Origin: Gammaproteobacteria bacterium
GTDB taxonomy: Bacteria > Pseudomonadota > Gammaproteobacteria > SZUA-152
DNA length: 64,000 bases
Assembly (NCBI GenBank): GCA_029882975.1
Contig: JAOUJW010000003.1
Location: 67,090-131,089, forward strand
Direction: 5' to 3'
In this document: piece after piece, positions 1 to 64,000 of the stretch
How positions within the stretch are numbered: position 1 is the stretch's first letter
How the letters are laid out: each line of letters begins with the position of its first letter
Made by a program: the position numbers and the translations under genes
The notes under the pieces: generated by a model
What the model saw: only the letters and a program-made list of their open reading frames with translations
Told to the model about the DNA's origin: nothing
Databases searched by the model: none

Positions 1-1
1 T

Positions 2-730
2 CTAGGTAGTGCTTATATTGTCAATGATGAGCCCTTTAAAGCCATTGCTATATTAAAGGATGCTTTGAAGCAAGCGCCCGATAACAGTGGTCTGTTGAAC
101 GCCATGGGCGTGGCGTTTCATTTTTCGGAAAACAGTCTCAAGGCGCAGGATTATCTGCGTCGTGCCATGAGTCAAAGCAGCGGCTTTGCTGATCCCTTGT
201 ACAATTTGGGAATGATGGCTTATCTCGGAAACAATATGGAAGCGGCCAGGAGGTATTGGAAACAATATCTGGAACTGGACTCTAACAGTAATTGGGCGAA
301 AACCTTGCGCAGTCGCTACAAAGTGGATACGCAACTGGCCGTGTCTCGTGGCTTGATTTCAGTAAAAAACGAAATGCTGTCCGGCTTGCAGGTGGGGCAC
401 TATGCGGATGAAATTCCCCGTAGCTGGGGTAAAGGGGCGGTAAAATTGGTGTCTTTTAAGGATGCTCCCTTTACTACATCCGAATACGGCAATGGTATCA
501 CCACGTTGGCAGAAGGCGATGAGATTAGAGCGGTTCTCGCCGGTCTGGACTATGGCGGCGCCAGCAACCGCGGCATTAAAATTGGGGTTTCGCAAGAGCA
601 GGTGCTTAGCGCCTATGGTGTACCGTCATCTACATTAAATACGACTCTGGGGGCCAGTTGGGTTTACGCCAAAGAGCGCATAACTTTTCAAATCAGGGAC
701 AATTCTGTGGTTTCCTGGGTCATTTTTTGA
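2..730 (+). CDS. TPR repeat protein (5' partial, runs off window start) with C-terminal domain of unknown function
   Basis: Frame is open from position 2 in the same frame as the ATG at 65. TPR-like helices are visible (NAMGVAFHF..AQDYLRRAM..LYNLGMMAYLGNNMEAARRYWKQYLELD). Confidence 0.5.
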   Translation, partial: LGSAYIVNDEPFKAIAILKDALKQAPDNSGLLNAMGVAFHFSENSLKAQDYLRRAMSQSSGFADPLYNLGMMAYLGNNMEAARRYWKQYLELDSNSNWAKTLRSRYKVDTQLAVSRGLISVKNEMLSGLQVGHYADEIPRSWGKGAVKLVSFKDAPFTTSEYGNGITTLAEGDEIRAVLAGLDYGGASNRGIKIGVSQEQVLSAYGVPSSTLNTTLGASWVYAKERITFQIRDNSVVSWVIF

Positions 731-771
731 TTTCAATAGCGCAAGAGCATGGGTTAAAAGAGAGAGTACAT

Positions 772-3138
772 ATGGGTTGTAATTTTGAGGGTAAGCAGTT
801 TTTCCCAAAACGGTACATAGGTTTGGTTGTGGGTTTTTCCCTGTTGTTGGCGCAGAATGTTTTCGCCCTTGCAGAGAATGCGAAACCGGAAATCTCATCA
901 GGAATTGCGGATACTGATAATAAAACCAGAGCCGTGGAGTTGTTTAGTCTTGGGGAGTTCGGTGAGTCTATTGCCTATTGGAAAGCCGCACTTGCACAGG
1001 ATCAGGCCAGCGGTGATACAGAGGGGCAGGTTATTTCCTTGTACAACCTGTCCATTGCTCAACGGTCTGTAGGCGCTGTGACTAAGGCAATACGTAGTTT
1101 ACAAGAAGCTTGGCGCCGTGGGGTGAAAATCCACAACCCGGAACTCAAGGCGAGAATCAAAAGTAGTTTGGGTAGTTTGTTTTTGTATTCCGGGAAACAG
1201 GAAAAAGCGCTGGAATTGCTGCGTCAGGCGCGTCGGGATGCGGTGGCGATTAAGGATTGGGAACTGGAGTCCATGGTTTTAAATGATCTTGGGAATCTTT
1301 ATGCTGCACGGTCGCAGTATGACCTGGCATTGGGTACCTTTGAATTTGCCGCTTTGCTGGGTGAGCAAAACAAGAGTCCCTTGTTAACGGCCAAAGCCAA
1401 TACCAACATCACCTCGGTGTTGGTACAGCAAGGACGTGCGAAGGCGGCCAGTCGCAGTGCCGTTTCCGTATTACGTGGCTTACGGTCTCAATCGGTTTCC
1501 TATGAGTCCGTAATGATCTTGGCGAGTTTAGCCCAAGCTGTACAAGGTGTTATGCAATTGCCACTAAAACCTCAGGATCGGCTGGACCGCAAACAAATGG
1601 TTCATGAGGTGGTCAGGGCGATTAATCAGACCACAGATTTTCTCGATCGCTTGGCCAGCGGTCGTTTAGCATCGCGCGTCTATGGTGCTATGGCGGCTAT
1701 TTATGAGGCAGCTGAACAATGGGGTGATGCGGCTGCGTTAAATAGCAAGGCGATTTTTGAGGCACAAAAAGGCGAGTCCACCGATTTGTTATACCAGTGG
1801 CAGTGGCAAGCGGGGCGAATTTATAACAAACTGGGGCAGCAAGACGACTCGATTAGGGCTTACCGACTGGCTGTAAATGCCTTGCAGCCCATTCGTCAGG
1901 AACTGAGTAAGCGGCAATTGGGTAAAGATTCCCGGTTTTCAGAGACGCAAGGCAATGTCTATTTGGAGTTGACTGACAACTTGCTGAGAAAAACGGATAA
2001 TTTAAGCAATCCTCGTCAGCGAACCCAATTGCTATTGGAAGCCAGAAATACCATGGAGCTGCAAAAAGAGGCTGAATTACAGGATTATTTTAAAGACAGT
2101 TGTGTTGTTAATGCCAAGAACAACATTAAACACATTGATGAAACACTGGCGGATAATACGGCTGTTTTGTATCCCATATTACTTCCCGATCGTACGGAAT
2201 TACTGGTGAGCTTTGGCTCGGGGATGGAGCGATATACGGTTAAGAAAACCGAGGCAGAGGTTACTGAGGAGGTTAGAGCCCTACGGGTTCGCTTGGAAAG
2301 TCTGCGCACACGAGCCTATTTGCCTCATGCTCGAAAATTGTATCAATGGTTGATTCAGCCCATGGAAGCGGATTTTCAAAAACGCGGTATTAACACCTTG
2401 GTTATGGTGGCAGATAAATCCTTGCGTACCATCCCCATGTCCGTGTTGCATGATGGAGAGCAGTTTTTAATTAACAAATACGCTTTGGCGACTTCACCGG
2501 GGTTGAAACTCACTGACCCCAGGCCATTGCAGCGAGATAATTTGCAAATTCTACTAAGCGGATTAAGTGAGTCAGTACAAGGATTTCCGGCCTTACAATA
2601 TGTACGCGGGGAACTGGAGGAAATACAGGATTTGTATGTGGGTAAGTTGCTGCTAAACCGAGAATTTGTCAGCGCCAGTGTGGCGAAAGCTTTGCGGGAT
2701 ACCAATTACTCCGTTACCCATATTGCATCGCATAGTGTTTTTTCAGGTGACGTGGAACAATCCTATATCCTGACGTATGATGATCGAATCACTGTGGACC
2801 AATTGGGGCAATTTGCCGCTTTAAGTCGCAGTCGTTCCAAACCTATTGAGCTGTTGACCTTAAGTGCCTGCCAGACGGCAGCGGGAGATGATCGAGCGGC
2901 TCTGGGTTTGGCCGGCGTAGCTATTAAATCCGGGGCTCGCAGCGCCTTGGCCAGTTTGTGGGCAATAAATGATCAGGCTTCAGCTGTGCTGATTACGGAA
3001 TTTTATCGGCAGTTACGCGATCCGGTTGTTACCAAAGCGCAAGCCTTACAGCGTGCTCAGAGCAAGTTGATGCAGAACGTTCGGTATCGGCATCCGGGTT
3101 ACTGGTCTCCCTTCTTGTTAATTGGAAACTGGTTATAA
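772..3138 (+). CDS. Secreted TPR-repeat CHAT-domain protein (caspase-like clan CD peptidase fold)
   Basis: The ATG at 772 follows AGAGAG and avoids overlap with the upstream ORF. A signal-peptide-like N-terminus is present (GLVVGFSLLLAQNVFA). Multiple TPR-like repeats follow. The C-terminus has CHAT hallmarks (HIASHSVFSG..LLTLSACQTAAGD..ARSALASLWAINDQASA) with the His/Cys dyad in place. Confidence 0.75.
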   Translation: MGCNFEGKQFFPKRYIGLVVGFSLLLAQNVFALAENAKPEISSGIADTDNKTRAVELFSLGEFGESIAYWKAALAQDQASGDTEGQVISLYNLSIAQRSVGAVTKAIRSLQEAWRRGVKIHNPELKARIKSSLGSLFLYSGKQEKALELLRQARRDAVAIKDWELESMVLNDLGNLYAARSQYDLALGTFEFAALLGEQNKSPLLTAKANTNITSVLVQQGRAKAASRSAVSVLRGLRSQSVSYESVMILASLAQAVQGVMQLPLKPQDRLDRKQMVHEVVRAINQTTDFLDRLASGRLASRVYGAMAAIYEAAEQWGDAAALNSKAIFEAQKGESTDLLYQWQWQAGRIYNKLGQQDDSIRAYRLAVNALQPIRQELSKRQLGKDSRFSETQGNVYLELTDNLLRKTDNLSNPRQRTQLLLEARNTMELQKEAELQDYFKDSCVVNAKNNIKHIDETLADNTAVLYPILLPDRTELLVSFGSGMERYTVKKTEAEVTEEVRALRVRLESLRTRAYLPHARKLYQWLIQPMEADFQKRGINTLVMVADKSLRTIPMSVLHDGEQFLINKYALATSPGLKLTDPRPLQRDNLQILLSGLSESVQGFPALQYVRGELEEIQDLYVGKLLLNREFVSASVAKALRDTNYSVTHIASHSVFSGDVEQSYILTYDDRITVDQLGQFAALSRSRSKPIELLTLSACQTAAGDDRAALGLAGVAIKSGARSALASLWAINDQASAVLITEFYRQLRDPVVTKAQALQRAQSKLMQNVRYRHPGYWSPFLLIGNWL

Positions 3139-3438
3139 AACCAACAAACATCGGTGGCAGCAATCGCCGCAGCGGCCTCTGTCACACTAAAAATGTGTAC
3201 AAATCTCAACTGCTTGTTTATAGTTTTACTGTCACTCAGGTCGGCGTGCAATTCTAATAACTAAAGGTGCGCACATTTGTCGACTCCGCACGGGATGGAT
3301 AAAGCGGAGTACTTTTACGTAACGACTACCATCAAACCTGAAACTCACGTCATTGTTTTAAATGCTTTCATCCCCGCATTCGTGAAAGCATACAGATTGA
3401 CAGACTGGACAGTCTGAGAATAACTATGAGGGGGCAGG

Positions 3439-4029
3439 ATGCTTGCTGGTTTGAATAAATATTGGGCACTTGGTGCAGCGGTCATGTTACCGCTTGCGAT
3501 TCTCGGCGCGTGCAAACACCAAAACGGTGAATCCGTGAGTTTACAGCGTTTGTCAGATACCATCTATCAGATTGTCAAAGCGAACCGTCATGTCTACGCG
3601 CGTCACATCGTGCAGCGGTTGCATATGAATGACCAAACGGTGAAATTTGCCGAGCAATGGCAGGAGCTCAAAGCATTACCGGTGCCATCACAAATGTTGC
3701 GTATGGGTGCTGCGGAGGTGAATACCAGTAGCGGTGGTGATGTCCAATACAGCTTAAAGTCCCTGTGGGCCATCAATCGATCTCACTTTCCTGCTGAGAA
3801 TCAAGAGCGAGAAGGCTTGATTCATATTTTGAAAAATCCGGGTAAAAATTTCTACAGTGAAATAGAAGAGAGTGGGCAACGGTATTTTTTGGCAATATAT
3901 CCGGATATTGCTGTAGAACAGTCTTGTGTGGAATGCCACAATTCGCACCCAAACAGCCCTAAAAAAGATTTTCAGAAAGGGGACTTGATGGGTGGATTGA
4001 TTGTTCGGGTTCGGTTGCCTCAGAAGTAA
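3439..4029 (+). CDS. DUF3365 (Tll0287-like) lipoprotein with c-type haem motif
   Basis: Lipobox LAILGAC. The C-terminal signature SCVECHNSHPNSPKKDFQKGDLMGGLIV contains a CXXCH. Confidence 0.6.
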   Translation: MLAGLNKYWALGAAVMLPLAILGACKHQNGESVSLQRLSDTIYQIVKANRHVYARHIVQRLHMNDQTVKFAEQWQELKALPVPSQMLRMGAAEVNTSSGGDVQYSLKSLWAINRSHFPAENQEREGLIHILKNPGKNFYSEIEESGQRYFLAIYPDIAVEQSCVECHNSHPNSPKKDFQKGDLMGGLIVRVRLPQK

Positions 4030-4048
4030 TGAATCTGGGGGGCGGTTG

Positions 4049-4085
4049 AAAAAACAGCCTGTCCCAGCGAGCGCGGGTCAGGCTG
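4049..4085 (-). terminator. Candidate rho-independent terminator for the minus-strand cytochrome operon
   Basis: Inverted repeat cagcctg..caggctg (7-bp stem, long loop). On the minus strand it is followed by TTTTTT (AAAAAA on the plus strand at 4049-4054). It lies downstream of the gene ending at 4230. Confidence 0.35.
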
Positions 4086-4229
4086 TAACCTCCAGAGAGT
4101 AAGAGTAGATCCCGGTCAAGCCGGAACATTCCGTTCTTGGGTGTGTGGCAGCACCTAGAACAGGGTGCTAGTTTAGTGCCGGTGGGGTTACACAGAACTT
4201 ACATTTTCCACCAAAATTGACACCAAACG

Positions 4230-4883
4230 TTAAAGACTGGCGAAATATGCTCTCAATTCATCCACTTTATTTTGAGGTATGTTATTGAATGCGCCCATCA
4301 ATTCATAAGGGCCGCCATAAAGGGACAGGTTCCGGCTTAAGGGCATGCTTTTTAGAGCCAAATCACTTGCGTTGAAAGCACGACTGGTGTCATCGACGCC
4401 GGCGGCGTGACAAATAGCGCATTTAGCAGCATAGAATGCGCGTCCATTGGGTATGACCTCAGTACTGACGGTTATCACCACCGTACCTTCTGCTTTGGTT
4501 CCATCGGGGTCCAAGGCAATATAATTAAAACGATCTTCTCCGGTAAAGCCGGTGACGGGGGTATAGGTAAATCGGCCCCCACCCTCGTGGATCACGCTAC
4601 CACCTTGGGTACTGTTACTGTCGAAACTATCAATGCCCAGGACGTGACCGCTGCTGCTGGAATCATTATCCAATACGCTGACCACGCCACTGGAATCCGG
4701 AGGCAGGCTCAGGGTGTCATTCCCGATAGTGAGTTCAGCCGGCGGTGGTACGGGTGGTGGAGCCGATTGTGTGCCGCTGTCATAGCAGGTTACCACGGTG
4801 AGCGCCAGCAGGATGACGGGCATGACTTGGTAGAGATAAAACCGGCGGCGATGTTGGAAGTGCATTGTGATTTTGGTTCTCAT
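4230..4883 (-). CDS. Lipoprotein with a cadherin-like/Big domain fused to a class I cytochrome c domain
   Basis: N-terminal hydrophobic/lipobox region (VILLALTVVTC). An adhesin-type Ig repeat is present (VLDNDS..GRFTYTPVTGFTGEDRFNYIALDPDG..TVVITV). The C-terminus has CAICH (CXXCH). It sits 10 nt downstream of the hexahaem gene on the same strand. The true start may be at 4865. Confidence 0.65.
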   Translation of the reverse strand: MRTKITMHFQHRRRFYLYQVMPVILLALTVVTCYDSGTQSAPPPVPPPAELTIGNDTLSLPPDSSGVVSVLDNDSSSSGHVLGIDSFDSNSTQGGSVIHEGGGRFTYTPVTGFTGEDRFNYIALDPDGTKAEGTVVITVSTEVIPNGRAFYAAKCAICHAAGVDDTSRAFNASDLALKSMPLSRNLSLYGGPYELMGAFNNIPQNKVDELRAYFASL

Positions 4884-4893
4884 ACAACATCAC

Positions 4894-6759
4894 CTACTGC
4901 GTGGTTAGGAAGTTGCTGATAAGGCCGGTGTCGCTGCCGGACCCGCTGGTACTCAAATAGGGTTGTAATTGTTGCATGTCATTTTTATTCACAATGGCCC
5001 GGTTGATTTCGCTTTGTGTGGCGCCGACAATATTGTCCACGGGACCGCCCTGGCCATTGACGCCGTGACAGGTTTCACAATACACATGATAGAGCCCTGC
5101 GCCGTCGACAGGTTTGGTACCCCCGCCACCGGAGGCGAGAAACTCGACAATCAATTGTTGTTGGGTGTTGTCCAACTGCAGGGATCGCATCAGAGCAATT
5201 CGGTTAATGGCATTTTCGACAAACCTCAAGGACGTACCTGTGACCACTTTATAAGTGCCACCACGACCGTCGGTACCGTGACACACCGAACAAAATACGC
5301 CATACAATCCCGCGCCATCCACGGGTAACGGCCCGCTGCCGCCGCTGCTCAGGAAGTTGCCAATGGCGTTCAGTTGGGTTGCATTGAGCTGTAACGGGTT
5401 CATCCAGCTTTCCGCTGCAATGGCGGCGCTGATCATGGTAGACGGCGCTCCGGTTACGGCCTTAAATTTACCGCCATGACCACCGTTGCCGTGACACACA
5501 GCACAGAAAATCCGGTACAGACCGGCGCCGTCAGTCGGCAGGCTGCCACTGCCTCCGGCGGTGAGAAAATTTGCCACCAGTTGAGTTTCCTCCAGCGACA
5601 GGCTGATGTTCTGCATGGCCGGTATATCGGCAATGGCAGCTGCTATCATGGGGAAGGAAGCACCGCTAACGCCTGACTCAATACCGCCGCGGCCATCAAT
5701 GCCATGGCAGGCGGAACAGAACATGCCATATAGGCCCGGACCGTCGTTAGGCCTGGGGGGAGGCGCAGTGCTGCCCACCAGCAGAAAATCTGCGATGAGC
5801 TGAACTTCATTGTTGGTGACAGAGATAGCGCTCATCGCGGCAATATTGTTCAATGCTGTTGTGATTTGTGTTGTTGTGGCACCCACTACTGCGACTGCAG
5901 AACCTCCGAATCCGCCGGTGCCATGACAGGCAAAACAATATTGGTTATAAAGCGCTTCACCTTCGGGTGAGCCGGCATTGGCGTTGATGATTACGGTGGT
6001 CGCGGCGGCAGCGGTGAGCTTATCGTTATCGGTTACTGCCATGGTAATGGTATAGCTGCCTTCGTTCATGTAACTGTGATTAACAACCGCTCCTTGTTCA
6101 AAAGCACTGCCGTCACCGAAGTCCCATAAATATCGTGATATGGTTCCGTCGCCATCCACGGATGCGCTCGCATCCAGTGATATGGAATCTCCGGGTTGAG
6201 CCGCGTACGGAGCGCTGATATGCGCTTCGGGAACGATAGGCCCCGGAGCCGGTACAATTTCAATATCCAAACTGCTAAGGGCAACGCTATCTCCTTCCAT
6301 GGTGGCGTCGTTGTCAGCGGATACAACAGCTGCATATAGAGTCACAACCCCGGTAGTGACCGGCGCTGTAAAGGTAAACGTCCATTCTACGCCGGCGTTA
6401 CCGACGCTATAGGGGGAACTGTGTTTCAGTTCCCGTTGCTCCAGTACCATATTGCTGCTGCCAGGCGTTAAGGTGCCTGCTGTGGCGCTGATATTGAAAC
6501 CCCCCAGGTTTTGTTGGCCTCCGCTCATAATCAAGGTGAAACCGGCACTGCTGCCGGCCTCCATGTTGATGGCGCCGTTTAGACTGATGGAAGGGGGGAT
6601 ACCTCCCGTGTGGCAAGCACTGCAACTGGATCCGGCGTTGGTATTGGGATTGCCCGATTGGCCGGTAATTCCGCTGCTCAAAGCGGTGGCCTGTTGGGGT
6701 ATGCTCAGTGAGAGTAGCAAGAGAAAATAAAAACTATTTGGTAATGAACGTTGTACCAT
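4894..6759 (-). CDS. Secreted multi-domain cytochrome c (six CXXCH motifs in tandem class I cytochrome c-like domains) with a PKD domain
   Basis: Signal peptide present (FYFLLLLSLSIPQQATA). Six CXXCH motifs: CSACHTGG, CFACHGTGG, CSACHGIDGRGG, CAVCHGNGGHGG, CSVCHGTDGRGG, CETCHGVNGQGG. Each motif is preceded by a repeated ..DGAGLY..FC.. segment. A PKD signature is present (YLWDFGDGS..GSYTITMAVTDND). Confidence 0.75.
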   Translation of the reverse strand: MVQRSLPNSFYFLLLLSLSIPQQATALSSGITGQSGNPNTNAGSSCSACHTGGIPPSISLNGAINMEAGSSAGFTLIMSGGQQNLGGFNISATAGTLTPGSSNMVLEQRELKHSSPYSVGNAGVEWTFTFTAPVTTGVVTLYAAVVSADNDATMEGDSVALSSLDIEIVPAPGPIVPEAHISAPYAAQPGDSISLDASASVDGDGTISRYLWDFGDGSAFEQGAVVNHSYMNEGSYTITMAVTDNDKLTAAAATTVIINANAGSPEGEALYNQYCFACHGTGGFGGSAVAVVGATTTQITTALNNIAAMSAISVTNNEVQLIADFLLVGSTAPPPRPNDGPGLYGMFCSACHGIDGRGGIESGVSGASFPMIAAAIADIPAMQNISLSLEETQLVANFLTAGGSGSLPTDGAGLYRIFCAVCHGNGGHGGKFKAVTGAPSTMISAAIAAESWMNPLQLNATQLNAIGNFLSSGGSGPLPVDGAGLYGVFCSVCHGTDGRGGTYKVVTGTSLRFVENAINRIALMRSLQLDNTQQQLIVEFLASGGGGTKPVDGAGLYHVYCETCHGVNGQGGPVDNIVGATQSEINRAIVNKNDMQQLQPYLSTSGSGSDTGLISNFLTTQ

Positions 6760-7335
6760 AATTTTCTACCAACAATAGTACCCGTACCTCGGTGCGCTCA
6801 TGTATCTCCTGAAATTGATTTTCCTGCTGTCATGGTGGTGCAATGGGCCACTGATGTCTGTATTACGTTGGGCAATCAGAGAGGGTTCCCTTTATTTATA
6901 GTCCCAAACCCTATGCTTGCGCAATCAAAATAATAGTGATTTAAGTATAAAATCAGCTTATGTTGACTGACGCTTAAACCCATACACAATTGGATTTTGT
7001 CATACAAACAAGCGTTTATTGGTTTGGCGGGGTGGCCAGGCAGTTGCCCATTGTCCGTGGTTTTCCTACGTGTTACGGCGCAAGTTCGGTAATTACAGAG
7101 GAAAATAGCGCGCGTGTCTTACGTATAAAAAAGAAGTGCAGAGTATTGATTGTTGTGATGTAAGCGTAGTGTGGTATAGGCGGCGAATGGTTTTTGATGT
7201 ATATCATAGTGGCTCTAGAGTATTGCGACTATGCTGGGGTTACATAAACGGTAGTAACAGAATGTGTATCAAGTCCAGTTCCGCTAATAATGGTCTAGAC
7301 TTCTTTGAAGGCCACCCTGTCGAGCGGAGAAGAAA

Positions 7336-8433
7336 ATGGTGAAACGCAGACAATTGGTGATGATCTGTGGGGGACTTGTGTTGTTCTTCCAAGGACCGTT
7401 TTTCGCGTTCGTACAAATCTCTTTATTGCAAAACCCTTTGTTCCTAAGCCAGTTGTTCCAAAACCGGTTGTTTCAAAACGCATACTCGCAACGCGCCTTT
7501 CTGGTAAGCAATGGTGTCGTCTGGGCAGAGGAGCGAAAAGTCTTTACCGAAGACGATATTCAAGAGTCTGATATAAAGCCGGCCGGAAGTATTCCTTATT
7601 CCCAAAAAGGTGCGGATACCTGCCTAAAGTGCCATGATGAAGATTACGCTTTTCCCGTCTTGGATATTTTCTACGGCGTCCACGGTAACCGTGTTAATAA
7701 GCGCTCACCCATGGCGGGTTTGCAATGTGAGTCTTGTCATGGTCCGGGTGGTTTGCATGAGTTAGAACCTTTTGTAGGTAAACCCAGGGCTCCGATTATT
7801 AAATTTGGGCGCGACAGCCAAACTGCTGTCAGTAAACAAAATTCAATGTGTTTACAGTGTCATGCGGACCAACACAGAGCACAGTGGCGGGGTAGTGCAC
7901 ACCAGAGCCAAGCGATGCGGTGTGTGGATTGTCACACTTTACATGTGCCCAAAGACCCAATTATGCAACGCGATACGCAGGTGGATAAATGTTTCCAATG
8001 CCACCCAAAACAACGAGCTGAATTCCAGCGTTCTTCGGTCCACCCGGTTCGATTTGGGAAAATGCAATGTACCCAATGCCACAATCCCCACGGTGCGGTA
8101 GCGCCATTCTTGTTGCGTAACAACAGCAGTCGCTTATGTTATACCTGTCACGCGGATAAGCGTGGTCCGTTCCTTTGGGCTCATGCGCCGGTCTCGGAGG
8201 ACTGCGGTATTTGTCACAGGCCACACGGTTCGGTTTACGATGCTTTGCTAAAAAAGCGAGCCCCGCTGTTGTGTCAGCAATGTCATGCCAACGGGCATTC
8301 CAGTGTCAAATATGGCAGTGATGGTTTAGCTCAGCAAACCCCTAATGCCTTTTTGTTGGCTAAATCCTGTTTGAATTGTCATTTTCAGATTCATGGTTCT
8401 AATCATCCTTCCGGGGTGAAGTTAATGCGTTAG
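7336..8433 (+). CDS. Decahaem c-type cytochrome, DmsE/MtrA/MtoA/PioA family
   Basis: Ten CXXCH motifs in about 290 aa: CLKCH, CESCH, CLQCH, CVDCH, CFQCH, CTQCH, CYTCH, CGICH, CQQCH, CLNCH. Signal-peptide-like N-terminus. Followed 34 nt later by an MtrB-like barrel gene. Confidence 0.8.
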   Translation: MVKRRQLVMICGGLVLFFQGPFFAFVQISLLQNPLFLSQLFQNRLFQNAYSQRAFLVSNGVVWAEERKVFTEDDIQESDIKPAGSIPYSQKGADTCLKCHDEDYAFPVLDIFYGVHGNRVNKRSPMAGLQCESCHGPGGLHELEPFVGKPRAPIIKFGRDSQTAVSKQNSMCLQCHADQHRAQWRGSAHQSQAMRCVDCHTLHVPKDPIMQRDTQVDKCFQCHPKQRAEFQRSSVHPVRFGKMQCTQCHNPHGAVAPFLLRNNSSRLCYTCHADKRGPFLWAHAPVSEDCGICHRPHGSVYDALLKKRAPLLCQQCHANGHSSVKYGSDGLAQQTPNAFLLAKSCLNCHFQIHGSNHPSGVKLMR

Positions 8434-8467
8434 GGGTTTAAACGCTGCGTTACTACGGAGACCGACA

Positions 8468-10573
8468 ATGAAACGAGTGCAGTTCCTGCTTTTAATGATG
8501 CCAATAATGTCTTTAGTAGTTATGTGCTTGCCGCTTAGCGTACTGTATGCACAAGAATCTCCTTTAGACGTGGCAGGAGGCACAGCCGGTTGGGAATGCA
8601 AATGGTGTCCTGTTACCGATGTAACAGCTCACGCAGAGATAGAGTTAGGCGCGGGGTTTGTTACGGAAGATTCTATGTATGGAGACTACACAGGGTTGGG
8701 TGATCGTGGCGGTTATGCCATCGCAGCGTTTAATACAGCAAAACCGCCGGGTGATGCCGGCTGGAGTATGTCAGTGGAAGGGCAGGACTTGACTCTGGAT
8801 AGCCGTCGCTTGCTTTTGTCCAGTGAGTCAGCGGGGGTGATGGGTGTCGCGCTTGAGTACGATCAGATTCCTCGGCAGCACAGTGCCGTGCTTACGCCGT
8901 ATCAGGGAGAGTCGCAACAGGTGTTGCCTGTAACCTGGGTGAGCGCAGCAACGACAGGCGGGATGAGTCAGCTTAACAGCAGTTTGCACGAAGTGGTAAT
9001 CGGATCAGACAGAAAAAATCTGAATATTGATGCGGTATATCATCCATCGCCACAATTGTCGTATGAATTGAGTTTTCACCAATTGCAAAAGCAAGGTATA
9101 CGCATCCAAGGCTTGGCATTGGGTAATGTGTTTGTGACAGCAAGAAGTGCTTTGCTAACAGCTCCGGTGGATCAAGAGAGTCGCAATGCTCGCTTCAATG
9201 TGGCCCTACAGCAATCGCGCTTACAGACCTCGTTTTCTCTGGAGGTATCGGAATTTACCAATGCAGTGAAGGCCTTGCGCTGGGAAAACGCTTTTTCCGA
9301 ACCTGTTGGGGTCAGTCAAGGTCAGGCTGGCGCGGAACCCGGTAACGATATGCAACGTCTATCAGCGCAAGCCAGTTACATCGTCAGTGAACGCAGTCGC
9401 GCTTTTGCCGGACTAGCGTATGGCAGGATGGGACAGGATGAGTCCTTCCTGCCCTATACAGTGAATGTGGCTTTGACCCCCTCGGCTTTGCCGCGTAATT
9501 CCCTGAGAGGGGAGATTTTCACCTTCGATTTATCGCTTGGCTTTCTCAGTGCCCTTACTGAGCGCCTGCAATTGCAGGCAAGCTATATTCAGCAGGAACA
9601 GGATAATAATACAGACAGAGCCACATATACCTATGTTTCTGCGGATACCGCTATTAGCGGAGATCGGGCCAATTTTCCCTATAGTTTTCGTAAACGTCTG
9701 TTGCAAACTCAAGGCCGCTACAAATTCTCAGCTCTTCATCGTATTACCGCAGGTTATGACTATGAGTGGAATGATCGCACTTACCAGGAAATCAGTTCCG
9801 CCAAAGAGCAGAGGTTGTGGGGTGCTTATGTTGGAGAATTACAGCAGGGAACCGGTTTGAATCTTAAATTGGAACACTTGGATCGCATGGGGGAACGCTA
9901 CAGTCCGGTGGCAGAAATTGTTCCTGCGGAGAACCCCGCGCTGCGTAAGTACAATATGGCAGACCGCATTCGGGACCGAATCAATATTTCTGTTAGTTCG
10001 AGCACTTTCAGTCAGGTTGATTTTGCTCTGCAAGTGGAAATGTCTATGGACGAATACGATCATTCTGCCGTGGGACTGTTGGATAGTAAGGAACGCAGTT
10101 ATTCCGTGAACCTGAACTGGCACTTAAGTCGGTCAGCCTCCATAACAAGTGATTATAACCACACCGTGATGCGATCCTCGCAGGCGGGTAGCCAAGCGGC
10201 GTCCTCTTGGTATGCCCAGAATGACGAGACAGTGAATACAATTGGTCTGGGCTTGCAATGGCAGTTCGAAAATCGAACCAATCTGGGATTGAGCTACGAT
10301 TATTCCCGATTTTCCGGCGAAACCCGGATCTCGGAGATTGCGAATTTTCCCCAATTACTTTCTTCACGTCATAGCCTGGCTTTACAGGGTCACTATGTAC
10401 TGGACGCCCGTAGCGGTTTAAATACGGTATTTCGCTATGAAAAATATCGTGAAGAGGATTGGGCTTTGCAGGACGTCGCCGTTGATACTTTAGATAATGT
10501 GTTGTCTGTGGGTGAAGGGAATCCGGATTATCGAGTTTGGGTGGTGGCATTAAGTTATAACATGCGTTTTTAA
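8468..10573 (+). CDS. MtrB/PioB-family decahaem-associated outer-membrane beta-barrel protein
   Basis: About 700 aa with a signal peptide. The N-terminal CXXC motif (GWECKWCPV) is typical of MtrB. The sequence is rich in alternating beta-strand patterning and ends in C-terminal ..YNMRF. It sits immediately downstream of the decahaem gene. Confidence 0.75.
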   Translation: MKRVQFLLLMMPIMSLVVMCLPLSVLYAQESPLDVAGGTAGWECKWCPVTDVTAHAEIELGAGFVTEDSMYGDYTGLGDRGGYAIAAFNTAKPPGDAGWSMSVEGQDLTLDSRRLLLSSESAGVMGVALEYDQIPRQHSAVLTPYQGESQQVLPVTWVSAATTGGMSQLNSSLHEVVIGSDRKNLNIDAVYHPSPQLSYELSFHQLQKQGIRIQGLALGNVFVTARSALLTAPVDQESRNARFNVALQQSRLQTSFSLEVSEFTNAVKALRWENAFSEPVGVSQGQAGAEPGNDMQRLSAQASYIVSERSRAFAGLAYGRMGQDESFLPYTVNVALTPSALPRNSLRGEIFTFDLSLGFLSALTERLQLQASYIQQEQDNNTDRATYTYVSADTAISGDRANFPYSFRKRLLQTQGRYKFSALHRITAGYDYEWNDRTYQEISSAKEQRLWGAYVGELQQGTGLNLKLEHLDRMGERYSPVAEIVPAENPALRKYNMADRIRDRINISVSSSTFSQVDFALQVEMSMDEYDHSAVGLLDSKERSYSVNLNWHLSRSASITSDYNHTVMRSSQAGSQAASSWYAQNDETVNTIGLGLQWQFENRTNLGLSYDYSRFSGETRISEIANFPQLLSSRHSLALQGHYVLDARSGLNTVFRYEKYREEDWALQDVAVDTLDNVLSVGEGNPDYRVWVVALSYNMRF

Positions 10574-10584
10574 TGGAGGCGGTG

Positions 10585-11175
10585 ATGCGGGCACAATTGT
10601 TAGTGAAAAGTTTGTTGGTTGCCTGTATCAGTCTGGGGCCAGGAATATTACCGGCGCAGACTGATCCGCCGGCATCACAGTGTGCAATGTGCCATGGCGT
10701 TGATGGAAACAGTCCCAGTGCGTCGGCCCCTTCGATTGCCGGTATTACCCCGTACTACTTTAAATACACCATGGACGCGTACAAAAACGGTGGACGCAAC
10801 TCAGACATTATGAAAATGTTTGCGGGGCAGTTATCCGCAGCCGATATAGAACAGTTGGCACTATTTTACAGCGGGCAAAAACCTCTGGCACGTCAGCAGG
10901 CCATGGATTCAAACAAGGCGGCGCAAGGGCAAGGTCTGCATCAGCGTTATTGTGAAAAATGCCATAGCAACAATGGTGGTGTGAGCATCGATGGTTACGG
11001 AGTCCTGGCGGGGCAATGGACAGATTATTTGCGTCTGACTCTCCAAGAGTACCTTGCCGGAAAAAGACGTACTAATGCTATGATGCTGACCAAGCTACGG
11101 AAAATGCAAAGGCTTGAAGGGGAAGGTGCGCTGGAACGGTTGATTCAATTTTATGCCGGGGCACAACCGGATTAG
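10585..11175 (+). CDS. Dihaem cytochrome c (c4-like)
   Basis: GGAGG lies 5-9 nt upstream of the ATG at 10585. Signal peptide present. Two CXXCH motifs (CAMCHGVDG, CEKCHSNNGG), each followed by a Met-containing segment. Coupled to the end of the MtrB-like gene. An alternative start at 10573 overlaps the stop codon. Confidence 0.7.
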   Translation: MRAQLLVKSLLVACISLGPGILPAQTDPPASQCAMCHGVDGNSPSASAPSIAGITPYYFKYTMDAYKNGGRNSDIMKMFAGQLSAADIEQLALFYSGQKPLARQQAMDSNKAAQGQGLHQRYCEKCHSNNGGVSIDGYGVLAGQWTDYLRLTLQEYLAGKRRTNAMMLTKLRKMQRLEGEGALERLIQFYAGAQPD

Positions 11176-11990
11176 GGAGTGACCCCCATTGCCATTTGTG
11201 CGGCCAATGAAGTGCCGTCCAAGTAGCTGCTACTGTGCATGCGGGAGTCTATCTCGCCCGTTACTTTTGCACTGATTCGCAACGTGGCGGTGCATTCGGC
11301 TTGGTCGCCAATAAAGTTAAGCGCTCCCGGCGGGATGGATAGCTGGTTACTGTTGTGAACGAATGTACTGTATTGAATGCAGGTACCGGATATACTGAGG
11401 AAATACGTGTCGGCCGTAGAGTCCCAACTGACATCAATGGTGTCATTGGCTACAGAAAACACCTGGCCGGAGGCGGGGCTGCTAATAACAGGGGTTGCCG
11501 GTATTGTGATATTCGCGGCCAAATTGTTGCCATTGGCTCGATGCAAGGTAATGGTATATTGGATTTCGCCGCTTTGATTACTGATCCATTGTGTGTCGTA
11601 CCGTGATGATCCAAATAAATATGTGTCTCTATATAAGCTCTGTTGGATGACGCCGTCAGACGCAATCAAGCTTTCGTTAGCACTTAAGTCCACATATCCG
11701 GTTTCATCAGGTTCACGATCGACTTTTAACAGGAGCCAATTCATCTCGTTTTTACCTTTCTTCCGATAGCGTAAATCGGCATCGAGACTAATGAGTAAAG
11801 GGGAAGCACCCGGGGTTTCATGGCGTGATGAAATAGAATACTCGGCGATGATTTCATGATCCTTCAGCGATTCAGAGGATTGGGTGTTAACATCGCAGCC
11901 GCAGAGTGCCAGTAAAGAGAGCAGGCCGAGGTGGAGACATATTTTCCCCCGGTAATCAAAAAAAACGGAAATGGGATGCCTATTGCTCAT
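11172..11990 (-). CDS. Hypothetical lipoprotein
   Basis: Lipobox LLALCGC. No recognisable catalytic motif. It overlaps the cytochrome c4 stop codon by 4 nt in convergent orientation. Confidence 0.45.
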   Translation of the reverse strand: MSNRHPISVFFDYRGKICLHLGLLSLLALCGCDVNTQSSESLKDHEIIAEYSISSRHETPGASPLLISLDADLRYRKKGKNEMNWLLLKVDREPDETGYVDLSANESLIASDGVIQQSLYRDTYLFGSSRYDTQWISNQSGEIQYTITLHRANGNNLAANITIPATPVISSPASGQVFSVANDTIDVSWDSTADTYFLSISGTCIQYSTFVHNSNQLSIPPGALNFIGDQAECTATLRISAKVTGEIDSRMHSSSYLDGTSLAAQMAMGVTP

Positions 11991-12074
11991 GGGACAACCG
12001 TTGACGTCTTCAGCGCCTCAGTGGAATTGTATGGGCACTATAGCACATTCTTATCTTGTTCGCGTGGTTATAAT

Positions 12075-12794
12075 TTAAGCAATTTCGGCGTTATGATAAA
12101 TATCCTGGACGTCATCGCAATCGTTAAGCAGGTCCATGAATTTCTCAAAAACAGACGCATCCTCCTGGCTCAGCGCCGTGGTATTCTGGGGGATAAAGCT
12201 GATTTCCTCTACATCCAGTTCGACGTCGGGCAGGGCTTGGGCCAGGGCAGTTTTAGCTTTATAAAACTCTGAGGCGGGTGTTAGAACAGTAATGACACCG
12301 GCGTCACTTTCAATATCACTCACGTCAACGTCTGCCTCCATGAGAGCATCGAGGATGGCTTCCTCGTCACTACCTTTAAATTCAAAAATGGCTCGATGAT
12401 CAAATAAATGTGCTACCGCTCCGGGAGAGCCGATTTTGGACTTGGTTTTGGTGAAGCAATGCCGTACTTCGCCAAAGGTGCGGTTATTATTATCGGTGAG
12501 GCAATCGACAATGACCATGCAGCCGCCGGGCCCAAAGCCCTCGAATCGCACGGTAACAAAATCCTCGCCACCGCCGCCCTTGGCTTTATCCAACGCTTTT
12601 TCAATGACATGGGCCGGGACTTGGTCTTTTTTGGCTTTGTCTATCAAGCGTCGTAAAGTCAAATTACCATCCGGGTCGATGCCGCCGTTTTTTGCACACA
12701 CATAGATTTCTTTACCGTATTTGGAATAGACCTTGGCTTTGGCATCTGACGTTTTGGCGATTGATGCTTTACGGTTTTGATAGGCTCTGCCCAT
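12075..12794 (-). CDS. yebC: YebC/PmpR-family transcriptional regulator
   Basis: Family hallmarks are visible: [43 protein letters not shown]. Confidence 0.8.
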
Positions 12795-13140
12795 GTATTG
12801 ACCTCATTAAGGTGGAAAAATTTTTTGGCTATTTTACTGGAAATGAATACCCCAAATCCATGTTTGGGCGGTGTTGGTTGGCAGGGATTGAATTGTAAGT
12901 TTTGTGACTGATACCTCACTACCGGGGGTGCCGAAAACTTGCCTTGCGACGACATAATGTTAATTGTTTCTGACGGGAATAACCATACAATATTAGTGGA
13001 AAATAGTCAACGCTTTGATGTTAAAAAGATTTCCAGAATGTAAATTCTAATCACGCAAGGAATCGATGTTTAAAGATCTGTAACAATTAAGCCGATATAA
13101 ATGTATCAGCTAATGACACAGTTTTTCTAGGAAGAATATC

Positions 13141-14190
13141 ATGCCGCAAATTCATCGTTACTCGGTTAAGAGTCTGTTTTTGACTGGATTGTTTTGTGCC
13201 GTATTTGCCATCACCGCAATTACGATCACTGCATTCAGTTCCTTGTATTGGATTACTTCCAGTGCCAATACTTTGGTTGAGCAGTCCATACAGCAAACCA
13301 GTCGTTTGGTGGAGCTGTCTGCGGCGTTGCCGGATGTTTCCTCAGAGTTTCAAACTCACCAGAAAAAGATGCAGAAATCCATCGATGTGGCGTCAGAAAA
13401 ACTTATGCATGACAAATTTGATGTGTTAATGCTGCTGTCTGTAGTCGCCATTATTTCCTTGATGCTTATGGCTGCCGGGATTGGTATTTTGTCTAAAGTG
13501 ATTTTTCCTTCGATTTCTCAGTTTCTTAATGCTGTTGAAGAATACAATGCCGGGGAACTGTCCTATCGGTTGGCTCATGAACAAATGCCCAAAGAACTGC
13601 AAAATGTGGCCACCGGATTCAATACTATGGCCCATCAGTTGGAACAATCCTATGCCAAGCTGGCTTACCATGCTACCAACGATGAGTTGACCGGGGTATA
13701 CAATAGGCGCAAGTTCATCATGGACTTAGAGCGGGAAGTCAAACGGGCTAAGCGTTACAGCCGCGGAGTATCGTTGATGTTGATTGATATGGATGATTTT
13801 TCTTCCGTCAACGACAAACACGGCCATGAGTCCGGCGACAAAGTATTATGTAAGACTGTGGATTTCATCTACAAAAGCATTCGGGATTCCGACAGCCTGT
13901 ATCGATATGGTAGTGAGGAGTTTGCTGTCATTTTGGTGGAGATTTCAGATCAGGATACCGGCATTGTGGGCGAGCGAATTCGCGAAAGTATTTGCGAATA
14001 TCCTATCGCCTTGCCGGGTGGAATCAATGTGGAGACCAGCGTCAGTATTGGAATTGCGAACTTTCCGTCCCATTCCGATAACGAAATCAATTTGATTCAT
14101 GCGGCTGACGAAGCCTTGTACCGGGCCAAATCGCAAGGAAAAAACCAAGTGGTACATACCAACGAAATGGTTCGCGCGAAAGCGGGCTAA
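13141..14190 (+). CDS. Membrane-bound GGDEF diguanylate cyclase (HAMP-like linker); active-site motif reads GSEEF
   Basis: Two transmembrane segments. GGDEF-domain hallmarks are present (GVYNRRKF, DMDDFSSVNDKHGHESGD, RYGSEEFAVIL). Confidence 0.75.
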   Translation: MPQIHRYSVKSLFLTGLFCAVFAITAITITAFSSLYWITSSANTLVEQSIQQTSRLVELSAALPDVSSEFQTHQKKMQKSIDVASEKLMHDKFDVLMLLSVVAIISLMLMAAGIGILSKVIFPSISQFLNAVEEYNAGELSYRLAHEQMPKELQNVATGFNTMAHQLEQSYAKLAYHATNDELTGVYNRRKFIMDLEREVKRAKRYSRGVSLMLIDMDDFSSVNDKHGHESGDKVLCKTVDFIYKSIRDSDSLYRYGSEEFAVILVEISDQDTGIVGERIRESICEYPIALPGGINVETSVSIGIANFPSHSDNEINLIHAADEALYRAKSQGKNQVVHTNEMVRAKAG

Positions 14191-14204
14191 GTGAACCCCC
14201 TGAT

Positions 14205-14265
14205 GTTCCCGCGTTAGTAGCGGCGCGGGGCTTTTTAATCCGGCTTATGGCCGGATTTTTCTTGT
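14205..14265 (+). terminator. Tandem rho-independent terminators after the GGDEF gene
   Basis: First hairpin ttcccgcg..cgcgggg followed by cttttt. Second hairpin atccggc-ttatg-gccggat followed by ttttt. Confidence 0.55.
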
Positions 14266-14421
14266 CCAGCGGATTGTATCCTCCGTTCACTCCCGGTCAT
14301 CAGCTCTTCAAATCCAATTCATGGGCGCGGTTGCGTTTCTTAGTTTAGCCGGTGTATTGGACATGTGCCGTGAATAAGGTAAGCTCAAGTATCAACCGGA
14401 CGGCTTTATGCGAGGTGACAA

Positions 14422-15228
14422 ATGAGTACTCCAGCAATTCATACCGCACCAGAGCGGGTGTTGTATCTTGCTCAGGGTTCGGAATGTGAGGTCATGCGTT
14501 CGGCCTATGAGCGCCAATTGCCTTTGCTCATCAAAGGGCCTACCGGTTGCGGTAAAACCCGATTCGTACGTCATATGGCTGCGCAACTGGGGCGTCCCTT
14601 ATACACGGTTTCTTGTCATGACGAGTTATCGGCCGCAGATTTGGTGGGGCGGTTTTTAATTCGAGGTGAGGAAACCGTGTGGCAGGATGGGCCTTTGACC
14701 CAGGCGGTGCGTGAAGGGGCTATTTGTTATCTGGATGAAGTGGTGGAAGCCCGCAAGGATACCACGGTGATTTTGCATCCCCTGACTGATGACCGGCGCG
14801 AGTTGCCTCTGGAGAAAACCGCAGAATTGGTCAAGGCGCCGGCAGAATTCATGCTGGTGATCTCCTATAATCCAGGTTACCAGAACATGTTTAAAAACTT
14901 AAAACCGAGCACTCGCCAGCGGTTTGTTGCTCTGACGTTTCAGTTTCCCAAGCCGGAATTAGAGCTGGCTATTCTGCAACAAGAAACGGGAATCAATGAA
15001 TCCATGGCAAAAAAATTGGTGGAGTTGGGTGGTAACCTGCGTGCGTTGCAGGGACACGACCTGGAGGAGGTGCCCTCAACTCGCTTATTGGTGCATGCGG
15101 CTATGCTCATTATGAACGGCCTCAATCCGGCTGAATCCTGTCGTGTGGCAGTGGTGGAAGCATTAACGGACGATCCTTTGATTCAGGAAGGGCTATGGGA
15201 AATTGTGCAATCCATCGTGGTTTCGTGA
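14422..15228 (+). CDS. CbbQ/NirQ/NorQ-family MoxR-type AAA+ ATPase
   Basis: Walker A (LLIKGPTGCGKTRFV) and Walker B (ICYLDEVVEA) motifs. About 268 aa, typical of this family. Confidence 0.8.
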   Translation: MSTPAIHTAPERVLYLAQGSECEVMRSAYERQLPLLIKGPTGCGKTRFVRHMAAQLGRPLYTVSCHDELSAADLVGRFLIRGEETVWQDGPLTQAVREGAICYLDEVVEARKDTTVILHPLTDDRRELPLEKTAELVKAPAEFMLVISYNPGYQNMFKNLKPSTRQRFVALTFQFPKPELELAILQQETGINESMAKKLVELGGNLRALQGHDLEEVPSTRLLVHAAMLIMNGLNPAESCRVAVVEALTDDPLIQEGLWEIVQSIVVS

Positions 15229-15261
15229 GTCCGAATTCCATTGTGTGTATCACACTAACTC

Positions 15262-17004
15262 ATGCAAAGTGAACTGCTTCATTACCTCCCGCTTCGTTAC
15301 GCTCTAGGGTTGCAGGCTGAGCCGCAATATCCCCAAGCGGTGGTGAAGCTGGAACACATCGAAAAAAGCTTGAATATCTACTTGCATGCACTAACCCGTT
15401 CCTGCGAGATCAAACTGGAACCGGCTCCGGCGCTTAGGATGCTACAACGCTATTCCTTGCATCGCCATGCCCATTCGCTGGTGCGTCAGGAAAGTGGTAT
15501 TGCTCGCTTACCCCAACAGATTCAAAGATTTGAACAAAAAGAATTAAACCGAGATTTGTATTTTTGGCTCACGGCATATCTTGCTTTTGACCAACCGTTA
15601 CCGAGCCCGGATTCAGAGGCCGCTCACTTGCCGGAAGCTTTGGGGCACATATTGCAAGGCGTTATGACCAGTGCCAGGGTGTTACAGGCTTGTCCGGGGC
15701 TGGCGCCACGGTATCAGCGCTTATGTCGAGCCTGTTTGTTGGAGCGGGATCGTATTACCGTATTACACAGGTGCAAATCCGCTCGGGACGTGGATATGGA
15801 GGGGGCTATACGTAAAGCCCTGGGCGATGATTCCGTAGAGGTGTCGCGTTGGCTGCATCATGCCTTGGACGCCGCAGGGGTCGGGGTGCTGTTACCTAAT
15901 CCTCCAAAGCAATGGTTAGAGCCATCCTTGGCATACTGGCCTGCTCCGGTATGGGGGCGTCCGCTTCAAAAAGCGGCGGCGCTGGAATTGGGTTCGTTTG
16001 ATATGATTGATGAAGACTTGATCGAGGTTAAACCCGAATCGAAAAAAGCCGTTGATGAGTTGGATTTGTCCGAGTACCTGGAAGCACCGGATGATGTGAC
16101 CGGTGAGGAACTCAGTGGTAATTTTTTATACCCGGAGTGGAATTGCAAAACGGAATCCTATCGGGAAAATTGGTGTCGTGTGATCGAGGAAGAGCAGGAG
16201 CGCGATGATTGGGTGGAACCGCCGCCTCATTTAGGCAAACTGTCCCGCCGGGTGCGACGCCAGTTTGAAGCCTTGCGTACCGATGACCGTTGGTTGCGTC
16301 GTGTAACCGATGGTGAAGAAGTGGATATGGATGATTTTATTGATGCCGTGTCACAGCGACGGGGTTGTGGCTATGCCAGTGAGCGCTTATATCGCCATCG
16401 TAAGCGCGATGATCGGGAGTTGGCAGTGATGGTGTTATTGGATGTTTCCAAATCCACTCAATCCATGTTAGATGGAGCCCGGGTCATTGATGTGGAGCGT
16501 CAAGCAATGATTGTAATGGCCGAAGCGCTGGCCGAGGTGGGTGATACGTTTTCCATTTATGCTTTTTCCGGATATGGGCGGGTACAGGTCGATTGTTTGC
16601 GCGTCAAAGCGTTTGATGAAAGTTACGGCGCAGCGGTGCGCGAACGTATTTTTTCTCTCACGCCCCGAGGTTCCACCCGTCTCGGAGCCGCTTTACGGCA
16701 CATGGCAAAGCGGTTACGAACCCGGCAGGAACGCCATAAACTTTTGTTGATGTTAACCGATGGTCGGCCTTACGATCCGGCAGATCACTATAAAGGTCTA
16801 TATGCTTTGGAGGATACACGCAAAGCCCTGCAGGAGATGCAAACGGAGGGTATATACGCTTACGGGTTAACTATAGATCAGTCCGGATTGGAGTACCTGC
16901 CTTACTTATTTGGGCCGGGGAGATATACCGTATTCAGTAACGTGCTCACGCTACCGGAATTTTTACCGAAGTTATATGCCAGGCTAACCGGTCTGGGTGT
17001 TTAA
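15262..17004 (+). CDS. VWA-domain protein, NorD/CbbO-like partner of the preceding AAA+ ATPase
   Basis: C-terminal VWA domain with a MIDAS-like motif (LLDVSKST). It sits 33 nt downstream of the CbbQ/NorQ-like gene. Size about 580 aa. Confidence 0.65.
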   Translation: MQSELLHYLPLRYALGLQAEPQYPQAVVKLEHIEKSLNIYLHALTRSCEIKLEPAPALRMLQRYSLHRHAHSLVRQESGIARLPQQIQRFEQKELNRDLYFWLTAYLAFDQPLPSPDSEAAHLPEALGHILQGVMTSARVLQACPGLAPRYQRLCRACLLERDRITVLHRCKSARDVDMEGAIRKALGDDSVEVSRWLHHALDAAGVGVLLPNPPKQWLEPSLAYWPAPVWGRPLQKAAALELGSFDMIDEDLIEVKPESKKAVDELDLSEYLEAPDDVTGEELSGNFLYPEWNCKTESYRENWCRVIEEEQERDDWVEPPPHLGKLSRRVRRQFEALRTDDRWLRRVTDGEEVDMDDFIDAVSQRRGCGYASERLYRHRKRDDRELAVMVLLDVSKSTQSMLDGARVIDVERQAMIVMAEALAEVGDTFSIYAFSGYGRVQVDCLRVKAFDESYGAAVRERIFSLTPRGSTRLGAALRHMAKRLRTRQERHKLLLMLTDGRPYDPADHYKGLYALEDTRKALQEMQTEGIYAYGLTIDQSGLEYLPYLFGPGRYTVFSNVLTLPEFLPKLYARLTGLGV

Positions 17005-17088
17005 AGATGGTTTTGCATTGGATGTGCTACACTTTTTTGGAAGTCCGTTTTTTTTAGTGAGTATCAAAGATTCCTTCCTTTAACAGCA

Positions 17089-17736
17089 GTGTTCCGGTCG
17101 GTGGTTATGATTAAATTTATCAGTAAAAATATGATAACCGGTTTGGTGGCAGTTTTGCCGGTGGTGTTAACCTTCTATTTGTTATATTGGATGGCGGTGT
17201 CCGCAGAAACCATTTTAGGTAATCTAATCCGCTTGGCACTTCCCAAAGAATACTATTGGCCGGGTATGGGCTTGGCGACCGGGTTGCTGGCAGTATTCTT
17301 GTTAGGGATGTTAATGCATGTGTACGTGATTCGGCGCTTGTTCTTAAAGGGAGAGCAACTGTTTTACCATATGCCGCTGATAAAGTCCGTTTATCGGTCC
17401 ATGCGGGATTTCTTTAATTACTTTTCCCCATCGCAAAAGAAAGGTTTTGCCAAAGTGGTTGCTGTGACCTTGGGGGAAATGCAGTTAATTGGATTTGTGA
17501 CGCAGGATAACTACCAGAGGATGCCTGAGAATTTTCGCCGGGAAGGCAGTGTGTTGGTTTATTTACCATTAAGCTATATGATTGGGGGTTATGCCGTACT
17601 GGTGCCTCGAACGGCAGTTCGGCCGGTGGATATGAGTGTAGAAGAGGCGATGCGTTTTACATTAACGGCAGGGGTCGCAGGCAGCCGTAAAGAAGCCGGC
17701 GATTCGAAAAAGAAAGCGGAGGGAGGGAAAACGTAG
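17089..17736 (+). CDS. DUF502-family membrane protein
   Basis: N-terminal transmembrane helix (ITGLVAVLPVVLTFYLLYWM) followed by a conserved soluble domain. Family assignment by pattern recall only. Confidence 0.5.
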   Translation: MFRSVVMIKFISKNMITGLVAVLPVVLTFYLLYWMAVSAETILGNLIRLALPKEYYWPGMGLATGLLAVFLLGMLMHVYVIRRLFLKGEQLFYHMPLIKSVYRSMRDFFNYFSPSQKKGFAKVVAVTLGEMQLIGFVTQDNYQRMPENFRREGSVLVYLPLSYMIGGYAVLVPRTAVRPVDMSVEEAMRFTLTAGVAGSRKEAGDSKKKAEGGKT

Positions 17737-17787
17737 GAGAGGTTGTGAGGCAACAACCCTCCCTCCACTAAAGGGCTTTCCCAGTGC

Positions 17788-19158
17788 TCACTCATTGTGT
17801 TCCGCTACTTTGAACATGCCATTCTGGGTATAGGCCGGACGTAATTGCCGTGGGTCCAATTTAGCGGCACTGTCCAGGCCCCGGCGTAGACTGGAACACT
17901 GTTGGGATTCTACCGCATTAAGATTGCGGGTTACGCGTACGGCTTTGACTAAAAACTGGCCGTGTTCATTGCTAAGTACCGTACCGTCTTTAAGGTGAAA
18001 ATGGGCATCTTCCTCGTCATCCCAGGGCAGACCCCATAGACGGCCTTCTCCATAATAACTCAATGTGTGGCGGGAACCGTGGTGCGGATTACCGGCAGCG
18101 CTCGTATTGGTGCGATCATTGTCTGCACTGTGGGTGTAACGAAAAATGAGCGGGTAGTGTTCATGGACAGCGACACTCTGGCCTTGCCGTACCGGGTAGG
18201 GTTCCGCCTGTTCGTAAGGGCGGTAGTTGCCATCTTCGGCGTGATACAGTTTGTACAGCACTTTGGTGTCGCTGCCGTCGCGGTTGCTGAAGCATATACC
18301 GGTTTCCGGGGTTCGGTTACCACGACTCAGGATGTGATTGCGGTTAAAACTTTGGATGGAGTCCAGTTCTTCCGGTAATCCCATGTAGTCGTACTGTAGG
18401 ACCGAGCGGCTGATTCCTGACTCGCCTTTAACACCGTTGAGCAAAACCACGGAACGGGCATGGTAAGTGTAAGGAGTATTGCGGCCGAAGCTGGAGCTGA
18501 GTTCCAAACGGTTTTGGCCGTGGGTATCTTTGCGTACGCGAACGTAGCCGATACCGTACTCCCTGGGGTCGCCAATATTCCCGCCGTAGAGTCCGTCATC
18601 TACTGTGATTTCATAGCTCATGCTGAAAATACCGTAGGGACTGTCGGCGTTGGCACTTTGTTCTATTTTTATTTGAGCCGCCAGCGAGGCATTGACTGCC
18701 TGTGGATGACTCAGATTCAGATCCGATTGCGGTAACTCAGTTCTTAGGCTGACATATTGGGCGGTTGCGGCGCTATTACGTTTGGACTCTATTTTAACGT
18801 TGAGATTGTTGGCCTGTAATTCCTCACCCATGCGACAGTTGCCCGTGGCAACAACACGCTGGTAAGGTCCTTTGTTGATGTTTTTATCAGCTTGGGTTTG
18901 GTGCAGTAAACAAAGCACCAGATTCACCGTATCCAGGTTCGGTGCCGGACCGTCAGTACTCAGTTCGGTCGATGTATAGTGGAGCAGTTTGTCGCTGTGG
19001 TATTCGCTTGTGGCACTATCAACGCTGTCGCTGGATGCCGCCGTAGATTGCAGCGGAGAAATGTGTAACGGTAACGCCAGTCCGTCTAATTGGGTAACGG
19101 TTTGGCTGGAGCAGGCAGACAATAACAGCGATGAAAGTAGGAGTGGTTTTTTATACAT
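17788..19158 (-). CDS. Hypothetical lipoprotein (456 aa)
   Basis: Lipobox LLLSACSS. Long ORF with clear coding periodicity. No recognisable domain. Confidence 0.5.
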   Translation of the reverse strand: MYKKPLLLSSLLLSACSSQTVTQLDGLALPLHISPLQSTAASSDSVDSATSEYHSDKLLHYTSTELSTDGPAPNLDTVNLVLCLLHQTQADKNINKGPYQRVVATGNCRMGEELQANNLNVKIESKRNSAATAQYVSLRTELPQSDLNLSHPQAVNASLAAQIKIEQSANADSPYGIFSMSYEITVDDGLYGGNIGDPREYGIGYVRVRKDTHGQNRLELSSSFGRNTPYTYHARSVVLLNGVKGESGISRSVLQYDYMGLPEELDSIQSFNRNHILSRGNRTPETGICFSNRDGSDTKVLYKLYHAEDGNYRPYEQAEPYPVRQGQSVAVHEHYPLIFRYTHSADNDRTNTSAAGNPHHGSRHTLSYYGEGRLWGLPWDDEEDAHFHLKDGTVLSNEHGQFLVKAVRVTRNLNAVESQQCSSLRRGLDSAAKLDPRQLRPAYTQNGMFKVAEHNE

Positions 19159-19535
19159 AGTTACGCACCTGTGTAAATAGTTGCCTCTGATTTAAAACTT
19201 GGTTTTGAATCTACGTGTCTTAAAAATTAGCAGACAGCTAAGAATTGGGAAATAAGCTAAACGTCCTAAGCTGTACTGACGCCTTAGTCCATTGGGATTA
19301 GGTAGATAGGGTTTTTACTCTCCAGACTGAATGCTTGCTGAACCGGTGTTGAAGAATATGTGCATGGTGGTGGTGGGGAAGGCTCCGATTTTTGTGGCCG
19401 TGAGGGCCAAAGACGGGTTAACGTAATGGGTGTATCGTTACGACACTGTGTTTAATATTGCAGGATTTGCCTGACGACTGTGGATATTAAGGTGCCAGGT
19501 GCCTGTTGGGGTATGACCGGGTAACTTTTGTTGAA

Positions 19536-19811
19536 TCAGTGCAATTTTTTTACCCCGGTCCAGCGTTTTTCTCCGGGATGCGCTGCGGCCACATGTTTCT
19601 CGGAAGCTTGCAAAGCATCTTCCCAGCTTTTGGCACAAGCACCCAGCCACGTGGTTTTACCGTGAACGCTGTGGGTGCAAAGGGGGTAATAGGGCTTATC
19701 ACCTGGACAATTTTGAGTTTGTGCCGGAACTGGGCGGTCACAGGCGCTCAAACCAAGCAGGAAAAAGCCGCCCATGACGACATAGATTTTCTTTGTTGTG
19801 ACGATACTCAT
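19536..19811 (-). CDS. Small Cys-containing lipoprotein (hypothetical)
   Basis: Lipobox FLLGLSAC followed by 4 Cys. An isolated small ORF, so confidence is low. Confidence 0.3.
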   Translation of the reverse strand: MSIVTTKKIYVVMGGFFLLGLSACDRPVPAQTQNCPGDKPYYPLCTHSVHGKTTWLGACAKSWEDALQASEKHVAAAHPGEKRWTGVKKLH

Positions 19812-20066
19812 TTTCGGTGTTCCCTTGCAATGTCAAACTAAAAAGGACTTTCAACTGAGCGACCCGTTCGTCCATTAATCACGTTTCAGATAGTAGTCGT
19901 GTTTTACCTCGATGCCAATTGGATGTTGTGTGGTGTCGTTGTTGAGGGTCAAAACTCTGGCGCAATTAATGAATAATGAGACAAGATGCTTTATAACAGT
20001 TGCAACCCTGAATGGTTAGGTATTATACATTTTTGTGCGCGGGGAGCGATTCTATTATTTAAGTAT

Positions 20067-21539
20067 ATGAGGAATAAACGATTTATGTGGGTGTGCTTTG
20101 GTTTTTCCTGCTCTAAGTCCATCAGGATTTTTGGGAAACTGTCCCTGGTTTTGGCGCTATCACTTATGTTCCGCCCTGTCTGTGCCGGGGAGTTACCGCT
20201 GACGCTGTCGACCTTGTTGAAACAGAGCGGTTTCGCTACCGAGGGTATCGCAGTATACGTGCAAGCGGTGGATGACGATATGCCTTTTGTTGCGTTCCAA
20301 GAAGACACAGCCTTAAATCCAGCTTCGGTGGTGAAACTCGTTACCACGGCGGCCTCGCTAGGGATATTGGGCTCGGGTTACCGGTGGACCACAGAGGTCG
20401 CTTACACCGGTGCGCTGGAGCAGCAAACTTTAAAGGGCGATTTGTATTTTCGTGGCAACGGCGATCCTTATCTGACTCCGGAGCGTTTCTGGCGTTTGCT
20501 GAATCGAGTTTCCTTTTATGGTATTCGCAATATTGCCGGAAACGTGTACGTGGACAATTCTTATTTTTTACCCGGTCCGGTGGATTATGGAGCATTTGAT
20601 GGACAGCCTTACCGCACATATAACGTGGGGCCGTCCGCGTTGCTGGTCGGGTTTCAAGCAACGGAATTTCATTTTTCCGTGACGCAGGGGCAGGTCACCA
20701 TTCAGGCATTTCCCGCTTCGCCTAAGCTTCGAATTGTTAACAATGTCAAAATGTCACGTGGAGGCTGTGGAGCCTGGCAAAAACGATTACAGCTGGACAC
20801 GGAGTCTGCGGGGGAAGAGCTTCGCGTGATTTTTTCGGGAAAGTACCCGAAAGCTTGTGACAAAAAAACGTTCTATAGACGCGTGAGCGATGCGGGTGAT
20901 CACTTTCAACACTATTTTGTACCCATTTGGCAGCAGTTGGGTGGTTCTTTAACCGGGTCAGTTAAAGCGTCCACTTTGCCGGAGGGGGCAACGCTGGCAT
21001 TGCAAGAACCTTCCATTTCCCTCTCCGAAGCGATAAGAATGATTAACAAATACAGCAACAATGTCATGACCCGGCAGTTATTGCTATCTCTTGGGGCTGA
21101 AGTGTATGGGCAGCCCGGAACCGCAGAGAAAGGGGTCGCTGCAGTGGAGCAGTGGTTGCAACAACAAAACCTCAAGGACGATGTACTACAGTTGGATAAC
21201 GGTGCGGGCTTGTCGAGAAATACCCGAGTTAGTGCGGCGATGCTGGGTAAGTTGCTGAGATATACTTATCACCAGGCTTATATGCCGGAGTTTATCGCCT
21301 CGTTACCTGTATCCGGCCATGACGGTACCATGGCCTCGCGGTTCAAAGGAGATGAGATCCAAGGGCACGCACACATTAAAACCGGGTTGCTTAACTTCGT
21401 TCAAACTATGGCCGGTTATGTAACAACGCCTAAAGGGCAGCGTTATGTGGTGGTTTTACTACAAAATCATCCCAAGGCCCACACTGCAAAAGGGCAACAA
21501 TTGCAGGATGAAGTGATCCGATGGGTATATAGCTTATAA
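20067..21539 (+). CDS. dacB: D-alanyl-D-alanine carboxypeptidase/endopeptidase (PBP4 family)
   Basis: SxxK active-site motif in PASVVKLVTTAASL. PBP4-like length and architecture. Signal-peptide-like N-terminus. The start could lie anywhere in 19986-20085. Confidence 0.7.
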   Translation: MRNKRFMWVCFGFSCSKSIRIFGKLSLVLALSLMFRPVCAGELPLTLSTLLKQSGFATEGIAVYVQAVDDDMPFVAFQEDTALNPASVVKLVTTAASLGILGSGYRWTTEVAYTGALEQQTLKGDLYFRGNGDPYLTPERFWRLLNRVSFYGIRNIAGNVYVDNSYFLPGPVDYGAFDGQPYRTYNVGPSALLVGFQATEFHFSVTQGQVTIQAFPASPKLRIVNNVKMSRGGCGAWQKRLQLDTESAGEELRVIFSGKYPKACDKKTFYRRVSDAGDHFQHYFVPIWQQLGGSLTGSVKASTLPEGATLALQEPSISLSEAIRMINKYSNNVMTRQLLLSLGAEVYGQPGTAEKGVAAVEQWLQQQNLKDDVLQLDNGAGLSRNTRVSAAMLGKLLRYTYHQAYMPEFIASLPVSGHDGTMASRFKGDEIQGHAHIKTGLLNFVQTMAGYVTTPKGQRYVVVLLQNHPKAHTAKGQQLQDEVIRWVYSL

Positions 21540-21574
21540 GTGCTGACTCAAGGAGCGTAAGTTGGTGCGATAGT

Positions 21575-22744
21575 ATGAATGAAGAGAATCAGAATATGGG
21601 TAAGGTGACTGCTCCGGAACCTAAACGGGCACTGGTGCTCATGGGGGGAGGTGCGCGTGCCGCTTATCAGGTAGGCGTGCTCAAAGCGCTGGTTGAACTA
21701 CTGCCCAAGAATACACCCAATCCATTCCCCGTGATCACCGGAACTTCCGCCGGTGCTATCAACGCTGTAGCCATAGCGGTTTACGGCGCACGTTTGCAAG
21801 AGGCGGTGGCGCGGTTGCACCGAATTTGGCATAACTTCCGTGTATACCATGTATTCAAAGCAGATGTGTGGGGTATCACAGTATCCGGGTTTCACTGGAT
21901 TATTAGTGTGTTGTTGGTGGGGTTGGGGAAATACAATCCGGTATGCTTTCTGGATCGAGCACCTTTACGCAAACTGTTGCAGCGATATTTGCCCTGTGAA
22001 AACATACAAAAATCCTTGGATGAAGGTATTTTGGAATCTCTGTGTATCTCAGCTTCTTCGTATACTACAGGACGCTCAGTTGTGTTTTATCACAGTAAAT
22101 ATACGGTGGTTCCGTGGAATCGGGCGCGACGAGTGGGTGTGCCGGAGCATATAACTTTAGACCACCTCATGGCCTCGTCAGCCATCCCTTTTGTTTTTTC
22201 AGCCGTGAAATTGGGGCAGGACTATTACGGTGATGGTTCCATGAGACAGACGGCACCTATCAGTCCGGCAATTCACATGGGAGCGAACAAGGTGTTGGTG
22301 ATAGAGGTGAGTGCCGAGCCCAAGTCCTACGGCGTCCCGGATCACGCTCAAGGTTATCCTACCTTAGCCCAAGTCGGCGGGCACATTCTCAACAGTATTT
22401 TCATTGACGGCTTGGAATCGGATCTGGAGCGATTGCGGCGCATCAACAAGACCTTGGATATCATTCCCTCGCACCATCTGGTGGAACACAATATTTCTTT
22501 GCGTCATGTGGATGTATTGGTGGTATCTCCCAGCCAGGATTTACAGGAAATCTCCATGCGTCATGTGCAGGCCCTGCCCCGAATTGTACGGTTTCTGCTG
22601 AAAGGAATTGGGGCTTTGGATAGCAAAGGCAGCAGTCTGGTGAGTTATCTTTTGTTTGAAAAAAGTTTTTGCCGTGAGGTGATAGCCCTGGGCTATGAAG
22701 ACGCAATGGCGCGAAAAGAAGAATTGCTGAACTTTTTGTCGTAA
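21575..22744 (+). CDS. Patatin-like phospholipase
   Basis: Oxyanion loop GGGARAAYQVGVL. GxSxG nucleophile motif GTSAGAINA. A downstream DG(S/A) region is present. Confidence 0.75.
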   Translation: MNEENQNMGKVTAPEPKRALVLMGGGARAAYQVGVLKALVELLPKNTPNPFPVITGTSAGAINAVAIAVYGARLQEAVARLHRIWHNFRVYHVFKADVWGITVSGFHWIISVLLVGLGKYNPVCFLDRAPLRKLLQRYLPCENIQKSLDEGILESLCISASSYTTGRSVVFYHSKYTVVPWNRARRVGVPEHITLDHLMASSAIPFVFSAVKLGQDYYGDGSMRQTAPISPAIHMGANKVLVIEVSAEPKSYGVPDHAQGYPTLAQVGGHILNSIFIDGLESDLERLRRINKTLDIIPSHHLVEHNISLRHVDVLVVSPSQDLQEISMRHVQALPRIVRFLLKGIGALDSKGSSLVSYLLFEKSFCREVIALGYEDAMARKEELLNFLS

Positions 22745-22776
22745 GCTATGGGTTTACCTTATCAGGAGGCATTGTG

Positions 22777-23157
22777 ATGCCCTTTATTCACATTAAAAGC
22801 CTGCCGTACGCACAACCCAAACCCATGCATGCTATTTTGCCGGCTTTATGTCGGGATTTTTCCCAAGCGCTGGCCATACCATTGGAGCACGTGCATGCCA
22901 CTTGGGAATATTTCCAAGCCGGACATTTTTGCAAAGGAGATGATGCGCCTTTGCTGCAGCCGGACTCGCCGCATTCGGTATTGGTGGATTTGTTGACCCC
23001 GGATTTTAATGATGCCGATACGGTGGTGCGCATGTTAAGCAGTATAGCTCATAGTTTGGAGCGTCATGCAGCCGTACCATTGAATAAAATTTTTATAATT
23101 CACCGCGAGGCCGCGTCGGGCAGTGTGTTTGATGATGGCGTAATTGCGAGTTGGTAA
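22777..23157 (+). CDS. Hypothetical protein, possibly tautomerase superfamily (Pro-1 after Met)
   Basis: AGGAGG lies 8 nt upstream of the ATG at 22777. The protein begins MPFIHIK.., the N-terminal Pro hallmark of the 4-OT/MSAD-like fold. Confidence 0.4.
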   Translation: MPFIHIKSLPYAQPKPMHAILPALCRDFSQALAIPLEHVHATWEYFQAGHFCKGDDAPLLQPDSPHSVLVDLLTPDFNDADTVVRMLSSIAHSLERHAAVPLNKIFIIHREAASGSVFDDGVIASW

Positions 23158-23204
23158 AACAATGTGCAGTGGGTTTTAGTTGATCGGAAAATCCGTAAAT
23201 ATAT

Positions 23205-23238
23205 AAAAGCCCGGTAACAACCGGGCTTGTTGGTTTAG
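23205..23238. terminator. Bidirectional rho-independent terminator between convergent genes
   Basis: Hairpin agcccgg-taacaa-ccgggct. It is flanked by T-runs on both strands (tgttggttt on the plus strand, ttttatatattt on the minus strand). Confidence 0.55.
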
Positions 23239-23249
23239 ATAGGTCTGGC

Positions 23250-24851
23250 TCAGGAGACCTTGAAATGAGATACCAGGTTCATCAAGTCTTGTGACAGACT
23301 GGCTACCTGTTCTGCAGAACGGGCGGTATGTTGAATGGCGCTGGTAACCCTCTCAGCCGCTTGATTGATATTTACCACATTTTTGTTGATTTCGTCCGCC
23401 ACAGAGGACTGTTCCTCGGTGGCGGTAGAGATCTGAATGTTCATATCGCTGATGTTGGTGATCATGTCAGTGATGGTGTTCAAGGACTGTTCCGATTGAT
23501 TAGCCTGATGCACGCTCTTATCCGTAATGGTTTGGCTGGATTCCATGGAGCTCACCGCATTTAAGGCATCGGATTGAAGTTTTTCAATCATACCCTGAAT
23601 TTCCTGGGTGGATTGTTGGGTCCGGGTGGCCAGAGTGCGAACTTCATCGGCTACCACTGCAAAGCCTCGGCCTTGTTCGCCGGCACGGGCCGCTTCGATA
23701 GCCGCGTTCAATGCCAGCAGATTGGTTTGTTCAGCGATGCCTTTGATAACGTCCAGCACGCTGCCAATATTATCCGTTTCAGCTTTAACTTGGCTGATAA
23801 TAACGGAAGTCTGGTTCATTTCCTGTGCCAGCAGATTGATTTGTGAGCGAGTTTGAGACACCACTTGCTTGCCACTATTGGTTTCCTGGTCAGCTTTTTG
23901 AGCGGACTCGGCGGCGATGGAGGCGTTATTGGCCACTTCAGCAATAGTTGCGGTCATTTCGTTTACAGCGGTGGCTACCATGGTGGTTTCGTTTTGTTGT
24001 TCTTCCACTGTGTATTTAACCTGATCGGCCATATTGGCCAGTTCGCTGGCTGTTTGGCTTACTTGTTGACTGGTGCGAGAAATGCTTTCAATAATTACCC
24101 GAATTTTTGCGACAAAGGAGTTGAAATGGGTTGCCAGGTTAGCCAGTTCATCGTTACCGTGTACCGGTAGCTGAGCGGTTAAATCACCGTCCACTTCGGC
24201 GATTTGACGTAGTTGTTTGGCGGCATTGGCAATAGGGGCGGCGACATACTTGGTGCTGAACAAGGAAATGCCGGCGGCAACCAACAGGCCGATGATAGTC
24301 ACCAGAGCCATAGAGACAAATACGATATTAGTGGTTTCATTGATTTTTTTCTGCTGATTTTCAATAGTGCCGTCACCCAGTTCTTCCACACGTTCCATTA
24401 ATTCCAATAAATGCTGGGATTTGTTGTAATAGTCTCGGTGTGCGCTGCTCACATCGCCGTTAGCGGTTAGCACTTGAAGTAACTGCTCTGCCGATAGATG
24501 ATACTGGTTCATGGCGCTGTGCAGTTCGGCTATGGAGTTAGCATTGATCAGGCCGGAGCTTTCCATGGATTTCACGGCTTCCAGGGTAAACGTTTTGGCG
24601 TTTTTGAGTTCGCCAAGCAGGGGGGCATTCATACCTTGGGTTTCCATTTGGTTCACCAGGAGCATTTGTTTTTGGATGCCTATTGTGGTTTCCATGGCGC
24701 CATCAGCAGCAGACCAGGCTTGGTTTGTAATATAGTCGACGATATTGACCAGTTTATTGGCGCCGTAAAATCCCACGCCGCAGGCGGCCAGCATAAGCAG
24801 GGTCAAGGTGGCCACGCCAATGTTAATTTTGTTGCCGATCGATAATTTCAT
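23250..24851 (-). CDS. Methyl-accepting chemotaxis protein
   Basis: N-terminal transmembrane segment, periplasmic domain, second transmembrane segment, HAMP domain, then the conserved MCP signalling domain (..[28 protein letters not shown]..). Confidence 0.85.
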
Positions 24852-25146
24852 GGGTATCCCTTTGTTTCACGTTACCAATACATAAGTTTGGGTTCATCAG
24901 CATCGGTAAATAAGCCGTCCAGGCTGCTAAACCGCTCCTTGCCTCATGTCATACCAGCATATTTTGTGGATAGGCAATGCGTTGATAGACGATGGGTCTT
25001 GGAATTCTAAAACCCTATCGTCAAATTGGCCGGTGGGGCTTAGAATGTAATGTTGCAGTAATGTGAATTCTCAGGCAGGAAGGCTGATGCAATGCCACTC
25101 CGGCTGGGGTAAAATGCGCCGGTCGAGAATTCAGTAGGAGAATCAG

Positions 25147-25635
25147 GTGATTAAAGCAGACAGTGTGGTTACATTTCACTATCGGGTGAGCGATGCCGAT
25201 GGGGCACTTTTGGAAGAGTCTTATGGTGGAGATCCCTTGGCCTATTTACACGGTCATAACGGTATGTTGCCCGCCTTGGAGTCTGCGCTGGAGGGCAAGA
25301 GTGTGGGGGATGAGTTTGAGGTAACATTGGATCCAGAGCAGGCATATGGGCAGCGGAGGGAGGATTCGGTGCAGAGAATCTCGCCTAAACACGTTGTTCC
25401 GGCGTCACGCAAAAGCAAATACACACCGGGGATGCTGATTCAGGTTAACACGGCCGAAGGGCCTCGTGATGTGATTGTGGTGAAGGCCGGGCTTAAAACG
25501 CTTGATGTGGATACCAATCATCCCTTTGCCGGTAAAACCCTGACTTTTGCAGTTAAAATTGAAACGGTCCGTGAGGCAACTGAAGAAGAACTTGCCCACG
25601 GTCATGCGCATGGTGTGGGCGGACATCACCACTGA
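25147..25635 (+). CDS. slyD: FKBP-type peptidyl-prolyl isomerase SlyD
   Basis: FKBP/IF-domain pattern (VVTFHYRVSDADG..LLEES..GD). His-rich C-terminal tail HGHAHGVGGHHH. Confidence 0.8.
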   Translation: MIKADSVVTFHYRVSDADGALLEESYGGDPLAYLHGHNGMLPALESALEGKSVGDEFEVTLDPEQAYGQRREDSVQRISPKHVVPASRKSKYTPGMLIQVNTAEGPRDVIVVKAGLKTLDVDTNHPFAGKTLTFAVKIETVREATEEELAHGHAHGVGGHHH

Positions 25636-25673
25636 TATCACATAAGATCAATTTAGTAGGCAGGAGTTAAGTT

Positions 25674-26132
25674 TTGAAAACAGCCCTTTATTCAGTAGCT
25701 GCACTGGTGATTTTTGTGCTTCTTAGCCTGGCCGTTCTTTCCATGTTTTCGCGGCAGCAGCCTCTGCTGGGCTTGCGTAGCGGCAAATTATTGCCTTGTC
25801 CCGAAACCCCCAATTGCGTGTGCAGCGAGGCCGCAGGGTTGGCATCCTCTATTGCTCCCATCGCTGTCAATGCGGAACCTCAAGCGGCATTAGAACATTT
25901 GAAATCTGTATTAAAACAACAGGGTGGTGAGATTATCACCGAGTCGGAAAATTACTTGCGTCTGAGTTTCAGTACCCGTATTTTTCGTTTTGTGGATGAT
26001 TTAGAGCTGCGCTTGGATTTTCCTAATAAACTAATCCACGTTCGATCGGCATCTCGCGTAGGACACTCTGACTTGGACGCCAATCGCCTGCGGGTAGAAG
26101 CCATCCGGGCTGCATTCGAATCCAACAGCTAG
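25674..26132 (+). CDS. DUF1499-family membrane-anchored protein
   Basis: N-terminal transmembrane segment, then a conserved C..P..PNCV segment (LLPCPETPNCVCSE). Confidence 0.5.
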   Translation: MKTALYSVAALVIFVLLSLAVLSMFSRQQPLLGLRSGKLLPCPETPNCVCSEAAGLASSIAPIAVNAEPQAALEHLKSVLKQQGGEIITESENYLRLSFSTRIFRFVDDLELRLDFPNKLIHVRSASRVGHSDLDANRLRVEAIRAAFESNS

Positions 26133-26139
26133 CCAAAGC

Positions 26140-26549
26140 CTAAGAGCGCTGTAACAGTTCTATAAGCTCCTCCAGCCGCCCCTCATCCACCAGGGCCAGC
26201 AATGGGGTGTTGCCCAGGGCGGCGTGTTGTCGCCGCATCCAGTTGATTTGACGTACATTATCTTGCGGAAACGTCTCTAGCAAGGCCTCAAAGAAAAGCA
26301 AAAATCGTTCGGCGCGATAGGCTGCATTGGAATTCTGTGCCAGAATTTGATCCAAGCTTGCCTCATCGGATACTTGGGGGCATTGCAATCCGAGAATACG
26401 GGCTAACTCTGCGCGATACAGGTCAAGATGGTCACAAGCCAAAAGCAAGCGGCTGATGGTGGATAGTGTTGCCATTGTTTTACAATTGTCCAACTGTGCC
26501 GACATTGAAAATTTCGTTTTAAAGATCGGTTCTAAGGCCGATGAATACA
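26140..26549 (-). CDS. DUF2384 (Xre/MbcA/ParS-type antitoxin-like) protein, apparently orphan
   Basis: The C-terminus matches the antitoxin toxin-binding domain consensus (W..RRQHAALGNTPLLALVDEGRLEELIELLQR). The longer 5' extension to 26757 would overlap the receiver gene and was rejected. Confidence 0.4.
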
Positions 26550-26602
26550 TCACTATTATACCTGTAGCGGACTGATTCCCAATGAATCTTCTGTAAAAGA
26601 CA

Positions 26603-26995
26603 ATGGATGTATTTGAAAAAAAATATTCGGGTAGAGTGTTACTGGTTGATGACAGTAAAACCAATCGTATTGTCGGTGGTAAATACCTGGAGAAGCTGGG
26701 TTTGCAGGTGGATCTTGCAGAAGGCTGTGATGAAGCCATCAGCGCTTGCGAGCACAATCGCTACCATATCATATTCATGGACATCTACATGCCCGATACG
26801 GACGGTATAGCAACGGCTAAAATTATCCGTTCGCGACTTTTATCCTATTGCCCCATTATTGCTCTGACCGGACATGGTGCCGAAGCGCTGGCGGACGATC
26901 TGCTGCAGAGCAAAATGAATGGAGTTATCGAAAAGCCGGTGACTCCGCAAAAACTCATATTAGAGCTGGACAAGTATCTGCGCAAAGTATCCTGA
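26603..26995 (+). CDS. Stand-alone response-regulator receiver (CheY-like)
   Basis: Receiver hallmarks: LLVDDS, phospho-acceptor Asp in FMDIYMPDTDG, conserved T in ALTG, conserved K in EKP. Confidence 0.8.
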   Translation: MDVFEKKYSGRVLLVDDSKTNRIVGGKYLEKLGLQVDLAEGCDEAISACEHNRYHIIFMDIYMPDTDGIATAKIIRSRLLSYCPIIALTGHGAEALADDLLQSKMNGVIEKPVTPQKLILELDKYLRKVS

Positions 26996-27365
26996 AGTTT
27001 TTTCACTTTTATTTTTAAGCTTTGTTTGATGATATCCTGAAAAATCTTTTGGTACCACAGAGATGTGGATGAGTCCTGGAATGGAAACGATTTCATGCGC
27101 TGGTATCGATTTTTTATAAGTGTTTCTTATATCCGTATATAATTTAGTTTTAATCTAGCCCCTTATTTTCCTTGCTAACTGTGGCCACTTTATTTTAGAG
27201 TGGATATGTTATGTGGTAACCAAGCAGCTCATAACCTTCGCTAATTGCGATATCACCACTAACAGCCATGGCTGTCCGACAGGAAGTCGCAACTGTTATT
27301 CAAAAAAAGAAACTGTTATCAGGAATTTAACAGTCATTCTCGAAACTTTATAGGTCGGGGGATTT

Positions 27366-29699
27366 ATGTCTAGTTATCCAAATAGTTTGTATAAATTTGG
27401 AAAAGGATTTCTTGCTGCTGCCATCGTCGCAGCGCCGCTAACAGTAACGCCGTTAACAGCAAAGAGTGCTGATGTGACACTGATTCAAGTGTCCGATTTG
27501 CATGGTAATTTGGTGCCACACGCCGGGGTTATTGAATCCGCAGGTGCACCGGATCGTTATGTTACCCAAGGCGGTGGTATGGCCAAGGTGGCAACGGTAG
27601 TCAACAGCATCCGTGCCAGTTCCCATGCGCACTTAACATTAGGGGTGGGTGACTCCCTTCACGGCAGTGCTGAGGTGCTGTTTACCATGGGCGATGCCAT
27701 TATGCCGGCCTTTAATGCTCTGGGGCTGGAGGCATACACGCCGGGTAACTGGGAGTTTGCTTATGGTCCGGCGGTTTTTCGAGCACGTTTTACCAATTTG
27801 TGTAAAGCCAATCCCAATTGGCAATTTCCCGGTCCGGGTAATAATCCAGGCAATAGTGTGCCGGGGCCCCATGTCTTATGCCCTATTGTGCCGCCCAATG
27901 CACGTGTGATGACCGACTCTGATGGTGTGCCAGGCGTGACGCCGGCCAACTTCGAGGTTTTGGCGAACAATTTGTACAATGGTGGTCCTTATCCCACAGC
28001 AGCACCGTTTTACGGTGACCGGCCTTTAAAGGCCTACAAGGTGTTTGAAAAAGGCGGTGTGAAAATTGGTGTTATCGGTATCACCGCTGCGATTGTGCCG
28101 CAACAACCTCCGGTATTCGGACGCACCTTTGAATTTACTCAGGGTATTGAAGAACTGCCTGCAGACATTGCGGCGGCAAAGGCGGCAGGGGCACAAATCA
28201 TCGTTGTCATGTCCGAGTTGGGCTTGCCGCAAAATGTGCAAATTGGCCGGGAATTTCCCGAAGTGGACGTTGTCCTATCCGCCCATTCTCATGAGCTGAC
28301 CTTAGGTGCCATTCTCGCGGACAGTAACGGTTTTGAAATGACCGCCCCTGGAACTGAATTGTCGGGTTCACAATTGGCGCGCCTGCAAAAGGGTGCAGCA
28401 GTCATTGTTGAGGCCGGTGAAGATTTATATGTAGGCCGTTTGGATCTGAAAATTTCTGACGGGAAAATCCAAAACATCGTATGGCAGGCCATTCCGGTCG
28501 ATGATGATGTGGTCGAAGATGCTACCGTGGCCGCGCTGGTCGCGGATCAGGAAAAATATTTTCTCGCCGGTACGGATTTCAAAACCCATACCTTTTTACC
28601 GGCGGCTTATTGCCGTAGTTTTGCCGCCCCCAATCCTTGCGATGCGGATGCCGATGGCGTCGTGCGCCGCGGCTTGCGCTTAACCGATCCTTTGGACTTG
28701 GTGGTAGGAACTACCGACGTGTTATTGCACCGTCATGAAGACCTGGAAGGCGTGATGAATAACTTTATTGCCGATGCCTTTAGAGGTACCTTGGAAGTGG
28801 CCGCCAAAAGTGCTCGTACGGAATGGGCCAATTTGGATGTGGTTTCCATGACCAACGGTTTTCGTTTTGATACGGTGGTGCTACCGGCGCACTTGGTGGC
28901 CGAAGGGCAAAGCTTTCGCGACGGTCGCAAGCCCGGTGAAGTGACTTTGCGCGACCTGTGGGGCTATTTTCCGGTTGCCGCAGGTATGGCTGCCGCAGAC
29001 TACAACGGTGTAGTTATCGAAGAGAATTTGAATAATATTTTGGCCAATGTATATGCGCCCAATCCTTACATTCAGCGCGGCGGTTGGTATTTAGGTTTGT
29101 CCAGCAATATGAAACAGCGGGTTGACGTGGTGCAGCGTCCGCTAAGCACCTCCGGTTCTCGCATCGTTGATACGCATATCAACGGTAAACTCATCGATCA
29201 CAGTAAGCGTTATATTATTGCTTCCTGCTACGGTCATACCTTTCCTATAGGCCGATCCTGCCGTGCCGAGGGTGGTGCCAATACCATTTTCTTTACCTTG
29301 GCCGACCCGGACAACTATAGCAGTGCTTTGGGGTTTGCCGATCCCATTCCCACACCGGCGGGACAACCTTTGATCGACAATAAAACGCCCAGAACTCCCA
29401 TATTCCGCGCAGCGCCGGATTATTATCTGCATCCGGTACACACCCTGCGACGGCATTTGGATGCCAGCGGTGGTTCTATCAATAATGCCAATCATGGCGT
29501 CGGTCGCGTGGTTCACGTGAATTCACGCCTGATTGATAATTGCGCCCCTCCAGCCAAACCCAATAAAGTCTGTGTCAACGATACCAAAACCTTCCTGGTG
29601 GATCCTATCGAGAATCACCATTACGAAGATGCTGTCGTTCAATCTATCGAAGGTCTTGGTCCTTCCTTCCTGGAACGCAATATTTCAGTAACTAAGTAG
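27366..29699 (+). CDS. Secreted bimetallic phosphoesterase of the 5'-nucleotidase/SoxB family (unusually long, 777 aa)
   Basis: Signal peptide present. Metallophosphatase motifs: LIQVSDLHGNL, GDSLHGSAEV, GNWEFAYGP (compare GHWEF in SoxB and GNHEFD in 5'-nucleotidases), SAHSHE. A Pro/Gly-rich insertion of roughly 120 aa follows the N-terminal lobe. The C-terminal half is substrate-binding-domain-like. Confidence 0.55.
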   Translation: MSSYPNSLYKFGKGFLAAAIVAAPLTVTPLTAKSADVTLIQVSDLHGNLVPHAGVIESAGAPDRYVTQGGGMAKVATVVNSIRASSHAHLTLGVGDSLHGSAEVLFTMGDAIMPAFNALGLEAYTPGNWEFAYGPAVFRARFTNLCKANPNWQFPGPGNNPGNSVPGPHVLCPIVPPNARVMTDSDGVPGVTPANFEVLANNLYNGGPYPTAAPFYGDRPLKAYKVFEKGGVKIGVIGITAAIVPQQPPVFGRTFEFTQGIEELPADIAAAKAAGAQIIVVMSELGLPQNVQIGREFPEVDVVLSAHSHELTLGAILADSNGFEMTAPGTELSGSQLARLQKGAAVIVEAGEDLYVGRLDLKISDGKIQNIVWQAIPVDDDVVEDATVAALVADQEKYFLAGTDFKTHTFLPAAYCRSFAAPNPCDADADGVVRRGLRLTDPLDLVVGTTDVLLHRHEDLEGVMNNFIADAFRGTLEVAAKSARTEWANLDVVSMTNGFRFDTVVLPAHLVAEGQSFRDGRKPGEVTLRDLWGYFPVAAGMAAADYNGVVIEENLNNILANVYAPNPYIQRGGWYLGLSSNMKQRVDVVQRPLSTSGSRIVDTHINGKLIDHSKRYIIASCYGHTFPIGRSCRAEGGANTIFFTLADPDNYSSALGFADPIPTPAGQPLIDNKTPRTPIFRAAPDYYLHPVHTLRRHLDASGGSINNANHGVGRVVHVNSRLIDNCAPPAKPNKVCVNDTKTFLVDPIENHHYEDAVVQSIEGLGPSFLERNISVTK

Positions 29700-29707
29700 T
29701 TTGTTCA

Positions 29708-29747
29708 CACCCCGCGGGTTCATAGGAACCCGCGGTTTTCTTTTTAC
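29708..29747 (+). terminator. Rho-independent terminator
   Basis: 10-bp stem ccgcgggttc-atag-gaacccgcgg followed by ttttcttttt. Confidence 0.7.
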
Positions 29748-30313
29748 CTTGATTCATTACCCAATTCTTTGTTAGCTTGCAGCAGCAATGCTTAGTTCGT
29801 GCACCATCGTAGATACCATCTTACTCACATTGTCACAAGCCCCAAAACAACTGAGCATCGTTGTATATTTGGGTAAGCCGACTAGAACGGGGCCATGGGT
29901 GTTCCCCAACCGCGGAACGCCGTGAATACGTCCATGTAGGCTCGGCAGCGGCATCCATGCCGCTGACGTCCGCTTTTGGGAAACACCCATACCCCACTTG
30001 TCGAACCACCATCGAAAGGGCTGGGTAAACGAGATAGTTTTTTGTAGGGTGGGCAAGCTTTTTTGCCCACGCGGGCGAAAGGTGGGGCTATTATACTGTT
30101 TCGTATTGCCATCTTAGTTCAAGTCACGATGCTGGCTGAGAGATGGGCATGTCGGATTACGTTGCACTAATCCAAGCTACAAATGTGCCAGTAGGAAAAG
30201 ATAGGGTTTCCATTCTGTTTCGAATGGTGATTTTTTCTAAGGTGCAGTAACGATAGATACTTTGTGAATGTCGCTAATTATAGGTTTGTGATTTAAGTGG
30301 GAACGACGAAGAT

Positions 30314-31315
30314 TTACCCCCCGGTCATAGACATAAATCTTACGACCTGCTGCGGTTTTTCCACAAACTCATGTTTTTCCGGTTTACGTCTTATGGCGTC
30401 CACAATAGCTTGTTCAATGTCGGTGTCGCTGGCGCCGGATCGCAACAGGGGGCGCAGTTCCACTTTGTCGTTTTGCCCCAGACACAAATACAGCGTGCCT
30501 TCGGCGGATAGACGTACGCGATTACAGCTGTCGCAAAAGTGTTGCGAGATAGGCGTGATGAAACCAATGCGTAACTCCGTGTCGGCTACCCGGACATAAC
30601 GAGCCGGGCCGCCGCCGTTCATTACGCTGGGAAGCAAACGGTACTTCTGTTCCAAGCGCGCTTGCACTTGCTCCAGGCTGATATAGTGGTCCGTGGCGTT
30701 TTGTCCTGTGTTGCCTATGGGCATGGTCTCAATAAAACGCAGAGTAAAATCGTGCGCTATGCAAAAATCTACCATGGCTTCGATTTCATCGTCGTTAACA
30801 CCGCGCATGACCACCATGTTGATTTTGATGGGTTTAAAACCCGCCTCTTTGGCCGCCATAAGGCCGGCCATGACTTTTTCTAATTTGCCGCCATTGGTAA
30901 TGGTTTTGAAACGTTCTGGCTGAAGGCTGTCCAGGCTCACATTAATGCGGCTCACGTTGGCCTGCTTGAGAGCATGGGCATGGCGTTGCAGTTGCACTGC
31001 ATTGGTACTTAAGGATAAATCGTCTATGCCCGGCAGGGCGGAGAGTTGTTGTGCCAGCTGTGGCAGGTTTTTGCGTAACAGCGGCTCGCCTCCGGTGATG
31101 CGAATGCGATTAACGCCCAAGCGGCCAAAAGCGCCGATTAAACGCTGGATTTCATCGGCGTTTAACCAATGTTCCGGTTCTTCAAAGCTTTTAAATCCCT
31201 TAGGCAAGCAATAGACACAACGTAAATCACAACGGTCGGTCACGGACAGGCGCACGTATTCAATACGGCGACCGAACGCGTCATAAAGTCCGTTGTTGTT
31301 GCTTTGCGAGCTCAT
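30314..31315 (-). CDS. moaA: GTP 3',8-cyclase MoaA (molybdenum cofactor biosynthesis)
   Basis: Radical-SAM N-terminal motif (YVRLSVTDRCDLRCVYCLP). C-terminal Cys cluster (CDSCNRVRLSAEGTLYLCL). Confidence 0.85.
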   Translation of the reverse strand: MSSQSNNNGLYDAFGRRIEYVRLSVTDRCDLRCVYCLPKGFKSFEEPEHWLNADEIQRLIGAFGRLGVNRIRITGGEPLLRKNLPQLAQQLSALPGIDDLSLSTNAVQLQRHAHALKQANVSRINVSLDSLQPERFKTITNGGKLEKVMAGLMAAKEAGFKPIKINMVVMRGVNDDEIEAMVDFCIAHDFTLRFIETMPIGNTGQNATDHYISLEQVQARLEQKYRLLPSVMNGGGPARYVRVADTELRIGFITPISQHFCDSCNRVRLSAEGTLYLCLGQNDKVELRPLLRSGASDTDIEQAIVDAIRRKPEKHEFVEKPQQVVRFMSMTGG

Positions 31316-31414
31316 AGGGCATCAGCCTGGGTTTTACCATGTGGTACTAAAAGCCTAGCACTTATATTGCCAAGTGTAGAAATATTTCGGGCCGAAACAG
31401 CTCGGCCCGGTAAG

Positions 31415-32389
31415 TTATACGGTCTGATAGTACATATTTTGTGGGTGATTGGCCTGGGCAAAAAAGAACCAGCGCTCCACCAATAAACCCAGGTATTGCA
31501 CGATAAATGCGGTGACATACAAGCCGGTGTTGTGGCTGGATAAGCCAATGCTTAAAAACAATACCGGTAAAGGAAAGACCATGATCAAGAATATCCATTT
31601 GACGGATTTTAAGAACAGCGCTGTTTTTCCATGGAAAAATTCTCGGGTGTTAAAAGTGCCACCCATGGCGCCCATGGCTTTTTGTTGAATATTAATGTGA
31701 CGTACGCCAATGGCGGACTTGAGGCTGGACTTGGCTTTCAGGCGCCGATTGCGCAGCAGTGATGCGCCGCGGGTGACCAGGGCAAGTAAGGTCAGGATAA
31801 TGGCCCAGTCGGCGTAATAGTCCACCAATTGAGAGTTGTTGCGGCTGGCGTATACGGTGCACAGGGTGTATCCGGAAGCCATACCCAGCAAGGTGTAATT
31901 GATGACGGTTAAGGGAGAATGCCACTCCTGTAAAAACTTAAGGCAAGCGTAGATCATGCCGGTGCAGACGTACAGGGCAAAACAGACCACCAGTCCGGCG
32001 ATTCCAATCAAAACGGTCAAGCGCACTTCGGGGATGGTAGCGGTGCCGAAAGTGGCCGGATTGATGTTGAAATAGTGCAATACGCCGTAAACAAACACCA
32101 ACAGCATAAACAAGGGCAGGGCGATGACTTCGCGGGATAACCAGGAAGTGCGCCATTGCGCCGCTGCGCGCCAAGCCCGCTCCGGATGTCCCAGATGAAA
32201 GAAAGAAGCAAACAGTCCGGCGATGAGAAAAATCATGGCCAACAGGGCGCCACCGCTGTAAAACTCACCGTTCTGCGGCGGTAAGCCGGACATAATGCTA
32301 TAGCTTTGCCCCAGCACCAGGGCCAGAAACAAACCCTGACCCACCCCAATCAAGGTGGTCAGGAAAACAACGGAAAATGGAGGATTCAT
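31415..32389 (-). CDS. NrfD/PsrC-family polytopic membrane anchor subunit (SoeC-like)
   Basis: About 8-9 predicted transmembrane helices over 324 aa. Third gene of the molybdoenzyme operon. Confidence 0.65.
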   Translation of the reverse strand: MNPPFSVVFLTTLIGVGQGLFLALVLGQSYSIMSGLPPQNGEFYSGGALLAMIFLIAGLFASFFHLGHPERAWRAAAQWRTSWLSREVIALPLFMLLVFVYGVLHYFNINPATFGTATIPEVRLTVLIGIAGLVVCFALYVCTGMIYACLKFLQEWHSPLTVINYTLLGMASGYTLCTVYASRNNSQLVDYYADWAIILTLLALVTRGASLLRNRRLKAKSSLKSAIGVRHINIQQKAMGAMGGTFNTREFFHGKTALFLKSVKWIFLIMVFPLPVLFLSIGLSSHNTGLYVTAFIVQYLGLLVERWFFFAQANHPQNMYYQTV

Positions 32390-32457
32390 TGTTTAACAAA
32401 CTCCTGTGAAAATTGTTCGGTATTTGGTGCGCACAATCGAGTTGGCCATATATCGTG

Positions 32458-33186
32458 TTACCATGACGTGGAATCCTCCAAATACGGCCCGTCGTCGTCC
32501 TGAGGCAACGGACCCTCCTTCTTGAGCGGGTTGTCCACACGCACCAGTTCGTCTTCGTGAATATGCTGCTTGGTCTTACGCCGGGGCAAATAGTGATTGG
32601 CCGGCTGAGTACCCCATTCGGGCATGAGCGCATAGCCGCCGTTTTCACGAATGGCAATGGATGCTTCCGAATTGGGGTCGTGTACATCACCAAAAATACG
32701 CGCACTGGTGGGGCAGGAGATAACGCAGGCCGGTCGGCGTTCCGTTTCAGGCAGCTCTTCATTGTAGATGCGGTCTACGCACAAAGTGCATTTTTTCATG
32801 ACTTTTTCGTGCTGATCCAACTCGCGGGCACCGTAGGGGCAAGCCCAGGAACAGTAACCGCAGCCGATGCACTTGTCGTAGTTCACCAGTACTATGCCGT
32901 CTTCTTTGCGTTTGTAGCTGGCGCCCGTGGGACACACGGGTACACACGGGGCGTCTTCGCAATGCAGGCAGCTCTTGGGAAAGTGCACCGTTTCCGTGTG
33001 GGGAAAGACGCCCACTTCATAAGTCTGCACTCGATTAAAGAAAGTGCCCGTGGGGTCTTTGGCGTAAGGATTGTCATCCGTCATCGGTCCTGCGGAACCG
33101 GAGGAGTTCCACTGCTTACAGCTGGTCACACAAGCGTGGCAGCCAACGCAGACATTTAAATCAATAACTAAAGCAAGTTGCGTCAT
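32458..33186 (-). CDS. Four-cluster [4Fe-4S] ferredoxin-type iron-sulfur subunit (DmsB-like; SoeB-like)
   Basis: Four Cys clusters: CVGCHACVTSC, CLHCEDAPCVPVCP, CIGCGYCSWACP, CTLCVDRIY..CVISCP. Start taken at MTQLALVIDLN, which leaves a 10-nt gap after the catalytic subunit gene. Confidence 0.75.
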   Translation of the reverse strand: MTQLALVIDLNVCVGCHACVTSCKQWNSSGSAGPMTDDNPYAKDPTGTFFNRVQTYEVGVFPHTETVHFPKSCLHCEDAPCVPVCPTGASYKRKEDGIVLVNYDKCIGCGYCSWACPYGARELDQHEKVMKKCTLCVDRIYNEELPETERRPACVISCPTSARIFGDVHDPNSEASIAIRENGGYALMPEWGTQPANHYLPRRKTKQHIHEDELVRVDNPLKKEGPLPQDDDGPYLEDSTSW

Positions 33187-33196
33187 GGCTGTTCCT

Positions 33197-36088
33197 TTAT
33201 TTACGTTTACCGGCAAAATACGCCAACCAGGGTTTGCGTTGCGGTTGGCCCGGCGTGGGTAACATGGGTTTAAACTGGGGTGAGGTGACCTGCGGTTCGT
33301 CCGCATTGGCTTTGTACACTTTCACTCGCACGTCATACCACGCCGCCTGTCCGGTTAAAGGGTCAGAATTGGATAGGCGCATGCCTTGGCTGTCTTCCGG
33401 CAGTTCTTCAGAGATTACATGGTTCAGCAAAAAGCCTTTTTGTGACTCATTGGCATCCGGGGTAAGGTTCCAGGCGCCGGCGGCTTTACCAATGGCGTTC
33501 CAGGTCCAAACGGTGCCCGGTTCCACCGCTTCTGAGAAGCGGCACATGCAACGGACTTTACCGTGCATGGATTCCACCCAAACCCAGTCACCGTCATTAA
33601 AACCACCTTTAGCACCCAGCGTGGGGCTCATATACAGATAGTTATGGGTGTGAATCTGACGCAGCCAGGCGTTTTGCGAATCCCAGGAGTGGTACATGGC
33701 CATGGGGCGTTGGGTTACCGCGCTCAAGGGATACGTGTGTTTGTCCGTGGCCTGTTGTTCCAAAGGCTCATAGAAAAACGGTAAAGGATCGAAATAGGTT
33801 TCGATACGCTCACGCAAACGTGCCGGGGGTTGTTTGCCCGGATATTTACCTTGAGCTGCCAGACGAAATTTTTGCAGCACTTCGGAATATATATGAATAT
33901 TGATAGGGTCCGAATGTCGGGTCATGTGGTGGTGTTTGGCCCATTCCAAATACCCTTTGTTCCAGTTGCGCATGTATTGATACGACTTGGGCAGTTCATA
34001 ATGAAACACGCAATTGTTTTTCTCGTACATTTCCCACTGCTTGGGGTTAGGTTCACCACGCAGGAATTTTTCGCCGCCTTTTCCGCGCCAGCCGGATAGA
34101 AAGCCAATACCGGAGCCTTTTTCAGTTTCATGGTTGATGATAAAGTCCGGGTAGTCGCGGTATTTGCGTTTGCCTTCCGGTGTAGTGAAAGCCGCCAGTT
34201 TCAATCGGGTTCCCAGTTCGATCAGCACTTCCTGAAAAGGTTTGCATTGACCTTTAGGGGGCAGAACCGGAATCCGCACAGAGTCTACAGGCCCGTCAAA
34301 TTCGGAGATTGGGCGGTCCAGCATGGACATAACATCGTGGCGTTCCAAGTAGGTGGTGTCCGGCAATACCAAATCGGCATAGGCCACCATTTCCGATTGA
34401 AAGGCATCGCAGACGGCAATAAAAGGAATCTTGTATTCTCCGTCTTCGTTTTTATCGTTAAGCATTTGCCGTACCTGCTCCGTGTTCATGGAGGAGTTCC
34501 ATGCCATATTGGCCATGAAAATGAGCAGAGTGTCGATGGAATAGGGGTCGCCGCGCCAGGCATTGGTGATCACATTGTGCATGAGTCCGTGTACGGACAG
34601 GGGGTATTCCCAGGAAAAGGCTTTGTCGATGCGAATGGGTTCGCCGTTGTCGTCCACAAACAAATCATTGGGGTCCGCCGGCCAACCTAAAGGCATGCCG
34701 CCCAAGGGCGAATTGGGTTTGACACCATTTGGTCCGTTGGGGGTTTTGGGGCACGGCGGTATGGGGCGAGGGAACGGGGCCTTATGGCGAAAGCCGCCGG
34801 GGCGGTCAATGGTTCCTAGGATGCTCATCAATATGGAAAGTGCTCGGATGGTCTGAAAGCCGTTGGAATGGGCGGCCAGTCCACGCATGGCATGAAAGGA
34901 TACGGGGTTACCGGTCACCGCTTCATGGTCATTGCCCCAGGCATCGGTCCAGGCAATGGGTAGTTCAATTTTCTCATCACGGGCGGTAATGCCCATTTCG
35001 TGTGCCAGGGTTACAATGTCTTTGACGGGAATGCCGGTGATGTCCGCTGCCCATTCGGGGGTGTAATTTTTGACCCTATCCGCCAGCAATTGAAACGCCG
35101 GTTTAACCGGGGTACCGTCTTCCAGGGTAAATTCCCCCAGCAGGAACGGGTCAGCGCCTTCAGTGTGGGTGCGTACGGCGGCGTCTGTGTTGCGATCCCA
35201 CCAGAGTTGGTCTTGTGGGTGAATTTTGCCCGCATCCTCTTCTTCGTCCAGGCGCATGAACATGCCGAATTCGTCATGGCTGCTGTTCTGGTTCACCAAT
35301 TGCGCCGCGTTGCTGTATTTGATCAGAAATTCTCGGTCATAGAGGCCGGTGTTGATAATTTCGTTGATCAAGGCCAGGATTAAGGCGCCGTCAGTGCCGG
35401 GTTTAATAGGTACCCACTGATCGGCAATGGCGGAATAACCGGTGCGAATGGGGTTGATGGAAATAAATCGGCCACCGGAACGTTTGAATTGGGATAGAGA
35501 GATCTTCAAGGGATTGGAGTGGTGATCTTCCGCAGTGCCGAACATAACAAACAGGCGCGAGCGTTCCAGGTCCGGACCACCGAATTCCCAAAAAGAACCG
35601 CCAATGGAATAAATCATACCCGCCGCCATATTGACGGAGCAAAATCCGCCGTGCGCCGCATAGTTAGGGGTGCCGAATTGTTTGGCGAACAAGCCGGTCA
35701 GGGCCTGCATTTGATCGCGCCCGGTAAACAGAGCGAATTTTTTCGGGTCGGTATTGCGAATGTGGCTTAAGCGTTTTTCCAGGATTTCGAAAGCCTCATC
35801 CCAGGAAATAACTTCAAACTCCGCGGCACCGCGTTCGGCGCCTTCACGGCGTTTCAGTGGCTGGGTCAGGCGCGCCGGGGAATATTGTTTCATGATGCCG
35901 GAGCTGCCCTTGGCACACAGCACACCTTTGTTGAGCGGGTGGTCCGGGTTACCTTCTATGTAACGGACTTCGCCGTCACGTAGGGTGACTCGGATACCGC
36001 AACGGCATGCACACATGTAACACGTGGTTTTTTTAACTTCAATGCTGCCCGACTCTTTCGGAGAGTTGTTACTGGTTTGGTTAGCCAT
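33197..36088 (-). CDS. Molybdopterin (Mo-bisPGD) oxidoreductase catalytic subunit without a Tat signal; best candidate SoeA (cytoplasmic sulfite dehydrogenase)
   Basis: 963 aa. N-terminal CxxCxxxC..C [4Fe-4S] motif (CYMCACRCGIRV..C). No twin-arginine motif in the N-terminus, so a cytoplasm-facing enzyme. Followed by FeS and NrfD-like genes, which is the SoeABC architecture. moaA is adjacent. Confidence 0.65.
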   Translation of the reverse strand: MANQTSNNSPKESGSIEVKKTTCYMCACRCGIRVTLRDGEVRYIEGNPDHPLNKGVLCAKGSSGIMKQYSPARLTQPLKRREGAERGAAEFEVISWDEAFEILEKRLSHIRNTDPKKFALFTGRDQMQALTGLFAKQFGTPNYAAHGGFCSVNMAAGMIYSIGGSFWEFGGPDLERSRLFVMFGTAEDHHSNPLKISLSQFKRSGGRFISINPIRTGYSAIADQWVPIKPGTDGALILALINEIINTGLYDREFLIKYSNAAQLVNQNSSHDEFGMFMRLDEEEDAGKIHPQDQLWWDRNTDAAVRTHTEGADPFLLGEFTLEDGTPVKPAFQLLADRVKNYTPEWAADITGIPVKDIVTLAHEMGITARDEKIELPIAWTDAWGNDHEAVTGNPVSFHAMRGLAAHSNGFQTIRALSILMSILGTIDRPGGFRHKAPFPRPIPPCPKTPNGPNGVKPNSPLGGMPLGWPADPNDLFVDDNGEPIRIDKAFSWEYPLSVHGLMHNVITNAWRGDPYSIDTLLIFMANMAWNSSMNTEQVRQMLNDKNEDGEYKIPFIAVCDAFQSEMVAYADLVLPDTTYLERHDVMSMLDRPISEFDGPVDSVRIPVLPPKGQCKPFQEVLIELGTRLKLAAFTTPEGKRKYRDYPDFIINHETEKGSGIGFLSGWRGKGGEKFLRGEPNPKQWEMYEKNNCVFHYELPKSYQYMRNWNKGYLEWAKHHHMTRHSDPINIHIYSEVLQKFRLAAQGKYPGKQPPARLRERIETYFDPLPFFYEPLEQQATDKHTYPLSAVTQRPMAMYHSWDSQNAWLRQIHTHNYLYMSPTLGAKGGFNDGDWVWVESMHGKVRCMCRFSEAVEPGTVWTWNAIGKAAGAWNLTPDANESQKGFLLNHVISEELPEDSQGMRLSNSDPLTGQAAWYDVRVKVYKANADEPQVTSPQFKPMLPTPGQPQRKPWLAYFAGKRK

Positions 36089-36547
36089 TTAGGGTTCCTG
36101 AATAAAGCAAACGAAAAGTATATATCAGAATATTCGCATATACCTAATCAGCAATATTGAGCGTGGAATAGAAAAATTATATTTACTACTCAATTGCCGT
36201 CTAAAGGGTAGGAATTTCAAGGTCTTTATCTATTCTAGCCTGGAAATGATGAATATAGGCTGACTAGTATGCAAAATCGTGTCAATTCTGTGAAACCTGA
36301 GACACAAAATCCACTACGACTTTTGAGGCCATGGTTGGAACTGAATAAGGTTGGAAGGAACGGGATTTATTAATTAATGGCTTTATTAAAAAGCCGAATA
36401 GCAATAACGGGCAATTGCGAATAGAATAGGCGGCGCAAATAATTTTCAGTCAACCTTTGCAAAACAAGAACATATTAACTGTAACTCCGAAAGCGGTAGA
36501 CAGTGGTTGACACAACTTTCGGTAGATACTGGAGGAGGGAAGCAATA

Positions 36548-37837
36548 ATGGTGGACGCGGTTGCAACCAACCAGACCATAGTGGTTGTCGGTGGTGGTAT
36601 TGCGGGTCTTACTGCAGCGCTCGAGGCCGCTGAGTGTGGTAAAGACGTTATTCTGATCGAAAAAAGCCCTGCGGTGGGCGGGCGTATTTCGCGCTTATAC
36701 AAGTATTTCCCGAAACTGTGTGTTCCCTCTTGCGGCCTGGAAATCAACCTGCGCCGACTCAAAGCCAATAAAAACATCCGGCTGATTACTCTTGCGGAAG
36801 TGAGTCAAGTCAGCGGCGAAGCCGGTAACTACAGCTTGTCCGTGAGTGTCAAACCTCGCTTTGTGACGGAAAATTGCACCGCTTGCGGAGATTGTGCCAC
36901 GGCATTGGAAACCAACGATTACAGCGACGAACACAATTACGGTATGAGTAAGCGCAAAGGCGCTTATTTACCGCACAATATGGCCTACCCGCAACGCTAC
37001 GTCATCGATCCGGCTATGATCGGCAGCGACGATGCCAATAAAGCCAAAGCGGCTTGTCAATACAATGCGATTGATTTGGATATGCAAGAGCAGACGTTGG
37101 AGCTAAAAGCGGGAGCCATTATTTGGGCCACCGGTTGGAAGCCTTACGATGCAGCTAAAATTCAGCCCTACGGCTACGATCGCTACGAGAACGTCATTAC
37201 CAGTGTGGAGTTCGAACGCATGATGGACCCTTACGGTCCCACCGGTGGCAAACTGGTTCGGCCTTCCGACGGTAAAGAAGCCAAGAACGTCGCTTTTATT
37301 CAGTGTGCCGGTTCCCGAGATGAAAATCATCTGCGCCACTGTTCCCGTATATGCTGTATGGCCAGCCTGAAGCAAACCACTTATGTGCGGGAGCAATACG
37401 GTGACGAAGGTAAGTCCAGTGTGTATTACATTGATATTCGTGCCATCGATCGCATTGATGATTTCTATCAAAACGTTCAGGCCGATGAAAACGTCACCTT
37501 TGTTAAGTCTAAAGTGGCCAGCATTACCCTGGACAAAGCCAGCGGTGACCCCGTGCTTAATGGTGTGAATACGGAAGGTTATCATCGTTACAGCAACGCG
37601 CATGATTTGGTTGTGCTGGCGGTGGGTATGGAGCCCAGCGTGCCCAAAGAGGCATTTCCTGTTGAGGTGAAACTTAACGAAAACGGGTTTATCGAACAGG
37701 ACGACAGCAACGGGGCTATTTTTGCCGCCGGTTGCGCGTCCGACGCCCTGGATGTGAATCGAGCGGTACAAAACGCCACTGCCAGTGCACTGCGTGCAAT
37801 TCAAGTGGTTAATCGCGTCGCCGGAATGGAGGGATAA
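36548..37837 (+). CDS. HdrA-like FAD-dependent oxidoreductase (QmoA-like)
   Basis: GGAGGG RBS. FAD Rossmann motif (IVVVGGGIAGLTAALEAAE). Internal Cys cluster (CTACGDCA). About 430 aa. Confidence 0.7.
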   Translation: MVDAVATNQTIVVVGGGIAGLTAALEAAECGKDVILIEKSPAVGGRISRLYKYFPKLCVPSCGLEINLRRLKANKNIRLITLAEVSQVSGEAGNYSLSVSVKPRFVTENCTACGDCATALETNDYSDEHNYGMSKRKGAYLPHNMAYPQRYVIDPAMIGSDDANKAKAACQYNAIDLDMQEQTLELKAGAIIWATGWKPYDAAKIQPYGYDRYENVITSVEFERMMDPYGPTGGKLVRPSDGKEAKNVAFIQCAGSRDENHLRHCSRICCMASLKQTTYVREQYGDEGKSSVYYIDIRAIDRIDDFYQNVQADENVTFVKSKVASITLDKASGDPVLNGVNTEGYHRYSNAHDLVVLAVGMEPSVPKEAFPVEVKLNENGFIEQDDSNGAIFAAGCASDALDVNRAVQNATASALRAIQVVNRVAGMEG

Positions 37838-37841
37838 GAAA

Positions 37842-40070
37842 GTGGCAGATGAAATAAAAATCGGCGCCTATATTTGTAAGGGTTGTGGTTTGGGCGAGCG
37901 TCTTGGGGAGGCGCAATTACCCATGATTGCCGAGCGCGAAGCCAAGGCCCATGTTGTTAAAGAACATGACTTCCTGTGTAACGCTGAAGGCGTTGCCATG
38001 ATACAGGCGGATATTGATAATGAGGGTGTGAACCGTGTGGCCATTTGCGCTTGTTCCCGCCGTGCCAAGACGGAAGCTTTTAATTTTGAAAACGTGGCCA
38101 TCACCCGCGCCAATTTGCGCGAGGGTGTGATCTGGGCACGACCGGATACGGATGAAGCCCGGGAAACCACCCATGAAATGGCTGCGGATTACGTGCGCAT
38201 GGCAGTGGCTGAGGCTCGTTTCCAAAAACCGCCGGCAGCCAATGCCGAAGCCGCCTACAATAATCAGATACTAGTCGTTGGTGGTGGTGTCAGTGGTATG
38301 ACATCTGCCATAGAAGCGGCTAAAGCCGGTTATTCCGTCACGATCGTGGAGAAAGGCGCGCAGCTGGGTGGTCATACAGCAGGATTTTATAAGCGTATTC
38401 CCGATAAAGCCCCGTACAAGGATCCCGTGCCCACCGGCGTGGAGGAAATGATTCTGGCAGTGGGCGCTGACAATAAGATCACTGTCCATTTGAATTCCAC
38501 GGTGACTAAAACCGACGGTTCTCCCGGACGTTTTTCTGTGGATATCAGTACAGAAAGCGGTTCCACTTCCACTGAAACCTTCGGTTCTATTATTCAGGCA
38601 TCCGGCTTTACGCCTTACGATGCCAACAAGCTGCCGGAATTGGCTTATGACAAGTCCAAGGATGTCGTCACTCAATCGGAGTTGGAAGCTTTGGCCAAAG
38701 CAGCCAATGGCGGCCCCATTAAGCGGCCTTCCGATGGTAAGGAAGTCAGCAGTGTTATCTTTGTACAATGCGCCGGCCAGCGTAGCAATGAGGAAGGTCA
38801 TTTACCCTATTGTTCCGGACATTGCTGCCTCACTTCCATCAAGCAAGCTATGTATTTCAAAGATGCCAATCCGAGCATTGATGCTAATGTGATCTACACG
38901 GATTTACGCACTCCGGGTGCGGGCGGCGAGGACTTCTATCGCAGTGGCCAGGAAAAAGGTGTTACCTTTACCAAAGGTAAAGTGAGTTCGGTACTTATCG
39001 GTGACCAGCTTACCGTAAAGTTTCAGGATTTGATCCTGGCTCAGGAGTCAGCGGAACAAGCGGACCTGGTGGTCTTGGCAACCGGTATGGTGGCCAACTC
39101 AGGTGTGGATATCGATGCACTGCCTAAACCCGACAAAGAGGATGGGACGGTTGAAGTGAGCATTCCTGTCGAGTCCATCCTTAACCTAACCTACCGTCAG
39201 GGGCCGGATTTACCGCATTTAAAGCACGGTTTCAATGATTCTCATTTCATCTGTTTTCCCTATGAGACTCGCCGTACGGGTATCTATACTACCGGCCCGG
39301 TACGTCGTCCGATGGATATTTTACAGGCCAAAGAAGATGCGACCGGTGCGGCGTTAAAAGCGATACAGGCTATAGAAAACTCCGGTAAAGGTCGTGCAGC
39401 TCATCCTCGCTCGGGCGATTTGTCTTTCCCGTCATTTCGTCGGGAAGGTTGCACTCAGTGTAAACGTTGTACGGTAGAGTGCCCCTTCGGTGCTATCGAC
39501 GAAGACGAGCAACGCTATCCGGTGTTTAATGAGTCACGTTGTCGCCGTTGCGGAACCTGTATGGGTGCTTGTCCGGTGCGGGTTATCTCATTTGAAAATT
39601 ATTCCGTGGAAACGGTTGGGCAACAGCTCAAGAGTGTGGATATTCCCGAAGAATTTGATGAAAAACCACGCATTCTGGTCTTGGCTTGTGAGAATGACGC
39701 TTACCCCGCCCTGGATATGGCCGGCATGAACCGTCACGAATACAGTGCGTTTGCACGAATCATTCCGGTACGCTGTTTGGGTTCCACCAATCTGGTTTGG
39801 ATCACAGACGCCATGAACAGCGGTTATGACGGTGTGATCTTGATGGGTTGCCAAAAAGGTGAGAACTATCAGTGTCACTTCGTTAAAGGATCGGAAATGG
39901 CGCATTACCGCATGAGTAAGGTAGATGATACGCTGAAGAGCTTATCTTTGGAGGGGGAGCGAGTGGCCACTTACGAAGTAGCGATTACCGATAGTGAGCG
40001 GGTGGCCCAGTTGATCAACGATATGGCAGCGACCATTGAAAAAATCGGCATGAGCCCGTTTAAGTTCTAG
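37842..40070 (+). CDS. HdrA-like flavoprotein with ferredoxin domains and C-terminal MvhD-like domain (QmoB-like)
   Basis: GTG start at 37842 lies 4 nt after the upstream stop, with a GGAGGG RBS. Second FAD motif (ILVVGGGVSGMTSAIEAAKAG). 2x[4Fe-4S] motifs (CTQCKRCTVECP, CRRCGTCMGACP). The C-terminus (ILVLACENDAYPALDMAG..RIIPVRCLGSTN) matches the MvhD fold. Confidence 0.7.
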   Translation: MADEIKIGAYICKGCGLGERLGEAQLPMIAEREAKAHVVKEHDFLCNAEGVAMIQADIDNEGVNRVAICACSRRAKTEAFNFENVAITRANLREGVIWARPDTDEARETTHEMAADYVRMAVAEARFQKPPAANAEAAYNNQILVVGGGVSGMTSAIEAAKAGYSVTIVEKGAQLGGHTAGFYKRIPDKAPYKDPVPTGVEEMILAVGADNKITVHLNSTVTKTDGSPGRFSVDISTESGSTSTETFGSIIQASGFTPYDANKLPELAYDKSKDVVTQSELEALAKAANGGPIKRPSDGKEVSSVIFVQCAGQRSNEEGHLPYCSGHCCLTSIKQAMYFKDANPSIDANVIYTDLRTPGAGGEDFYRSGQEKGVTFTKGKVSSVLIGDQLTVKFQDLILAQESAEQADLVVLATGMVANSGVDIDALPKPDKEDGTVEVSIPVESILNLTYRQGPDLPHLKHGFNDSHFICFPYETRRTGIYTTGPVRRPMDILQAKEDATGAALKAIQAIENSGKGRAAHPRSGDLSFPSFRREGCTQCKRCTVECPFGAIDEDEQRYPVFNESRCRRCGTCMGACPVRVISFENYSVETVGQQLKSVDIPEEFDEKPRILVLACENDAYPALDMAGMNRHEYSAFARIIPVRCLGSTNLVWITDAMNSGYDGVILMGCQKGENYQCHFVKGSEMAHYRMSKVDDTLKSLSLEGERVATYEVAITDSERVAQLINDMAATIEKIGMSPFKF

Positions 40071-40088
40071 GCGGAGGGGACAAGAACA

Positions 40089-40709
40089 ATGACTGCATCG
40101 AATACTGACGTCATCGAAGCGTACAGAAACAATTTTCTTAAAGAAGTGGAAGCCAATGTAGAGGAAGGCCAGTGGGTGAAAATGTGCATGCAATGTGGCG
40201 TGTGCTCCGGCTCCTGTCCTCTTGGCTCCCATTGGGCGCATCCGCCGCAGGAAATCTTTATGATGATCCGAGCCGGTAAGCGCGAAGAGGTATTAACTTC
40301 CGACTCCATGTGGATGTGTACCTCGTGTTACAACTGCATCGTGCGTTGTCCGCGGGGCCTGCCGATTACTCATATCATGCACGGCCTGGCGCACTATGCT
40401 CATCGTTTGGGTTTGGCGCCGAAGGAACAACCCACGCGTAAATTCGCCAAATTGTTCTGGGACAATCTCACCAAGACCGGACGGGTTAATGAGTTGCAAT
40501 TGGGTTTGAGGCTGTATTTCATGAACGGCCCAATGGAAGGGATCAAGACGGCGTTGAAAATGAAAAACATCGGCTTGAATATGTGGAAAACCAAACGCAT
40601 GAATCCCATGGAGTTTTTCGGTGGCCATAAATGCAAAGACGCCGACAAACTACAGGCAATTTTGAAAAAAGCCCGTGAAATTGAACTGGCTAAAGCCAAA
40701 CAAGTTTGA
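40089..40709 (+). CDS. Heterodisulfide reductase subunit C-like (2x[4Fe-4S])
   Basis: Two Cys clusters: CMQCGVCSGSCP and CTSCYNCIVRCP. Confidence 0.7.
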   Translation: MTASNTDVIEAYRNNFLKEVEANVEEGQWVKMCMQCGVCSGSCPLGSHWAHPPQEIFMMIRAGKREEVLTSDSMWMCTSCYNCIVRCPRGLPITHIMHGLAHYAHRLGLAPKEQPTRKFAKLFWDNLTKTGRVNELQLGLRLYFMNGPMEGIKTALKMKNIGLNMWKTKRMNPMEFFGGHKCKDADKLQAILKKAREIELAKAKQV

Positions 40710-41620
40710 GGAGAGATAGACTAATGGCTAAAAAGGAATACTCGTTTTATCCCGGTTGCTCTTCTCAGAAGGGTGCTTCATCGTCCAATTACGATACATC
40801 CATAAAGACGATGTGTGATGTCCTGGATATTCAGTTAAACGAAATTCAGGATTGGAACTGTTGTTCTGCTTCCATCGGTTACGGTGAGGGTGGGGAATTA
40901 CCCCGCCTGGCTTTGAGCGCACGTAATTTGGCTCTGTCCGAGCAACAAAATGCCGGGCAAGACATCGTCGCGACCTGCGCCGCCTGCTGGCTGGCCACGC
41001 GTGAAACCCGCGAACGCCTGTTGGAAGATGAACATTTGATGAAAGAAACCAACGAAGCCCTGGCTGCCGGCGGTTTGAATGTGGCCGCTTCTCAGAACGT
41101 TCGTCACATGGTAGAGGTTCTAATTGAAGACTTCGGCTATGAACAACTGGGTTCCAAAGTGACCAACCCTCTGGAAGGCTTGAAAATAGCCGGTTATGTT
41201 GGGTGCCAGACTAATCGTCCTTTTGGGATTGATGGCGAGTCTTACGAAAACCCCATGTATCTGGACAAGCTGGTTGAAACTATGGGGGCCGAGCCTTTAA
41301 GCAAGTATGAAAAAAAGGTTCAGTGTTGCGGCGGTGCTTTGGCATTTTCCGAACCGGAAAAAAGCCAGGCCATGATTAAGGATATTATCGAATCTGCCTA
41401 CGATCATGGGGCCGACATGATCGTAACGCCCTGTCCCGTTTGTCAAATGAATACGGAAGTTTATCAAGACCAAATCAACAAAACGTATGGCACGAAGTTT
41501 AAAATGCCTGTCGTGTATTACAGCACCCTAATGAGTGTTGCCTATGGTAAGAGTCACAAGGAAGCCGCTTTGGATGGTCAAATCATCAAAGCCACGAAAT
41601 TGGAACAAAAAGTTAAATAG
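40706..41620 (+). CDS. Heterodisulfide reductase subunit B-like (two CCG domains)
   Basis: CCG-domain cysteines in two copies: YPGC..NCCSAS..CAAC and YVGCQ..QCCGG..PCPVC. Its start overlaps the HdrC-like stop by 4 nt. Confidence 0.75.
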   Translation: MRRDRLMAKKEYSFYPGCSSQKGASSSNYDTSIKTMCDVLDIQLNEIQDWNCCSASIGYGEGGELPRLALSARNLALSEQQNAGQDIVATCAACWLATRETRERLLEDEHLMKETNEALAAGGLNVAASQNVRHMVEVLIEDFGYEQLGSKVTNPLEGLKIAGYVGCQTNRPFGIDGESYENPMYLDKLVETMGAEPLSKYEKKVQCCGGALAFSEPEKSQAMIKDIIESAYDHGADMIVTPCPVCQMNTEVYQDQINKTYGTKFKMPVVYYSTLMSVAYGKSHKEAALDGQIIKATKLEQKVK

Positions 41621-41643
41621 CGGGACTTTACCGGAAAAAAACA

Positions 41644-41673
41644 AGAGCGCTCCTTCGGAGCGCTTTTTTTTTG
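41644..41673 (+). terminator. Rho-independent terminator ending the qmoAB-hdrCB-like operon
   Basis: Hairpin gagcgctcc-ttcg-gagcgct followed by ttttttttt. Confidence 0.75.
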
Positions 41674-41816
41674 CTTCTAATTTCAATATCAATATATTGA
41701 TATACTATTTTCAAAAAAAGCCCGGTATTTTACTGACTGAAAATGTAAAGTATTTGTTAAGTTGATTGTTTTGCGGACGATATGCGATGGAGAAGCGGTG
41801 AAAATGGTAACTGAGA

Positions 41817-42977
41817 ATGAAAAAAATGCCGTATTTAACCCAAGCAGATACTCGTATTTTTAAGACAGAACCCCGGTTTCAGGCACTTTTTGTGGTGACT
41901 TCCTTGATTGGGGTGTTTTTGATTTCTATAGCCGTTTTTCGGGCGTCGCAGGAATTGGAGATTCTACACGGGGTTGAAACGACCAGTCGTTTATTCAGTG
42001 AAGTGTTAGGGCAAGAGAAAATTGCCCGTACCATCCAGGGGGAAGCGGTGCCGCTTTTCCCGGCTTCCGATCGCTATCAGGTGTATCGTGTCATCGGGAA
42101 TCGGATATTGCCTCTGGGCAGAGCTCGGAGTCTACCTGAATATTTACCCAATACTTTGACTGGATTGGAATACAGTCGCTTTAGCCCCGACGGTGGGTAT
42201 TTTGAGTGGGAAGGCCAGGTCTATAGTTGGGCCTTGGTGAGAGGCGCTACCAACGGAAATTATTTGTTGGTTTTACATCCGTTTGTCAGTGCCGGTTATG
42301 CCGCGACGCTGTATGCCTATAAACAGCGATTAGTGGTGCCGTTCTTGTTCTACCTTTGGTTGATGGCTTGGGTGACAGTTATATTTCGGCGCATTTGCCG
42401 GGAATTGCGTGGCGTACAGGACGAGATGCAACAAATGGCCTTATATGATGCCTTAACCGGGTTGCCAAACCGCCGTTTGATGACTGATCGCATGGAGAAA
42501 ATGATTCAGCAATGTGAGCGTGAGGGGAGTACCTTTGCCTGCGCCTTGATCGATTTAAATGGATTCAAAGCGGTAAATGACCGTTTGGGACATGCCAGTG
42601 GTGATGAGGTGTTGCGTCAGGTGAGCCAACGATTACGATCTTTGGTGCGAGAGATGGATACGGTGGCGCGACTGGGTGGCGATGAGTTTATCGTGTTATT
42701 GCAGGGTATTGATGAAGCATCACTGCATACTGCGTTTGCTCGTGTACAGACGGTTTTGGACAAGCCTTATCAGTTGGATCTGTCTACTCAAACCTTGGGC
42801 GCCAGCATAGGTGTTTGCATATATTCCCGGCAACATAGTACCGTGCAGAGTCTCATCCATCATGCGGATCTGGCAATGTATGAGGCCAAGCAAAATGGTG
42901 GCGGAACCTATTTTTCGAAATCCAGTCAAATGGATGTAGTCACATCCGGTACCCGGAAATGTAATGCGGTGATATGA
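41817..42977 (+). CDS. GGDEF diguanylate cyclase with periplasmic sensor region
   Basis: Transmembrane segment, periplasmic domain, second transmembrane segment, then a GGDEF domain with canonical RLGGDEFIVLL. Confidence 0.75.
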   Translation: MKKMPYLTQADTRIFKTEPRFQALFVVTSLIGVFLISIAVFRASQELEILHGVETTSRLFSEVLGQEKIARTIQGEAVPLFPASDRYQVYRVIGNRILPLGRARSLPEYLPNTLTGLEYSRFSPDGGYFEWEGQVYSWALVRGATNGNYLLVLHPFVSAGYAATLYAYKQRLVVPFLFYLWLMAWVTVIFRRICRELRGVQDEMQQMALYDALTGLPNRRLMTDRMEKMIQQCEREGSTFACALIDLNGFKAVNDRLGHASGDEVLRQVSQRLRSLVREMDTVARLGGDEFIVLLQGIDEASLHTAFARVQTVLDKPYQLDLSTQTLGASIGVCIYSRQHSTVQSLIHHADLAMYEAKQNGGGTYFSKSSQMDVVTSGTRKCNAVI

Positions 42978-43016
42978 GCGCGCTGACGGTTTCCCACCAG
43001 CAAAGAGAGCAGTGAG

Positions 43017-43241
43017 ATGATTAAATTTCGTCGTAACATGAACAGTTTGGATCGACTATTTAGAGCTACCGTTGGGGCTACACTGTTAGCCATAGGCCCG
43101 GTATTTCAACTGCTGACCAACGATATGCTGTCCCTGGCTATTCTTGGTGTCATAGGTAGTGTAGCAGTGCTGTCAGCCGTGTTTTCCTACTGCTTTCTTT
43201 ACGAAGTCACTGGATTCAGCACTCGCAGTGAAAACTTATAG
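43017..43241 (+). CDS. DUF2892 (YgaP-like) small membrane protein
   Basis: The sequence NMNSLDRLFRATVGATLLAIG..YCFLYEVTGFST fits the DUF2892 pattern. Confidence 0.55.
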   Translation: MIKFRRNMNSLDRLFRATVGATLLAIGPVFQLLTNDMLSLAILGVIGSVAVLSAVFSYCFLYEVTGFSTRSENL

Positions 43242-43259
43242 GTGCTTCTGAGCTTTGTT

Positions 43260-43553
43260 TTAAGGATCAACTTCTTCACCGTAGATAACAAAGTCAACCA
43301 AGCCCGGCTCAGTGGGAAGCCAGCCCTGTTTCAGGGCAAATATTATAGTTTTCGTCAGTAAACTGTCGGAGATTTCGATCTCGGGCGGTTCGCTGTTGGA
43401 AGTCTGGTAATTATAACCGATTCTTAGTACCTGCCCTTCGCTGGATTTGTGTTGTATGTAAATGTCCAGGACCCAGTCAGTCCGATTCACTCGCCAAGTA
43501 TAAACAATACCGTTCTGAGTTAACTCGTTGATTTGTAATTCGGAAGCCGTCAT
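43260..43553 (-). CDS. Hypothetical protein
   Basis: ORF of 97 aa with no recognisable motif. Confidence 0.35.
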   Translation of the reverse strand: MTASELQINELTQNGIVYTWRVNRTDWVLDIYIQHKSSEGQVLRIGYNYQTSNSEPPEIEISDSLLTKTIIFALKQGWLPTEPGLVDFVIYGEEVDP

Positions 43554-43715
43554 GGGACTAGGTTATTGGGCTTTTGAGTCAGGGTCAAGCGGCGGGAAAA
43601 TCACATGTGCAGGTAATTTAACATTTGTCACATTAAGTGCTTTATTCTGTTACCGATAGTGAATTGCGGTAGGGTTTGCATTCAAACCTTAGTGGAGATG
43701 GGCCAAGGATACCTA

Positions 43716-45638
43716 ATGTTGATAAAAACCAAACTATGGACCAGTCTGGGCTTGTTGGTATTTTTTGTATTGGCCAGCGGTGGCGCTGGAATTATTGGGG
43801 TTTCCAAGGTGGTTTCTGTTATGGAATACGTGACCGGACCGGCTTGGAAAACCGCGGATGGAGCTATGGAAGGGAGTATTCATACCGGTTTGGAAATAGT
43901 CGCTGTAAATAACGCACTTTTGCAAATGCGCAATTTGAATGTAAATGATGTAGACGCGGTTTTAAACCTTGATGTGCATAAAAACAGCGCGGATAAAGCG
44001 TTTGATCGCTTGATGTCCGCAGGATTGATGAACTCCAACCAAATACTTCGCCTTAAGCAACATATGGATATTTTCAACCAATCACAACGCGAAGTGATTC
44101 AGTTGTTGCGAGAGTTTGTGACAGCTGATCGGAAATTGTACGTGGATTTTACCGCATTTAACGGATTTTTGACTCAATTGGAAGAATTGGGAGATTCCTA
44201 CGTTGAAGTTTTGGAAAATAATCCGAATCAACGTCTCAGTTGGAACTCCGGTTTGTCCCAGCGGTGGATTGCTGCGGATTCCGCCATGGAATCACAGATT
44301 AATTTTTTAGCTATCTATTTTGCCTATGAAACTTTGTTGCGGACTTCAGGAACGGAGTTGAGCTCCAGTGAGGTCGATAAACGTATCACCCAGTATCGCA
44401 AAACCGCAAAGTTGGTAAGTGTGGCCAAACTGTTTGTTCAGGAAAAGCACCGTTCCGGAAAGACCCTGGCGCAGGAGTTTTCACAGCGCTCGGATGCGGT
44501 AGTGGGGGGCTTTCAAACTGCGGTTTCCACGTACATACGTTTGCAGCGCAGGTACGCAGGCTATTTACACACGACCCGGGAGCTCATCGACTTCTTAGCT
44601 AAAGTGGAGTCCGATGCCGATGCTAAGGTGGAAAATGTTGTTGCTGAAACAGGATACGTGACCCGTGCGGCTTTCTCCCTCATTGTTGTTGTGGTTCTGG
44701 TCAGTGTGGCGGTGGCTCTACTGATTGCCACCGTTGTCGTTCGCATTGTCAATTCGCTGGAACATATGAAACAAACCGCCTTACGCATTGCGAGCGGGAG
44801 CCTGCAGGAGTCGGGACACGGTGATCACAGCGCCGATGAAACCGGACAAAGTCTTGCAGCCATGATGCAGTTGAACGATCGCATGGCCGATGTTATTGGC
44901 AATATTCTGGACTCTATCAGTGAGGTGAATCAGGCGGCGATTCATGTGAACACGTCTTCCAAACAATTGAATCACTCGGCCTTAAAGCAGGCGCATTCCC
45001 TGGAGGAAATAAGTACCTCCTTAAAGTTGATTTCTGAGTCTGTGGGAATCAATTCTGACAATGCAACAAGAACCCAAAGCATTGCTGCGGCAGTTTCAGA
45101 GAAAACACAAAAAGGCGGGAGGGCAGTGCAGGATACCGTGGATGCAATGCAAAGCATTGCGGAAAGGGTGTCGTTGATCGAAGATATTGCCTACAAAACC
45201 AATTTGCTCGCACTCAATGCCGCCATTGAATCCGCCAGAGCGGGTGATCATGGTCGAGGTTTTTCTGTAGTCGCAGAAGAGGTGCGCAAACTGGCCGAAC
45301 GCAGTCAACAGTCGGCTCATGAAATTGGTGAATTGGCGCAAAATAGTGTTGCAGTCGCCGAGGTGGCCGGTGGTTTGATTCGGGAGGTAGTCCCAGGGAT
45401 TGTGGAAACAGCGGAATTGGTGAGTCAAATTTCGAGCGCTTCGCAGGAGCAGGCCCGGGATGTGACCGCTGTCAGTCATTCTATCCACCAGTTAGACAGA
45501 GCGGCAAAAATGGGGGCTGTCTCTTCCGAGGAATTAGAGGTTACTGCGAGGCAAATGTTAGCTCAGGTTCAACGGGTTCGTCAGGCATTGGCTTTCTTTT
45601 CTGTAGGGAAGGTTGGAAAGAATGCCGGTAGTGTCTAA
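43716..45638 (+). CDS. Methyl-accepting chemotaxis protein
   Basis: The ATG at 43716 is preceded by AAGGA. Transmembrane segment, periplasmic 4-helix-like domain, second transmembrane segment, then the MCP signalling domain ([35 protein letters not shown]). Confidence 0.8.
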
Positions 45639-45668
45639 TGTGGTCGTTGTATATGCGAGGTTGCCGGA

Positions 45669-47777
45669 CTAAGACGCACTGCGATATCTGTTGTTGTGTG
45701 GGTTTAAAAACTTTTTCTCGAAAACGATCTCGGGTAAGGGCCTGCTGATATAAAACCCCTGCGCCTCATTGCAATTATGCTGCACCAAAAAATTCATCTG
45801 TTCCTGGGTTTCAACGCCTTCTGCGATTACATTCATATTCAGGGTGTGGCATAAAGCAATAATCAGTTTGGCTATTTCACCGTTTTCACCATTGGGTTGT
45901 ATATCCCAGATGAAGGAGCGGTCAATTTTTAGCGTTTGTAAGGGCATGTGTTTTAGGGAACTGAGAGACGAATACCCGGTGCCAAAATCGTCCATAGAGG
46001 TTTGTACCCCCATTTCCCGAAATGCGGACAGAATATTGATCGTTCGTCCTATATCGCTCATGACGCAGGATTCGGTGAGTTCCAGGTCCAGGCAGCCCGG
46101 GGGGATGCCCGTATCGGCAAGTACCTTTTCCACATCCTTAATCAATGCGGCATCTTCAAATTGCTGTGCAGAAAGGTTTACACCTACTTTCAATTTACCG
46201 TAACCGGCGGCGATCCATTGGCTTACCTGGTTTGCGGCAGTTCTCAAGGCCCAGCGACCAATTGGTACGATCAGCCCGGTTTCCTCAGCAAGAGGTATAA
46301 ACTGGTCCGGAGGGATCAGTCCTTTTTCAGGGTGCTGCCAACGGATTAAGGCCTCCATTCCTTGAAGGCTGCGGTTGCTAACAGATACCTGAGGTTGGTA
46401 ATACAAGGTGAAGTTTTCTCGGCCAATGGCTTTGCGCAGTTCTGTTAGTGTGGCCAGTCTTTCAGAAGCGATGTTAATAGAGCTTTTTTGGTATCTGGTT
46501 TGTCGATTACCACCTTTCGCTTTTGCAACAAACATGGCGGATTCAGCGTATTGAATCAGCATGTCGCCATTGCCGTGCTGTTTGGGGTAAAAGGCAGTGC
46601 CCAGACTGAACGTAAGATAGATTTCGTGTTGGTCAAGCGTGAAAGTTTTGTGCAGTTGTTGTGTGAGATTGTCTATAAAATATTGAATTTCATTTTCTGC
46701 TTTGGTTGACGGAGTGACTAGAATGAAAATATCCCCGCTGATGCGACCGATAAGTTTTGCGCCGCACTGGTTTAGTCGATCACTTAGTTGAAGCAGAAGC
46801 TTGTTGCCTTTGTCATAACCAAAAGAATCATTGATTTGTTTAAAACGGTCGATCCCTATACAGATGACACCGAGTTGTTCAGTTTTCTTGGCAATAATAA
46901 GTTCGTTGAGTTGATGTATGAGTAAACGGAGTTTAGGAAGTTTGGTCAGCTCGTCGAAACTGAGCTGTTGATGCAGTTGCAGGTCGTACTCTACTTTGTC
47001 ACTGATATTTTGGACCGTGCATGTGAGTTTCAGGTGTCGATTGTCCGCGTTCACCACCTCGCCATGCTCTTGCACATAAACCGTTTCATCCGATTCTCCC
47101 AGCATGCGGTGTTCCAGTTGAAAGGTTAAATCCGGATGCAGCGTTTGTGAAAACAGACTGGAAAAAAAGTCTCTGTCGCCGGGATGAATAAGCGCAAGGA
47201 ACTCCTCCGGGCTTATATCCAGGTCTTGTTCCTTGCGGTTTAGTAGCTCAAACAGTTCTTCGGTACAAAATACAGTGCGCTTCACCGGGTCAAATTCCCA
47301 ATAGGCTATACCGGCTATTTTTTGGATTTCTACCAACTGCTTGCGTTTTGTATGGAGTTCTCGTTCGTTTATGGATGCGCGTAGTGTGTATATAACTCTT
47401 TGTGACAATAACTGGGGGTTGACGGGCTTGGGTATGAAATCTGTGACACCTTTGTCGAGACAGCGTTCGATAATGGTATTGTCATTGCGCCAGGTCAGCA
47501 TGATTATCGGCGGGAGCGGTTCGTCTTTCGCCCTCAGTGTTTCTATAAACTCGAGCCCGCTGCCATCCGGCAATGCGTAGTCTAACAAAATCAAATCGGG
47601 TGGACAGACTTGGCAGGCATGGTAGGCTTCCTTTAAACAGCTCGCTCCATGCACTCTAATGCCGTATAAGCCCAGTAGGCTGGATACGAGAGCAGAAATG
47701 ACAGGGTCGTCGTCTACGACGAGTATATTGTTAACATCGTTGTTAAATTCGATTGGGCTGTCGGTCTCGACTTTCAT
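45669..47777 (-). CDS. Response regulator receiver-PAS-GGDEF(degenerate)-EAL protein
   Basis: N-terminal receiver (ILVVDDDPV..LILLDYALPDGSG). The GGDEF motif is degenerate (RISGDIFIL). The EAL domain is intact (MEALIRWQHP..DLELTES..QGFYISRP). Confidence 0.8.
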   Translation of the reverse strand: MKVETDSPIEFNNDVNNILVVDDDPVISALVSSLLGLYGIRVHGASCLKEAYHACQVCPPDLILLDYALPDGSGLEFIETLRAKDEPLPPIIMLTWRNDNTIIERCLDKGVTDFIPKPVNPQLLSQRVIYTLRASINERELHTKRKQLVEIQKIAGIAYWEFDPVKRTVFCTEELFELLNRKEQDLDISPEEFLALIHPGDRDFFSSLFSQTLHPDLTFQLEHRMLGESDETVYVQEHGEVVNADNRHLKLTCTVQNISDKVEYDLQLHQQLSFDELTKLPKLRLLIHQLNELIIAKKTEQLGVICIGIDRFKQINDSFGYDKGNKLLLQLSDRLNQCGAKLIGRISGDIFILVTPSTKAENEIQYFIDNLTQQLHKTFTLDQHEIYLTFSLGTAFYPKQHGNGDMLIQYAESAMFVAKAKGGNRQTRYQKSSINIASERLATLTELRKAIGRENFTLYYQPQVSVSNRSLQGMEALIRWQHPEKGLIPPDQFIPLAEETGLIVPIGRWALRTAANQVSQWIAAGYGKLKVGVNLSAQQFEDAALIKDVEKVLADTGIPPGCLDLELTESCVMSDIGRTINILSAFREMGVQTSMDDFGTGYSSLSSLKHMPLQTLKIDRSFIWDIQPNGENGEIAKLIIALCHTLNMNVIAEGVETQEQMNFLVQHNCNEAQGFYISRPLPEIVFEKKFLNPHNNRYRSAS

Positions 47778-47889
47778 CTGCTCGCGTTCAAGTTATGGGG
47801 CAATATTGGGCGAATTCCGGATGTCATTGTTTTATCGGATGCAAACGCCCGGGATTGAAGTGGGAAATGTTAAATATGCTTGAATCTTA

Positions 47890-47916
47890 AGCAAAAAGGG
47901 CGGACTGCGTCCGCCT
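47890..47916 (-). terminator. Rho-independent terminator for the gene ending at 47943
   Basis: Hairpin gggcggac-tgc-gtccgcc. On the minus strand it is followed by a T-run (AAAAA on the plus strand at 47893-47897). Confidence 0.55.
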
Positions 47917-47942
47917 TTCTTGTTGAGGATTAAAAGAAGGGG

Positions 47943-49202
47943 CTATCGCAATTGATCTGCAACGATTCGATCTTTCTCGATACGGTCTTCAACTCGTGCA
48001 AAAGCCTGAGTGACGTATCGGTTGGGCTTTTTCAGCAAGGTCTCGGCATGACGATAATTGTCCAGAGCCAGTTCCATGTCATTTTTGACTTCAGCGCAAA
48101 CACCTAGGTTGTAGTAAATAGCAGCAGACTGGTTATACAACTGCTGGGCCCGGTGAAAATCATTGCAGGCACGGTCCAGATGGCCGCTTTTTGCAAAGCG
48201 TAAGGCGCTGTCAAAAATGGATTTTGCTTCTTTGTGGTCTTTGAGTTCACTGCCATCTTTATTTAACAATTGAATGGACATGGTGATTTCATAAGGTGCG
48301 ACGTCGTGCCGCATTTTCTCGATAGCGGTATCCATTGCCATCTTTGACAAATCAACGGGGTCTTTGGCCTGGTTGTTCTTTTCGTTATTGCAATAACTAT
48401 GGGTTTGATTAGCGCTATAGGTTTTGGCAAAGGTGATTTGATTGTTGTCAACATTGACAGCTTTAATGGCAAATTCAATCTCCGCACTTTGTTTGGTGCA
48501 GGGTATTTTATGTTTGACGTATTCCACACATTTTTTGGAGCTAATGCCGGGTGTTAAGGGATTGTTTTTTTGTTCGTACTTAACGCATTCGCTTTCTTCT
48601 TTTTCGTAGCGCTCATAGTTAACAAAAGGCCATTTGACCGCACCGGTTAAAATCGTATCTGCTCCCGATAATTGTCCCAATCGTACGGCGTCTTGTCGTT
48701 GAAACACATAGCTTGGAGGTGTGATCTCAGGCAGTGAAACCTCATTGCGTGCCCGGCGTCTTGGGGACTTTCTGGGACCGGTTTTTATTGGTTTGAGTCC
48801 CGGTGGTTTGGGGATGGCGTCAAACAAGGACAATATAGAGGCAATGTCGCCCGATTCGCCAAATTGGGCTGCTTCCTGCAGTAGGTGTTGAGGTACCGTA
48901 AAATTGTTGGCCACTATCGAATCCATCATGCCGGGGTCAATGACGGCAAAGTACGGCGAACCCTGGACTCGGATGTTGGTAAAAAACGCTTCCATTTTCG
49001 CCGTAAATATCCCTTTGCGATCACCATGAAAGTCGATAACGGCGAGTTTTTTTGAATTTTTCATCACATCGGCGTTGGCGGGCATAAGGACTCGTTGCTT
49101 CACTGTGGGACCGGCACAAGCCGAGGCAAGTAGGCATAGAATACAGAGGAAGTTCAGACGTGGATTCAAGCGGTGGTATATTTTCATGATATTGACTGTC
49201 AT
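47943..49202 (-). CDS. Hypothetical lipoprotein with C-terminal TPR-like repeats
   Basis: Lipobox LLASACAG. C-terminal TPR-like helices (AQQLYNQSAAIYYNLGVCAEVKNDMELALDNYRHAETLL). Confidence 0.45.
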   Translation of the reverse strand: MTVNIMKIYHRLNPRLNFLCILCLLASACAGPTVKQRVLMPANADVMKNSKKLAVIDFHGDRKGIFTAKMEAFFTNIRVQGSPYFAVIDPGMMDSIVANNFTVPQHLLQEAAQFGESGDIASILSLFDAIPKPPGLKPIKTGPRKSPRRRARNEVSLPEITPPSYVFQRQDAVRLGQLSGADTILTGAVKWPFVNYERYEKEESECVKYEQKNNPLTPGISSKKCVEYVKHKIPCTKQSAEIEFAIKAVNVDNNQITFAKTYSANQTHSYCNNEKNNQAKDPVDLSKMAMDTAIEKMRHDVAPYEITMSIQLLNKDGSELKDHKEAKSIFDSALRFAKSGHLDRACNDFHRAQQLYNQSAAIYYNLGVCAEVKNDMELALDNYRHAETLLKKPNRYVTQAFARVEDRIEKDRIVADQLR

Positions 49203-49355
49203 GGAGAAGCTCCGTAGGTCGTTGGTTTTCTTTGTAATGAGGTTAATAATAGGTGATTCGTTGGATTATTCCAGAATTAAACAGGGTAGGAGTTGCGCTA
49301 CGCGTCGCAACCTGGACGGTGAGCCGCAGTTATACAGGGAATCAGGTCTTGGTGA

Positions 49356-50744
49356 CTACAAAGTCGTTTTTTTGGCTATGCGCACCAGCTGCGCCAGTTC
49401 TGCTTCGATATGCTTGCGTTTGGCTTCCAGATAACGCCTGAGTTTACGCTTGCGGACAAATAGGGCGAACACCCGCAGGTTTTCCCAAATACGGCGTCGT
49501 TCTTTACGATAAAACAGCGCCAGGGCTGCACTGATAGGCAGGCTGGCGGCATAGAGCAATGCCGCCCCGATTTCATAATAATAGAATACAAGTGCGGTTT
49601 GAGTGCCCCAAAATATCCAGAAAAAGAATAATCCCAGGACCATTTTCGCAGTGTCGTATTGGTCGCGACCTTTCGATACGGCGCGGGCAATGGCCCGTGT
49701 TAATATAAACGGGGCAATAGAGTTCAGAATACCCCAGGCGGCCAAGGGCAAAACCAAGACAATAACCGCGATGCTGCGTAGAATGAAGCGACTCACGTTG
49801 CCCAGCCGGTAGTCAAAGGTCAGTGTATAGTCGCGGATTCCCCAATGTTGGCATAGGCGCTCAAATTGCGCCAGTTGGCGTTTGAGCTGTACCACTTTGT
49901 TGGGACAATGCTCCCGCAAGTGTTCTTGTGCTTGAGCGATTTTTTTCAACGCCTTGAATCGCAACTCCATACTTCGACGTCTGTACTTGCCGTGGCGCAT
50001 GGCAAAAAAACGCTCCAACCACTGGATAAATTCAAAGTCACCTTCGCTGTCTGCATTGAGGGTGACCGCTTCCAGTTCGGTTTGAATTTTGTGGGTAAAT
50101 AACCGAATCCGTTCCGGGTCTGGGCCGATGCGGTCCAGTTCCTGTTGGGCGGCCAAGGGTGGGTTGATTTTGATGAGTACACGGCTGCGAAAACGACCTT
50201 TATCGGAAAAATTCAAACCGATGGGGACAATGAGGGGTTCGATGTTGCGCTGTAAAGCGCCTTCAGCCAGACGGGCTATGCCGGTTTTCAAGGTTCTCAG
50301 TTTGGGATCTGAATGGCTTTGCCCCTCAGGAAAGATTAATAGCCACTCGCCAATCTCCAGCATGTCATGACAGCGAGCGAACATATCCAGATTGTGGTTC
50401 ATGTCGCCTTCGCCGTCCTGTTGTCGGTATACAGGAACGGCCTGAATCAAATTGAGAACCGGTTTCAATACAGGATTTTTAAACAGACCGCTACGGGCAA
50501 TGGGGTGTACAGTTTTCGTGGTTATCGTTTGTACTATCAGAGCATCCGCCAGGGCATTGGCGTGGTTTGCACATAGGATCACGGCACCACTTTGGGGTAA
50601 GTTTTCCAGACCGGAAATCTCCAGTTCGCGGTAGAAAACGTTCACCATAACGCGGCAAAAACCTCGCCACATTTTTTGAAAAATTCCGTTTTTGGCTTGG
50701 ATGCTTGGCGCTAATGTCGTATTTGTACAGGGTGTAGATGCCAT
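49356..50744 (-). CDS. Lysophospholipid/glycerol-3-phosphate acyltransferase-family protein with C-terminal membrane domain
   Basis: Acyltransferase blocks (ILCANHANALAD.., LLIFPEGQSHSD). C-terminal transmembrane helices. Confidence 0.6.
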   Translation of the reverse strand: MASTPCTNTTLAPSIQAKNGIFQKMWRGFCRVMVNVFYRELEISGLENLPQSGAVILCANHANALADALIVQTITTKTVHPIARSGLFKNPVLKPVLNLIQAVPVYRQQDGEGDMNHNLDMFARCHDMLEIGEWLLIFPEGQSHSDPKLRTLKTGIARLAEGALQRNIEPLIVPIGLNFSDKGRFRSRVLIKINPPLAAQQELDRIGPDPERIRLFTHKIQTELEAVTLNADSEGDFEFIQWLERFFAMRHGKYRRRSMELRFKALKKIAQAQEHLREHCPNKVVQLKRQLAQFERLCQHWGIRDYTLTFDYRLGNVSRFILRSIAVIVLVLPLAAWGILNSIAPFILTRAIARAVSKGRDQYDTAKMVLGLFFFWIFWGTQTALVFYYYEIGAALLYAASLPISAALALFYRKERRRIWENLRVFALFVRKRKLRRYLEAKRKHIEAELAQLVRIAKKTTL

Positions 50745-50832
50745 CTTGCTTACTCAATCACAAACCACAGGTCATTGTAAGCTTCAATGCAAAAAAGTAA
50801 AGCATCCGGGATTGTGGGCTCAGCCGCGGCCC

Positions 50833-53361
50833 CTAATTGACGTTGATAATCGAAGAGGATTCTGCCAAAGCCCAGTTAACAAAAATGGGTTCCGGCAGAC
50901 CGAATTTATGGCCTTGAGCGAAATCTACGCCCATGGCCGCCAGTTTGTTGGAGGTTTTCTCGTTTTCTACACACTCAGCAATGGTTTTCATGCCCAACAA
51001 ATGCCCAATGTGGTTAACGGATTTAATGATTTCGCAGTTGACGGGGTTGTCTGTTAGATTGCTGACGAATTCTCCGTCTATTTTTAAATAGTCCACGGGC
51101 AGGTTGCTAAGGTAAGAGTAGGAACTCAGGCCTTTGCCAAAATCATCCAGAGCAAACTTAAATCCCAGTTGTTTGAGTTCTTTGATGAGCTTGGCGGCTT
51201 TTTCCAGATTTTCGATGGCAGCCGTCTCCGTGATTTCAAAGCAGACATTATCCGGGATCACGGGTGTACGTCGCAGTTCCTTGGTTATATATTCCAGTAA
51301 AGTACCGCTGTTCAGCGAAGTGCCGGACAGGTTGATGGCGTAACGATCGTTGCTGGAGAACTGAAAACACTGTTCAAATGCAGTTCGGATCACCCAGCGA
51401 TCCAGTATAGGCATGATATTGTATCGTTCGGCAGCGGGTATGAAGCTGCTGGGTAATATCAGTTCGTCTGTGTCATCACGCAGACGGATAAGTAACTCAT
51501 AATGGCGTTGGGTATTGCTCAATTGGTTCCGTAGTGGCACCACTGCTTGTCGATATAGGACAAAACGCCCTTCTTTGAATGCTTGGGTGAGTCGGGACAC
51601 CCACTGCATTTCACCGTGCTTGCGCATGAGTTCCTTGTCTTTATTGTGAAACACATGGAAGCGGTTACGCCCCATGTCTTTTGCTACGTAGCAGGCCATG
51701 TCGGCGGCGCTGAGCAAACTGACTATGCTCTCGGTTCCCTTGTGAATCTGCACTATGCCGATGCTGGTGCCCAGCTGGAAGCTAATGCCTTGCCAATTAA
51801 AACGAAAGTTTTTGAATTCATACAGCAGTTCCTTGGCGAAATTCAAGGCATAGTCCAGGTTGGAATTTTCCAGCAATATGCCGAACTCATCGCCCCCGAG
51901 CCGAGCCAAGGTATCCACATTGCGTAATTTTTGCTGCAACAGCGAAGTGACTTTGATTAAAAGGTGGTCGCCGGCATCGTGACCGCAGGTGTCATTGACG
52001 ATTTTAAACTGGTCCAAATCCAGGTAAAACAGGGAATGATGGCGGCCGTTGCGCTTGGCGCTGCTGATCGCGTATTTGAGTTTACGGTCAAACGCACGTC
52101 GATTAATCACTCCGGTGAGGGCATCGTGACTGGCTTGAAATGCCAATTTGCGGCTTAGATCGCGGGTACGGCTGACGTCACGAAACACAATAATGGCACC
52201 CAATAATTGTTCGTCACTACCTCGAATAGGTGCCACGCTTTCTTCAATTGGAGTGGTTTTGCCATCTCGACTGATGAGTATGCTGGATTCTGTGCTGCTG
52301 ACTTGGCGATTTTCGCTGATGCATTGGTCCACCAAGCCCTCAATTGGGGTCTTGGTTTGCTCGTCTTGAATTTTGAAAATATTGTTGAGTTTTTCTTGCT
52401 GTGCTTCTGCTGTGGTCCAGCCCGTGAGTTCTTCGGCAATGGGGTTTAAAAAACGGACATTACCAAAGGCGTCAGTGGTGATGACTCCGTCGCCGATGGA
52501 TTGCAGGGTAACCAATGCCCGATCTTTTTCTTCGTTTAGTTCCTGGCTATTGCGTTTGAGTTTGAATAACACCAGGACAGTGTACGTGAGCAAGGCAAGG
52601 GATAACACGTAGAGTAAAATCCGGCTGGCATTGGTGTCCGCGAGCCTTGCTTCGTGACGATCCAAATGGATTTGCTGCATGGATTTGGTGATATCCGCGA
52701 TGGGTAATTGCAGCATGTTATTAATGATGTTGCCTACCTCGGTTTGTTTTTCGCTGATAAATTCTATGTGTCGCACGACTTTGTTAATGTAAGGGGCGGT
52801 GGTTTTTGGCTTGTTGACTTGCCAGGTGGCGATCGCGTCCAATTCTGTATTTATGTCTGCTGCTAAAGTGCCGGAAAGTTGGCTGTTGAGTAAGGTGACG
52901 TGGGCTAATTTGTCCAGACGGCTACTGATTTTTTGGTAACCTCTTAAGAATCGCAAATGCGGTTTGGTGTTTTCCATTAGCGTAGGAAGACTGATCAAAG
53001 CGTTTTTCAACAAAGCATTGGCTGACTTGAATTGTTCCAAAAGTTGGATTTTTTTCATCAGGTTTTGGCTTAGAGCCCGGCTCATGGGGGCCAGAGAATC
53101 GGAAACCTGCTCAAGGGACTTGGCGTGGGTGCGCAGATCGGTAGCTATTTGTGACACTTTGTCATAATCGGAGTAGGCCGCAAAGCGGATCTTGAGCACT
53201 TCCTGGTTGATCTGCGAATCCTTGAGCTGGATATTGCGCAAATTTCCCAGAGAATGTTCATGCTGCTCCCAGTCCACCGTCTGCCGACTGATATAGACCG
53301 CGCTGACAGTCAGTATCAATGCCGAAAACGCAAGTATGACTCGTGAAAACGGTAATTTCAC
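50833..53361 (-). CDS. Membrane sensor PAS-GGDEF-EAL protein
   Basis: Two transmembrane segments flank a periplasmic region of roughly 250 aa. A PAS domain follows, then GGDEF (RLGGDEFGILL), then EAL (YELLIRL..CFEITETAAI..DDFGKGLSS). Its start overlaps the stop of the upstream ccp gene. Confidence 0.8.
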   Translation of the reverse strand: MKLPFSRVILAFSALILTVSAVYISRQTVDWEQHEHSLGNLRNIQLKDSQINQEVLKIRFAAYSDYDKVSQIATDLRTHAKSLEQVSDSLAPMSRALSQNLMKKIQLLEQFKSANALLKNALISLPTLMENTKPHLRFLRGYQKISSRLDKLAHVTLLNSQLSGTLAADINTELDAIATWQVNKPKTTAPYINKVVRHIEFISEKQTEVGNIINNMLQLPIADITKSMQQIHLDRHEARLADTNASRILLYVLSLALLTYTVLVLFKLKRNSQELNEEKDRALVTLQSIGDGVITTDAFGNVRFLNPIAEELTGWTTAEAQQEKLNNIFKIQDEQTKTPIEGLVDQCISENRQVSSTESSILISRDGKTTPIEESVAPIRGSDEQLLGAIIVFRDVSRTRDLSRKLAFQASHDALTGVINRRAFDRKLKYAISSAKRNGRHHSLFYLDLDQFKIVNDTCGHDAGDHLLIKVTSLLQQKLRNVDTLARLGGDEFGILLENSNLDYALNFAKELLYEFKNFRFNWQGISFQLGTSIGIVQIHKGTESIVSLLSAADMACYVAKDMGRNRFHVFHNKDKELMRKHGEMQWVSRLTQAFKEGRFVLYRQAVVPLRNQLSNTQRHYELLIRLRDDTDELILPSSFIPAAERYNIMPILDRWVIRTAFEQCFQFSSNDRYAINLSGTSLNSGTLLEYITKELRRTPVIPDNVCFEITETAAIENLEKAAKLIKELKQLGFKFALDDFGKGLSSYSYLSNLPVDYLKIDGEFVSNLTDNPVNCEIIKSVNHIGHLLGMKTIAECVENEKTSNKLAAMGVDFAQGHKFGLPEPIFVNWALAESSSIINVN

Positions 53362-54359
53362 AGCATTTGTCCGTTGTACTCCCCAGTGAGGGATTTTAGG
53401 AAACGTATAATCAAGTCCGTGTCCTGTTTTGGTATTGAGAGCCCCGGTGCTTGTCTCGACATGTGGTTTACCGCTCCTTCCAAGGTGGCTGCTGAGCCAT
53501 CGTGTAGATAGGGGGCGGTTAGGGCCACATTGCGCAGGCTGGGAACTCGAATTTTGTTATTTTTGCCCGAATTTCGATCCGTAAGGGTATTACCCAACGC
53601 CGGCGAAAATTTGTCAAGTGTAATTTCGGCCAGGGGAAGGGTCAGATTGCCACCCACATTAATACCTTGGTGGCAGACAATGCAACCGTGTTGTTTGAAT
53701 AGCCGGTATCCTGTTTTTTGTTTTTCATCAATGGCCTTGGGTTTTCCTCTAAGGTATTGATCAAAGGGAGAATTTGGCGTGCTGAGTGAGGCTACGTAAT
53801 AACTCAGGGCATCTTTGATGTTGGTGGCGGTAATACCATCACTATATAGAAGGTTAAATTTTCTCTCATAGCTGGGAATGTGGGCTAAGCGAGATGCCAG
53901 AATTTGCCAGGAATCGTTGAGTTCCAATAGAGCGTCATCCAATTGCTCGTCCAGGCTTTCGAACAATCCGTTCCAATAATAGCTGTCGTTGAATTTAACG
54001 TTAAAAATAGTGGGGGTATTGACCTCCTTACTTCTGGGCTCTTCGGGGTTAAGGGGGCGTGAGGTGGTTTTGCCATCACTACCTCCTTTGCTTAAGTCGT
54101 GGCAACTGCTGCAGGATTTACGCTCGTGACGGTCCAGTTGTTTTTCATGAAACAGAGATTCTCCCAGACTAAACTTTCGCCTGTCGATGTCTATTACCGG
54201 AATGGGTTGAACAGGTTCGTTAAGCAGCAACACGTCATGGTCATGTGCTGTAGCATTCTTGTACAGGGATAACATAATAACGGATGCGCAGACAGCAACC
54301 AGTGCGCAATAGGGCAAACTGCATTGACTCAATCCATGCATTATAGTCTTGGACCGCAT
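53358..54359 (-). CDS. Dihaem cytochrome c peroxidase (CCP/MauG family)
   Basis: Two CXXCH motifs (CSSCHDL, CIVCHQG). Family-typical length and signal peptide. The start may be further upstream, up to 54458. Confidence 0.75.
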   Translation of the reverse strand: MRSKTIMHGLSQCSLPYCALVAVCASVIMLSLYKNATAHDHDVLLLNEPVQPIPVIDIDRRKFSLGESLFHEKQLDRHERKSCSSCHDLSKGGSDGKTTSRPLNPEEPRSKEVNTPTIFNVKFNDSYYWNGLFESLDEQLDDALLELNDSWQILASRLAHIPSYERKFNLLYSDGITATNIKDALSYYVASLSTPNSPFDQYLRGKPKAIDEKQKTGYRLFKQHGCIVCHQGINVGGNLTLPLAEITLDKFSPALGNTLTDRNSGKNNKIRVPSLRNVALTAPYLHDGSAATLEGAVNHMSRQAPGLSIPKQDTDLIIRFLKSLTGEYNGQML

Positions 54360-54924
54360 TCTCTGTATCCCCCGCCGAGAATGAGTTGGGAGCTGTGTTA
54401 CAAGCGGCCTGAATAAAGGCCTTATCCTGTCCGGCTTCGTATTGGAATTGCTGAGCAATCTATGTAGGTATACTAATCCTTTTGGTCCCGAAATTCAAAA
54501 ATCCGTTTTCAGTGAGTGTTTCTTGTTCAAAAAGGTTGTATCTCTGTTTCGACTATTGCAGTGGTCAGGAAAGCAGCAACTGCTTAGTTTTGTTAAGTTA
54601 TGATTACCCTTGGATTGCCTAGCAACTGATCAGGTTAGGTAATATTACATATTCACATTTATAAGGTATTCGTTTTAGAATGAGTTGTGATGTCGGCAGG
54701 GCTGCCAAAGCAGGGAACTCCTGTGTTGTGTATCAAATGCAAGGATGTGTTTTTTCTTCTTTGTTGGATTCCGGTCGAACCCCTGTGTGACGTACGCATT
54801 TTTTGTGTAATACAGCACTATTTGTACAGCAATGGAAATGCTACGGTTTAGAATCTTTATTAGTGTGGCTGATTGGGTATTCTAAGCCGGCGCTTGGCGT
54901 TTCAAAAACAATCATAATAGGAGG

Positions 54925-55497
54925 ATGCAAATGAAATATAAAGGAGTATTGTTAAGTTCTGTATTGTTGGGGGCTGCCATGTTTTCGTTTGGTGCGGTTG
55001 CGGGTGAGGACTGTCCGGTGGGATTGGTCAGTGGAATGACATTAGATGACGAATTTGGTCCAGGCACACAGGCACTCACCCGGTGTTTACAAAAAACGAA
55101 AAAGGTAAAAGTGGTGTACCAGATACATAACACCTGTAAAGATTCAGGGTGCACCGCACCCTACGCTCTGGGGAATATCAAAAATGCTATTAAGGACTAT
55201 GAAATCACCCATGGCCTGGATAAGGACGACTATCAAATTGTGGCAATTGTGCACAGTGGTGGAACGGGTTTGGTCTTGAATAATAATGCGGCTAACCCCA
55301 ACGCCATTTCGAATCCTTTTCAGAAGGCTATGGAAGATGTCATCGGTCTGGGCGTAAAAGTCTATTATTGCCAAAACACAGCGCGTAAGAAAGGCGTAAA
55401 AACAGATCAGCTCATTGAGGGTGTGGGTTATGTGACTGCAGGTGTCACCGCTATCGCCGACCTTCAATTGAAAGGGTTCGCTTACGTTCAGCCATAA
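54925..55497 (+). CDS. Secreted DsrE/DsrF-like (YchN fold) protein
   Basis: Signal peptide present. Pattern VKVVYQIHN..C.., VAIVHSGG, VKVYYCQNTARKKGV.., YVTAGVTAIADLQLKGFAYVQP resembles DsrE-family proteins. Assignment by pattern only. Confidence 0.45.
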   Translation: MQMKYKGVLLSSVLLGAAMFSFGAVAGEDCPVGLVSGMTLDDEFGPGTQALTRCLQKTKKVKVVYQIHNTCKDSGCTAPYALGNIKNAIKDYEITHGLDKDDYQIVAIVHSGGTGLVLNNNAANPNAISNPFQKAMEDVIGLGVKVYYCQNTARKKGVKTDQLIEGVGYVTAGVTAIADLQLKGFAYVQP

Positions 55498-55591
55498 CAA
55501 AGCATTAGTGATGGTGATGGGGCTGCCGCCAAAGTGGCGGTCCTATCTTTAAATTCGGTGTGTCATTCCCCCATAAACCCATGGACGCTCA

Positions 55592-56104
55592 TTAAGGTAG
55601 GGTGTGTATGCTGCCGGCAGCTGTATCCAATCTCAGATTGTGTTCGCTGGCATACGCGTAAAGTTTCTTTTTCAATTGTTCTATTTTTGTGTTTTTCAGT
55701 AAGTGCATGCCGTTTTCTACGGCTGTTAAGGCTACGAGGCGGTTTAAGTCCAGGGGTTTGTCGCACGCGATGACCCACAGGGTTTCTTTCCCGTAGGGCG
55801 GCCCAACACTAAATTCAAAACCCGCATCCGCAGCCGGGACACTGATAAACTGAGCCGCTTTGTAGAAGGTTTCTGCTTGCTGTTGGTTGGGCAGGACCAG
55901 GGTCAGGTCACCGGCAGCGTCCTCATAAATTACGTGTAAATAAGCATCTTGATGCAAACTCACTAAAAAGGCAATGGTGTCGCCTTGGCGGAAAGTTTGC
56001 CGGTCGCCCAGATGGGTGGTAACACTCAGTTTGAACTCGGCACTTGCGCCCGTGTGGCTGTTCAACACCAGAGAGATAAGCAAGATGCGCCAAAACGGTT
56101 TCAT
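55592..56104 (-). CDS. Secreted DUF4384-domain protein
   Basis: Signal peptide (MKPFWRILLISLVLNSHTGASA). Pattern FRQGDTIAFLVSLHQDAYLHVIYEDAAGDLTLVLP typical of DUF4384. Last gene of the caspase cluster. Confidence 0.55.
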   Translation of the reverse strand: MKPFWRILLISLVLNSHTGASAEFKLSVTTHLGDRQTFRQGDTIAFLVSLHQDAYLHVIYEDAAGDLTLVLPNQQQAETFYKAAQFISVPAADAGFEFSVGPPYGKETLWVIACDKPLDLNRLVALTAVENGMHLLKNTKIEQLKKKLYAYASEHNLRLDTAAGSIHTLP

Positions 56105-56198
56105 TGGGTGTCGTTTAATTTTGTTTCCGTTCAACTTGTGAGTGCTTGTGTATTCGTGTAACCCCTAATGAGGTGGCTATACATGGGGGCAAGCAAAA

Positions 56199-56927
56199 TT
56201 AACGTAACCATAGACTGTGGTTGTAGCCGATAAAGAAACTGTTCAAGTTGTGTTTTTGAGAATCTCCGTTGTCGAACTCGTAGTGCTGTCGCTGGCGTTT
56301 GAAGCCAAAGCTCAAGCGGTTACGAGAGCTCAAGTTGACTGCGCCGCCCAGTTCAATGGCGTTGACACGGCCTTGCCCAACATCGGTTCCGTCCGTTTGC
56401 ACATTAAGAGGTACACTGCCTGCGGAACCGTAAAATATAAAATGCTTGCCGACAGGGACGTAACCGGATACTCCCAAACCCAGGCCGCTGGCCTGCATTT
56501 TGACAATTGGGTCTTCGTCTGTCCATTCATTGCTAATGGACTTGAGATCAGCAAAAATCGAAATATTTTTTACCACATAATAACCCAATACCAAGTCCAG
56601 CTCGTTGTGTTTGATGTTTTCATTCGCAGTGGCGGCAATAGTTGAGCCGTTTGCTAAAATGCGTTCCGGGGATCCGGTTTTAAATTGGTGGTTACCGCCT
56701 TGTAAATTAAAGCCAAAGTAAAATTGATCCCGTTGCAACATTAGATTGAGGCCGACGTGCCCGGAACGTTGTGCAAAACTGGTGTCGCTGTTTGTATTGT
56801 TGCCTGTCCAGTTGCTTGTCGCAAGTTTGGCGCCGAACGATAGGCTGACATCGGCGGCATAAACGCTGTTGACACCGAATGCAGTGATCAAGGCTATTAG
56901 GATGAGTAGTGTTGGTTTCATTTTCAT
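56199..56927 (-). CDS. Small outer-membrane beta-barrel protein (OmpA-like/OmpW-like barrel family)
   Basis: Signal peptide (LLILIALITAFGVNSVYA). Alternating hydrophobic beta-strand pattern with aromatic girdle residues. About 240 aa. Confidence 0.6.
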   Translation of the reverse strand: MKMKPTLLILIALITAFGVNSVYAADVSLSFGAKLATSNWTGNNTNSDTSFAQRSGHVGLNLMLQRDQFYFGFNLQGGNHQFKTGSPERILANGSTIAATANENIKHNELDLVLGYYVVKNISIFADLKSISNEWTDEDPIVKMQASGLGLGVSGYVPVGKHFIFYGSAGSVPLNVQTDGTDVGQGRVNAIELGGAVNLSSRNRLSFGFKRQRQHYEFDNGDSQKHNLNSFFIGYNHSLWLR

Positions 56928-56947
56928 GCTGGTTTACCGCGTTGAGA

Positions 56948-57988
56948 TTACAGGGTGGGAAGAGGTGTTACAAATCTGGGATTCAAAACTTTTTTGGGTT
57001 GGTTCGCTTTTGCGCTTGCTTTGCTGTCCGCTGAGGCATTGGTGGCAGCTGCGGTGGCGTTGTCGGCCTTGCCCTGCTCCACTTCCACCTGCACTTTCAC
57101 TTTGTCTGCGGGTACGCCGTCTACTTGGAGTTTCAGTTTAATAAATATAAATTCGCCCAGTTCATCACCGGCTCCTTGAAGTACGCCGCTTTCCGGAACC
57201 TGATCGACATTGTTGGCCACGGCTTTTTGAACATTGGCAGACAGCTCTGACACCGTCAGCATAGGCTTATCGTTGTTTTTTAACTCACTTAAGAGAAAAT
57301 ATGTAAAGGGAGAATGGCCGGACTGTTTATAATCGTCATCAACGTACTCGGCGCCTCCTGCCGCCATGATTTGCACGCTCTTCTTTTGCGCCACTTTTTG
57401 GTAAAACAATTCCGCGTTGTTTTCGGGGGGCAATCCGCGGGTGCCGGCGCGCAGCAAGGTGCCGCTGAAGCAGGAATCGGATATGAGTAAAGAGTGTTTA
57501 GCTCGTGATGCAATGGTGGTCATTTCATCACGGATGGTTGAGTTTCTTAAGAAAGTAGTGTGGTCCAGCCCCATTGCATCCGAGGGTATCCAATAGCCTT
57601 TATTGGTTTCCAGATCCATAAAGCCATGTCCGGCATAGTAAAGCAATACATTGTCATTAGGCAGTACACGTTGGGATAATTCCTGCAGTGCCAGCAGAAT
57701 GTCGCGCCTTCCGGCGTTTTCCAGCATTTTAACGTCGGTGAAACCGTAATGCTCTTCCAATAAGGTCTTGATGGTTCGGGCATCGGATACCGCCGTTTTC
57801 AATGATGGCCACTTTTTGTCGTTATAACGGTTGTTTCCTATGATTAATGCTCTATAGACACCTTGCTGTGCTTGTGGATCTACAGCAGGTGTTTTTTGCG
57901 TCATTGTGATGCCCCGGTTTTGTGCGGCCAGTGGCAAACTCAAGCAAAGGGTGAGTCCCAGGCATAACGCTTTAGCCGATTGATTCAT
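56948..57988 (-). CDS. Periplasmic caspase-domain (peptidase C14) protein
   Basis: Signal peptide (LCLGLTLCLSLPLAAQN). Caspase hallmarks: RALIIGNNRY, catalytic His in LLYYAGHG, catalytic Cys in LLISDSCFSG. Start taken at MNQSAKAL to leave an 8-nt gap after the anti-sigma gene. Confidence 0.75.
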   Translation of the reverse strand: MNQSAKALCLGLTLCLSLPLAAQNRGITMTQKTPAVDPQAQQGVYRALIIGNNRYNDKKWPSLKTAVSDARTIKTLLEEHYGFTDVKMLENAGRRDILLALQELSQRVLPNDNVLLYYAGHGFMDLETNKGYWIPSDAMGLDHTTFLRNSTIRDEMTTIASRAKHSLLISDSCFSGTLLRAGTRGLPPENNAELFYQKVAQKKSVQIMAAGGAEYVDDDYKQSGHSPFTYFLLSELKNNDKPMLTVSELSANVQKAVANNVDQVPESGVLQGAGDELGEFIFIKLKLQVDGVPADKVKVQVEVEQGKADNATAAATNASADSKASAKANQPKKVLNPRFVTPLPTL

Positions 57989-57996
57989 GTGTAACC

Positions 57997-58917
57997 TCAT
58001 TCTGTATGCTTGTTGATGACGAAGCCGCCATGGGTGTAAAAGGATTGGGCGTCCATGGTTTTTCCGGACAAAGTCCATTCATAACGGTATCCGGATACCG
58101 GTTTGTGATTGGAAAAAGTCACTTGGTTGACCTTGCTTTGTTTCTCGCCAATCAAAGTTCGTTCTTCACTTTTTACCAGTTGTAGTGTGATGTGGTAACT
58201 GTCAGCTTTAGCAACGGTAGGCCACTGCAGCACTAATGCGTTATCGCTTGCGCTTACCTGCATGGAGGCATAAGGCTTGCTGATTTTAGCGGCCTGGCCG
58301 AAAAATCCTATACCCGGTTTGGCGTGCTCCTGATAAAAGATCTTATCGCTGTCCTGATAAGTCGCAACGGTAAACGCCGTAACTTTAGCGAGTTGGGGCT
58401 CGGAATGTCCTGAGGGATTCTGCAGCGTCGGCACCAGCAGGACGGTTACAGCAATTAACGCTGTGGCTGCAAGCGCATTGGCCCACAGGGGTGGTCGAAG
58501 GCATAGAGCTTGTTTAAGTGTTTCCAATATTCCGGTACGCTGCGTGCCGGAATGTTGTTGAGGTTTAAGCGGGGTATGCGCCGCTAAAGCCCGTTTCATG
58601 GCTGTGCTATGGGATGCGTAGTGAAGGGCGGCTTTGAGTGTTGCCGGGTTTTTTTGTAACTGTTTCTGCACTTCCTCGTCGTCCAGAAGTTTGTCCACAT
58701 AAGCTTCTATGCGATATGTCGCCGTGTCATCCGGTTGTAAAGAACCATCTGATAGTCTGCTGCGGATGGCGGACAAGGTGCCGGCTTGTTGGCGACACCG
58801 GGGGCATTGGGCCAAGTGTACACTTAGCTTCTGGAAGTCCGGGTGGTCGGGTTGCATGACAAATCCGCTGAGGGATTCCAAGTCCGGGTGTTGTTCCTGT
58901 TGACTGGAGTTGTGCAT
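57997..58917 (-). CDS. zf-HC2 anti-sigma factor, single-pass membrane protein
   Basis: N-terminal zinc-finger anti-sigma motif (HLAQCPRCRQQ). One transmembrane helix (LWANALAATALIAVTVLLVP). Periplasmic C-terminal domain. Immediately downstream of the sigma-like gene. Confidence 0.65.
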   Translation of the reverse strand: MHNSSQQEQHPDLESLSGFVMQPDHPDFQKLSVHLAQCPRCRQQAGTLSAIRSRLSDGSLQPDDTATYRIEAYVDKLLDDEEVQKQLQKNPATLKAALHYASHSTAMKRALAAHTPLKPQQHSGTQRTGILETLKQALCLRPPLWANALAATALIAVTVLLVPTLQNPSGHSEPQLAKVTAFTVATYQDSDKIFYQEHAKPGIGFFGQAAKISKPYASMQVSASDNALVLQWPTVAKADSYHITLQLVKSEERTLIGEKQSKVNQVTFSNHKPVSGYRYEWTLSGKTMDAQSFYTHGGFVINKHTE

Positions 58918-59005
58918 ATCAGGTTCCTTTACCTACTATTTGCCGCTTCTGTTTGCATATGGTTTAAAAGACCCGAAAATTGATAATTTTTGAACAGAAT
59001 TCACT

Positions 59006-59917
59006 TTAACTGGACTCCATTAATTTTTCCAATTTGGCCAAGGTTTTACGTCGAAAATAGTATAGGTGCTGGCGATTGGTCTGTTGGGGTGGTACTCCAT
59101 CTTTAATACGAATATCCAGTTTTTCCAAAGCGTTCAGCACATCATTAGCATCTTGTTGGTCCATGACCATGGATTCCAGCACAAATTGTTCCGTCGGATT
59201 TAATAGCTGCCAAGCCTGGTGTAAGGCGTCGTGGTCAGCGGTTTGTTCCAGTGATGGGCTTGCATCAGCCGGTTCCATTTCAGTTTCATTACCGTCATAG
59301 TCCTGGCTTAGAGATATGGTGCTGGGTGGATTGAGCAAATGCAGACGATTTTTTTGCGTTAGGGTCACTATTATTTTGCGACAGAGGATCTCCGTATCCG
59401 CTTCACTTAAACTCAGTTTTTGTGCGATCAGGGCAATATTGTCTCCGCTGCGCAGGGCCAGGAATGCGCTGCCGGCCTGAGGACCCATGGATTGTATGTA
59501 GGTAGGAACGTGCACTTTGCGGCCGAAACGCCAGTTTTTCCAGCGTTCGTAGAACGGTAGGGAGTTGGCGATATGGTACATATAGTTGTTTAGGCTGGCG
59601 CCATTGTCACCACGGTATTGCTGTAATCTCTTGGCGTTGCTCAGGTCGTCCAGCATCCAGGCGTAGCTGGCGTTACCCCATTCACAAAGTGCGGCACCTG
59701 ATGCCGGTGTGCCCCAGGGTTTGGGTAAGGTGCAGGTATAGATAAATTGATTTTCCTTGCAGAAGCGTTTGCAAAAGCGGTCCGTTTGAAAACGGATAAT
59801 GGGGTCCAGGAACTGATTAACGCGGCTGCGCGCCACCGGATCACCGGCGGCGGCTTGCTGAGCCAGCAAAATCTGCTCGTCGCGGTTTGAGAGAGGTTCT
59901 TGATTACCGGTGTCCAA
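59006..59917 (-). CDS. ECF-type sigma-70 family protein with Cys-rich insertion
   Basis: Region-2-like segments (DEQILLAQQAAAGDPVARSRVNQFL, YMYHIANSLPFYERWKNWR). Region-4-like helix-turn-helix (LNPTEQFVLESMVMDQQDANDVLNALEKL..RKTLAKLEKL). At 303 aa it is longer than standard ECF factors, owing to a CKRFCKEN..YTCTL..LCEW insert. Confidence 0.55.
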   Translation of the reverse strand: MDTGNQEPLSNRDEQILLAQQAAAGDPVARSRVNQFLDPIIRFQTDRFCKRFCKENQFIYTCTLPKPWGTPASGAALCEWGNASYAWMLDDLSNAKRLQQYRGDNGASLNNYMYHIANSLPFYERWKNWRFGRKVHVPTYIQSMGPQAGSAFLALRSGDNIALIAQKLSLSEADTEILCRKIIVTLTQKNRLHLLNPPSTISLSQDYDGNETEMEPADASPSLEQTADHDALHQAWQLLNPTEQFVLESMVMDQQDANDVLNALEKLDIRIKDGVPPQQTNRQHLYYFRRKTLAKLEKLMESS

Positions 59918-60003
59918 AACGTGGGTTCCGCCATGAATAGTGAAATTATTGGCAACTCATAGAGTCGGCACAAGTTTCTATTATAGTCGGTGTGGTAAAA
60001 GGC

Positions 60004-61938
60004 TCATGGATTGTATAGAAACCATCCGGATACCACTCCTTGTTCCACTTTCACTGCCAGTCCGTAGTGGTCATAGGCCAGATATTCGCCACTGGACAGA
60101 TGAATCTGTCGGTTGGGAATTCCCAAAGCTTTTACCGGTCGGTCGGCGTTGTCTCCAATGGCAATTCGGTTCAGGACTTTGGAAGAACTGCTGTCCAGCC
60201 AGGCGTTGACTATCGTGGCGTCCGGTCCCACGATAAACCGACTGCCATCCTGGAAACGCAATACTCGAAATTGCTCGCCTTCTATCCACAAGTCCGTGCT
60301 TTTGGCCTGAGCCAATTTTCCGGAGCTGAGGTTGTCCCCTAAACGCAATCCTTTTATGGTTGGGGCGTGTTGCACGGGTTTTTGCTTATGGGAGGTTTGT
60401 AATTGTCCAAGAGCTAACCGGAATAACAAGCTGTTTCCTGATGATTTGGCTTGATTGGCCAGTTGATTCCAAACCTGGGTGGCTTTGTCTGCTTTATTTT
60501 GGTGTCGAGCCAGTGCGGCGTAGTTATAGTAGGCGCTAAACAACAATAAGTTAGGACTCATGCTACCGCTTGTGTGTTGAGGCTTGCCCGGGCGGTTTTG
60601 ATCAGTGTATTTGAGTACGCGCTTGAATAGCTTGGTGGCTCTGGTGCTATTACCTTCTAAGGCATTGGTCATTGCAAGCAATAGATCTGTGCTACCAGAG
60701 GCTTTAAAAAGAGGTATGGTTTTGCCCTGGATAACACCCCTGGCCATATAAGTATTACCCTGTAGCAGATAGGTAATGGCTAACAAGTGGTAGCCGGCGG
60801 GATGATCCGGTTCCAATTTTATCGCTTTTTCGAAGTAGTGGATGCTTTGTCGGGCGTTTTCATCCAGTTGTTTTTTCAACTGCTGCAGAACCGCAGGGCC
60901 ACCACGTTTGAGTACGGCTTGCCGGGGGGTGGCTTCCGCGTCCGTGTCCAATAACAGGGGGTAGTAAAAGTCCGGTTGTTTTAGAAATCCGTCCTGAATC
61001 ATGCGTTTTTGAATTTTCAGAGCTTCTGCCAGGTAGGTTAAACCCAGTGCAGACAGCACCGCTCGGGAAGGGTACTGGCGCCCATAAGCCGTGAAGTACC
61101 TGCGGGCCTCGAGGTGGTTCGCGGCAATAAAGTTTTGTACACCCATTTCATACAGCATGGCTTGTGATGCGGCATTGTGCAATTGTGCGCCGGCCCGTAG
61201 AGCGCGCGAGTGCGCTTGTTTGCAGGCTTTTGATGCGGCGGAATCGTTATCTGAAACTATACAGGAGTTGCCCCAAATATTTTCCACCCAAGCGGTGAAA
61301 AAATCTTTTTTATCCAGAATCTGGTAAGGATCGTAACCCACGCTGGCCATTAGGATGAGGCCGTCGTGATCCGCCTGGGCCTCTTTTTGTTCAATGTCGT
61401 TCATGAGTTTGGAATCGACATTCAGTCCCCGCAGCATTTTGCGACGCAGTTCCGGGCTTTGGTTGCCAATCAGACGGAAAAATCGTTGATGCCATAAATC
61501 GTCGGCGCGTTGATGCGACAACTCATGGGATAGCACAAAGGCTAGCAAATGGCCGGCCCGCTGCTTGCCGAAACTCAAACAGGTGTTAATGGCTTCCAGG
61601 CTGAGCAAAATATTGCCATCCGCCAGTGATGCGGCCCAGGGCCCGGCGCTGGAGTCCACTACATAAAGGCTGGGCTCCAGGCGGGAACTGTCCCAGGAAC
61701 GCAACAGGACGGAAAAAATATTTTGAGCATATTGTGCCAGGGAATTATTTTGTGGGTCGACCGTATGGGGTTTCCAGTAATTAATGGATTGTGTGGGGTC
61801 ATCCGGTGGTGCCAGCGTTTTGCTATGAGCTGTGGGAAGGTACAGGCAAAAAACCAGCAGTAGTGAAATCGAGAACGATAAAAGCGAGCGGGCGGAAAAC
61901 GGTAAAGAAGTGGCTTGGTGTGCCGGCTTTTGGTTCAT
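60004..61938 (-). CDS. Secreted BepA-like M48 zinc metalloprotease with TPR repeats and an extra C-terminal domain
   Basis: Signal peptide present. HEXXH in FVLSHELSHQ with downstream EAQADHDGLILMASVGYDP (M48/BepA signature). Central TPR-like repeats. About 150-aa C-terminal domain of unknown function. Confidence 0.65.
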   Translation of the reverse strand: MNQKPAHQATSLPFSARSLLSFSISLLLVFCLYLPTAHSKTLAPPDDPTQSINYWKPHTVDPQNNSLAQYAQNIFSVLLRSWDSSRLEPSLYVVDSSAGPWAASLADGNILLSLEAINTCLSFGKQRAGHLLAFVLSHELSHQRADDLWHQRFFRLIGNQSPELRRKMLRGLNVDSKLMNDIEQKEAQADHDGLILMASVGYDPYQILDKKDFFTAWVENIWGNSCIVSDNDSAASKACKQAHSRALRAGAQLHNAASQAMLYEMGVQNFIAANHLEARRYFTAYGRQYPSRAVLSALGLTYLAEALKIQKRMIQDGFLKQPDFYYPLLLDTDAEATPRQAVLKRGGPAVLQQLKKQLDENARQSIHYFEKAIKLEPDHPAGYHLLAITYLLQGNTYMARGVIQGKTIPLFKASGSTDLLLAMTNALEGNSTRATKLFKRVLKYTDQNRPGKPQHTSGSMSPNLLLFSAYYNYAALARHQNKADKATQVWNQLANQAKSSGNSLLFRLALGQLQTSHKQKPVQHAPTIKGLRLGDNLSSGKLAQAKSTDLWIEGEQFRVLRFQDGSRFIVGPDATIVNAWLDSSSSKVLNRIAIGDNADRPVKALGIPNRQIHLSSGEYLAYDHYGLAVKVEQGVVSGWFLYNP

Positions 61939-62086
61939 GAGTGTAACCCCGTGATCAATTCATTTGCAGTGGATACACCACCTCTGCAGTTAAAGAGACT
62001 GCGAAACCTGCCGCATTTGAAAATTTTCTGCATATTTTTATCAGCACATCGAGGGGAGTCGATCTCGGGATTATTATCGTTATTAT

Positions 62087-62806
62087 TCAATTGCTTATGG
62101 TTCCGTCTAGGTATTGGCGGCGCAGTGTGTGGGGTAGTTTTTCGATCGCATAGCGCAGCATGGTTCTGGGCATATTATGATATCGTCGGCACAAAAGGCT
62201 CTGCAGTTGATCATCGTCTCGCTTACCGATTTCCCGCAACATCCACCCCACGGCTTTATGTATTACGTCCTCGGGGTCATGTAAAAATTGCTCGGTTAAT
62301 TGCAAAGTATCAGTAAATTGCCCCGCTTGTATAAATCGATAGATCGCGATGACGGCAATGCGGTGTTCCCACAGGCTTTTCGATTGAGCCAGTGTGTACA
62401 ACACACGACGTTGTGTTTTAGAAAATAACAACAAATAGTCACCATCTATTTTATGCGCAGAGACATCTACCAGGTCCCAGTTGTTCACCTGCTGTCGGTG
62501 CTCCCTATATAATGCGTAAACCCTTTGTTTGTATTTTCTTATATGATAGTGCTGGATCAGTAATACTAATGCTGGAAAACGCTCCTCATGATACCTGGAG
62601 TATAGCAAGCTCTGAACCCTGTCCAGGGACAGTTGTTTGTTCTGCTTGGCAAAGCGGCGAATCTGCGGCACCGTAATACCCGGAAAACAGTCGCCATGAC
62701 CGTTCTCACCCGGCGCGGTTTTAAAAAACCGTTGCTGTTGTTGGGCTTTTTCCGAGTCTTTGAGCTGACGAAATTGATGCTGAATGGTTGTTATTAAGTC
62801 AGGCAT
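62087..62806 (-). CDS. DNA alkylation repair protein (AlkD/AlkC-like HEAT-repeat family)
   Basis: Length and helical-repeat pattern (..QQRFFKTAPGE..GITVPQIRRFAKQN..WDLVDVSAHKI..) resemble the DNA alkylation repair enzyme family. Confidence 0.5.
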   Translation of the reverse strand: MPDLITTIQHQFRQLKDSEKAQQQQRFFKTAPGENGHGDCFPGITVPQIRRFAKQNKQLSLDRVQSLLYSRYHEERFPALVLLIQHYHIRKYKQRVYALYREHRQQVNNWDLVDVSAHKIDGDYLLLFSKTQRRVLYTLAQSKSLWEHRIAVIAIYRFIQAGQFTDTLQLTEQFLHDPEDVIHKAVGWMLREIGKRDDDQLQSLLCRRYHNMPRTMLRYAIEKLPHTLRRQYLDGTISN

Positions 62807-62949
62807 GTTCAGAGTTCCTCAGATTCTCATCAAAACGGAATTATTTCACATTTTAACGCTTAGCTTTCAAATGGAAGCCCGTTTGTCGTCTGTTCATAGC
62901 AGTAACTCAAGGATTTAATCCAAATAAAATGTCTAACTGGAGAATAGCA

Positions 62950-64000
62950 ATGTCAAGCGTGAAAACATTTAATCCCAAACGTATCTTTAATAGAAAACTG
63001 TTGTTGCTGCCTTTAGCGGTATCCGCATTGGTGTTTTCCGGGTGCGGTACCGAGCCGAGTAGTTCCGCGGATGGTCAAGCCCAGTTTTTGCAGATGGGCT
63101 TGCCCGACAGTATGACCGGAGGCCAGGTGCAAATGGCAGTCGGTGCGCATTCGCAAGGGCAGCCATGCGCATACATAGGGGTTGGCAATGATGATCCTTT
63201 TAAGAATGGTTACAATATGAGTAAAATGCTGGTTTCTGCTGTGGCCACCTGGACCTGTATTACAGATACCTTGATTCATGTCTCGGACATTTATGAGCAC
63301 GACGGTGTAGTCCATCCTACGGATAACGATCCCGCATCCGGTACTTATCGGTCCCAGGACCCAACTCATTACAGTATCACTGATGATTCAGGCACACAGG
63401 TTAGTATTCGCCTCTATTACGGTTATGATCACAGTACGCCGCCGGTTCCGGGAGTGGCTGATCCTGGTTTTTATATTTCCTGGAACACCGCGGACAGCGG
63501 TGATATCGAGGGCAAGTTGATTGTCGATGGTTTAGCGATCAACTCCGATAACCGAAAAACGGACGACCCTACCATGATGCGCTTGGATTTTAATTACACC
63601 GGTGTACAAAAACAGGCCACCATGTATTTAGCATTTGATGCTGGAAATCGTTGGGCGGATGGGTTTCGCATCGAGGTCACAAAAGATCTGACGGCTCCGG
63701 ACGGACAAGTGTTTTTGGCCAGAGGTATGATAGAAATGAAACAACAGTTTCTGCCGGTAGCCGGTATTTCTGAATTACCGGTTTTGCAAATGGTATCGGT
63801 ATCAAACGCATTGGGACGAGGCGCCACAGTTGCGAATTTTGAAGATGTTTCCTTGCCTTTGATGTTGAACCCGCAAACCAATAACAATCTAGGTGACTAT
63901 TTGTTTTCAAAAAAAGATCAGTACTATTTTCGCGGTGACGGTTCTTGGGAATATATACAAAAGGATATTTCAACCGCCCAGTATCGAGGTAACCGCAACA
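62950..64000 (+). CDS. Hypothetical lipoprotein (3' partial, runs off window end)
   Basis: GGAG lies 8 nt upstream of the ATG at 62950. Lipobox LLPLAVSALVFSGC. The frame stays open to position 64000. Confidence 0.5.
   Translation, partial: MSSVKTFNPKRIFNRKLLLLPLAVSALVFSGCGTEPSSSADGQAQFLQMGLPDSMTGGQVQMAVGAHSQGQPCAYIGVGNDDPFKNGYNMSKMLVSAVATWTCITDTLIHVSDIYEHDGVVHPTDNDPASGTYRSQDPTHYSITDDSGTQVSIRLYYGYDHSTPPVPGVADPGFYISWNTADSGDIEGKLIVDGLAINSDNRKTDDPTMMRLDFNYTGVQKQATMYLAFDAGNRWADGFRIEVTKDLTAPDGQVFLARGMIEMKQQFLPVAGISELPVLQMVSVSNALGRGATVANFEDVSLPLMLNPQTNNNLGDYLFSKKDQYYFRGDGSWEYIQKDISTAQYRGNRN

Follow-up and report, generated by a model that had tools for sequence, protein, structure and literature searches.

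In Desulfovibrio, QmoABC binds AprAB directly, mainly via QmoA; in vitro, no transfer of electrons between quinol analogues and AprAB could be demonstrated (PMC3333476). Qmo has been suggested to bifurcate or confurcate electrons (PMC3333476, PMC8269255, PMC4949241). The QmoABC group is cited as also covering green sulfur bacteria such as Chlorobaculum. In the Gram-positive sulfate reducers of the Desulfotomaculum group, QmoC has been lost and the same subunits occur as at the locus studied here; this version is described beside aprBA and as working reductively (PMC10504309, PMC8477390). In Beta- and Gammaproteobacterial sulfur oxidisers, QmoAB-HdrCB, also called HdrAACB, is a listed component (PMC6397845, PMC10504309, PMC8477390, PMC11237559), and QmoAB-HdrBC and AprM are given as alternatives for APS reductase (PMC6397845, PMC10504309, PMC11237559, PMC5024460, PMC10086054). 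In many of these bacteria the operon presumably serves to accept electrons from APS reductase while sulfite is oxidised. Named carriers are Thiolapillus brandeum Hiromi 1, Sulfuricaulis limicola (SCL_2523-2520), Thiodictyon syntrophicum (THSYN_16425-16440) and Thiobacillus denitrificans. The cluster lies either apart from aprBA, as reported in 2014 for T. brandeum, where it is unlinked to aprAB (PMC4136832), or in a common island, as reported in 2018 for T. syntrophicum, where soeABC, sat, aprBA and qmoABhdrCB are together and aprM is absent (PMC5944118). In Thiodictyon, aprBA is located between soe and qmo, and the cluster is a few genes away from soeABC-sat-aprBA (PMC5944118). The papers cited here report no purified QmoAB-HdrCB complex.

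The window, which is the whole 64-kb stretch of DNA analysed here, carries at 36548-41620 four co-directional genes in the order qmoA-qmoB-hdrC-hdrB on the + strand (Table 1). The locus is an ordinary copy of the known sulfur-oxidiser QmoAB-HdrCB operon, with the identical four genes, order and domain content and no substantial difference. A first-pass annotation had regarded the arrangement as peculiar to Gram-positive sulfate reducers and the combination with soe as uncharacterised. Both claims are contradicted, given that the arrangement also occurs in Beta- and Gammaproteobacterial sulfur oxidisers and that it and the proximity of soeABC have already been published (PMC5944118); neither is novel. 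The four-gene observation itself was confirmed, with small corrections to lengths, starts and junctions. The first flavoprotein agreed with the size of about 430 aa given there, while the second was one residue shorter than the approximately 743 aa stated. The junctions, which had been called overlapping or 4-nt spaced, measured 4, 18 and 14 nt, so that only the qmoA-qmoB junction fits the latter description. Overlap arises only with an alternative TTG start of hdrB at 40706 in the ORF list. The ATG at 40724 was preferred because relatives align from it, and from this start no genes overlap. The strong terminator noted earlier was recovered as a hairpin at 41643-41667 (11-bp stem with 6 G-C pairs, 3-nt loop) followed by a T run, and the next gene downstream, encoding a GGDEF protein, lies past it. 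The divergent region shared with the soe side had been put at 460 bp, which differs by one from the measured length. In this region, a minus-strand TATAAT at 36181-36176 overlaps a block conserved in relatives, and a second conserved block, CTAATCAG-N3-TATT(G/A)A, is located at about 36140-36160 on the soeA side. An Rfam search of 36089-36547 matched no family. The genome is gammaproteobacterial and the window encodes an MtrB/PioB outer-membrane porin, in agreement with the Gram-negative type assigned at first pass.

Table 1. Features of the qmoABhdrCB locus and its divergent soe neighbour (window coordinates).
Feature	Coordinates	Strand	Description
moaA	30314..31315	-	GTP 3',8-cyclase of molybdenum cofactor synthesis; final gene on soe side
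soeC-like	31415..32389	-	NrfD/DmsC-type membrane anchor, 324 aa; DmsC and NrfD families, several hydrophobic segments
soeB-like	32458..33186	-	four-cluster Fe-S subunit, 242 aa (start at Met41 of listed ORF); Fer4_11
soeA-like	33197..36088	-	cytoplasmic Mo-bisPGD catalytic subunit, 963 aa
divergent intergenic region soeA/qmoA	36089..36547	.	459 bp
qmoA	36548..37837	+	HdrA-like flavoprotein, HdrA core domain only, 429 aa; ATG start; ribosome-binding site GGAGGAGGG
qmoB	37842..40070	+	HdrA-like flavoprotein, 742 aa; GTG start; ribosome-binding site GGAGGG
hdrC-like	40089..40709	+	two [4Fe-4S] motifs, 206 aa; replaces soluble N-terminal domain of QmoC
hdrB-like	40724..41620	+	two CCG domains, 298 aa; ATG start most likely
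intrinsic terminator	41643..41677	+	closes operon; terminator-like on both strands

By sequence comparison, the two flavoproteins are orthologues of QmoA and QmoB, with clear discrimination between A and B. The qmoABC-dsrABD locus of Ca. Desulfofervidus auxilii (L087) was used as the sulfate-reducer reference. QmoA of the window matched QmoA of the reference over its full length (residues 7-423; 48.6% identity, 421 bits) and QmoB with 147 bits only, while QmoB of the window matched the reference QmoB over its full length (47.6% identity, 699 bits) and QmoA with 177 bits. QmoB was 66-83% identical to relatives from sulfur-oxidising Beta- and Gammaproteobacterial lineages, and relatives at 75-80% identity carry the JGI name "QmoB". 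The QmoA/QmoB pairing recognised at first pass was borne out by the comparison with the sulfate-reducer proteins, and the pair is not of the HdrA2 or Flx type. In QmoA, the N-terminal Rossmann FAD motif matched several Pfam FAD/NAD families. QmoB showed an HdrA core, two 4Fe-4S ferredoxin motifs and a C-terminal FlpD/MvhD domain in Pfam (132.6 bits for the latter, residues 630-755 in the numbering of the longer ORF), and its residues 606-741 aligned to MvhD chains in the PDB.

The top NCBIfam names, HdrA2, HdrB and HdrC, would suit an sHdr or a methanogen- or Flx-type HdrABC and not Qmo. The sole solved relatives point the same way, being Hdr/Mvh chains of methanogens and a flavoprotein of 349 residues, PDB 6TJR, which we take to be the sHdrA of Hyphomicrobium (record title: fumarate reductase/succinate dehydrogenase flavoprotein domain protein). 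However, all scores were far under the cut-offs. The top model for QmoA, HdrA2, gave 355.7 bits and the second HdrA2 score in the HdrA-like pair was 381 bits, against a cut-off of 1100; HdrB gave 171.3 bits against 345 and HdrC (TIGR03290) 85.4 bits against 160. Moreover, bit scores to bona fide QmoA/QmoB were about three times those to the methanogen structures, whose HdrA chains reached 220-247 bits with the window flavoproteins. The single HdrA of sHdr is not known to have an MvhD domain. The gene order differs as well, being A-A-C-B here with two HdrA-like genes and one hdrCB pair, whereas sHdr is laid out as hdrC1B1A-hyp-hdrC2B2 (PMC6397845); mvh, flx and a second hdrCB pair were not found nearby. 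The methanogen HdrABC-MvhAGD (PDB 5ODC, 7BKB, 8RVU) shares the FAD/Fe-S core, the HdrC relay and the HdrB non-cubane motifs, and its MvhD fold is the counterpart of the domain fused to QmoB here. On the other hand, two shorter subunits, split and duplicated, take the place of HdrA here, the hydrogenase is absent, and the CoM-S-S-CoB of methanogens is not expected in this organism. The family scores and the QmoA/QmoB comparison practically refute an sHdr or methanogen/Flx-type identity, which we regard as extremely improbable.

The HdrC-like protein contains a Fer4_8 domain (Pfam) and was matched by HdrC chains in the PDB with E ~1e-17. Its N-terminal part scored 49 bits with the qmoC model NF038018 (cut-off 300; model positions 4-89 of 360), it shared 27.5% identity with the N-terminal end of QmoC from Ca. 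D. auxilii, and its C-terminal half matched the C-terminus of MFR SdhB with 65 bits. In the HdrB-like protein, PF02754 (CCG) was found twice and HdrB chains in the PDB covered the full length (E 1e-35 to 1e-38); on NCBIfam, the model of the quinol-reactive MFR SdhE reached 186 bits, so that the protein scores as well on it as on HdrB, for which the score is given above. A transmembrane or clearly membrane-binding segment was found in none of the four operon proteins, which agrees with the earlier claim that HdrC and HdrB genes stand in place of a membrane-bound QmoC. A canonical QmoABC was rejected, the HdrC-like protein being 206 aa and free of transmembrane segments and the QmoC of L087 374 aa. 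Compared with QmoABC of Desulfovibrio and Ca. D. auxilii, the two flavoproteins here are orthologues (about 48% full-length identity to those of the latter), AprBA is likewise the presumed partner, and the soluble Fe-S domain of QmoC resembles HdrC here. In contrast, the haem-b membrane domain is missing here, HdrB with its two CCG motifs is a separate protein, and the presumed electron flow is oxidative.

The related loci, 81 in number, came from sulfur-oxidising Gamma- and Betaproteobacteria and included Sedimenticola selenatireducens DSM 17993 as well as MAGs classified as Thiobacillus, Sulfuricella, Thioploca and Acidiferrobacter. The order qmoA-qmoB-hdrC-hdrB was intact in every one of the loci long enough to show it (69/69), so the unit of four genes does not vary over some 70 species. 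Gaps in the cluster fall at contig ends, except in one locus (L003) with a probable assembly break. The predicted cluster-ligand cysteines of the four subunits were nearly all invariant across 73-82 aligned sequences. QmoA has 10 invariant cysteines in 75 sequences (the window and 74 orthologues), among them those of the CxGSRD...C...CC cluster motif (C253/C265/C269/C270). In QmoB, the groups 12/15/46/71, 537-577 (two CxxCxxCxxxC motifs) and 616/645/670/678 were invariant, and the group 310/324/328/329 was kept in 91% of the aligned rows. Eight cysteines of the HdrC-like protein were invariant in the alignment, as were both C...CC...CxxC motifs of HdrB in 73 sequences (window plus 72 orthologues). 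A separate locus from Clostridia was also seen, with a single HdrA-MvhD and an AprA-like paralogue and not the qmoAB-hdrCB layout (L090).

AprA and AprB were not detected in the 64-kb window by tblastn, even at E≤10, as the first-pass annotation had stated. Neither aprBA nor sat was found in the 5.8 kb past the 3′ end of the window, and an AprA protein search gave no match on the contig of this locus. No ATP-sulfurylase domain was found in the 41 scanned of the 52 window ORFs of ≥150 aa, the other 11 mostly overlapping longer ORFs. Among the relatives, aprB-aprA was located within 10 kb of the four-gene cluster in six loci, which is a minority. AprB of these loci, readable in five of the six, keeps Lys14 and Asp17, and the loop with these residues has been proposed as a docking site for Qmo/QmoAB-HdrBC (PMC2211403). 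The aprBA beside which the cluster recurs in relatives is of lineage II and comes with a CxxCxxCC protein. Observed directly are the gene content, the orthology, the conservation of cofactor ligands and of the operon, and, among relatives, the synteny with aprBA and soeABC.

Because aprBA and sat are missing from the island here, soeCBA and qmoABhdrCB are direct divergent neighbours. The SoeABC-like architecture of this partner, noted at first pass, was borne out. Like SoeABC of Allochromatium vinosum, it has three size-matched subunits, a cytoplasmic catalytic subunit without Tat signal and an NrfD/DmsC-type anchor; the likeness is by architecture and a JGI-named relative, and sulfite dehydrogenase activity is predicted. 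The SoeA-like product contains the Pfam domains Molybdop_Fe4S4, Molybdopterin and Molydop_binding, and no twin-arginine signal was found at its N-terminus. Its relatives are 78-87% identical, one of them (78%) bearing the JGI name "sulfite dehydrogenase (quinone) subunit SoeA". The start of SoeB was taken from the translation, and the called homologues in two close relatives (L085 and L086) also have 242 aa. None of the NCBIfam models reached its cut-off with the SoeABC-like proteins. The moaA product scored 398.6 bits with TIGR02666, over the cut-off, and the gene has the same place in L085 and L086.

In the relatives, soeABC was found within 10 kb of the cluster in at least 10 loci, and soeA was upstream in 8 of the 67 loci with ≥3 kb of upstream DNA. 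The divergent layout of moaA-soeCBA and qmoABhdrCB is kept in the closest relatives (L005, L085, L086), L009 shows soeBA diverging from qmoABhdrCB on a contig that stops inside soeB, and the soe-qmo layout recurs in the more distant L013, L021 and L080. Together with a window lacking aprBA, these arrangements would favor a Qmo-Hdr module that serves SoeABC or another sulfur intermediate, and not APS reductase, as a soluble bifurcating or confurcating unit. Such a coupling to sulfite oxidation had been proposed at first pass and is unsupported: SoeABC brings its own NrfD/DmsC-type quinone-reactive anchor and therefore needs no further electron acceptor, relatives place Qmo-type aprBA beside the cluster, and soeABC is not near the cluster in most loci. 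Moreover, QmoA, the AprAB-binding subunit in Desulfovibrio (PMC3333476), is conserved here. Since aprBA sits between soe and qmo in L017 and in Thiodictyon (PMC5944118), the adjacency is most plausibly a clustering of two sulfite-oxidation routes that run in parallel. We thus consider service to SoeABC decidedly unlikely. The nine-gene divergent unit moaA-soeCBA/qmoABhdrCB is intact in this clade, which is probably Thiohalomonadales-like according to the labels of related MAGs, and aprBA is not nearby. An Apr-independent job of QmoAB-HdrCB in this clade, with electrons from SoeAB or a sulfur-carrier reaction being bifurcated to a low-potential acceptor, appears highly doubtful to us; genomes with qmoABhdrCB and soeABC but lacking aprBA would favor it. 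In its weakest form, this reading would have the two sulfite routes under one common regulatory region.

The invariance of the unit and its recurrence beside lineage-II aprBA and soeABC indicate cytoplasmic sulfite oxidation as the context. QmoAB-HdrCB here is probably a soluble or peripheral Qmo variant that takes electrons from AprBA encoded elsewhere in the genome; we infer this partnership as well as the acceptor and the direction in which electrons flow. Qmo-type (lineage II) AprBA would convert cytoplasmic sulfite and AMP to APS, and AprB would pass the two electrons to QmoA/QmoB, where FAD, HdrA-type [4Fe-4S] clusters, the ferredoxin clusters of QmoB and its MvhD-like [2Fe-2S] domain would act as carriers. 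HdrC would then relay the electrons through its two [4Fe-4S] clusters to the two non-cubane clusters in HdrB. The final acceptor would most likely be membrane quinone, reduced from the cytoplasmic face as in the related CCG protein SdhE. Quinone is a guess, because the four proteins have no membrane segment, and a protein or low-molecular-weight disulfide may serve instead; the active-site motifs of HdrB, which are fully conserved, would be just as compatible with thiol/disulfide chemistry. One FAD may also bifurcate electrons to a low-potential carrier. [quoted passage not shown]

The absence of a membrane subunit, the conservation of all HdrB non-cubane ligands and the presence of two HdrA-like FAD subunits also suit an Apr-linked, flavin-based bifurcating enzyme with no quinone link. 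HdrCB would then reduce a disulfide, for example DsrC or a carrier of the TusA/DsrE type, and the ferredoxin and MvhD-like domains of QmoB would deliver electrons to ferredoxin or NAD(P)+ as reductant for CO2 fixation. Bifurcation has been proposed for Qmo, as cited above, and by analogy the homologous module of methanogen HdrABC bifurcates. However, the APS/sulfite couple, at about -60 mV (PMC3333476), is a poor ferredoxin donor unless the other branch is strongly exergonic, and neither the window nor the relatives showed a candidate disulfide-substrate gene in linkage with the operon. We therefore hold a purely bifurcating enzyme to be unlikely, and prefer the Qmo variant fed by AprBA.

These results add one more uncultured gammaproteobacterium to the many sulfur oxidisers that carry QmoAB-HdrCB. 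The remaining interest is family-wide and not specific to this locus, and concerns the substrate of HdrB and bifurcation by the two flavins.

The observed gene content of the operon agreed with the first-pass annotation in its main points: four co-directional genes with the claimed domains and a closing terminator were recovered by ORF calls, Pfam, NCBIfam and hairpin detection. The overlapping or 4-nt spacing that had been claimed held for the qmoA/qmoB junction (4 nt) and not for the other two (18 and 14 nt). The QmoA-like protein consists of an HdrA-type FAD/Fe-S core (Pfam and NCBIfam), and the QmoB-like protein joins such a core to two ferredoxin-type [4Fe-4S] motifs and an FlpD/MvhD domain (132.6 bits, Pfam). 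The HdrC-like protein is a Fer4_8 di-cluster protein and the HdrB-like protein carries two CCG domains (both Pfam). A sequence scan of all four operon proteins found a transmembrane segment in none of them.

Features of the operon, its spacer and other genes of the window
Feature	Position	Strand	Remarks
CHAT-TPR protein	658-3138
PKD and cytochrome c protein	4894-6759		621 aa
MtrA/PioA-like multihaem cytochrome	7336-8433
MtrB/PioB outer-membrane porin	8468-10573		394 bits
c-type cytochrome	10573-11175
CbbQ-type homologue (region)	14422-17004		VWA protein next; 22 kb from operon
777-aa protein	27366-29699
soe/qmo spacer	36089-36547
Conserved block and ATTATA	~36140-36200		soeA side of spacer
13-nt direct repeat	36494-36532		CGGTAGAcAgTGG / CGGTAGAtAcTGG, 26-nt spacing; just 5' of qmoA ribosome-binding site
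qmoA-like	36548-37837	+	429 aa; ATG start, preceded by GGAGGAGGG
qmoB-like	37842-40070	+	742 aa; GTG start, preceded by GGAGGG; 4 nt past qmoA stop
hdrC-like	40089-40709	+	206 aa; 18-nt gap before gene
hdrB-like	40724-41620	+	298 aa from ATG; 14-nt gap before gene; start in mechanical ORF list, TTG at 40706
Terminator hairpin	41643-41667	+	11-bp stem, 6 G-C pairs, then T run
Three GGDEF and/or EAL proteins	41817-53361		3' of operon
Di-haem cytochrome c peroxidase/MauG-like	53358-54458
DsrE-family protein	54925-55497
Caspase-domain protein	56948-58078

Searching all 50%-identity representatives turned up full-length proteins of the QmoB architecture. One of these clusters includes a protein annotated as QmoB from the sulfate reducer Ca. 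Desulfofervidus auxilii, whose locus reads qmoA-qmoB-qmoC-dsrA-dsrB-dsrD with a 374-aa QmoC bearing a membrane domain. The window QmoA was 48.6% identical to the QmoA of this organism (421 bits, versus 147 bits to its QmoB), and the window QmoB was 47.6% identical to its QmoB (699 bits, versus 177 bits to its QmoA). The window HdrC matched only the N-terminal Fe-S domain of QmoC (27.5% identity, 55 bits). Because each flavoprotein scored higher against the matching subunit than against the other one, the pair is, as judged from sequence, Qmo and not HdrA2, Flx-Hdr or sHdr; the proposed QmoA/QmoB assignment was thus borne out, and placement in a non-Qmo lineage was not observed. Matches in the PDB were confined to methanogen HdrA, HdrB, HdrC and MvhD chains and a 349-residue flavoprotein (6TJR), which we take to be sHdrA of Hyphomicrobium. 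The A-subunit scores against PDB chains were modest (220-247 bits), and the operon proteins fell far short of the cut-offs of the NCBIfam Hdr models. Identity as sHdr, Flx-Hdr or methanogen Hdr was ruled out by architecture and scores. The nearest 50%-cluster representative (59% identity) has qmoA, qmoB and an hdrC-like gene followed by an AFG1 ATPase, without hdrB. A locus of a Clostridia MAG (JASUSV010000006.1) encodes an AprA-like flavoprotein of 587 aa, a small ferredoxin, a single HdrA-MvhD fusion of 780 aa, HdrC and HdrB, a layout unlike both qmoAB-hdrCB and canonical aprBA.

Orthologues of the operon are widespread. A protein search with QmoB gave 7,994 matches at E<=0.001; one, 100% identical and named 'MAG: Gammaproteobacteria bacterium', lies on a 269,711-bp contig, and 119 others were listed at 75-83% identity, many of them carrying the JGI name QmoB. 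A scan with QmoB, taking one genome per species, yielded 80 loci with QmoB identities of 66-79%, the source MAG not being among them. Nearly all are from metagenome-assembled genomes, Sedimenticola selenatireducens DSM 17993 being a cultured example, and their labels include Thiohalomonadales, Thiohalobacter, Thioploca, Marithrix, Venteria, Thiobacillus, Sulfuricella, Sulfurimicrobium, Acidiferrobacter and sponge symbionts. Synteny was assessed by tblastn with the window proteins, whose coordinates were used because greedy longest-ORF calls in GC-rich loci produced spurious antisense ORFs (clusters 3, 5, 6 and 7, left out). The order qmoA-qmoB-hdrC-hdrB was intact in all loci with enough sequence (69/69). 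In L003 (CP070733.1, 9086-10000), qmoB-hdrC-hdrB occurs without qmoA; here qmoB directly adjoins a truncated gatB and an 87-aa ORF, pointing to an assembly break or a deletion.

The predicted cluster ligands were conserved in alignments of 73-82 sequences each (the window protein and its orthologues), one QmoB group reaching 91%. Ten Cys of QmoA and eight of HdrC are invariant, as are four Cys groups of QmoB, including two CxxCxxCxxxC motifs and four MvhD-type Cys, and both C...CC...CxxC motifs of HdrB. The QmoB group at 310-329 was conserved in 91% of rows, a value probably due to fragmentary rows.

The presumed partner genes were also searched for. As the first-pass annotation had stated, aprA and aprB gave no tblastn match in the 64-kb window even at E<=10. 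Exact copies of the qmo proteins were located only on short Logan contigs (5.2 and 4.6 kb). No apr genes were found in the 5.8 kb past its 3' end (covered by a 16.7-kb overlapping contig), and with a relative's AprA as query none of the best 120 matches lay on the contig of the identical QmoB. In six related loci, aprB-aprA lies <=10 kb from the qmo cluster, the neighbouring AprA being 90% identical to proteins named adenylyl-sulfate reductase alpha. The layout of one, L017, is soeBA (leftward), aprB-aprA and a CxxCxxCC protein gene (rightward), a cbbQ-like gene (leftward) and qmoA-qmoB-hdrC-hdrB (rightward). AprB retains Lys14 and Asp17 in the five of the six loci with readable aprB; Meyer and Kuever proposed that QmoABC/QmoAB(-HdrBC) docks at the exposed loop with these residues (PMC2211403). 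The CxxCxxCC protein (PF03692, putative Zn/Fe-S, ~310 aa) is encoded 3' of aprA in every aprBA-linked locus (L003, L017, L051, L055, L061 and L076) and is a possible accessory factor for lineage-II APS reductase. It also occurs downstream of hdrB in two loci with no visible aprA (L009 and L011), and none was found in the window. A gene for a CbbQ/NorQ-type MoxR AAA+ protein (PF07728 and PF08406, ~270 aa) recurs in 23 related loci (e.g. L014, L017, L019, L020, L023, L027 and L028). In most of them it lies on the strand opposite to qmoA and no more than ~1.5 kb upstream, and it is a commoner neighbour than soeABC or aprBA. In two loci (L057 and L027), no VWA partner lies next to it. The window homologue is 53% identical.

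Across a 459-bp spacer, the operon diverges from four minus-strand genes: moaA and those for a Mo-bisPGD subunit of 963 aa that lacks a Tat signal, an Fe-S subunit with four clusters and a membrane subunit of the NrfD/DmsC type. Relatives of the catalytic Mo subunit are 78-87% identical, and one has the JGI name SoeA. Among the 67 loci in which 3 kb or more of sequence precedes the qmo cluster, 8 have soeABC upstream. So do L085 and L086, the nearest relatives with long contigs, in which the divergent moaA-soeCBA/qmoABhdrCB layout is exactly as in the window. L086 (GCA_975961635.1, contig CDLTCG010000035.1, 84 kb) is labelled Kaarinaea lacus, a Nostocales cyanobacterium; this contig is almost certainly a gammaproteobacterial contaminant of a non-axenic culture assembly. 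An MCP gene separates soeA from qmoA in two other loci (L011 and L012).

Rfam at gathering thresholds gave no match anywhere in the window, and the sole hit in the spacer was a group I intron at chance level (21 bits versus a threshold of 50). Promoter-like matches were no commoner than in shuffled sequence, and thus no qmoA promoter was called. A block, CTAATCAG-N3-TATT(G/A)A, is shared by the window with L005, L009 and L021 upstream of soeA, where ATTATA (minus-strand TATAAT) is also kept. This block, the TATAAT and the direct repeat are possible regulatory sites.

The combination had been presented as undescribed, and this claim did not survive comparison with the literature (PMC4136832, PMC6397845, PMC5944118). 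Qmo genes were tied to SRB-type aprBA in sulfur oxidisers by Meyer and Kuever, as cited in PMC2211403 and PMC6397845. In Thiolapillus brandeum the cluster was reported away from aprBA, and the same organisation was noted in Thiobacillus denitrificans (PMC4136832). Watanabe et al. tabulated 'HdrAACB/QmoABHdrCB' over 82 sulfur-oxidiser genomes (PMC6397845). AprM and QmoAB/HdrBC were termed functionally complementary in symbiont comparisons (PMC11237559). Thiodictyon syntrophicum Cad16, whose genome lacks aprM, carries soeABC (tags 16370-16380), sat (16390), aprBA (16395 and 16400) and QmoABHdrCB (16425-16440) (PMC5944118). Each point has a precedent: the four-gene layout as such, its presence in sulfur oxidisers of the Gram-negative type, its location apart from aprBA and its closeness to soeABC. 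The locus is a real and ordinary QmoAB-HdrCB.

Other genes of the window were also recorded. The two cytochromes and the porin at 7336-11175 form a module of the kind used for extracellular electron transfer or Fe(II) oxidation, in an apparent sulfur oxidiser; the PKD and cytochrome c gene is close upstream, on the opposite strand. The window is signalling-dense (41817-53361, 13141-14190 and 23250-24851), with two further GGDEF and/or EAL proteins elsewhere and two MCPs. Several neighbours of the caspase gene have no family match, and on the equivalent contig (L084) a DUF4384 protein adjoins it. Two large proteins, of 777 aa in the window and 891 aa just past its 3' end (L084, 293-2968), match only the 5'-nucleotidase C-terminal domain and are too long for typical SoxB.

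In the best-supported reading, the complex would exchange electrons with a lineage-II APS reductase whose genes lie elsewhere in this genome. Gene content, orthology, cofactor ligands and synteny are shown by the analysis above; from them we infer this partnership, together with the direction of electron flow and the acceptor. Sulfite and AMP would be converted to APS and two electrons, which would enter at QmoA/QmoB; in Desulfovibrio, QmoA is the main AprAB-binding subunit (PMC3333476). The HdrC clusters would relay electrons to HdrB and its non-cubane clusters. As final acceptor we tentatively favour quinone, approached from the cytoplasmic side, because the HdrB-like protein scores on the quinol-reactive SdhE model as well as it does on HdrB, and HdrC hits the C-terminus of MFR SdhB with its own C-terminal half (65 bits, NCBIfam); the SdhE and HdrB scores (186 versus 171 bits, NCBIfam) are too close to separate a thiol from a quinone acceptor. 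The conserved HdrB motifs are equally compatible with a disulfide acceptor. Flavin-based bifurcation to a low-potential carrier is possible, as already proposed for Qmo (PMC3333476, PMC8269255, PMC4949241). That the complex has an Apr-independent role in the clade keeping soe and qmo together is very improbable. Beside the Apr-linked complex, SoeABC has its own membrane anchor and would most likely offer a parallel, AMP-independent sulfite route; the divergent soe/qmo pair would then form a sulfite-oxidation island without aprBA-sat.

What the first reader, a model, noticed from the sequence alone, without database searches (positions are those of the whole stretch)
55592..61938. ECF sigma / anti-sigma / periplasmic caspase / OM barrel / DUF4384 operon headed by a BepA-like M48-TPR protease
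Six co-directional minus-strand genes are separated by 8-90 nt gaps. In order they encode: a secreted M48 HEXXH protease with TPR; an ECF-like sigma factor carrying a Cys-rich insert; a zf-HC2 single-pass anti-sigma factor; a signal-peptide peptidase-C14 caspase protein with an intact His (YYAGHG) / Cys (DSCFSG) dyad; an outer-membrane beta-barrel; and a secreted DUF4384 protein. An envelope-located caspase-fold protease directly wired to a dedicated sigma/anti-sigma pair suggests a regulated proteolytic signalling or cell-fate module rather than housekeeping. Caspase-DUF4384 co-occurrence is known from domain databases. Coupling of the pair to an ECF/anti-sigma pair plus a BepA-like protease is, to my knowledge, not functionally characterised. 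The window also encodes a second clan-CD protease, the CHAT protein at 772-3138.
Basis: partly seen in the sequence, partly recalled or inferred. Interest (0 to 1): 0.8.

Follow-up and report, generated by a model that had tools for sequence, protein, structure and literature searches.

The report
Divergent sigma factor controlling periplasmic caspase module
A seven-gene cassette conserved in about 70 bacterial species pairs an unrecognised, very divergent sigma factor and its membrane anti-sigma factor with a periplasmic caspase-like protease, a zinc protease, an outer-membrane barrel and two secreted proteins, all driven by one dedicated promoter motif; its function has not been studied.

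Summary
The six minus-strand genes are real and their domain calls largely hold. D is a Peptidase_C14 with its His/Cys dyad aligned to yeast metacaspase. F is DUF4384. C is a single-pass ZAS anti-sigma factor. E is an OMP beta-barrel and A is an HExxH...ExxAD zincin with TPRs; both calls rest on family-level evidence. B matches no Pfam sigma model, but its fold matches only sigma factors, and remote relatives hit Sigma70_r4. It appears to have three domains plus four invariant cysteines, so it is not a classic two-domain ECF.

New results:
- The order A-B-C-D-E-F is conserved in nearly all of 68 related loci (Gammaproteobacteria, Desulfobacterota), and rearranged in some Nitrospirota.
- One promoter-like motif, TTTCAAAT-N15-GTCTnnT, sits upstream of A, C and G in about 45-50 loci each. 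Its core occurs exactly three times in the 64-kb window, at those three places.

So this is three transcription units under one dedicated sigma, not a single operon. The trigger is unknown. I favour proteolysis of the anti-sigma factor by the module's own proteases, but that is inference. All members are annotated as hypothetical, and two targeted literature searches found no paper on such a module.

The parts
60004..61938 (-). A: secreted HExxH zincin (M48-like), TPR region and a conserved C-terminal domain of about 120 aa. First gene of the A-B unit.
   Evidence: ORF. Hydrophobic N-terminal segment 19-37. H138, E139, H142 and E186, A189, D190 are invariant in 41 sequences. 37 of 41 members give weak Peptidase_M48 hits and most give TPR hits. 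The PDB profile search finds only TPR proteins.
59006..59917 (-). B: divergent sigma-70-family factor. Sigma2 carries a four-Cys insertion (C49, C53, C62, C78). A helical middle domain spans about 139-190, followed by an acidic linker and sigma4.
57997..58917 (-). C: single-pass ZAS-type anti-sigma factor. Cytoplasmic H10/H34xxxC38xxC41 domain, TM 144-162, periplasmic domain of about 145 aa that looks fn3-like.
   Evidence: Profile match to ChrR 2q1z_B, E 1.1e-3, with the four zinc ligands aligned.
56948..57988 (-). D: periplasmic metacaspase-like Peptidase_C14 with signal peptide, intact His/Cys dyad, a variable linker and a conserved extreme C-terminal hexapeptide (VTPLPTL-COOH).
   Evidence: Pfam 1.9e-24. 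Alignment to Yca1 4f6o/4f6p. Signal peptide. ATG at 57988 preceded by GAGG; an alternative ATG at 58000 overlaps the stop codon of C. C-terminal motif conserved in about 45 loci.
56199..56927 (-). E: small outer-membrane beta-barrel protein with signal peptide.
   Evidence: 27 of 42 family members hit OMP_b-brl, best 3.1e-11. Signal peptide.
55592..56134 (-). F: secreted DUF4384 protein.
   Evidence: Pfam DUF4384 4.7e-19. Hydrophobic N-terminus. No PDB relative by sequence.
62950..64000 (+). G: lipoprotein (lipobox VFSGC) of a family with no Pfam domain, divergently oriented. Cut by the window end; the full length is 455 aa (P0121).
61996..62020 (-). P_A: predicted sigma-B-dependent promoter (TCAAAT-N15-GTCT), 57 nt upstream of the ATG of A.
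   Evidence: The same motif with exactly 16-nt spacing lies upstream of A in 48 loci.
58969..58993 (-). P_C: predicted promoter in the B-C gap, driving C-D-E-F.
   Evidence: Present upstream of C in 50 loci. The B-C gap is 30 nt or less in only 2% of loci.
62867..62891 (+). P_G: predicted promoter for lipoprotein G. It is retained even though a DNA-alkylation-repair gene has been inserted between A and G.
   Evidence: Motif present in 37 of 41 G-adjacent loci.

Best explanation
This is a self-contained, autoregulated envelope module. B is a highly divergent sigma-70-family factor. C, a single-pass zinc-binding (ZAS) anti-sigma factor, holds B at the inner membrane through its cytoplasmic domain.

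When B is freed, it directs RNA polymerase to three dedicated promoters with the consensus tTTTCAAAT-N15-GTCTnnT:
- P_A expresses the secreted M48-like/TPR zincin A together with B itself (positive feedback).
- P_C expresses the anti-sigma factor C (negative feedback) with the periplasmic metacaspase-like protease D, the outer-membrane barrel E and the DUF4384 protein F.
- P_G expresses lipoprotein G.

Shown computationally: the folds and domains, the strict synteny, and the three-site motif. Inferred: that B is the factor reading the motif, and that C binds B.

Favoured trigger (inferred, about 35% on its own): an envelope signal makes one of the module's own periplasmic proteases cut the periplasmic domain of C. 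I favour D because its gene abuts C. This would start regulated intramembrane proteolysis as in DegS/RseA. A would then act as a quality-control or counter-acting protease for the barrel and lipoprotein. The conserved C-terminal peptide of D may dock to a partner such as the TPR domain of A.
For: - Anti-sigma identity of C: ZAS motif conserved; zf-HC2 hit in 34 of 44 members; ChrR match with the four zinc ligands aligned; one TM segment.
- Regulon: TCAAA-N16-GTC occurs 188 times at spacing 16, against 17-46 at other spacings. The excess of 74 at spacing 12 is coding conservation of G. 143 of the sites fall upstream of A (48), C (50) or G (45). Positions outside the search pattern are also conserved at 74-94%. 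The core occurs exactly 3 times in the 64-kb window, all at the predicted places, against 0.57 expected.
- Independent check: the Reinekea forsetii locus, not used for motif discovery, also has exactly 3 occurrences at the same three places.
- Synteny: A-F in the same order in about 50 loci from Gammaproteobacteria, Nitrospirota and Desulfobacterota. Flanking genes are not conserved.
- Protease competence: the D dyad aligns to Yca1, and both S1-pocket Asp positions are kept. HExxH and ExxAD are invariant in A.
- Gene coupling: C-D and D-E gaps are short (medians 20 and 12 nt).
- Precedent for a caspase-fold protease controlling a sigma factor: Craspase cleaves Csx30, which binds RpoE, and some Csx30 C-terminal domains are DUF4384 (PMC9825189 and PMC9729208, listed).
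- A sister-family sigma-like gene is followed by a 234-aa ORF and a trypsin-like protease.
Against: - No experiment exists. B matches no sigma HMM directly.
- The model of B has pTM 0.49 and rests on 39 sequences.
- The motif could in principle be read by another factor.
- Nothing computed here shows that D or A cleaves C. No conserved basic cleavage site was identified in the juxtamembrane part of C. The proteases could be pure outputs.
- One locus (L024) has A, B, C and F but no D or E nearby, so the caspase is not absolutely required next to the sigma pair.
- In the Nitrospirota variants the barrel E is not detected.
Confidence: 0.55

Rival explanations
1. Specialised envelope quality-control regulon. 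The sigma/anti-sigma pair senses stress by a generic route, for example the housekeeping site-1/site-2 proteases or oxidation or zinc loss at the ZAS domain. A and D would be outputs only. A would act like BepA in assembling or degrading the barrel E and lipoprotein G, and D would process or clear periplasmic substrates.
For: The A family has M48-like motifs plus TPRs, the architecture of BepA. In E. coli, bepA belongs to the sigmaE regulon (my own knowledge). All regulon members found are envelope proteins. Both C and B have conserved Cys/His metal sites that could sense redox state directly.
Against: The detected regulon is only the module itself. Three sites in 64 kb are all local, which is unusual for a general stress response. 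The C-D genes are tightly adjacent. The module is rare and patchy across phyla.
Confidence: 0.25
2. Cell-fate or defence module. On phage attack or envelope damage, the sigma factor induces a burst of periplasmic caspase and accessory proteins. These dismantle envelope proteins and cause growth arrest or death, as in abortive infection.
For: Caspase-fold proteases are common in conflict systems. D hits NCBIfam caspase_w_EACC1 at 3e-24, below its cut-off, and a generic PADLOC caspase model at 1.5e-12. The phyletic distribution is patchy and the flanks are variable. The Reinekea copy lies next to Fic and AlpA genes. A CHAT-TPR protein lies elsewhere in the window.
Against: None of the other six proteins matches any PADLOC model. 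No nuclease, NTPase or pore-forming effector is present. Identity within the family is high (45-70%) and order is fixed, without the domain shuffling typical of defence systems. No consistent mobile-element neighbours were found.
Confidence: 0.1
3. Surface-protein biogenesis machine. The clan-CD protease D would act as a processing or transpeptidase enzyme, as PorU, legumain or GPI8 do, on lipoprotein G or on F. These would then be exported or displayed through barrel E with help from the TPR protein A. The sigma pair would only set expression level.
Against: The structural matches are generic beta-sheet similarities. No sorting signal was identified in G or F. Metacaspase-type S1 residues suggest ordinary Arg/Lys endopeptidase activity.
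Confidence: 0.07
4. B is not a sigma factor but an ordinary HTH transcription activator, and the conserved motif is its operator.
Against: The sigma2 domain is matched as well as sigma4. Whole-chain Foldseek hits are exclusively sigma factors. The motif is two asymmetric blocks at a fixed 16-nt spacing, oriented toward each gene, with a GTC -10-like element and no sigma-70 promoter alongside. The partner is a ZAS anti-sigma domain.
Confidence: 0.03

Closest known systems
ECF sigma / ZAS anti-sigma pairs (R. sphaeroides sigmaE-ChrR, M. tuberculosis SigL-RslA, B. subtilis SigW-RsiW)
   Same: Co-encoded sigma and single-pass anti-sigma factor with an H-x3-C-x2-C zinc domain. The C-family profile matches ChrR, RslA and RsiW. 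The promoter is autoregulated and has a GTC-type -10 element. Sigma2 and sigma4 of B superpose on ECF domains.
   Different: B is 303 aa and has an extra helical domain between sigma2 and sigma4. It carries a four-Cys insertion in sigma2 and escapes all Pfam and NCBIfam sigma models. The anti-sigma gene has its own promoter, separate from the sigma gene. The -35 element is TTTCAAAT rather than the usual ECF 'AAC' type (the ECF consensus is from my own knowledge).
E. coli sigmaE-RseA-DegS/RseP envelope stress pathway and its regulon member BepA
   Same: A membrane anti-sigma factor with a periplasmic domain, periplasmic proteases, outer-membrane protein themes, and an M48+TPR protease under sigma control (pathway details from my own knowledge).
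   Different: The candidate site-1 protease here has a caspase fold (C14), not a PDZ serine protease. The regulon appears confined to the module. No RseB or RseP is encoded locally.
Type III-E CRISPR 'Craspase' (Csx29 TPR-CHAT cleaves Csx30, which binds RpoE and Csx31)
   Same: A caspase-fold protease coupled to control of a sigma factor. TPR and DUF4384 domains recur: some Csx30 C-terminal domains are DUF4384 (PMC9825189, PMC9729208).
   Different: Craspase is cytoplasmic and RNA-guided. Here the protease is periplasmic, there is no CRISPR component, the protease is C14 rather than CHAT, and the sigma inhibitor is a ZAS membrane protein.
Orthocaspases and metacaspases (Peptidase_C14; yeast Yca1)
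   Same: p20-like domain with the His/Cys dyad and both acidic S1-pocket positions.
   Different: D is exported by a signal peptide, lacks a recognisable p10 or extra domain, ends in a conserved hexapeptide, and is fixed in a sigma-controlled gene cassette.
CorE-type ECF sigma factors with a Cys-rich domain (recalled from memory, not tested here)
   Same: A sigma factor carrying conserved cysteines that may bind metal.
   Different: The CorE Cys-rich domain is a C-terminal extension and CorE has no anti-sigma partner. In B the four Cys lie in an insertion within sigma2, and a ZAS anti-sigma factor is present.

Membership tests
Sigma-70 family (B) | Sigma2 domain fold | tested here: met
Sigma-70 family (B) | Sigma4 HTH domain fold | tested here: met
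Sigma-70 family (B) | Sequence match to Sigma70_r2 / r4 profiles | tested here: not met
   0 of 39 family members hit any sigma model at E up to 10. There is only a transitive link: 12 of 34 remote sister-family members hit Sigma70_r4_2, best 1.6e-8.
Sigma-70 family (B) | Cognate two-block promoter upstream of its own gene | tested here: met
   TTTCAAAT-N15-GTCTnnT upstream of the A-B unit in 48 loci, plus C and G. That B reads it is inferred.
Sigma-70 family (B) | Binds core RNA polymerase and directs initiation | not testable with these tools
   Needs biochemistry.
ECF (group 4) sigma factors (B) | Only sigma2 and sigma4 joined by a short linker | tested here: not met
   The model has an extra four-helix domain at about 139-190 and a disordered acidic linker at 200-218. 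Whole-chain Foldseek alignments of about 300 columns go to three-domain sigmas: SigB, sigmaS, sigma32, FliA.
ECF (group 4) sigma factors (B) | Adjacent cognate anti-sigma factor | tested here: met
   C lies immediately downstream in 55 loci.
ZAS anti-sigma factors (C) | H-x3-C-x2-C plus an upstream fourth ligand | tested here: met
   H10, H34, C38 and C41 are conserved in at least 90%. They align to the ChrR zinc ligands.
ZAS anti-sigma factors (C) | Pfam zf-HC2 above the gathering score | tested here: inconclusive
   The window copy scores 16.2 bits against a cut-off of 22.2. 34 of 44 homologues hit, best E 1.1e-6.
Peptidase C14 (D) | Domain match and catalytic His/Cys at the aligned positions | tested here: met
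   87.1 bits against a cut-off of 21.4. Dyad aligned to Yca1 4f6o and its C276A mutant 4f6p. Conserved in 46 homologues.
Peptidase M48 / BepA-like (A) | HExxH plus a downstream Glu in ExxAD | tested here: met
   H138, E139, H142, E186, A189 and D190 are invariant in 41 sequences. That ExxAD is the M48 third-ligand motif is from my own knowledge.
Peptidase M48 / BepA-like (A) | Significant profile match to Peptidase_M48 or to solved M48 structures | tested here: inconclusive
   37 of 41 members give weak hits, best E 4.5e-4. The window copy gives none. The family profile finds only TPR proteins in the PDB. No structure model of A was made.
Peptidase M48 / BepA-like (A) | C-terminal TPR domain | tested here: met
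   TPR_17 at 1.1e-6 in the window copy; TPR_2 in 38 of 41 members.
OMP_b-brl outer-membrane barrels (E) | Profile match and signal peptide | tested here: met
   27 of 42 homologues hit, best 3.1e-11; the window copy is itself below detection. Signal peptide.
DUF4384 (F) | Pfam PF14326 above the gathering score | tested here: met
   68.7 bits against a cut-off of 27.
Known anti-phage defence systems (PADLOC) | Components match models of a described system | tested here: not met
   Only a generic caspase model hits D. A, B, C, E, F and G have no hit.

The most novel reading that the evidence does not exclude
A periplasmic metacaspase-like protease is the signal-activated site-1 protease for a ZAS anti-sigma factor. 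It would release a previously unclassified three-domain sigma factor that binds metal through four cysteines. That would be a stand-alone bacterial pathway from a caspase to transcription across the inner membrane, a periplasmic counterpart of Craspase-Csx30-RpoE. The DUF4384 protein, barrel and lipoprotein would serve as sensor or substrate partners.
Probability: 0.3. Interest if true: 0.8.

Novelty: new variant of a known kind. Interest (0 to 1): 0.66.

Why it matters
- It defines a sigma-70-family clade that current profile libraries miss entirely. Only 130 clusters at 50% identity were found among 1.84 billion representative proteins.
- It supplies a predicted promoter and a complete minimal regulon for that clade, so the function can be tested directly.
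- It gives bacterial C14 'orthocaspases', whose physiological roles are largely unknown, a concrete and conserved genetic circuit in the periplasm.
- It suggests that caspase-fold proteases, DUF4384 domains and sigma-factor control are a recurring combination beyond type III-E CRISPR.
- The named species Reinekea forsetii carries the full cassette. I recall cultured strains of this species but did not check; if so, it offers an experimental entry point.

Tried and rejected
Only fold comparison and a transitive sister-family link worked.
- The A-family profile against the PDB found only TPR proteins, not BepA.
- The A-B intergenic region was examined for a promoter upstream of B. It is often only 1-20 nt long and has no shared motif.
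- An apparent second motif spacing, TCAAA-N12-GTC with 74 hits, turned out to be coding conservation of the C-terminus of G.
- Sigma-70 promoter and terminator scans over the region were no better than shuffled controls.
- Literature searches for ECF + anti-sigma + Peptidase_C14, and for orthocaspase + sigma factor + periplasm, returned no papers.
- Context look-ups for the sister-family proteins mostly hit contigs too short to be informative.


Full report
**Observation.** The longest D ORF overlaps C. The likely start is the ATG at 57988, which is preceded by GAGG. An alternative ATG at 58000 overlaps the stop codon of C as ATGA. The gaps are 86, 88, 8, 20 and 64 nt. The window matches at 100% identity proteins of a Gammaproteobacteria metagenome-assembled genome (B = OEZ68_03685).

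**Domain checks on the window copies.** Pfam confirms Peptidase_C14 in D (1.9e-24), DUF4384 in F (4.7e-19) and a TPR in A. It gives only a sub-threshold zf-HC2 hit in C and nothing for B or E. NCBIfam agrees. I therefore tested A, B, C and E at the family level.

**Family-level checks.**
- B has 476 homologues at 55-71% identity. All are annotated 'hypothetical' and none has a Pfam domain.
- Using 68 related loci from species-representative genomes, I extracted homologues of all six proteins.
- C: H10 and H34-x3-C38-x2-C41 are conserved in at least 90% of sequences. 34 of 44 members hit zf-HC2 (best 1e-6). The family profile matches the anti-sigma domain of ChrR (2q1z, E 1.1e-3) with all four zinc ligands aligned, and weakly matches RslA, DdvA and RsiW. 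One hydrophobic segment (144-162) divides a cytoplasmic N-terminal domain from a periplasmic domain of about 145 aa that looks fn3-like.
- E: 27 of 42 members hit OMP_b-brl (best 3e-11).
- A: HELxHQ (138-143) and EAQAD (186-190) are invariant. 37 of 41 members give weak Peptidase_M48 hits (best 4.5e-4). The window copy gives none, and the family profile finds only TPR proteins in the PDB. 'M48-like zincin with TPR' is reasonable; 'BepA-like' is not established.
- D: it aligns to yeast metacaspase Yca1 with YYAGHG on the catalytic His and DSCFSG on the catalytic Cys. The C276A mutant entry 4f6p shows Ala at that position. The Asp two residues before the Cys, and the Asp in 'SDA', are also kept. 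From my own knowledge these correspond to the acidic S1 pocket of metacaspases, which would predict Arg/Lys specificity.
- A, D, E and F have N-terminal export signals. B has none.

**Is B a sigma factor?**
- No sequence method says so: Pfam on 39 members, phmmer and a profile against the PDB, and hhalign against E. coli FliA and RpoE all fail.
- The AlphaFold model has pLDDT 82.7. It retrieves only sigma factors with Foldseek: SigB, sigmaS, sigma32, FliA and primary sigmas, with alignments of about 300 columns.
- An exhaustive HMMER search of 1.84 billion representative proteins finds only 130 clusters. It does not reach canonical sigma factors. It does reach a sister family of 320-345-aa proteins at 15-23% identity, and 12 of 34 of those hit Sigma70_r4_2 (best 1.6e-8). 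That gives a transitive sequence link.
- B therefore belongs to the sigma-70 family but is not a classic ECF. It has an extra helical domain at about 139-190, an acidic disordered linker, and an insertion in sigma2 with four invariant cysteines: C49, C53, C62, C78.

**Synteny and boundaries.**
- tblastn shows A-B-C-D-E-F in that order in essentially every locus with enough sequence. The loci come from Gammaproteobacteria (Chromatiales, Acidiferrobacteraceae, Thiohalomonadales, Agarilytica, the Olavius Gamma 3 symbiont), Desulfobacterota and Nitrospirota.
- Three Nitrospirota loci have the order A-D...B-C...F. One locus lacks D and E nearby.
- Genes flanking the window cassette are not conserved elsewhere.
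- Clustering all ORFs revealed a seventh conserved gene, G. It encodes a lipoprotein of about 460 aa and is divergently transcribed upstream of A in 41 of 66 loci.
- The window has G too, from 62950 on the + strand with lipobox VFSGC, running off the window end. A DNA-alkylation-repair gene (62087-62806) separates it from A.

**A dedicated promoter.**
- Aligning the regions upstream of A revealed a striking motif. TCAAA-N16-GTC occurs 188 times in the loci at spacing 16, against 17-46 at other spacings. The 74 hits at spacing 12 are coding conservation of G.
- 143 of these sites fall in three places: upstream of A (48 loci), upstream of C in the B-C gap (50 loci), and on the opposite strand upstream of G (45 loci).
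- Positions outside the search pattern are also conserved at 74-94%. The consensus is an A/T-rich stretch, then tTTTCAAAT-N15-GTCTnnT, ending about 40 nt before the start codon.
- In the whole 64-kb window TCAAA-N16-GTCT occurs exactly three times, against 0.57 expected: 61996-62020 (-), 58969-58993 (-) and 62867-62891 (+). All three are at the predicted positions.
- The Reinekea forsetii locus was not used for discovery. It carries the full G | A-F cassette and again has exactly three matches at the same three places.
- The B-C gap is almost never short (30 nt or less in 2% of loci). A-B, C-D and D-E gaps often are.
- The motif is asymmetric, has fixed spacing, points toward each gene, and has a GTC-type -10 like ECF promoters. 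No sigma-70-type promoter stands out.
- The simplest reading is three transcription units read by B: A-B, C-D-E-F, and G.

**Mechanism.**
- Shown computationally: the identities of the seven proteins, their predicted compartments, their fixed linkage, and the three-site motif.
- Inferred from how sigma/ZAS pairs work: C sequesters B, and free B activates the three promoters. This would give positive feedback through B, negative feedback through C, and expression of the envelope proteins.
- The trigger is unknown. I favour cleavage of the periplasmic domain of C by D or A. The module encodes two competent periplasmic proteases and D abuts C. A sister-family sigma-like gene is followed by a small ORF and a trypsin-like protease. 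There is also precedent for a caspase-fold protease controlling a sigma factor: Craspase cleaves Csx30, which binds RpoE, and some Csx30 C-terminal domains are DUF4384 (PMC9825189, PMC9729208).
- Nothing computed here demonstrates that cleavage.
- Rivals are: an output-only envelope quality-control regulon, a defence or cell-death module (only a generic PADLOC caspase hit), a surface-protein processing machine, and B acting as an ordinary activator.

**Novelty.** Every family member carries a 'hypothetical' annotation. The B and G families have no Pfam model. Two targeted literature searches found no paper on such a module. The architecture is a new variant of sigma/anti-sigma envelope signalling. 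It combines a profile-invisible, apparently three-domain, four-Cys sigma factor with a periplasmic C14 protease, an M48-like/TPR zincin, a barrel, a DUF4384 protein and a lipoprotein, all under one private promoter.

**Caveats.**
- Everything is computational.
- The model of B rests on 39 sequences and has pTM 0.49.
- Motif discovery and most of the counting used the same loci; the window-wide count and the Reinekea locus are the only independent checks.
- The regulon outside this 64-kb window was not examined.

Noticed in passing
It encodes a lipoprotein of a family with no Pfam domain, is divergently oriented, and carries the same promoter motif. The window end cuts it; the full length is 455 aa (P0121).
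   Followed up: yes
window 62087-62806 (-): A DNA_alkylation repair gene (Pfam 7e-56) sits between A and G in this genome only. No other locus has it there. It looks like an insertion into the divergent promoter region that left both promoters intact.
   Followed up: partly
window 56948-56970 (-), C-terminus of D; same in about 45 loci: The extreme C-terminus of the caspase is a conserved hexapeptide, [VIL]-P-[ILVM]-P-[TS]-[LF]-COOH. It follows a variable low-complexity linker, often with a basic residue a few positions upstream. It looks like a tethered docking peptide; its partner is unknown (the TPR domain of A is a guess).
   Followed up: partly
window 59684-59773 (-), B residues 49-78: Four invariant cysteines (C-x3-C-x8-C-x15-C) lie in a beta-hairpin insertion within sigma2. 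Some sister-family members have a different Cys pattern and others have none. The metal (Zn or Fe-S) and any sensing role are unknown.
   Followed up: partly
proteins P0285-P0338; context: A remote sister family of sigma-like proteins of 320-345 aa also lacks annotation. One member is followed by a 234-aa ORF and a trypsin-like protease. This hints at a wider 'divergent sigma + small partner + periplasmic protease' theme.
   Followed up: partly
P0012, P0082, P0091: Three distinct B homologues (55-61% identity to the window copy) are all labelled Kaarinaea lacus. Some genomes may therefore carry several paralogous cassettes, which raises the question of promoter cross-talk.
   Followed up: no
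L066 6622-14675; also L063 and L065: Nitrospirota variants are rearranged: A, a longer C14 protein (537 aa), B, C, a 244-aa ORF, then a 723-aa protein with DUF4384 at its C-terminus. No E-type barrel was detected.
   Followed up: partly
L069 (Reinekea forsetii GCA_018860385.1) 3618-11395: The complete G | A-B-C-D-E-F cassette with all three promoter motifs occurs in a named species. It lies next to Fic and AlpA-like genes.
   Followed up: partly
It has no promoter motif and no evident link to the module. The upstream ORF at 65-730 has no Pfam hit.
   Followed up: partly
window 45669-47777 (-), 50833-53361 (-), 53358-54458 (-), 54925-55497 (+): The neighbourhood encodes two GGDEF-EAL proteins (one with a receiver domain, one with DAHL-PAS), a di-haem cytochrome c peroxidase and a DsrE-like protein. 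None of these is conserved next to the cassette in other genomes.
   Followed up: no
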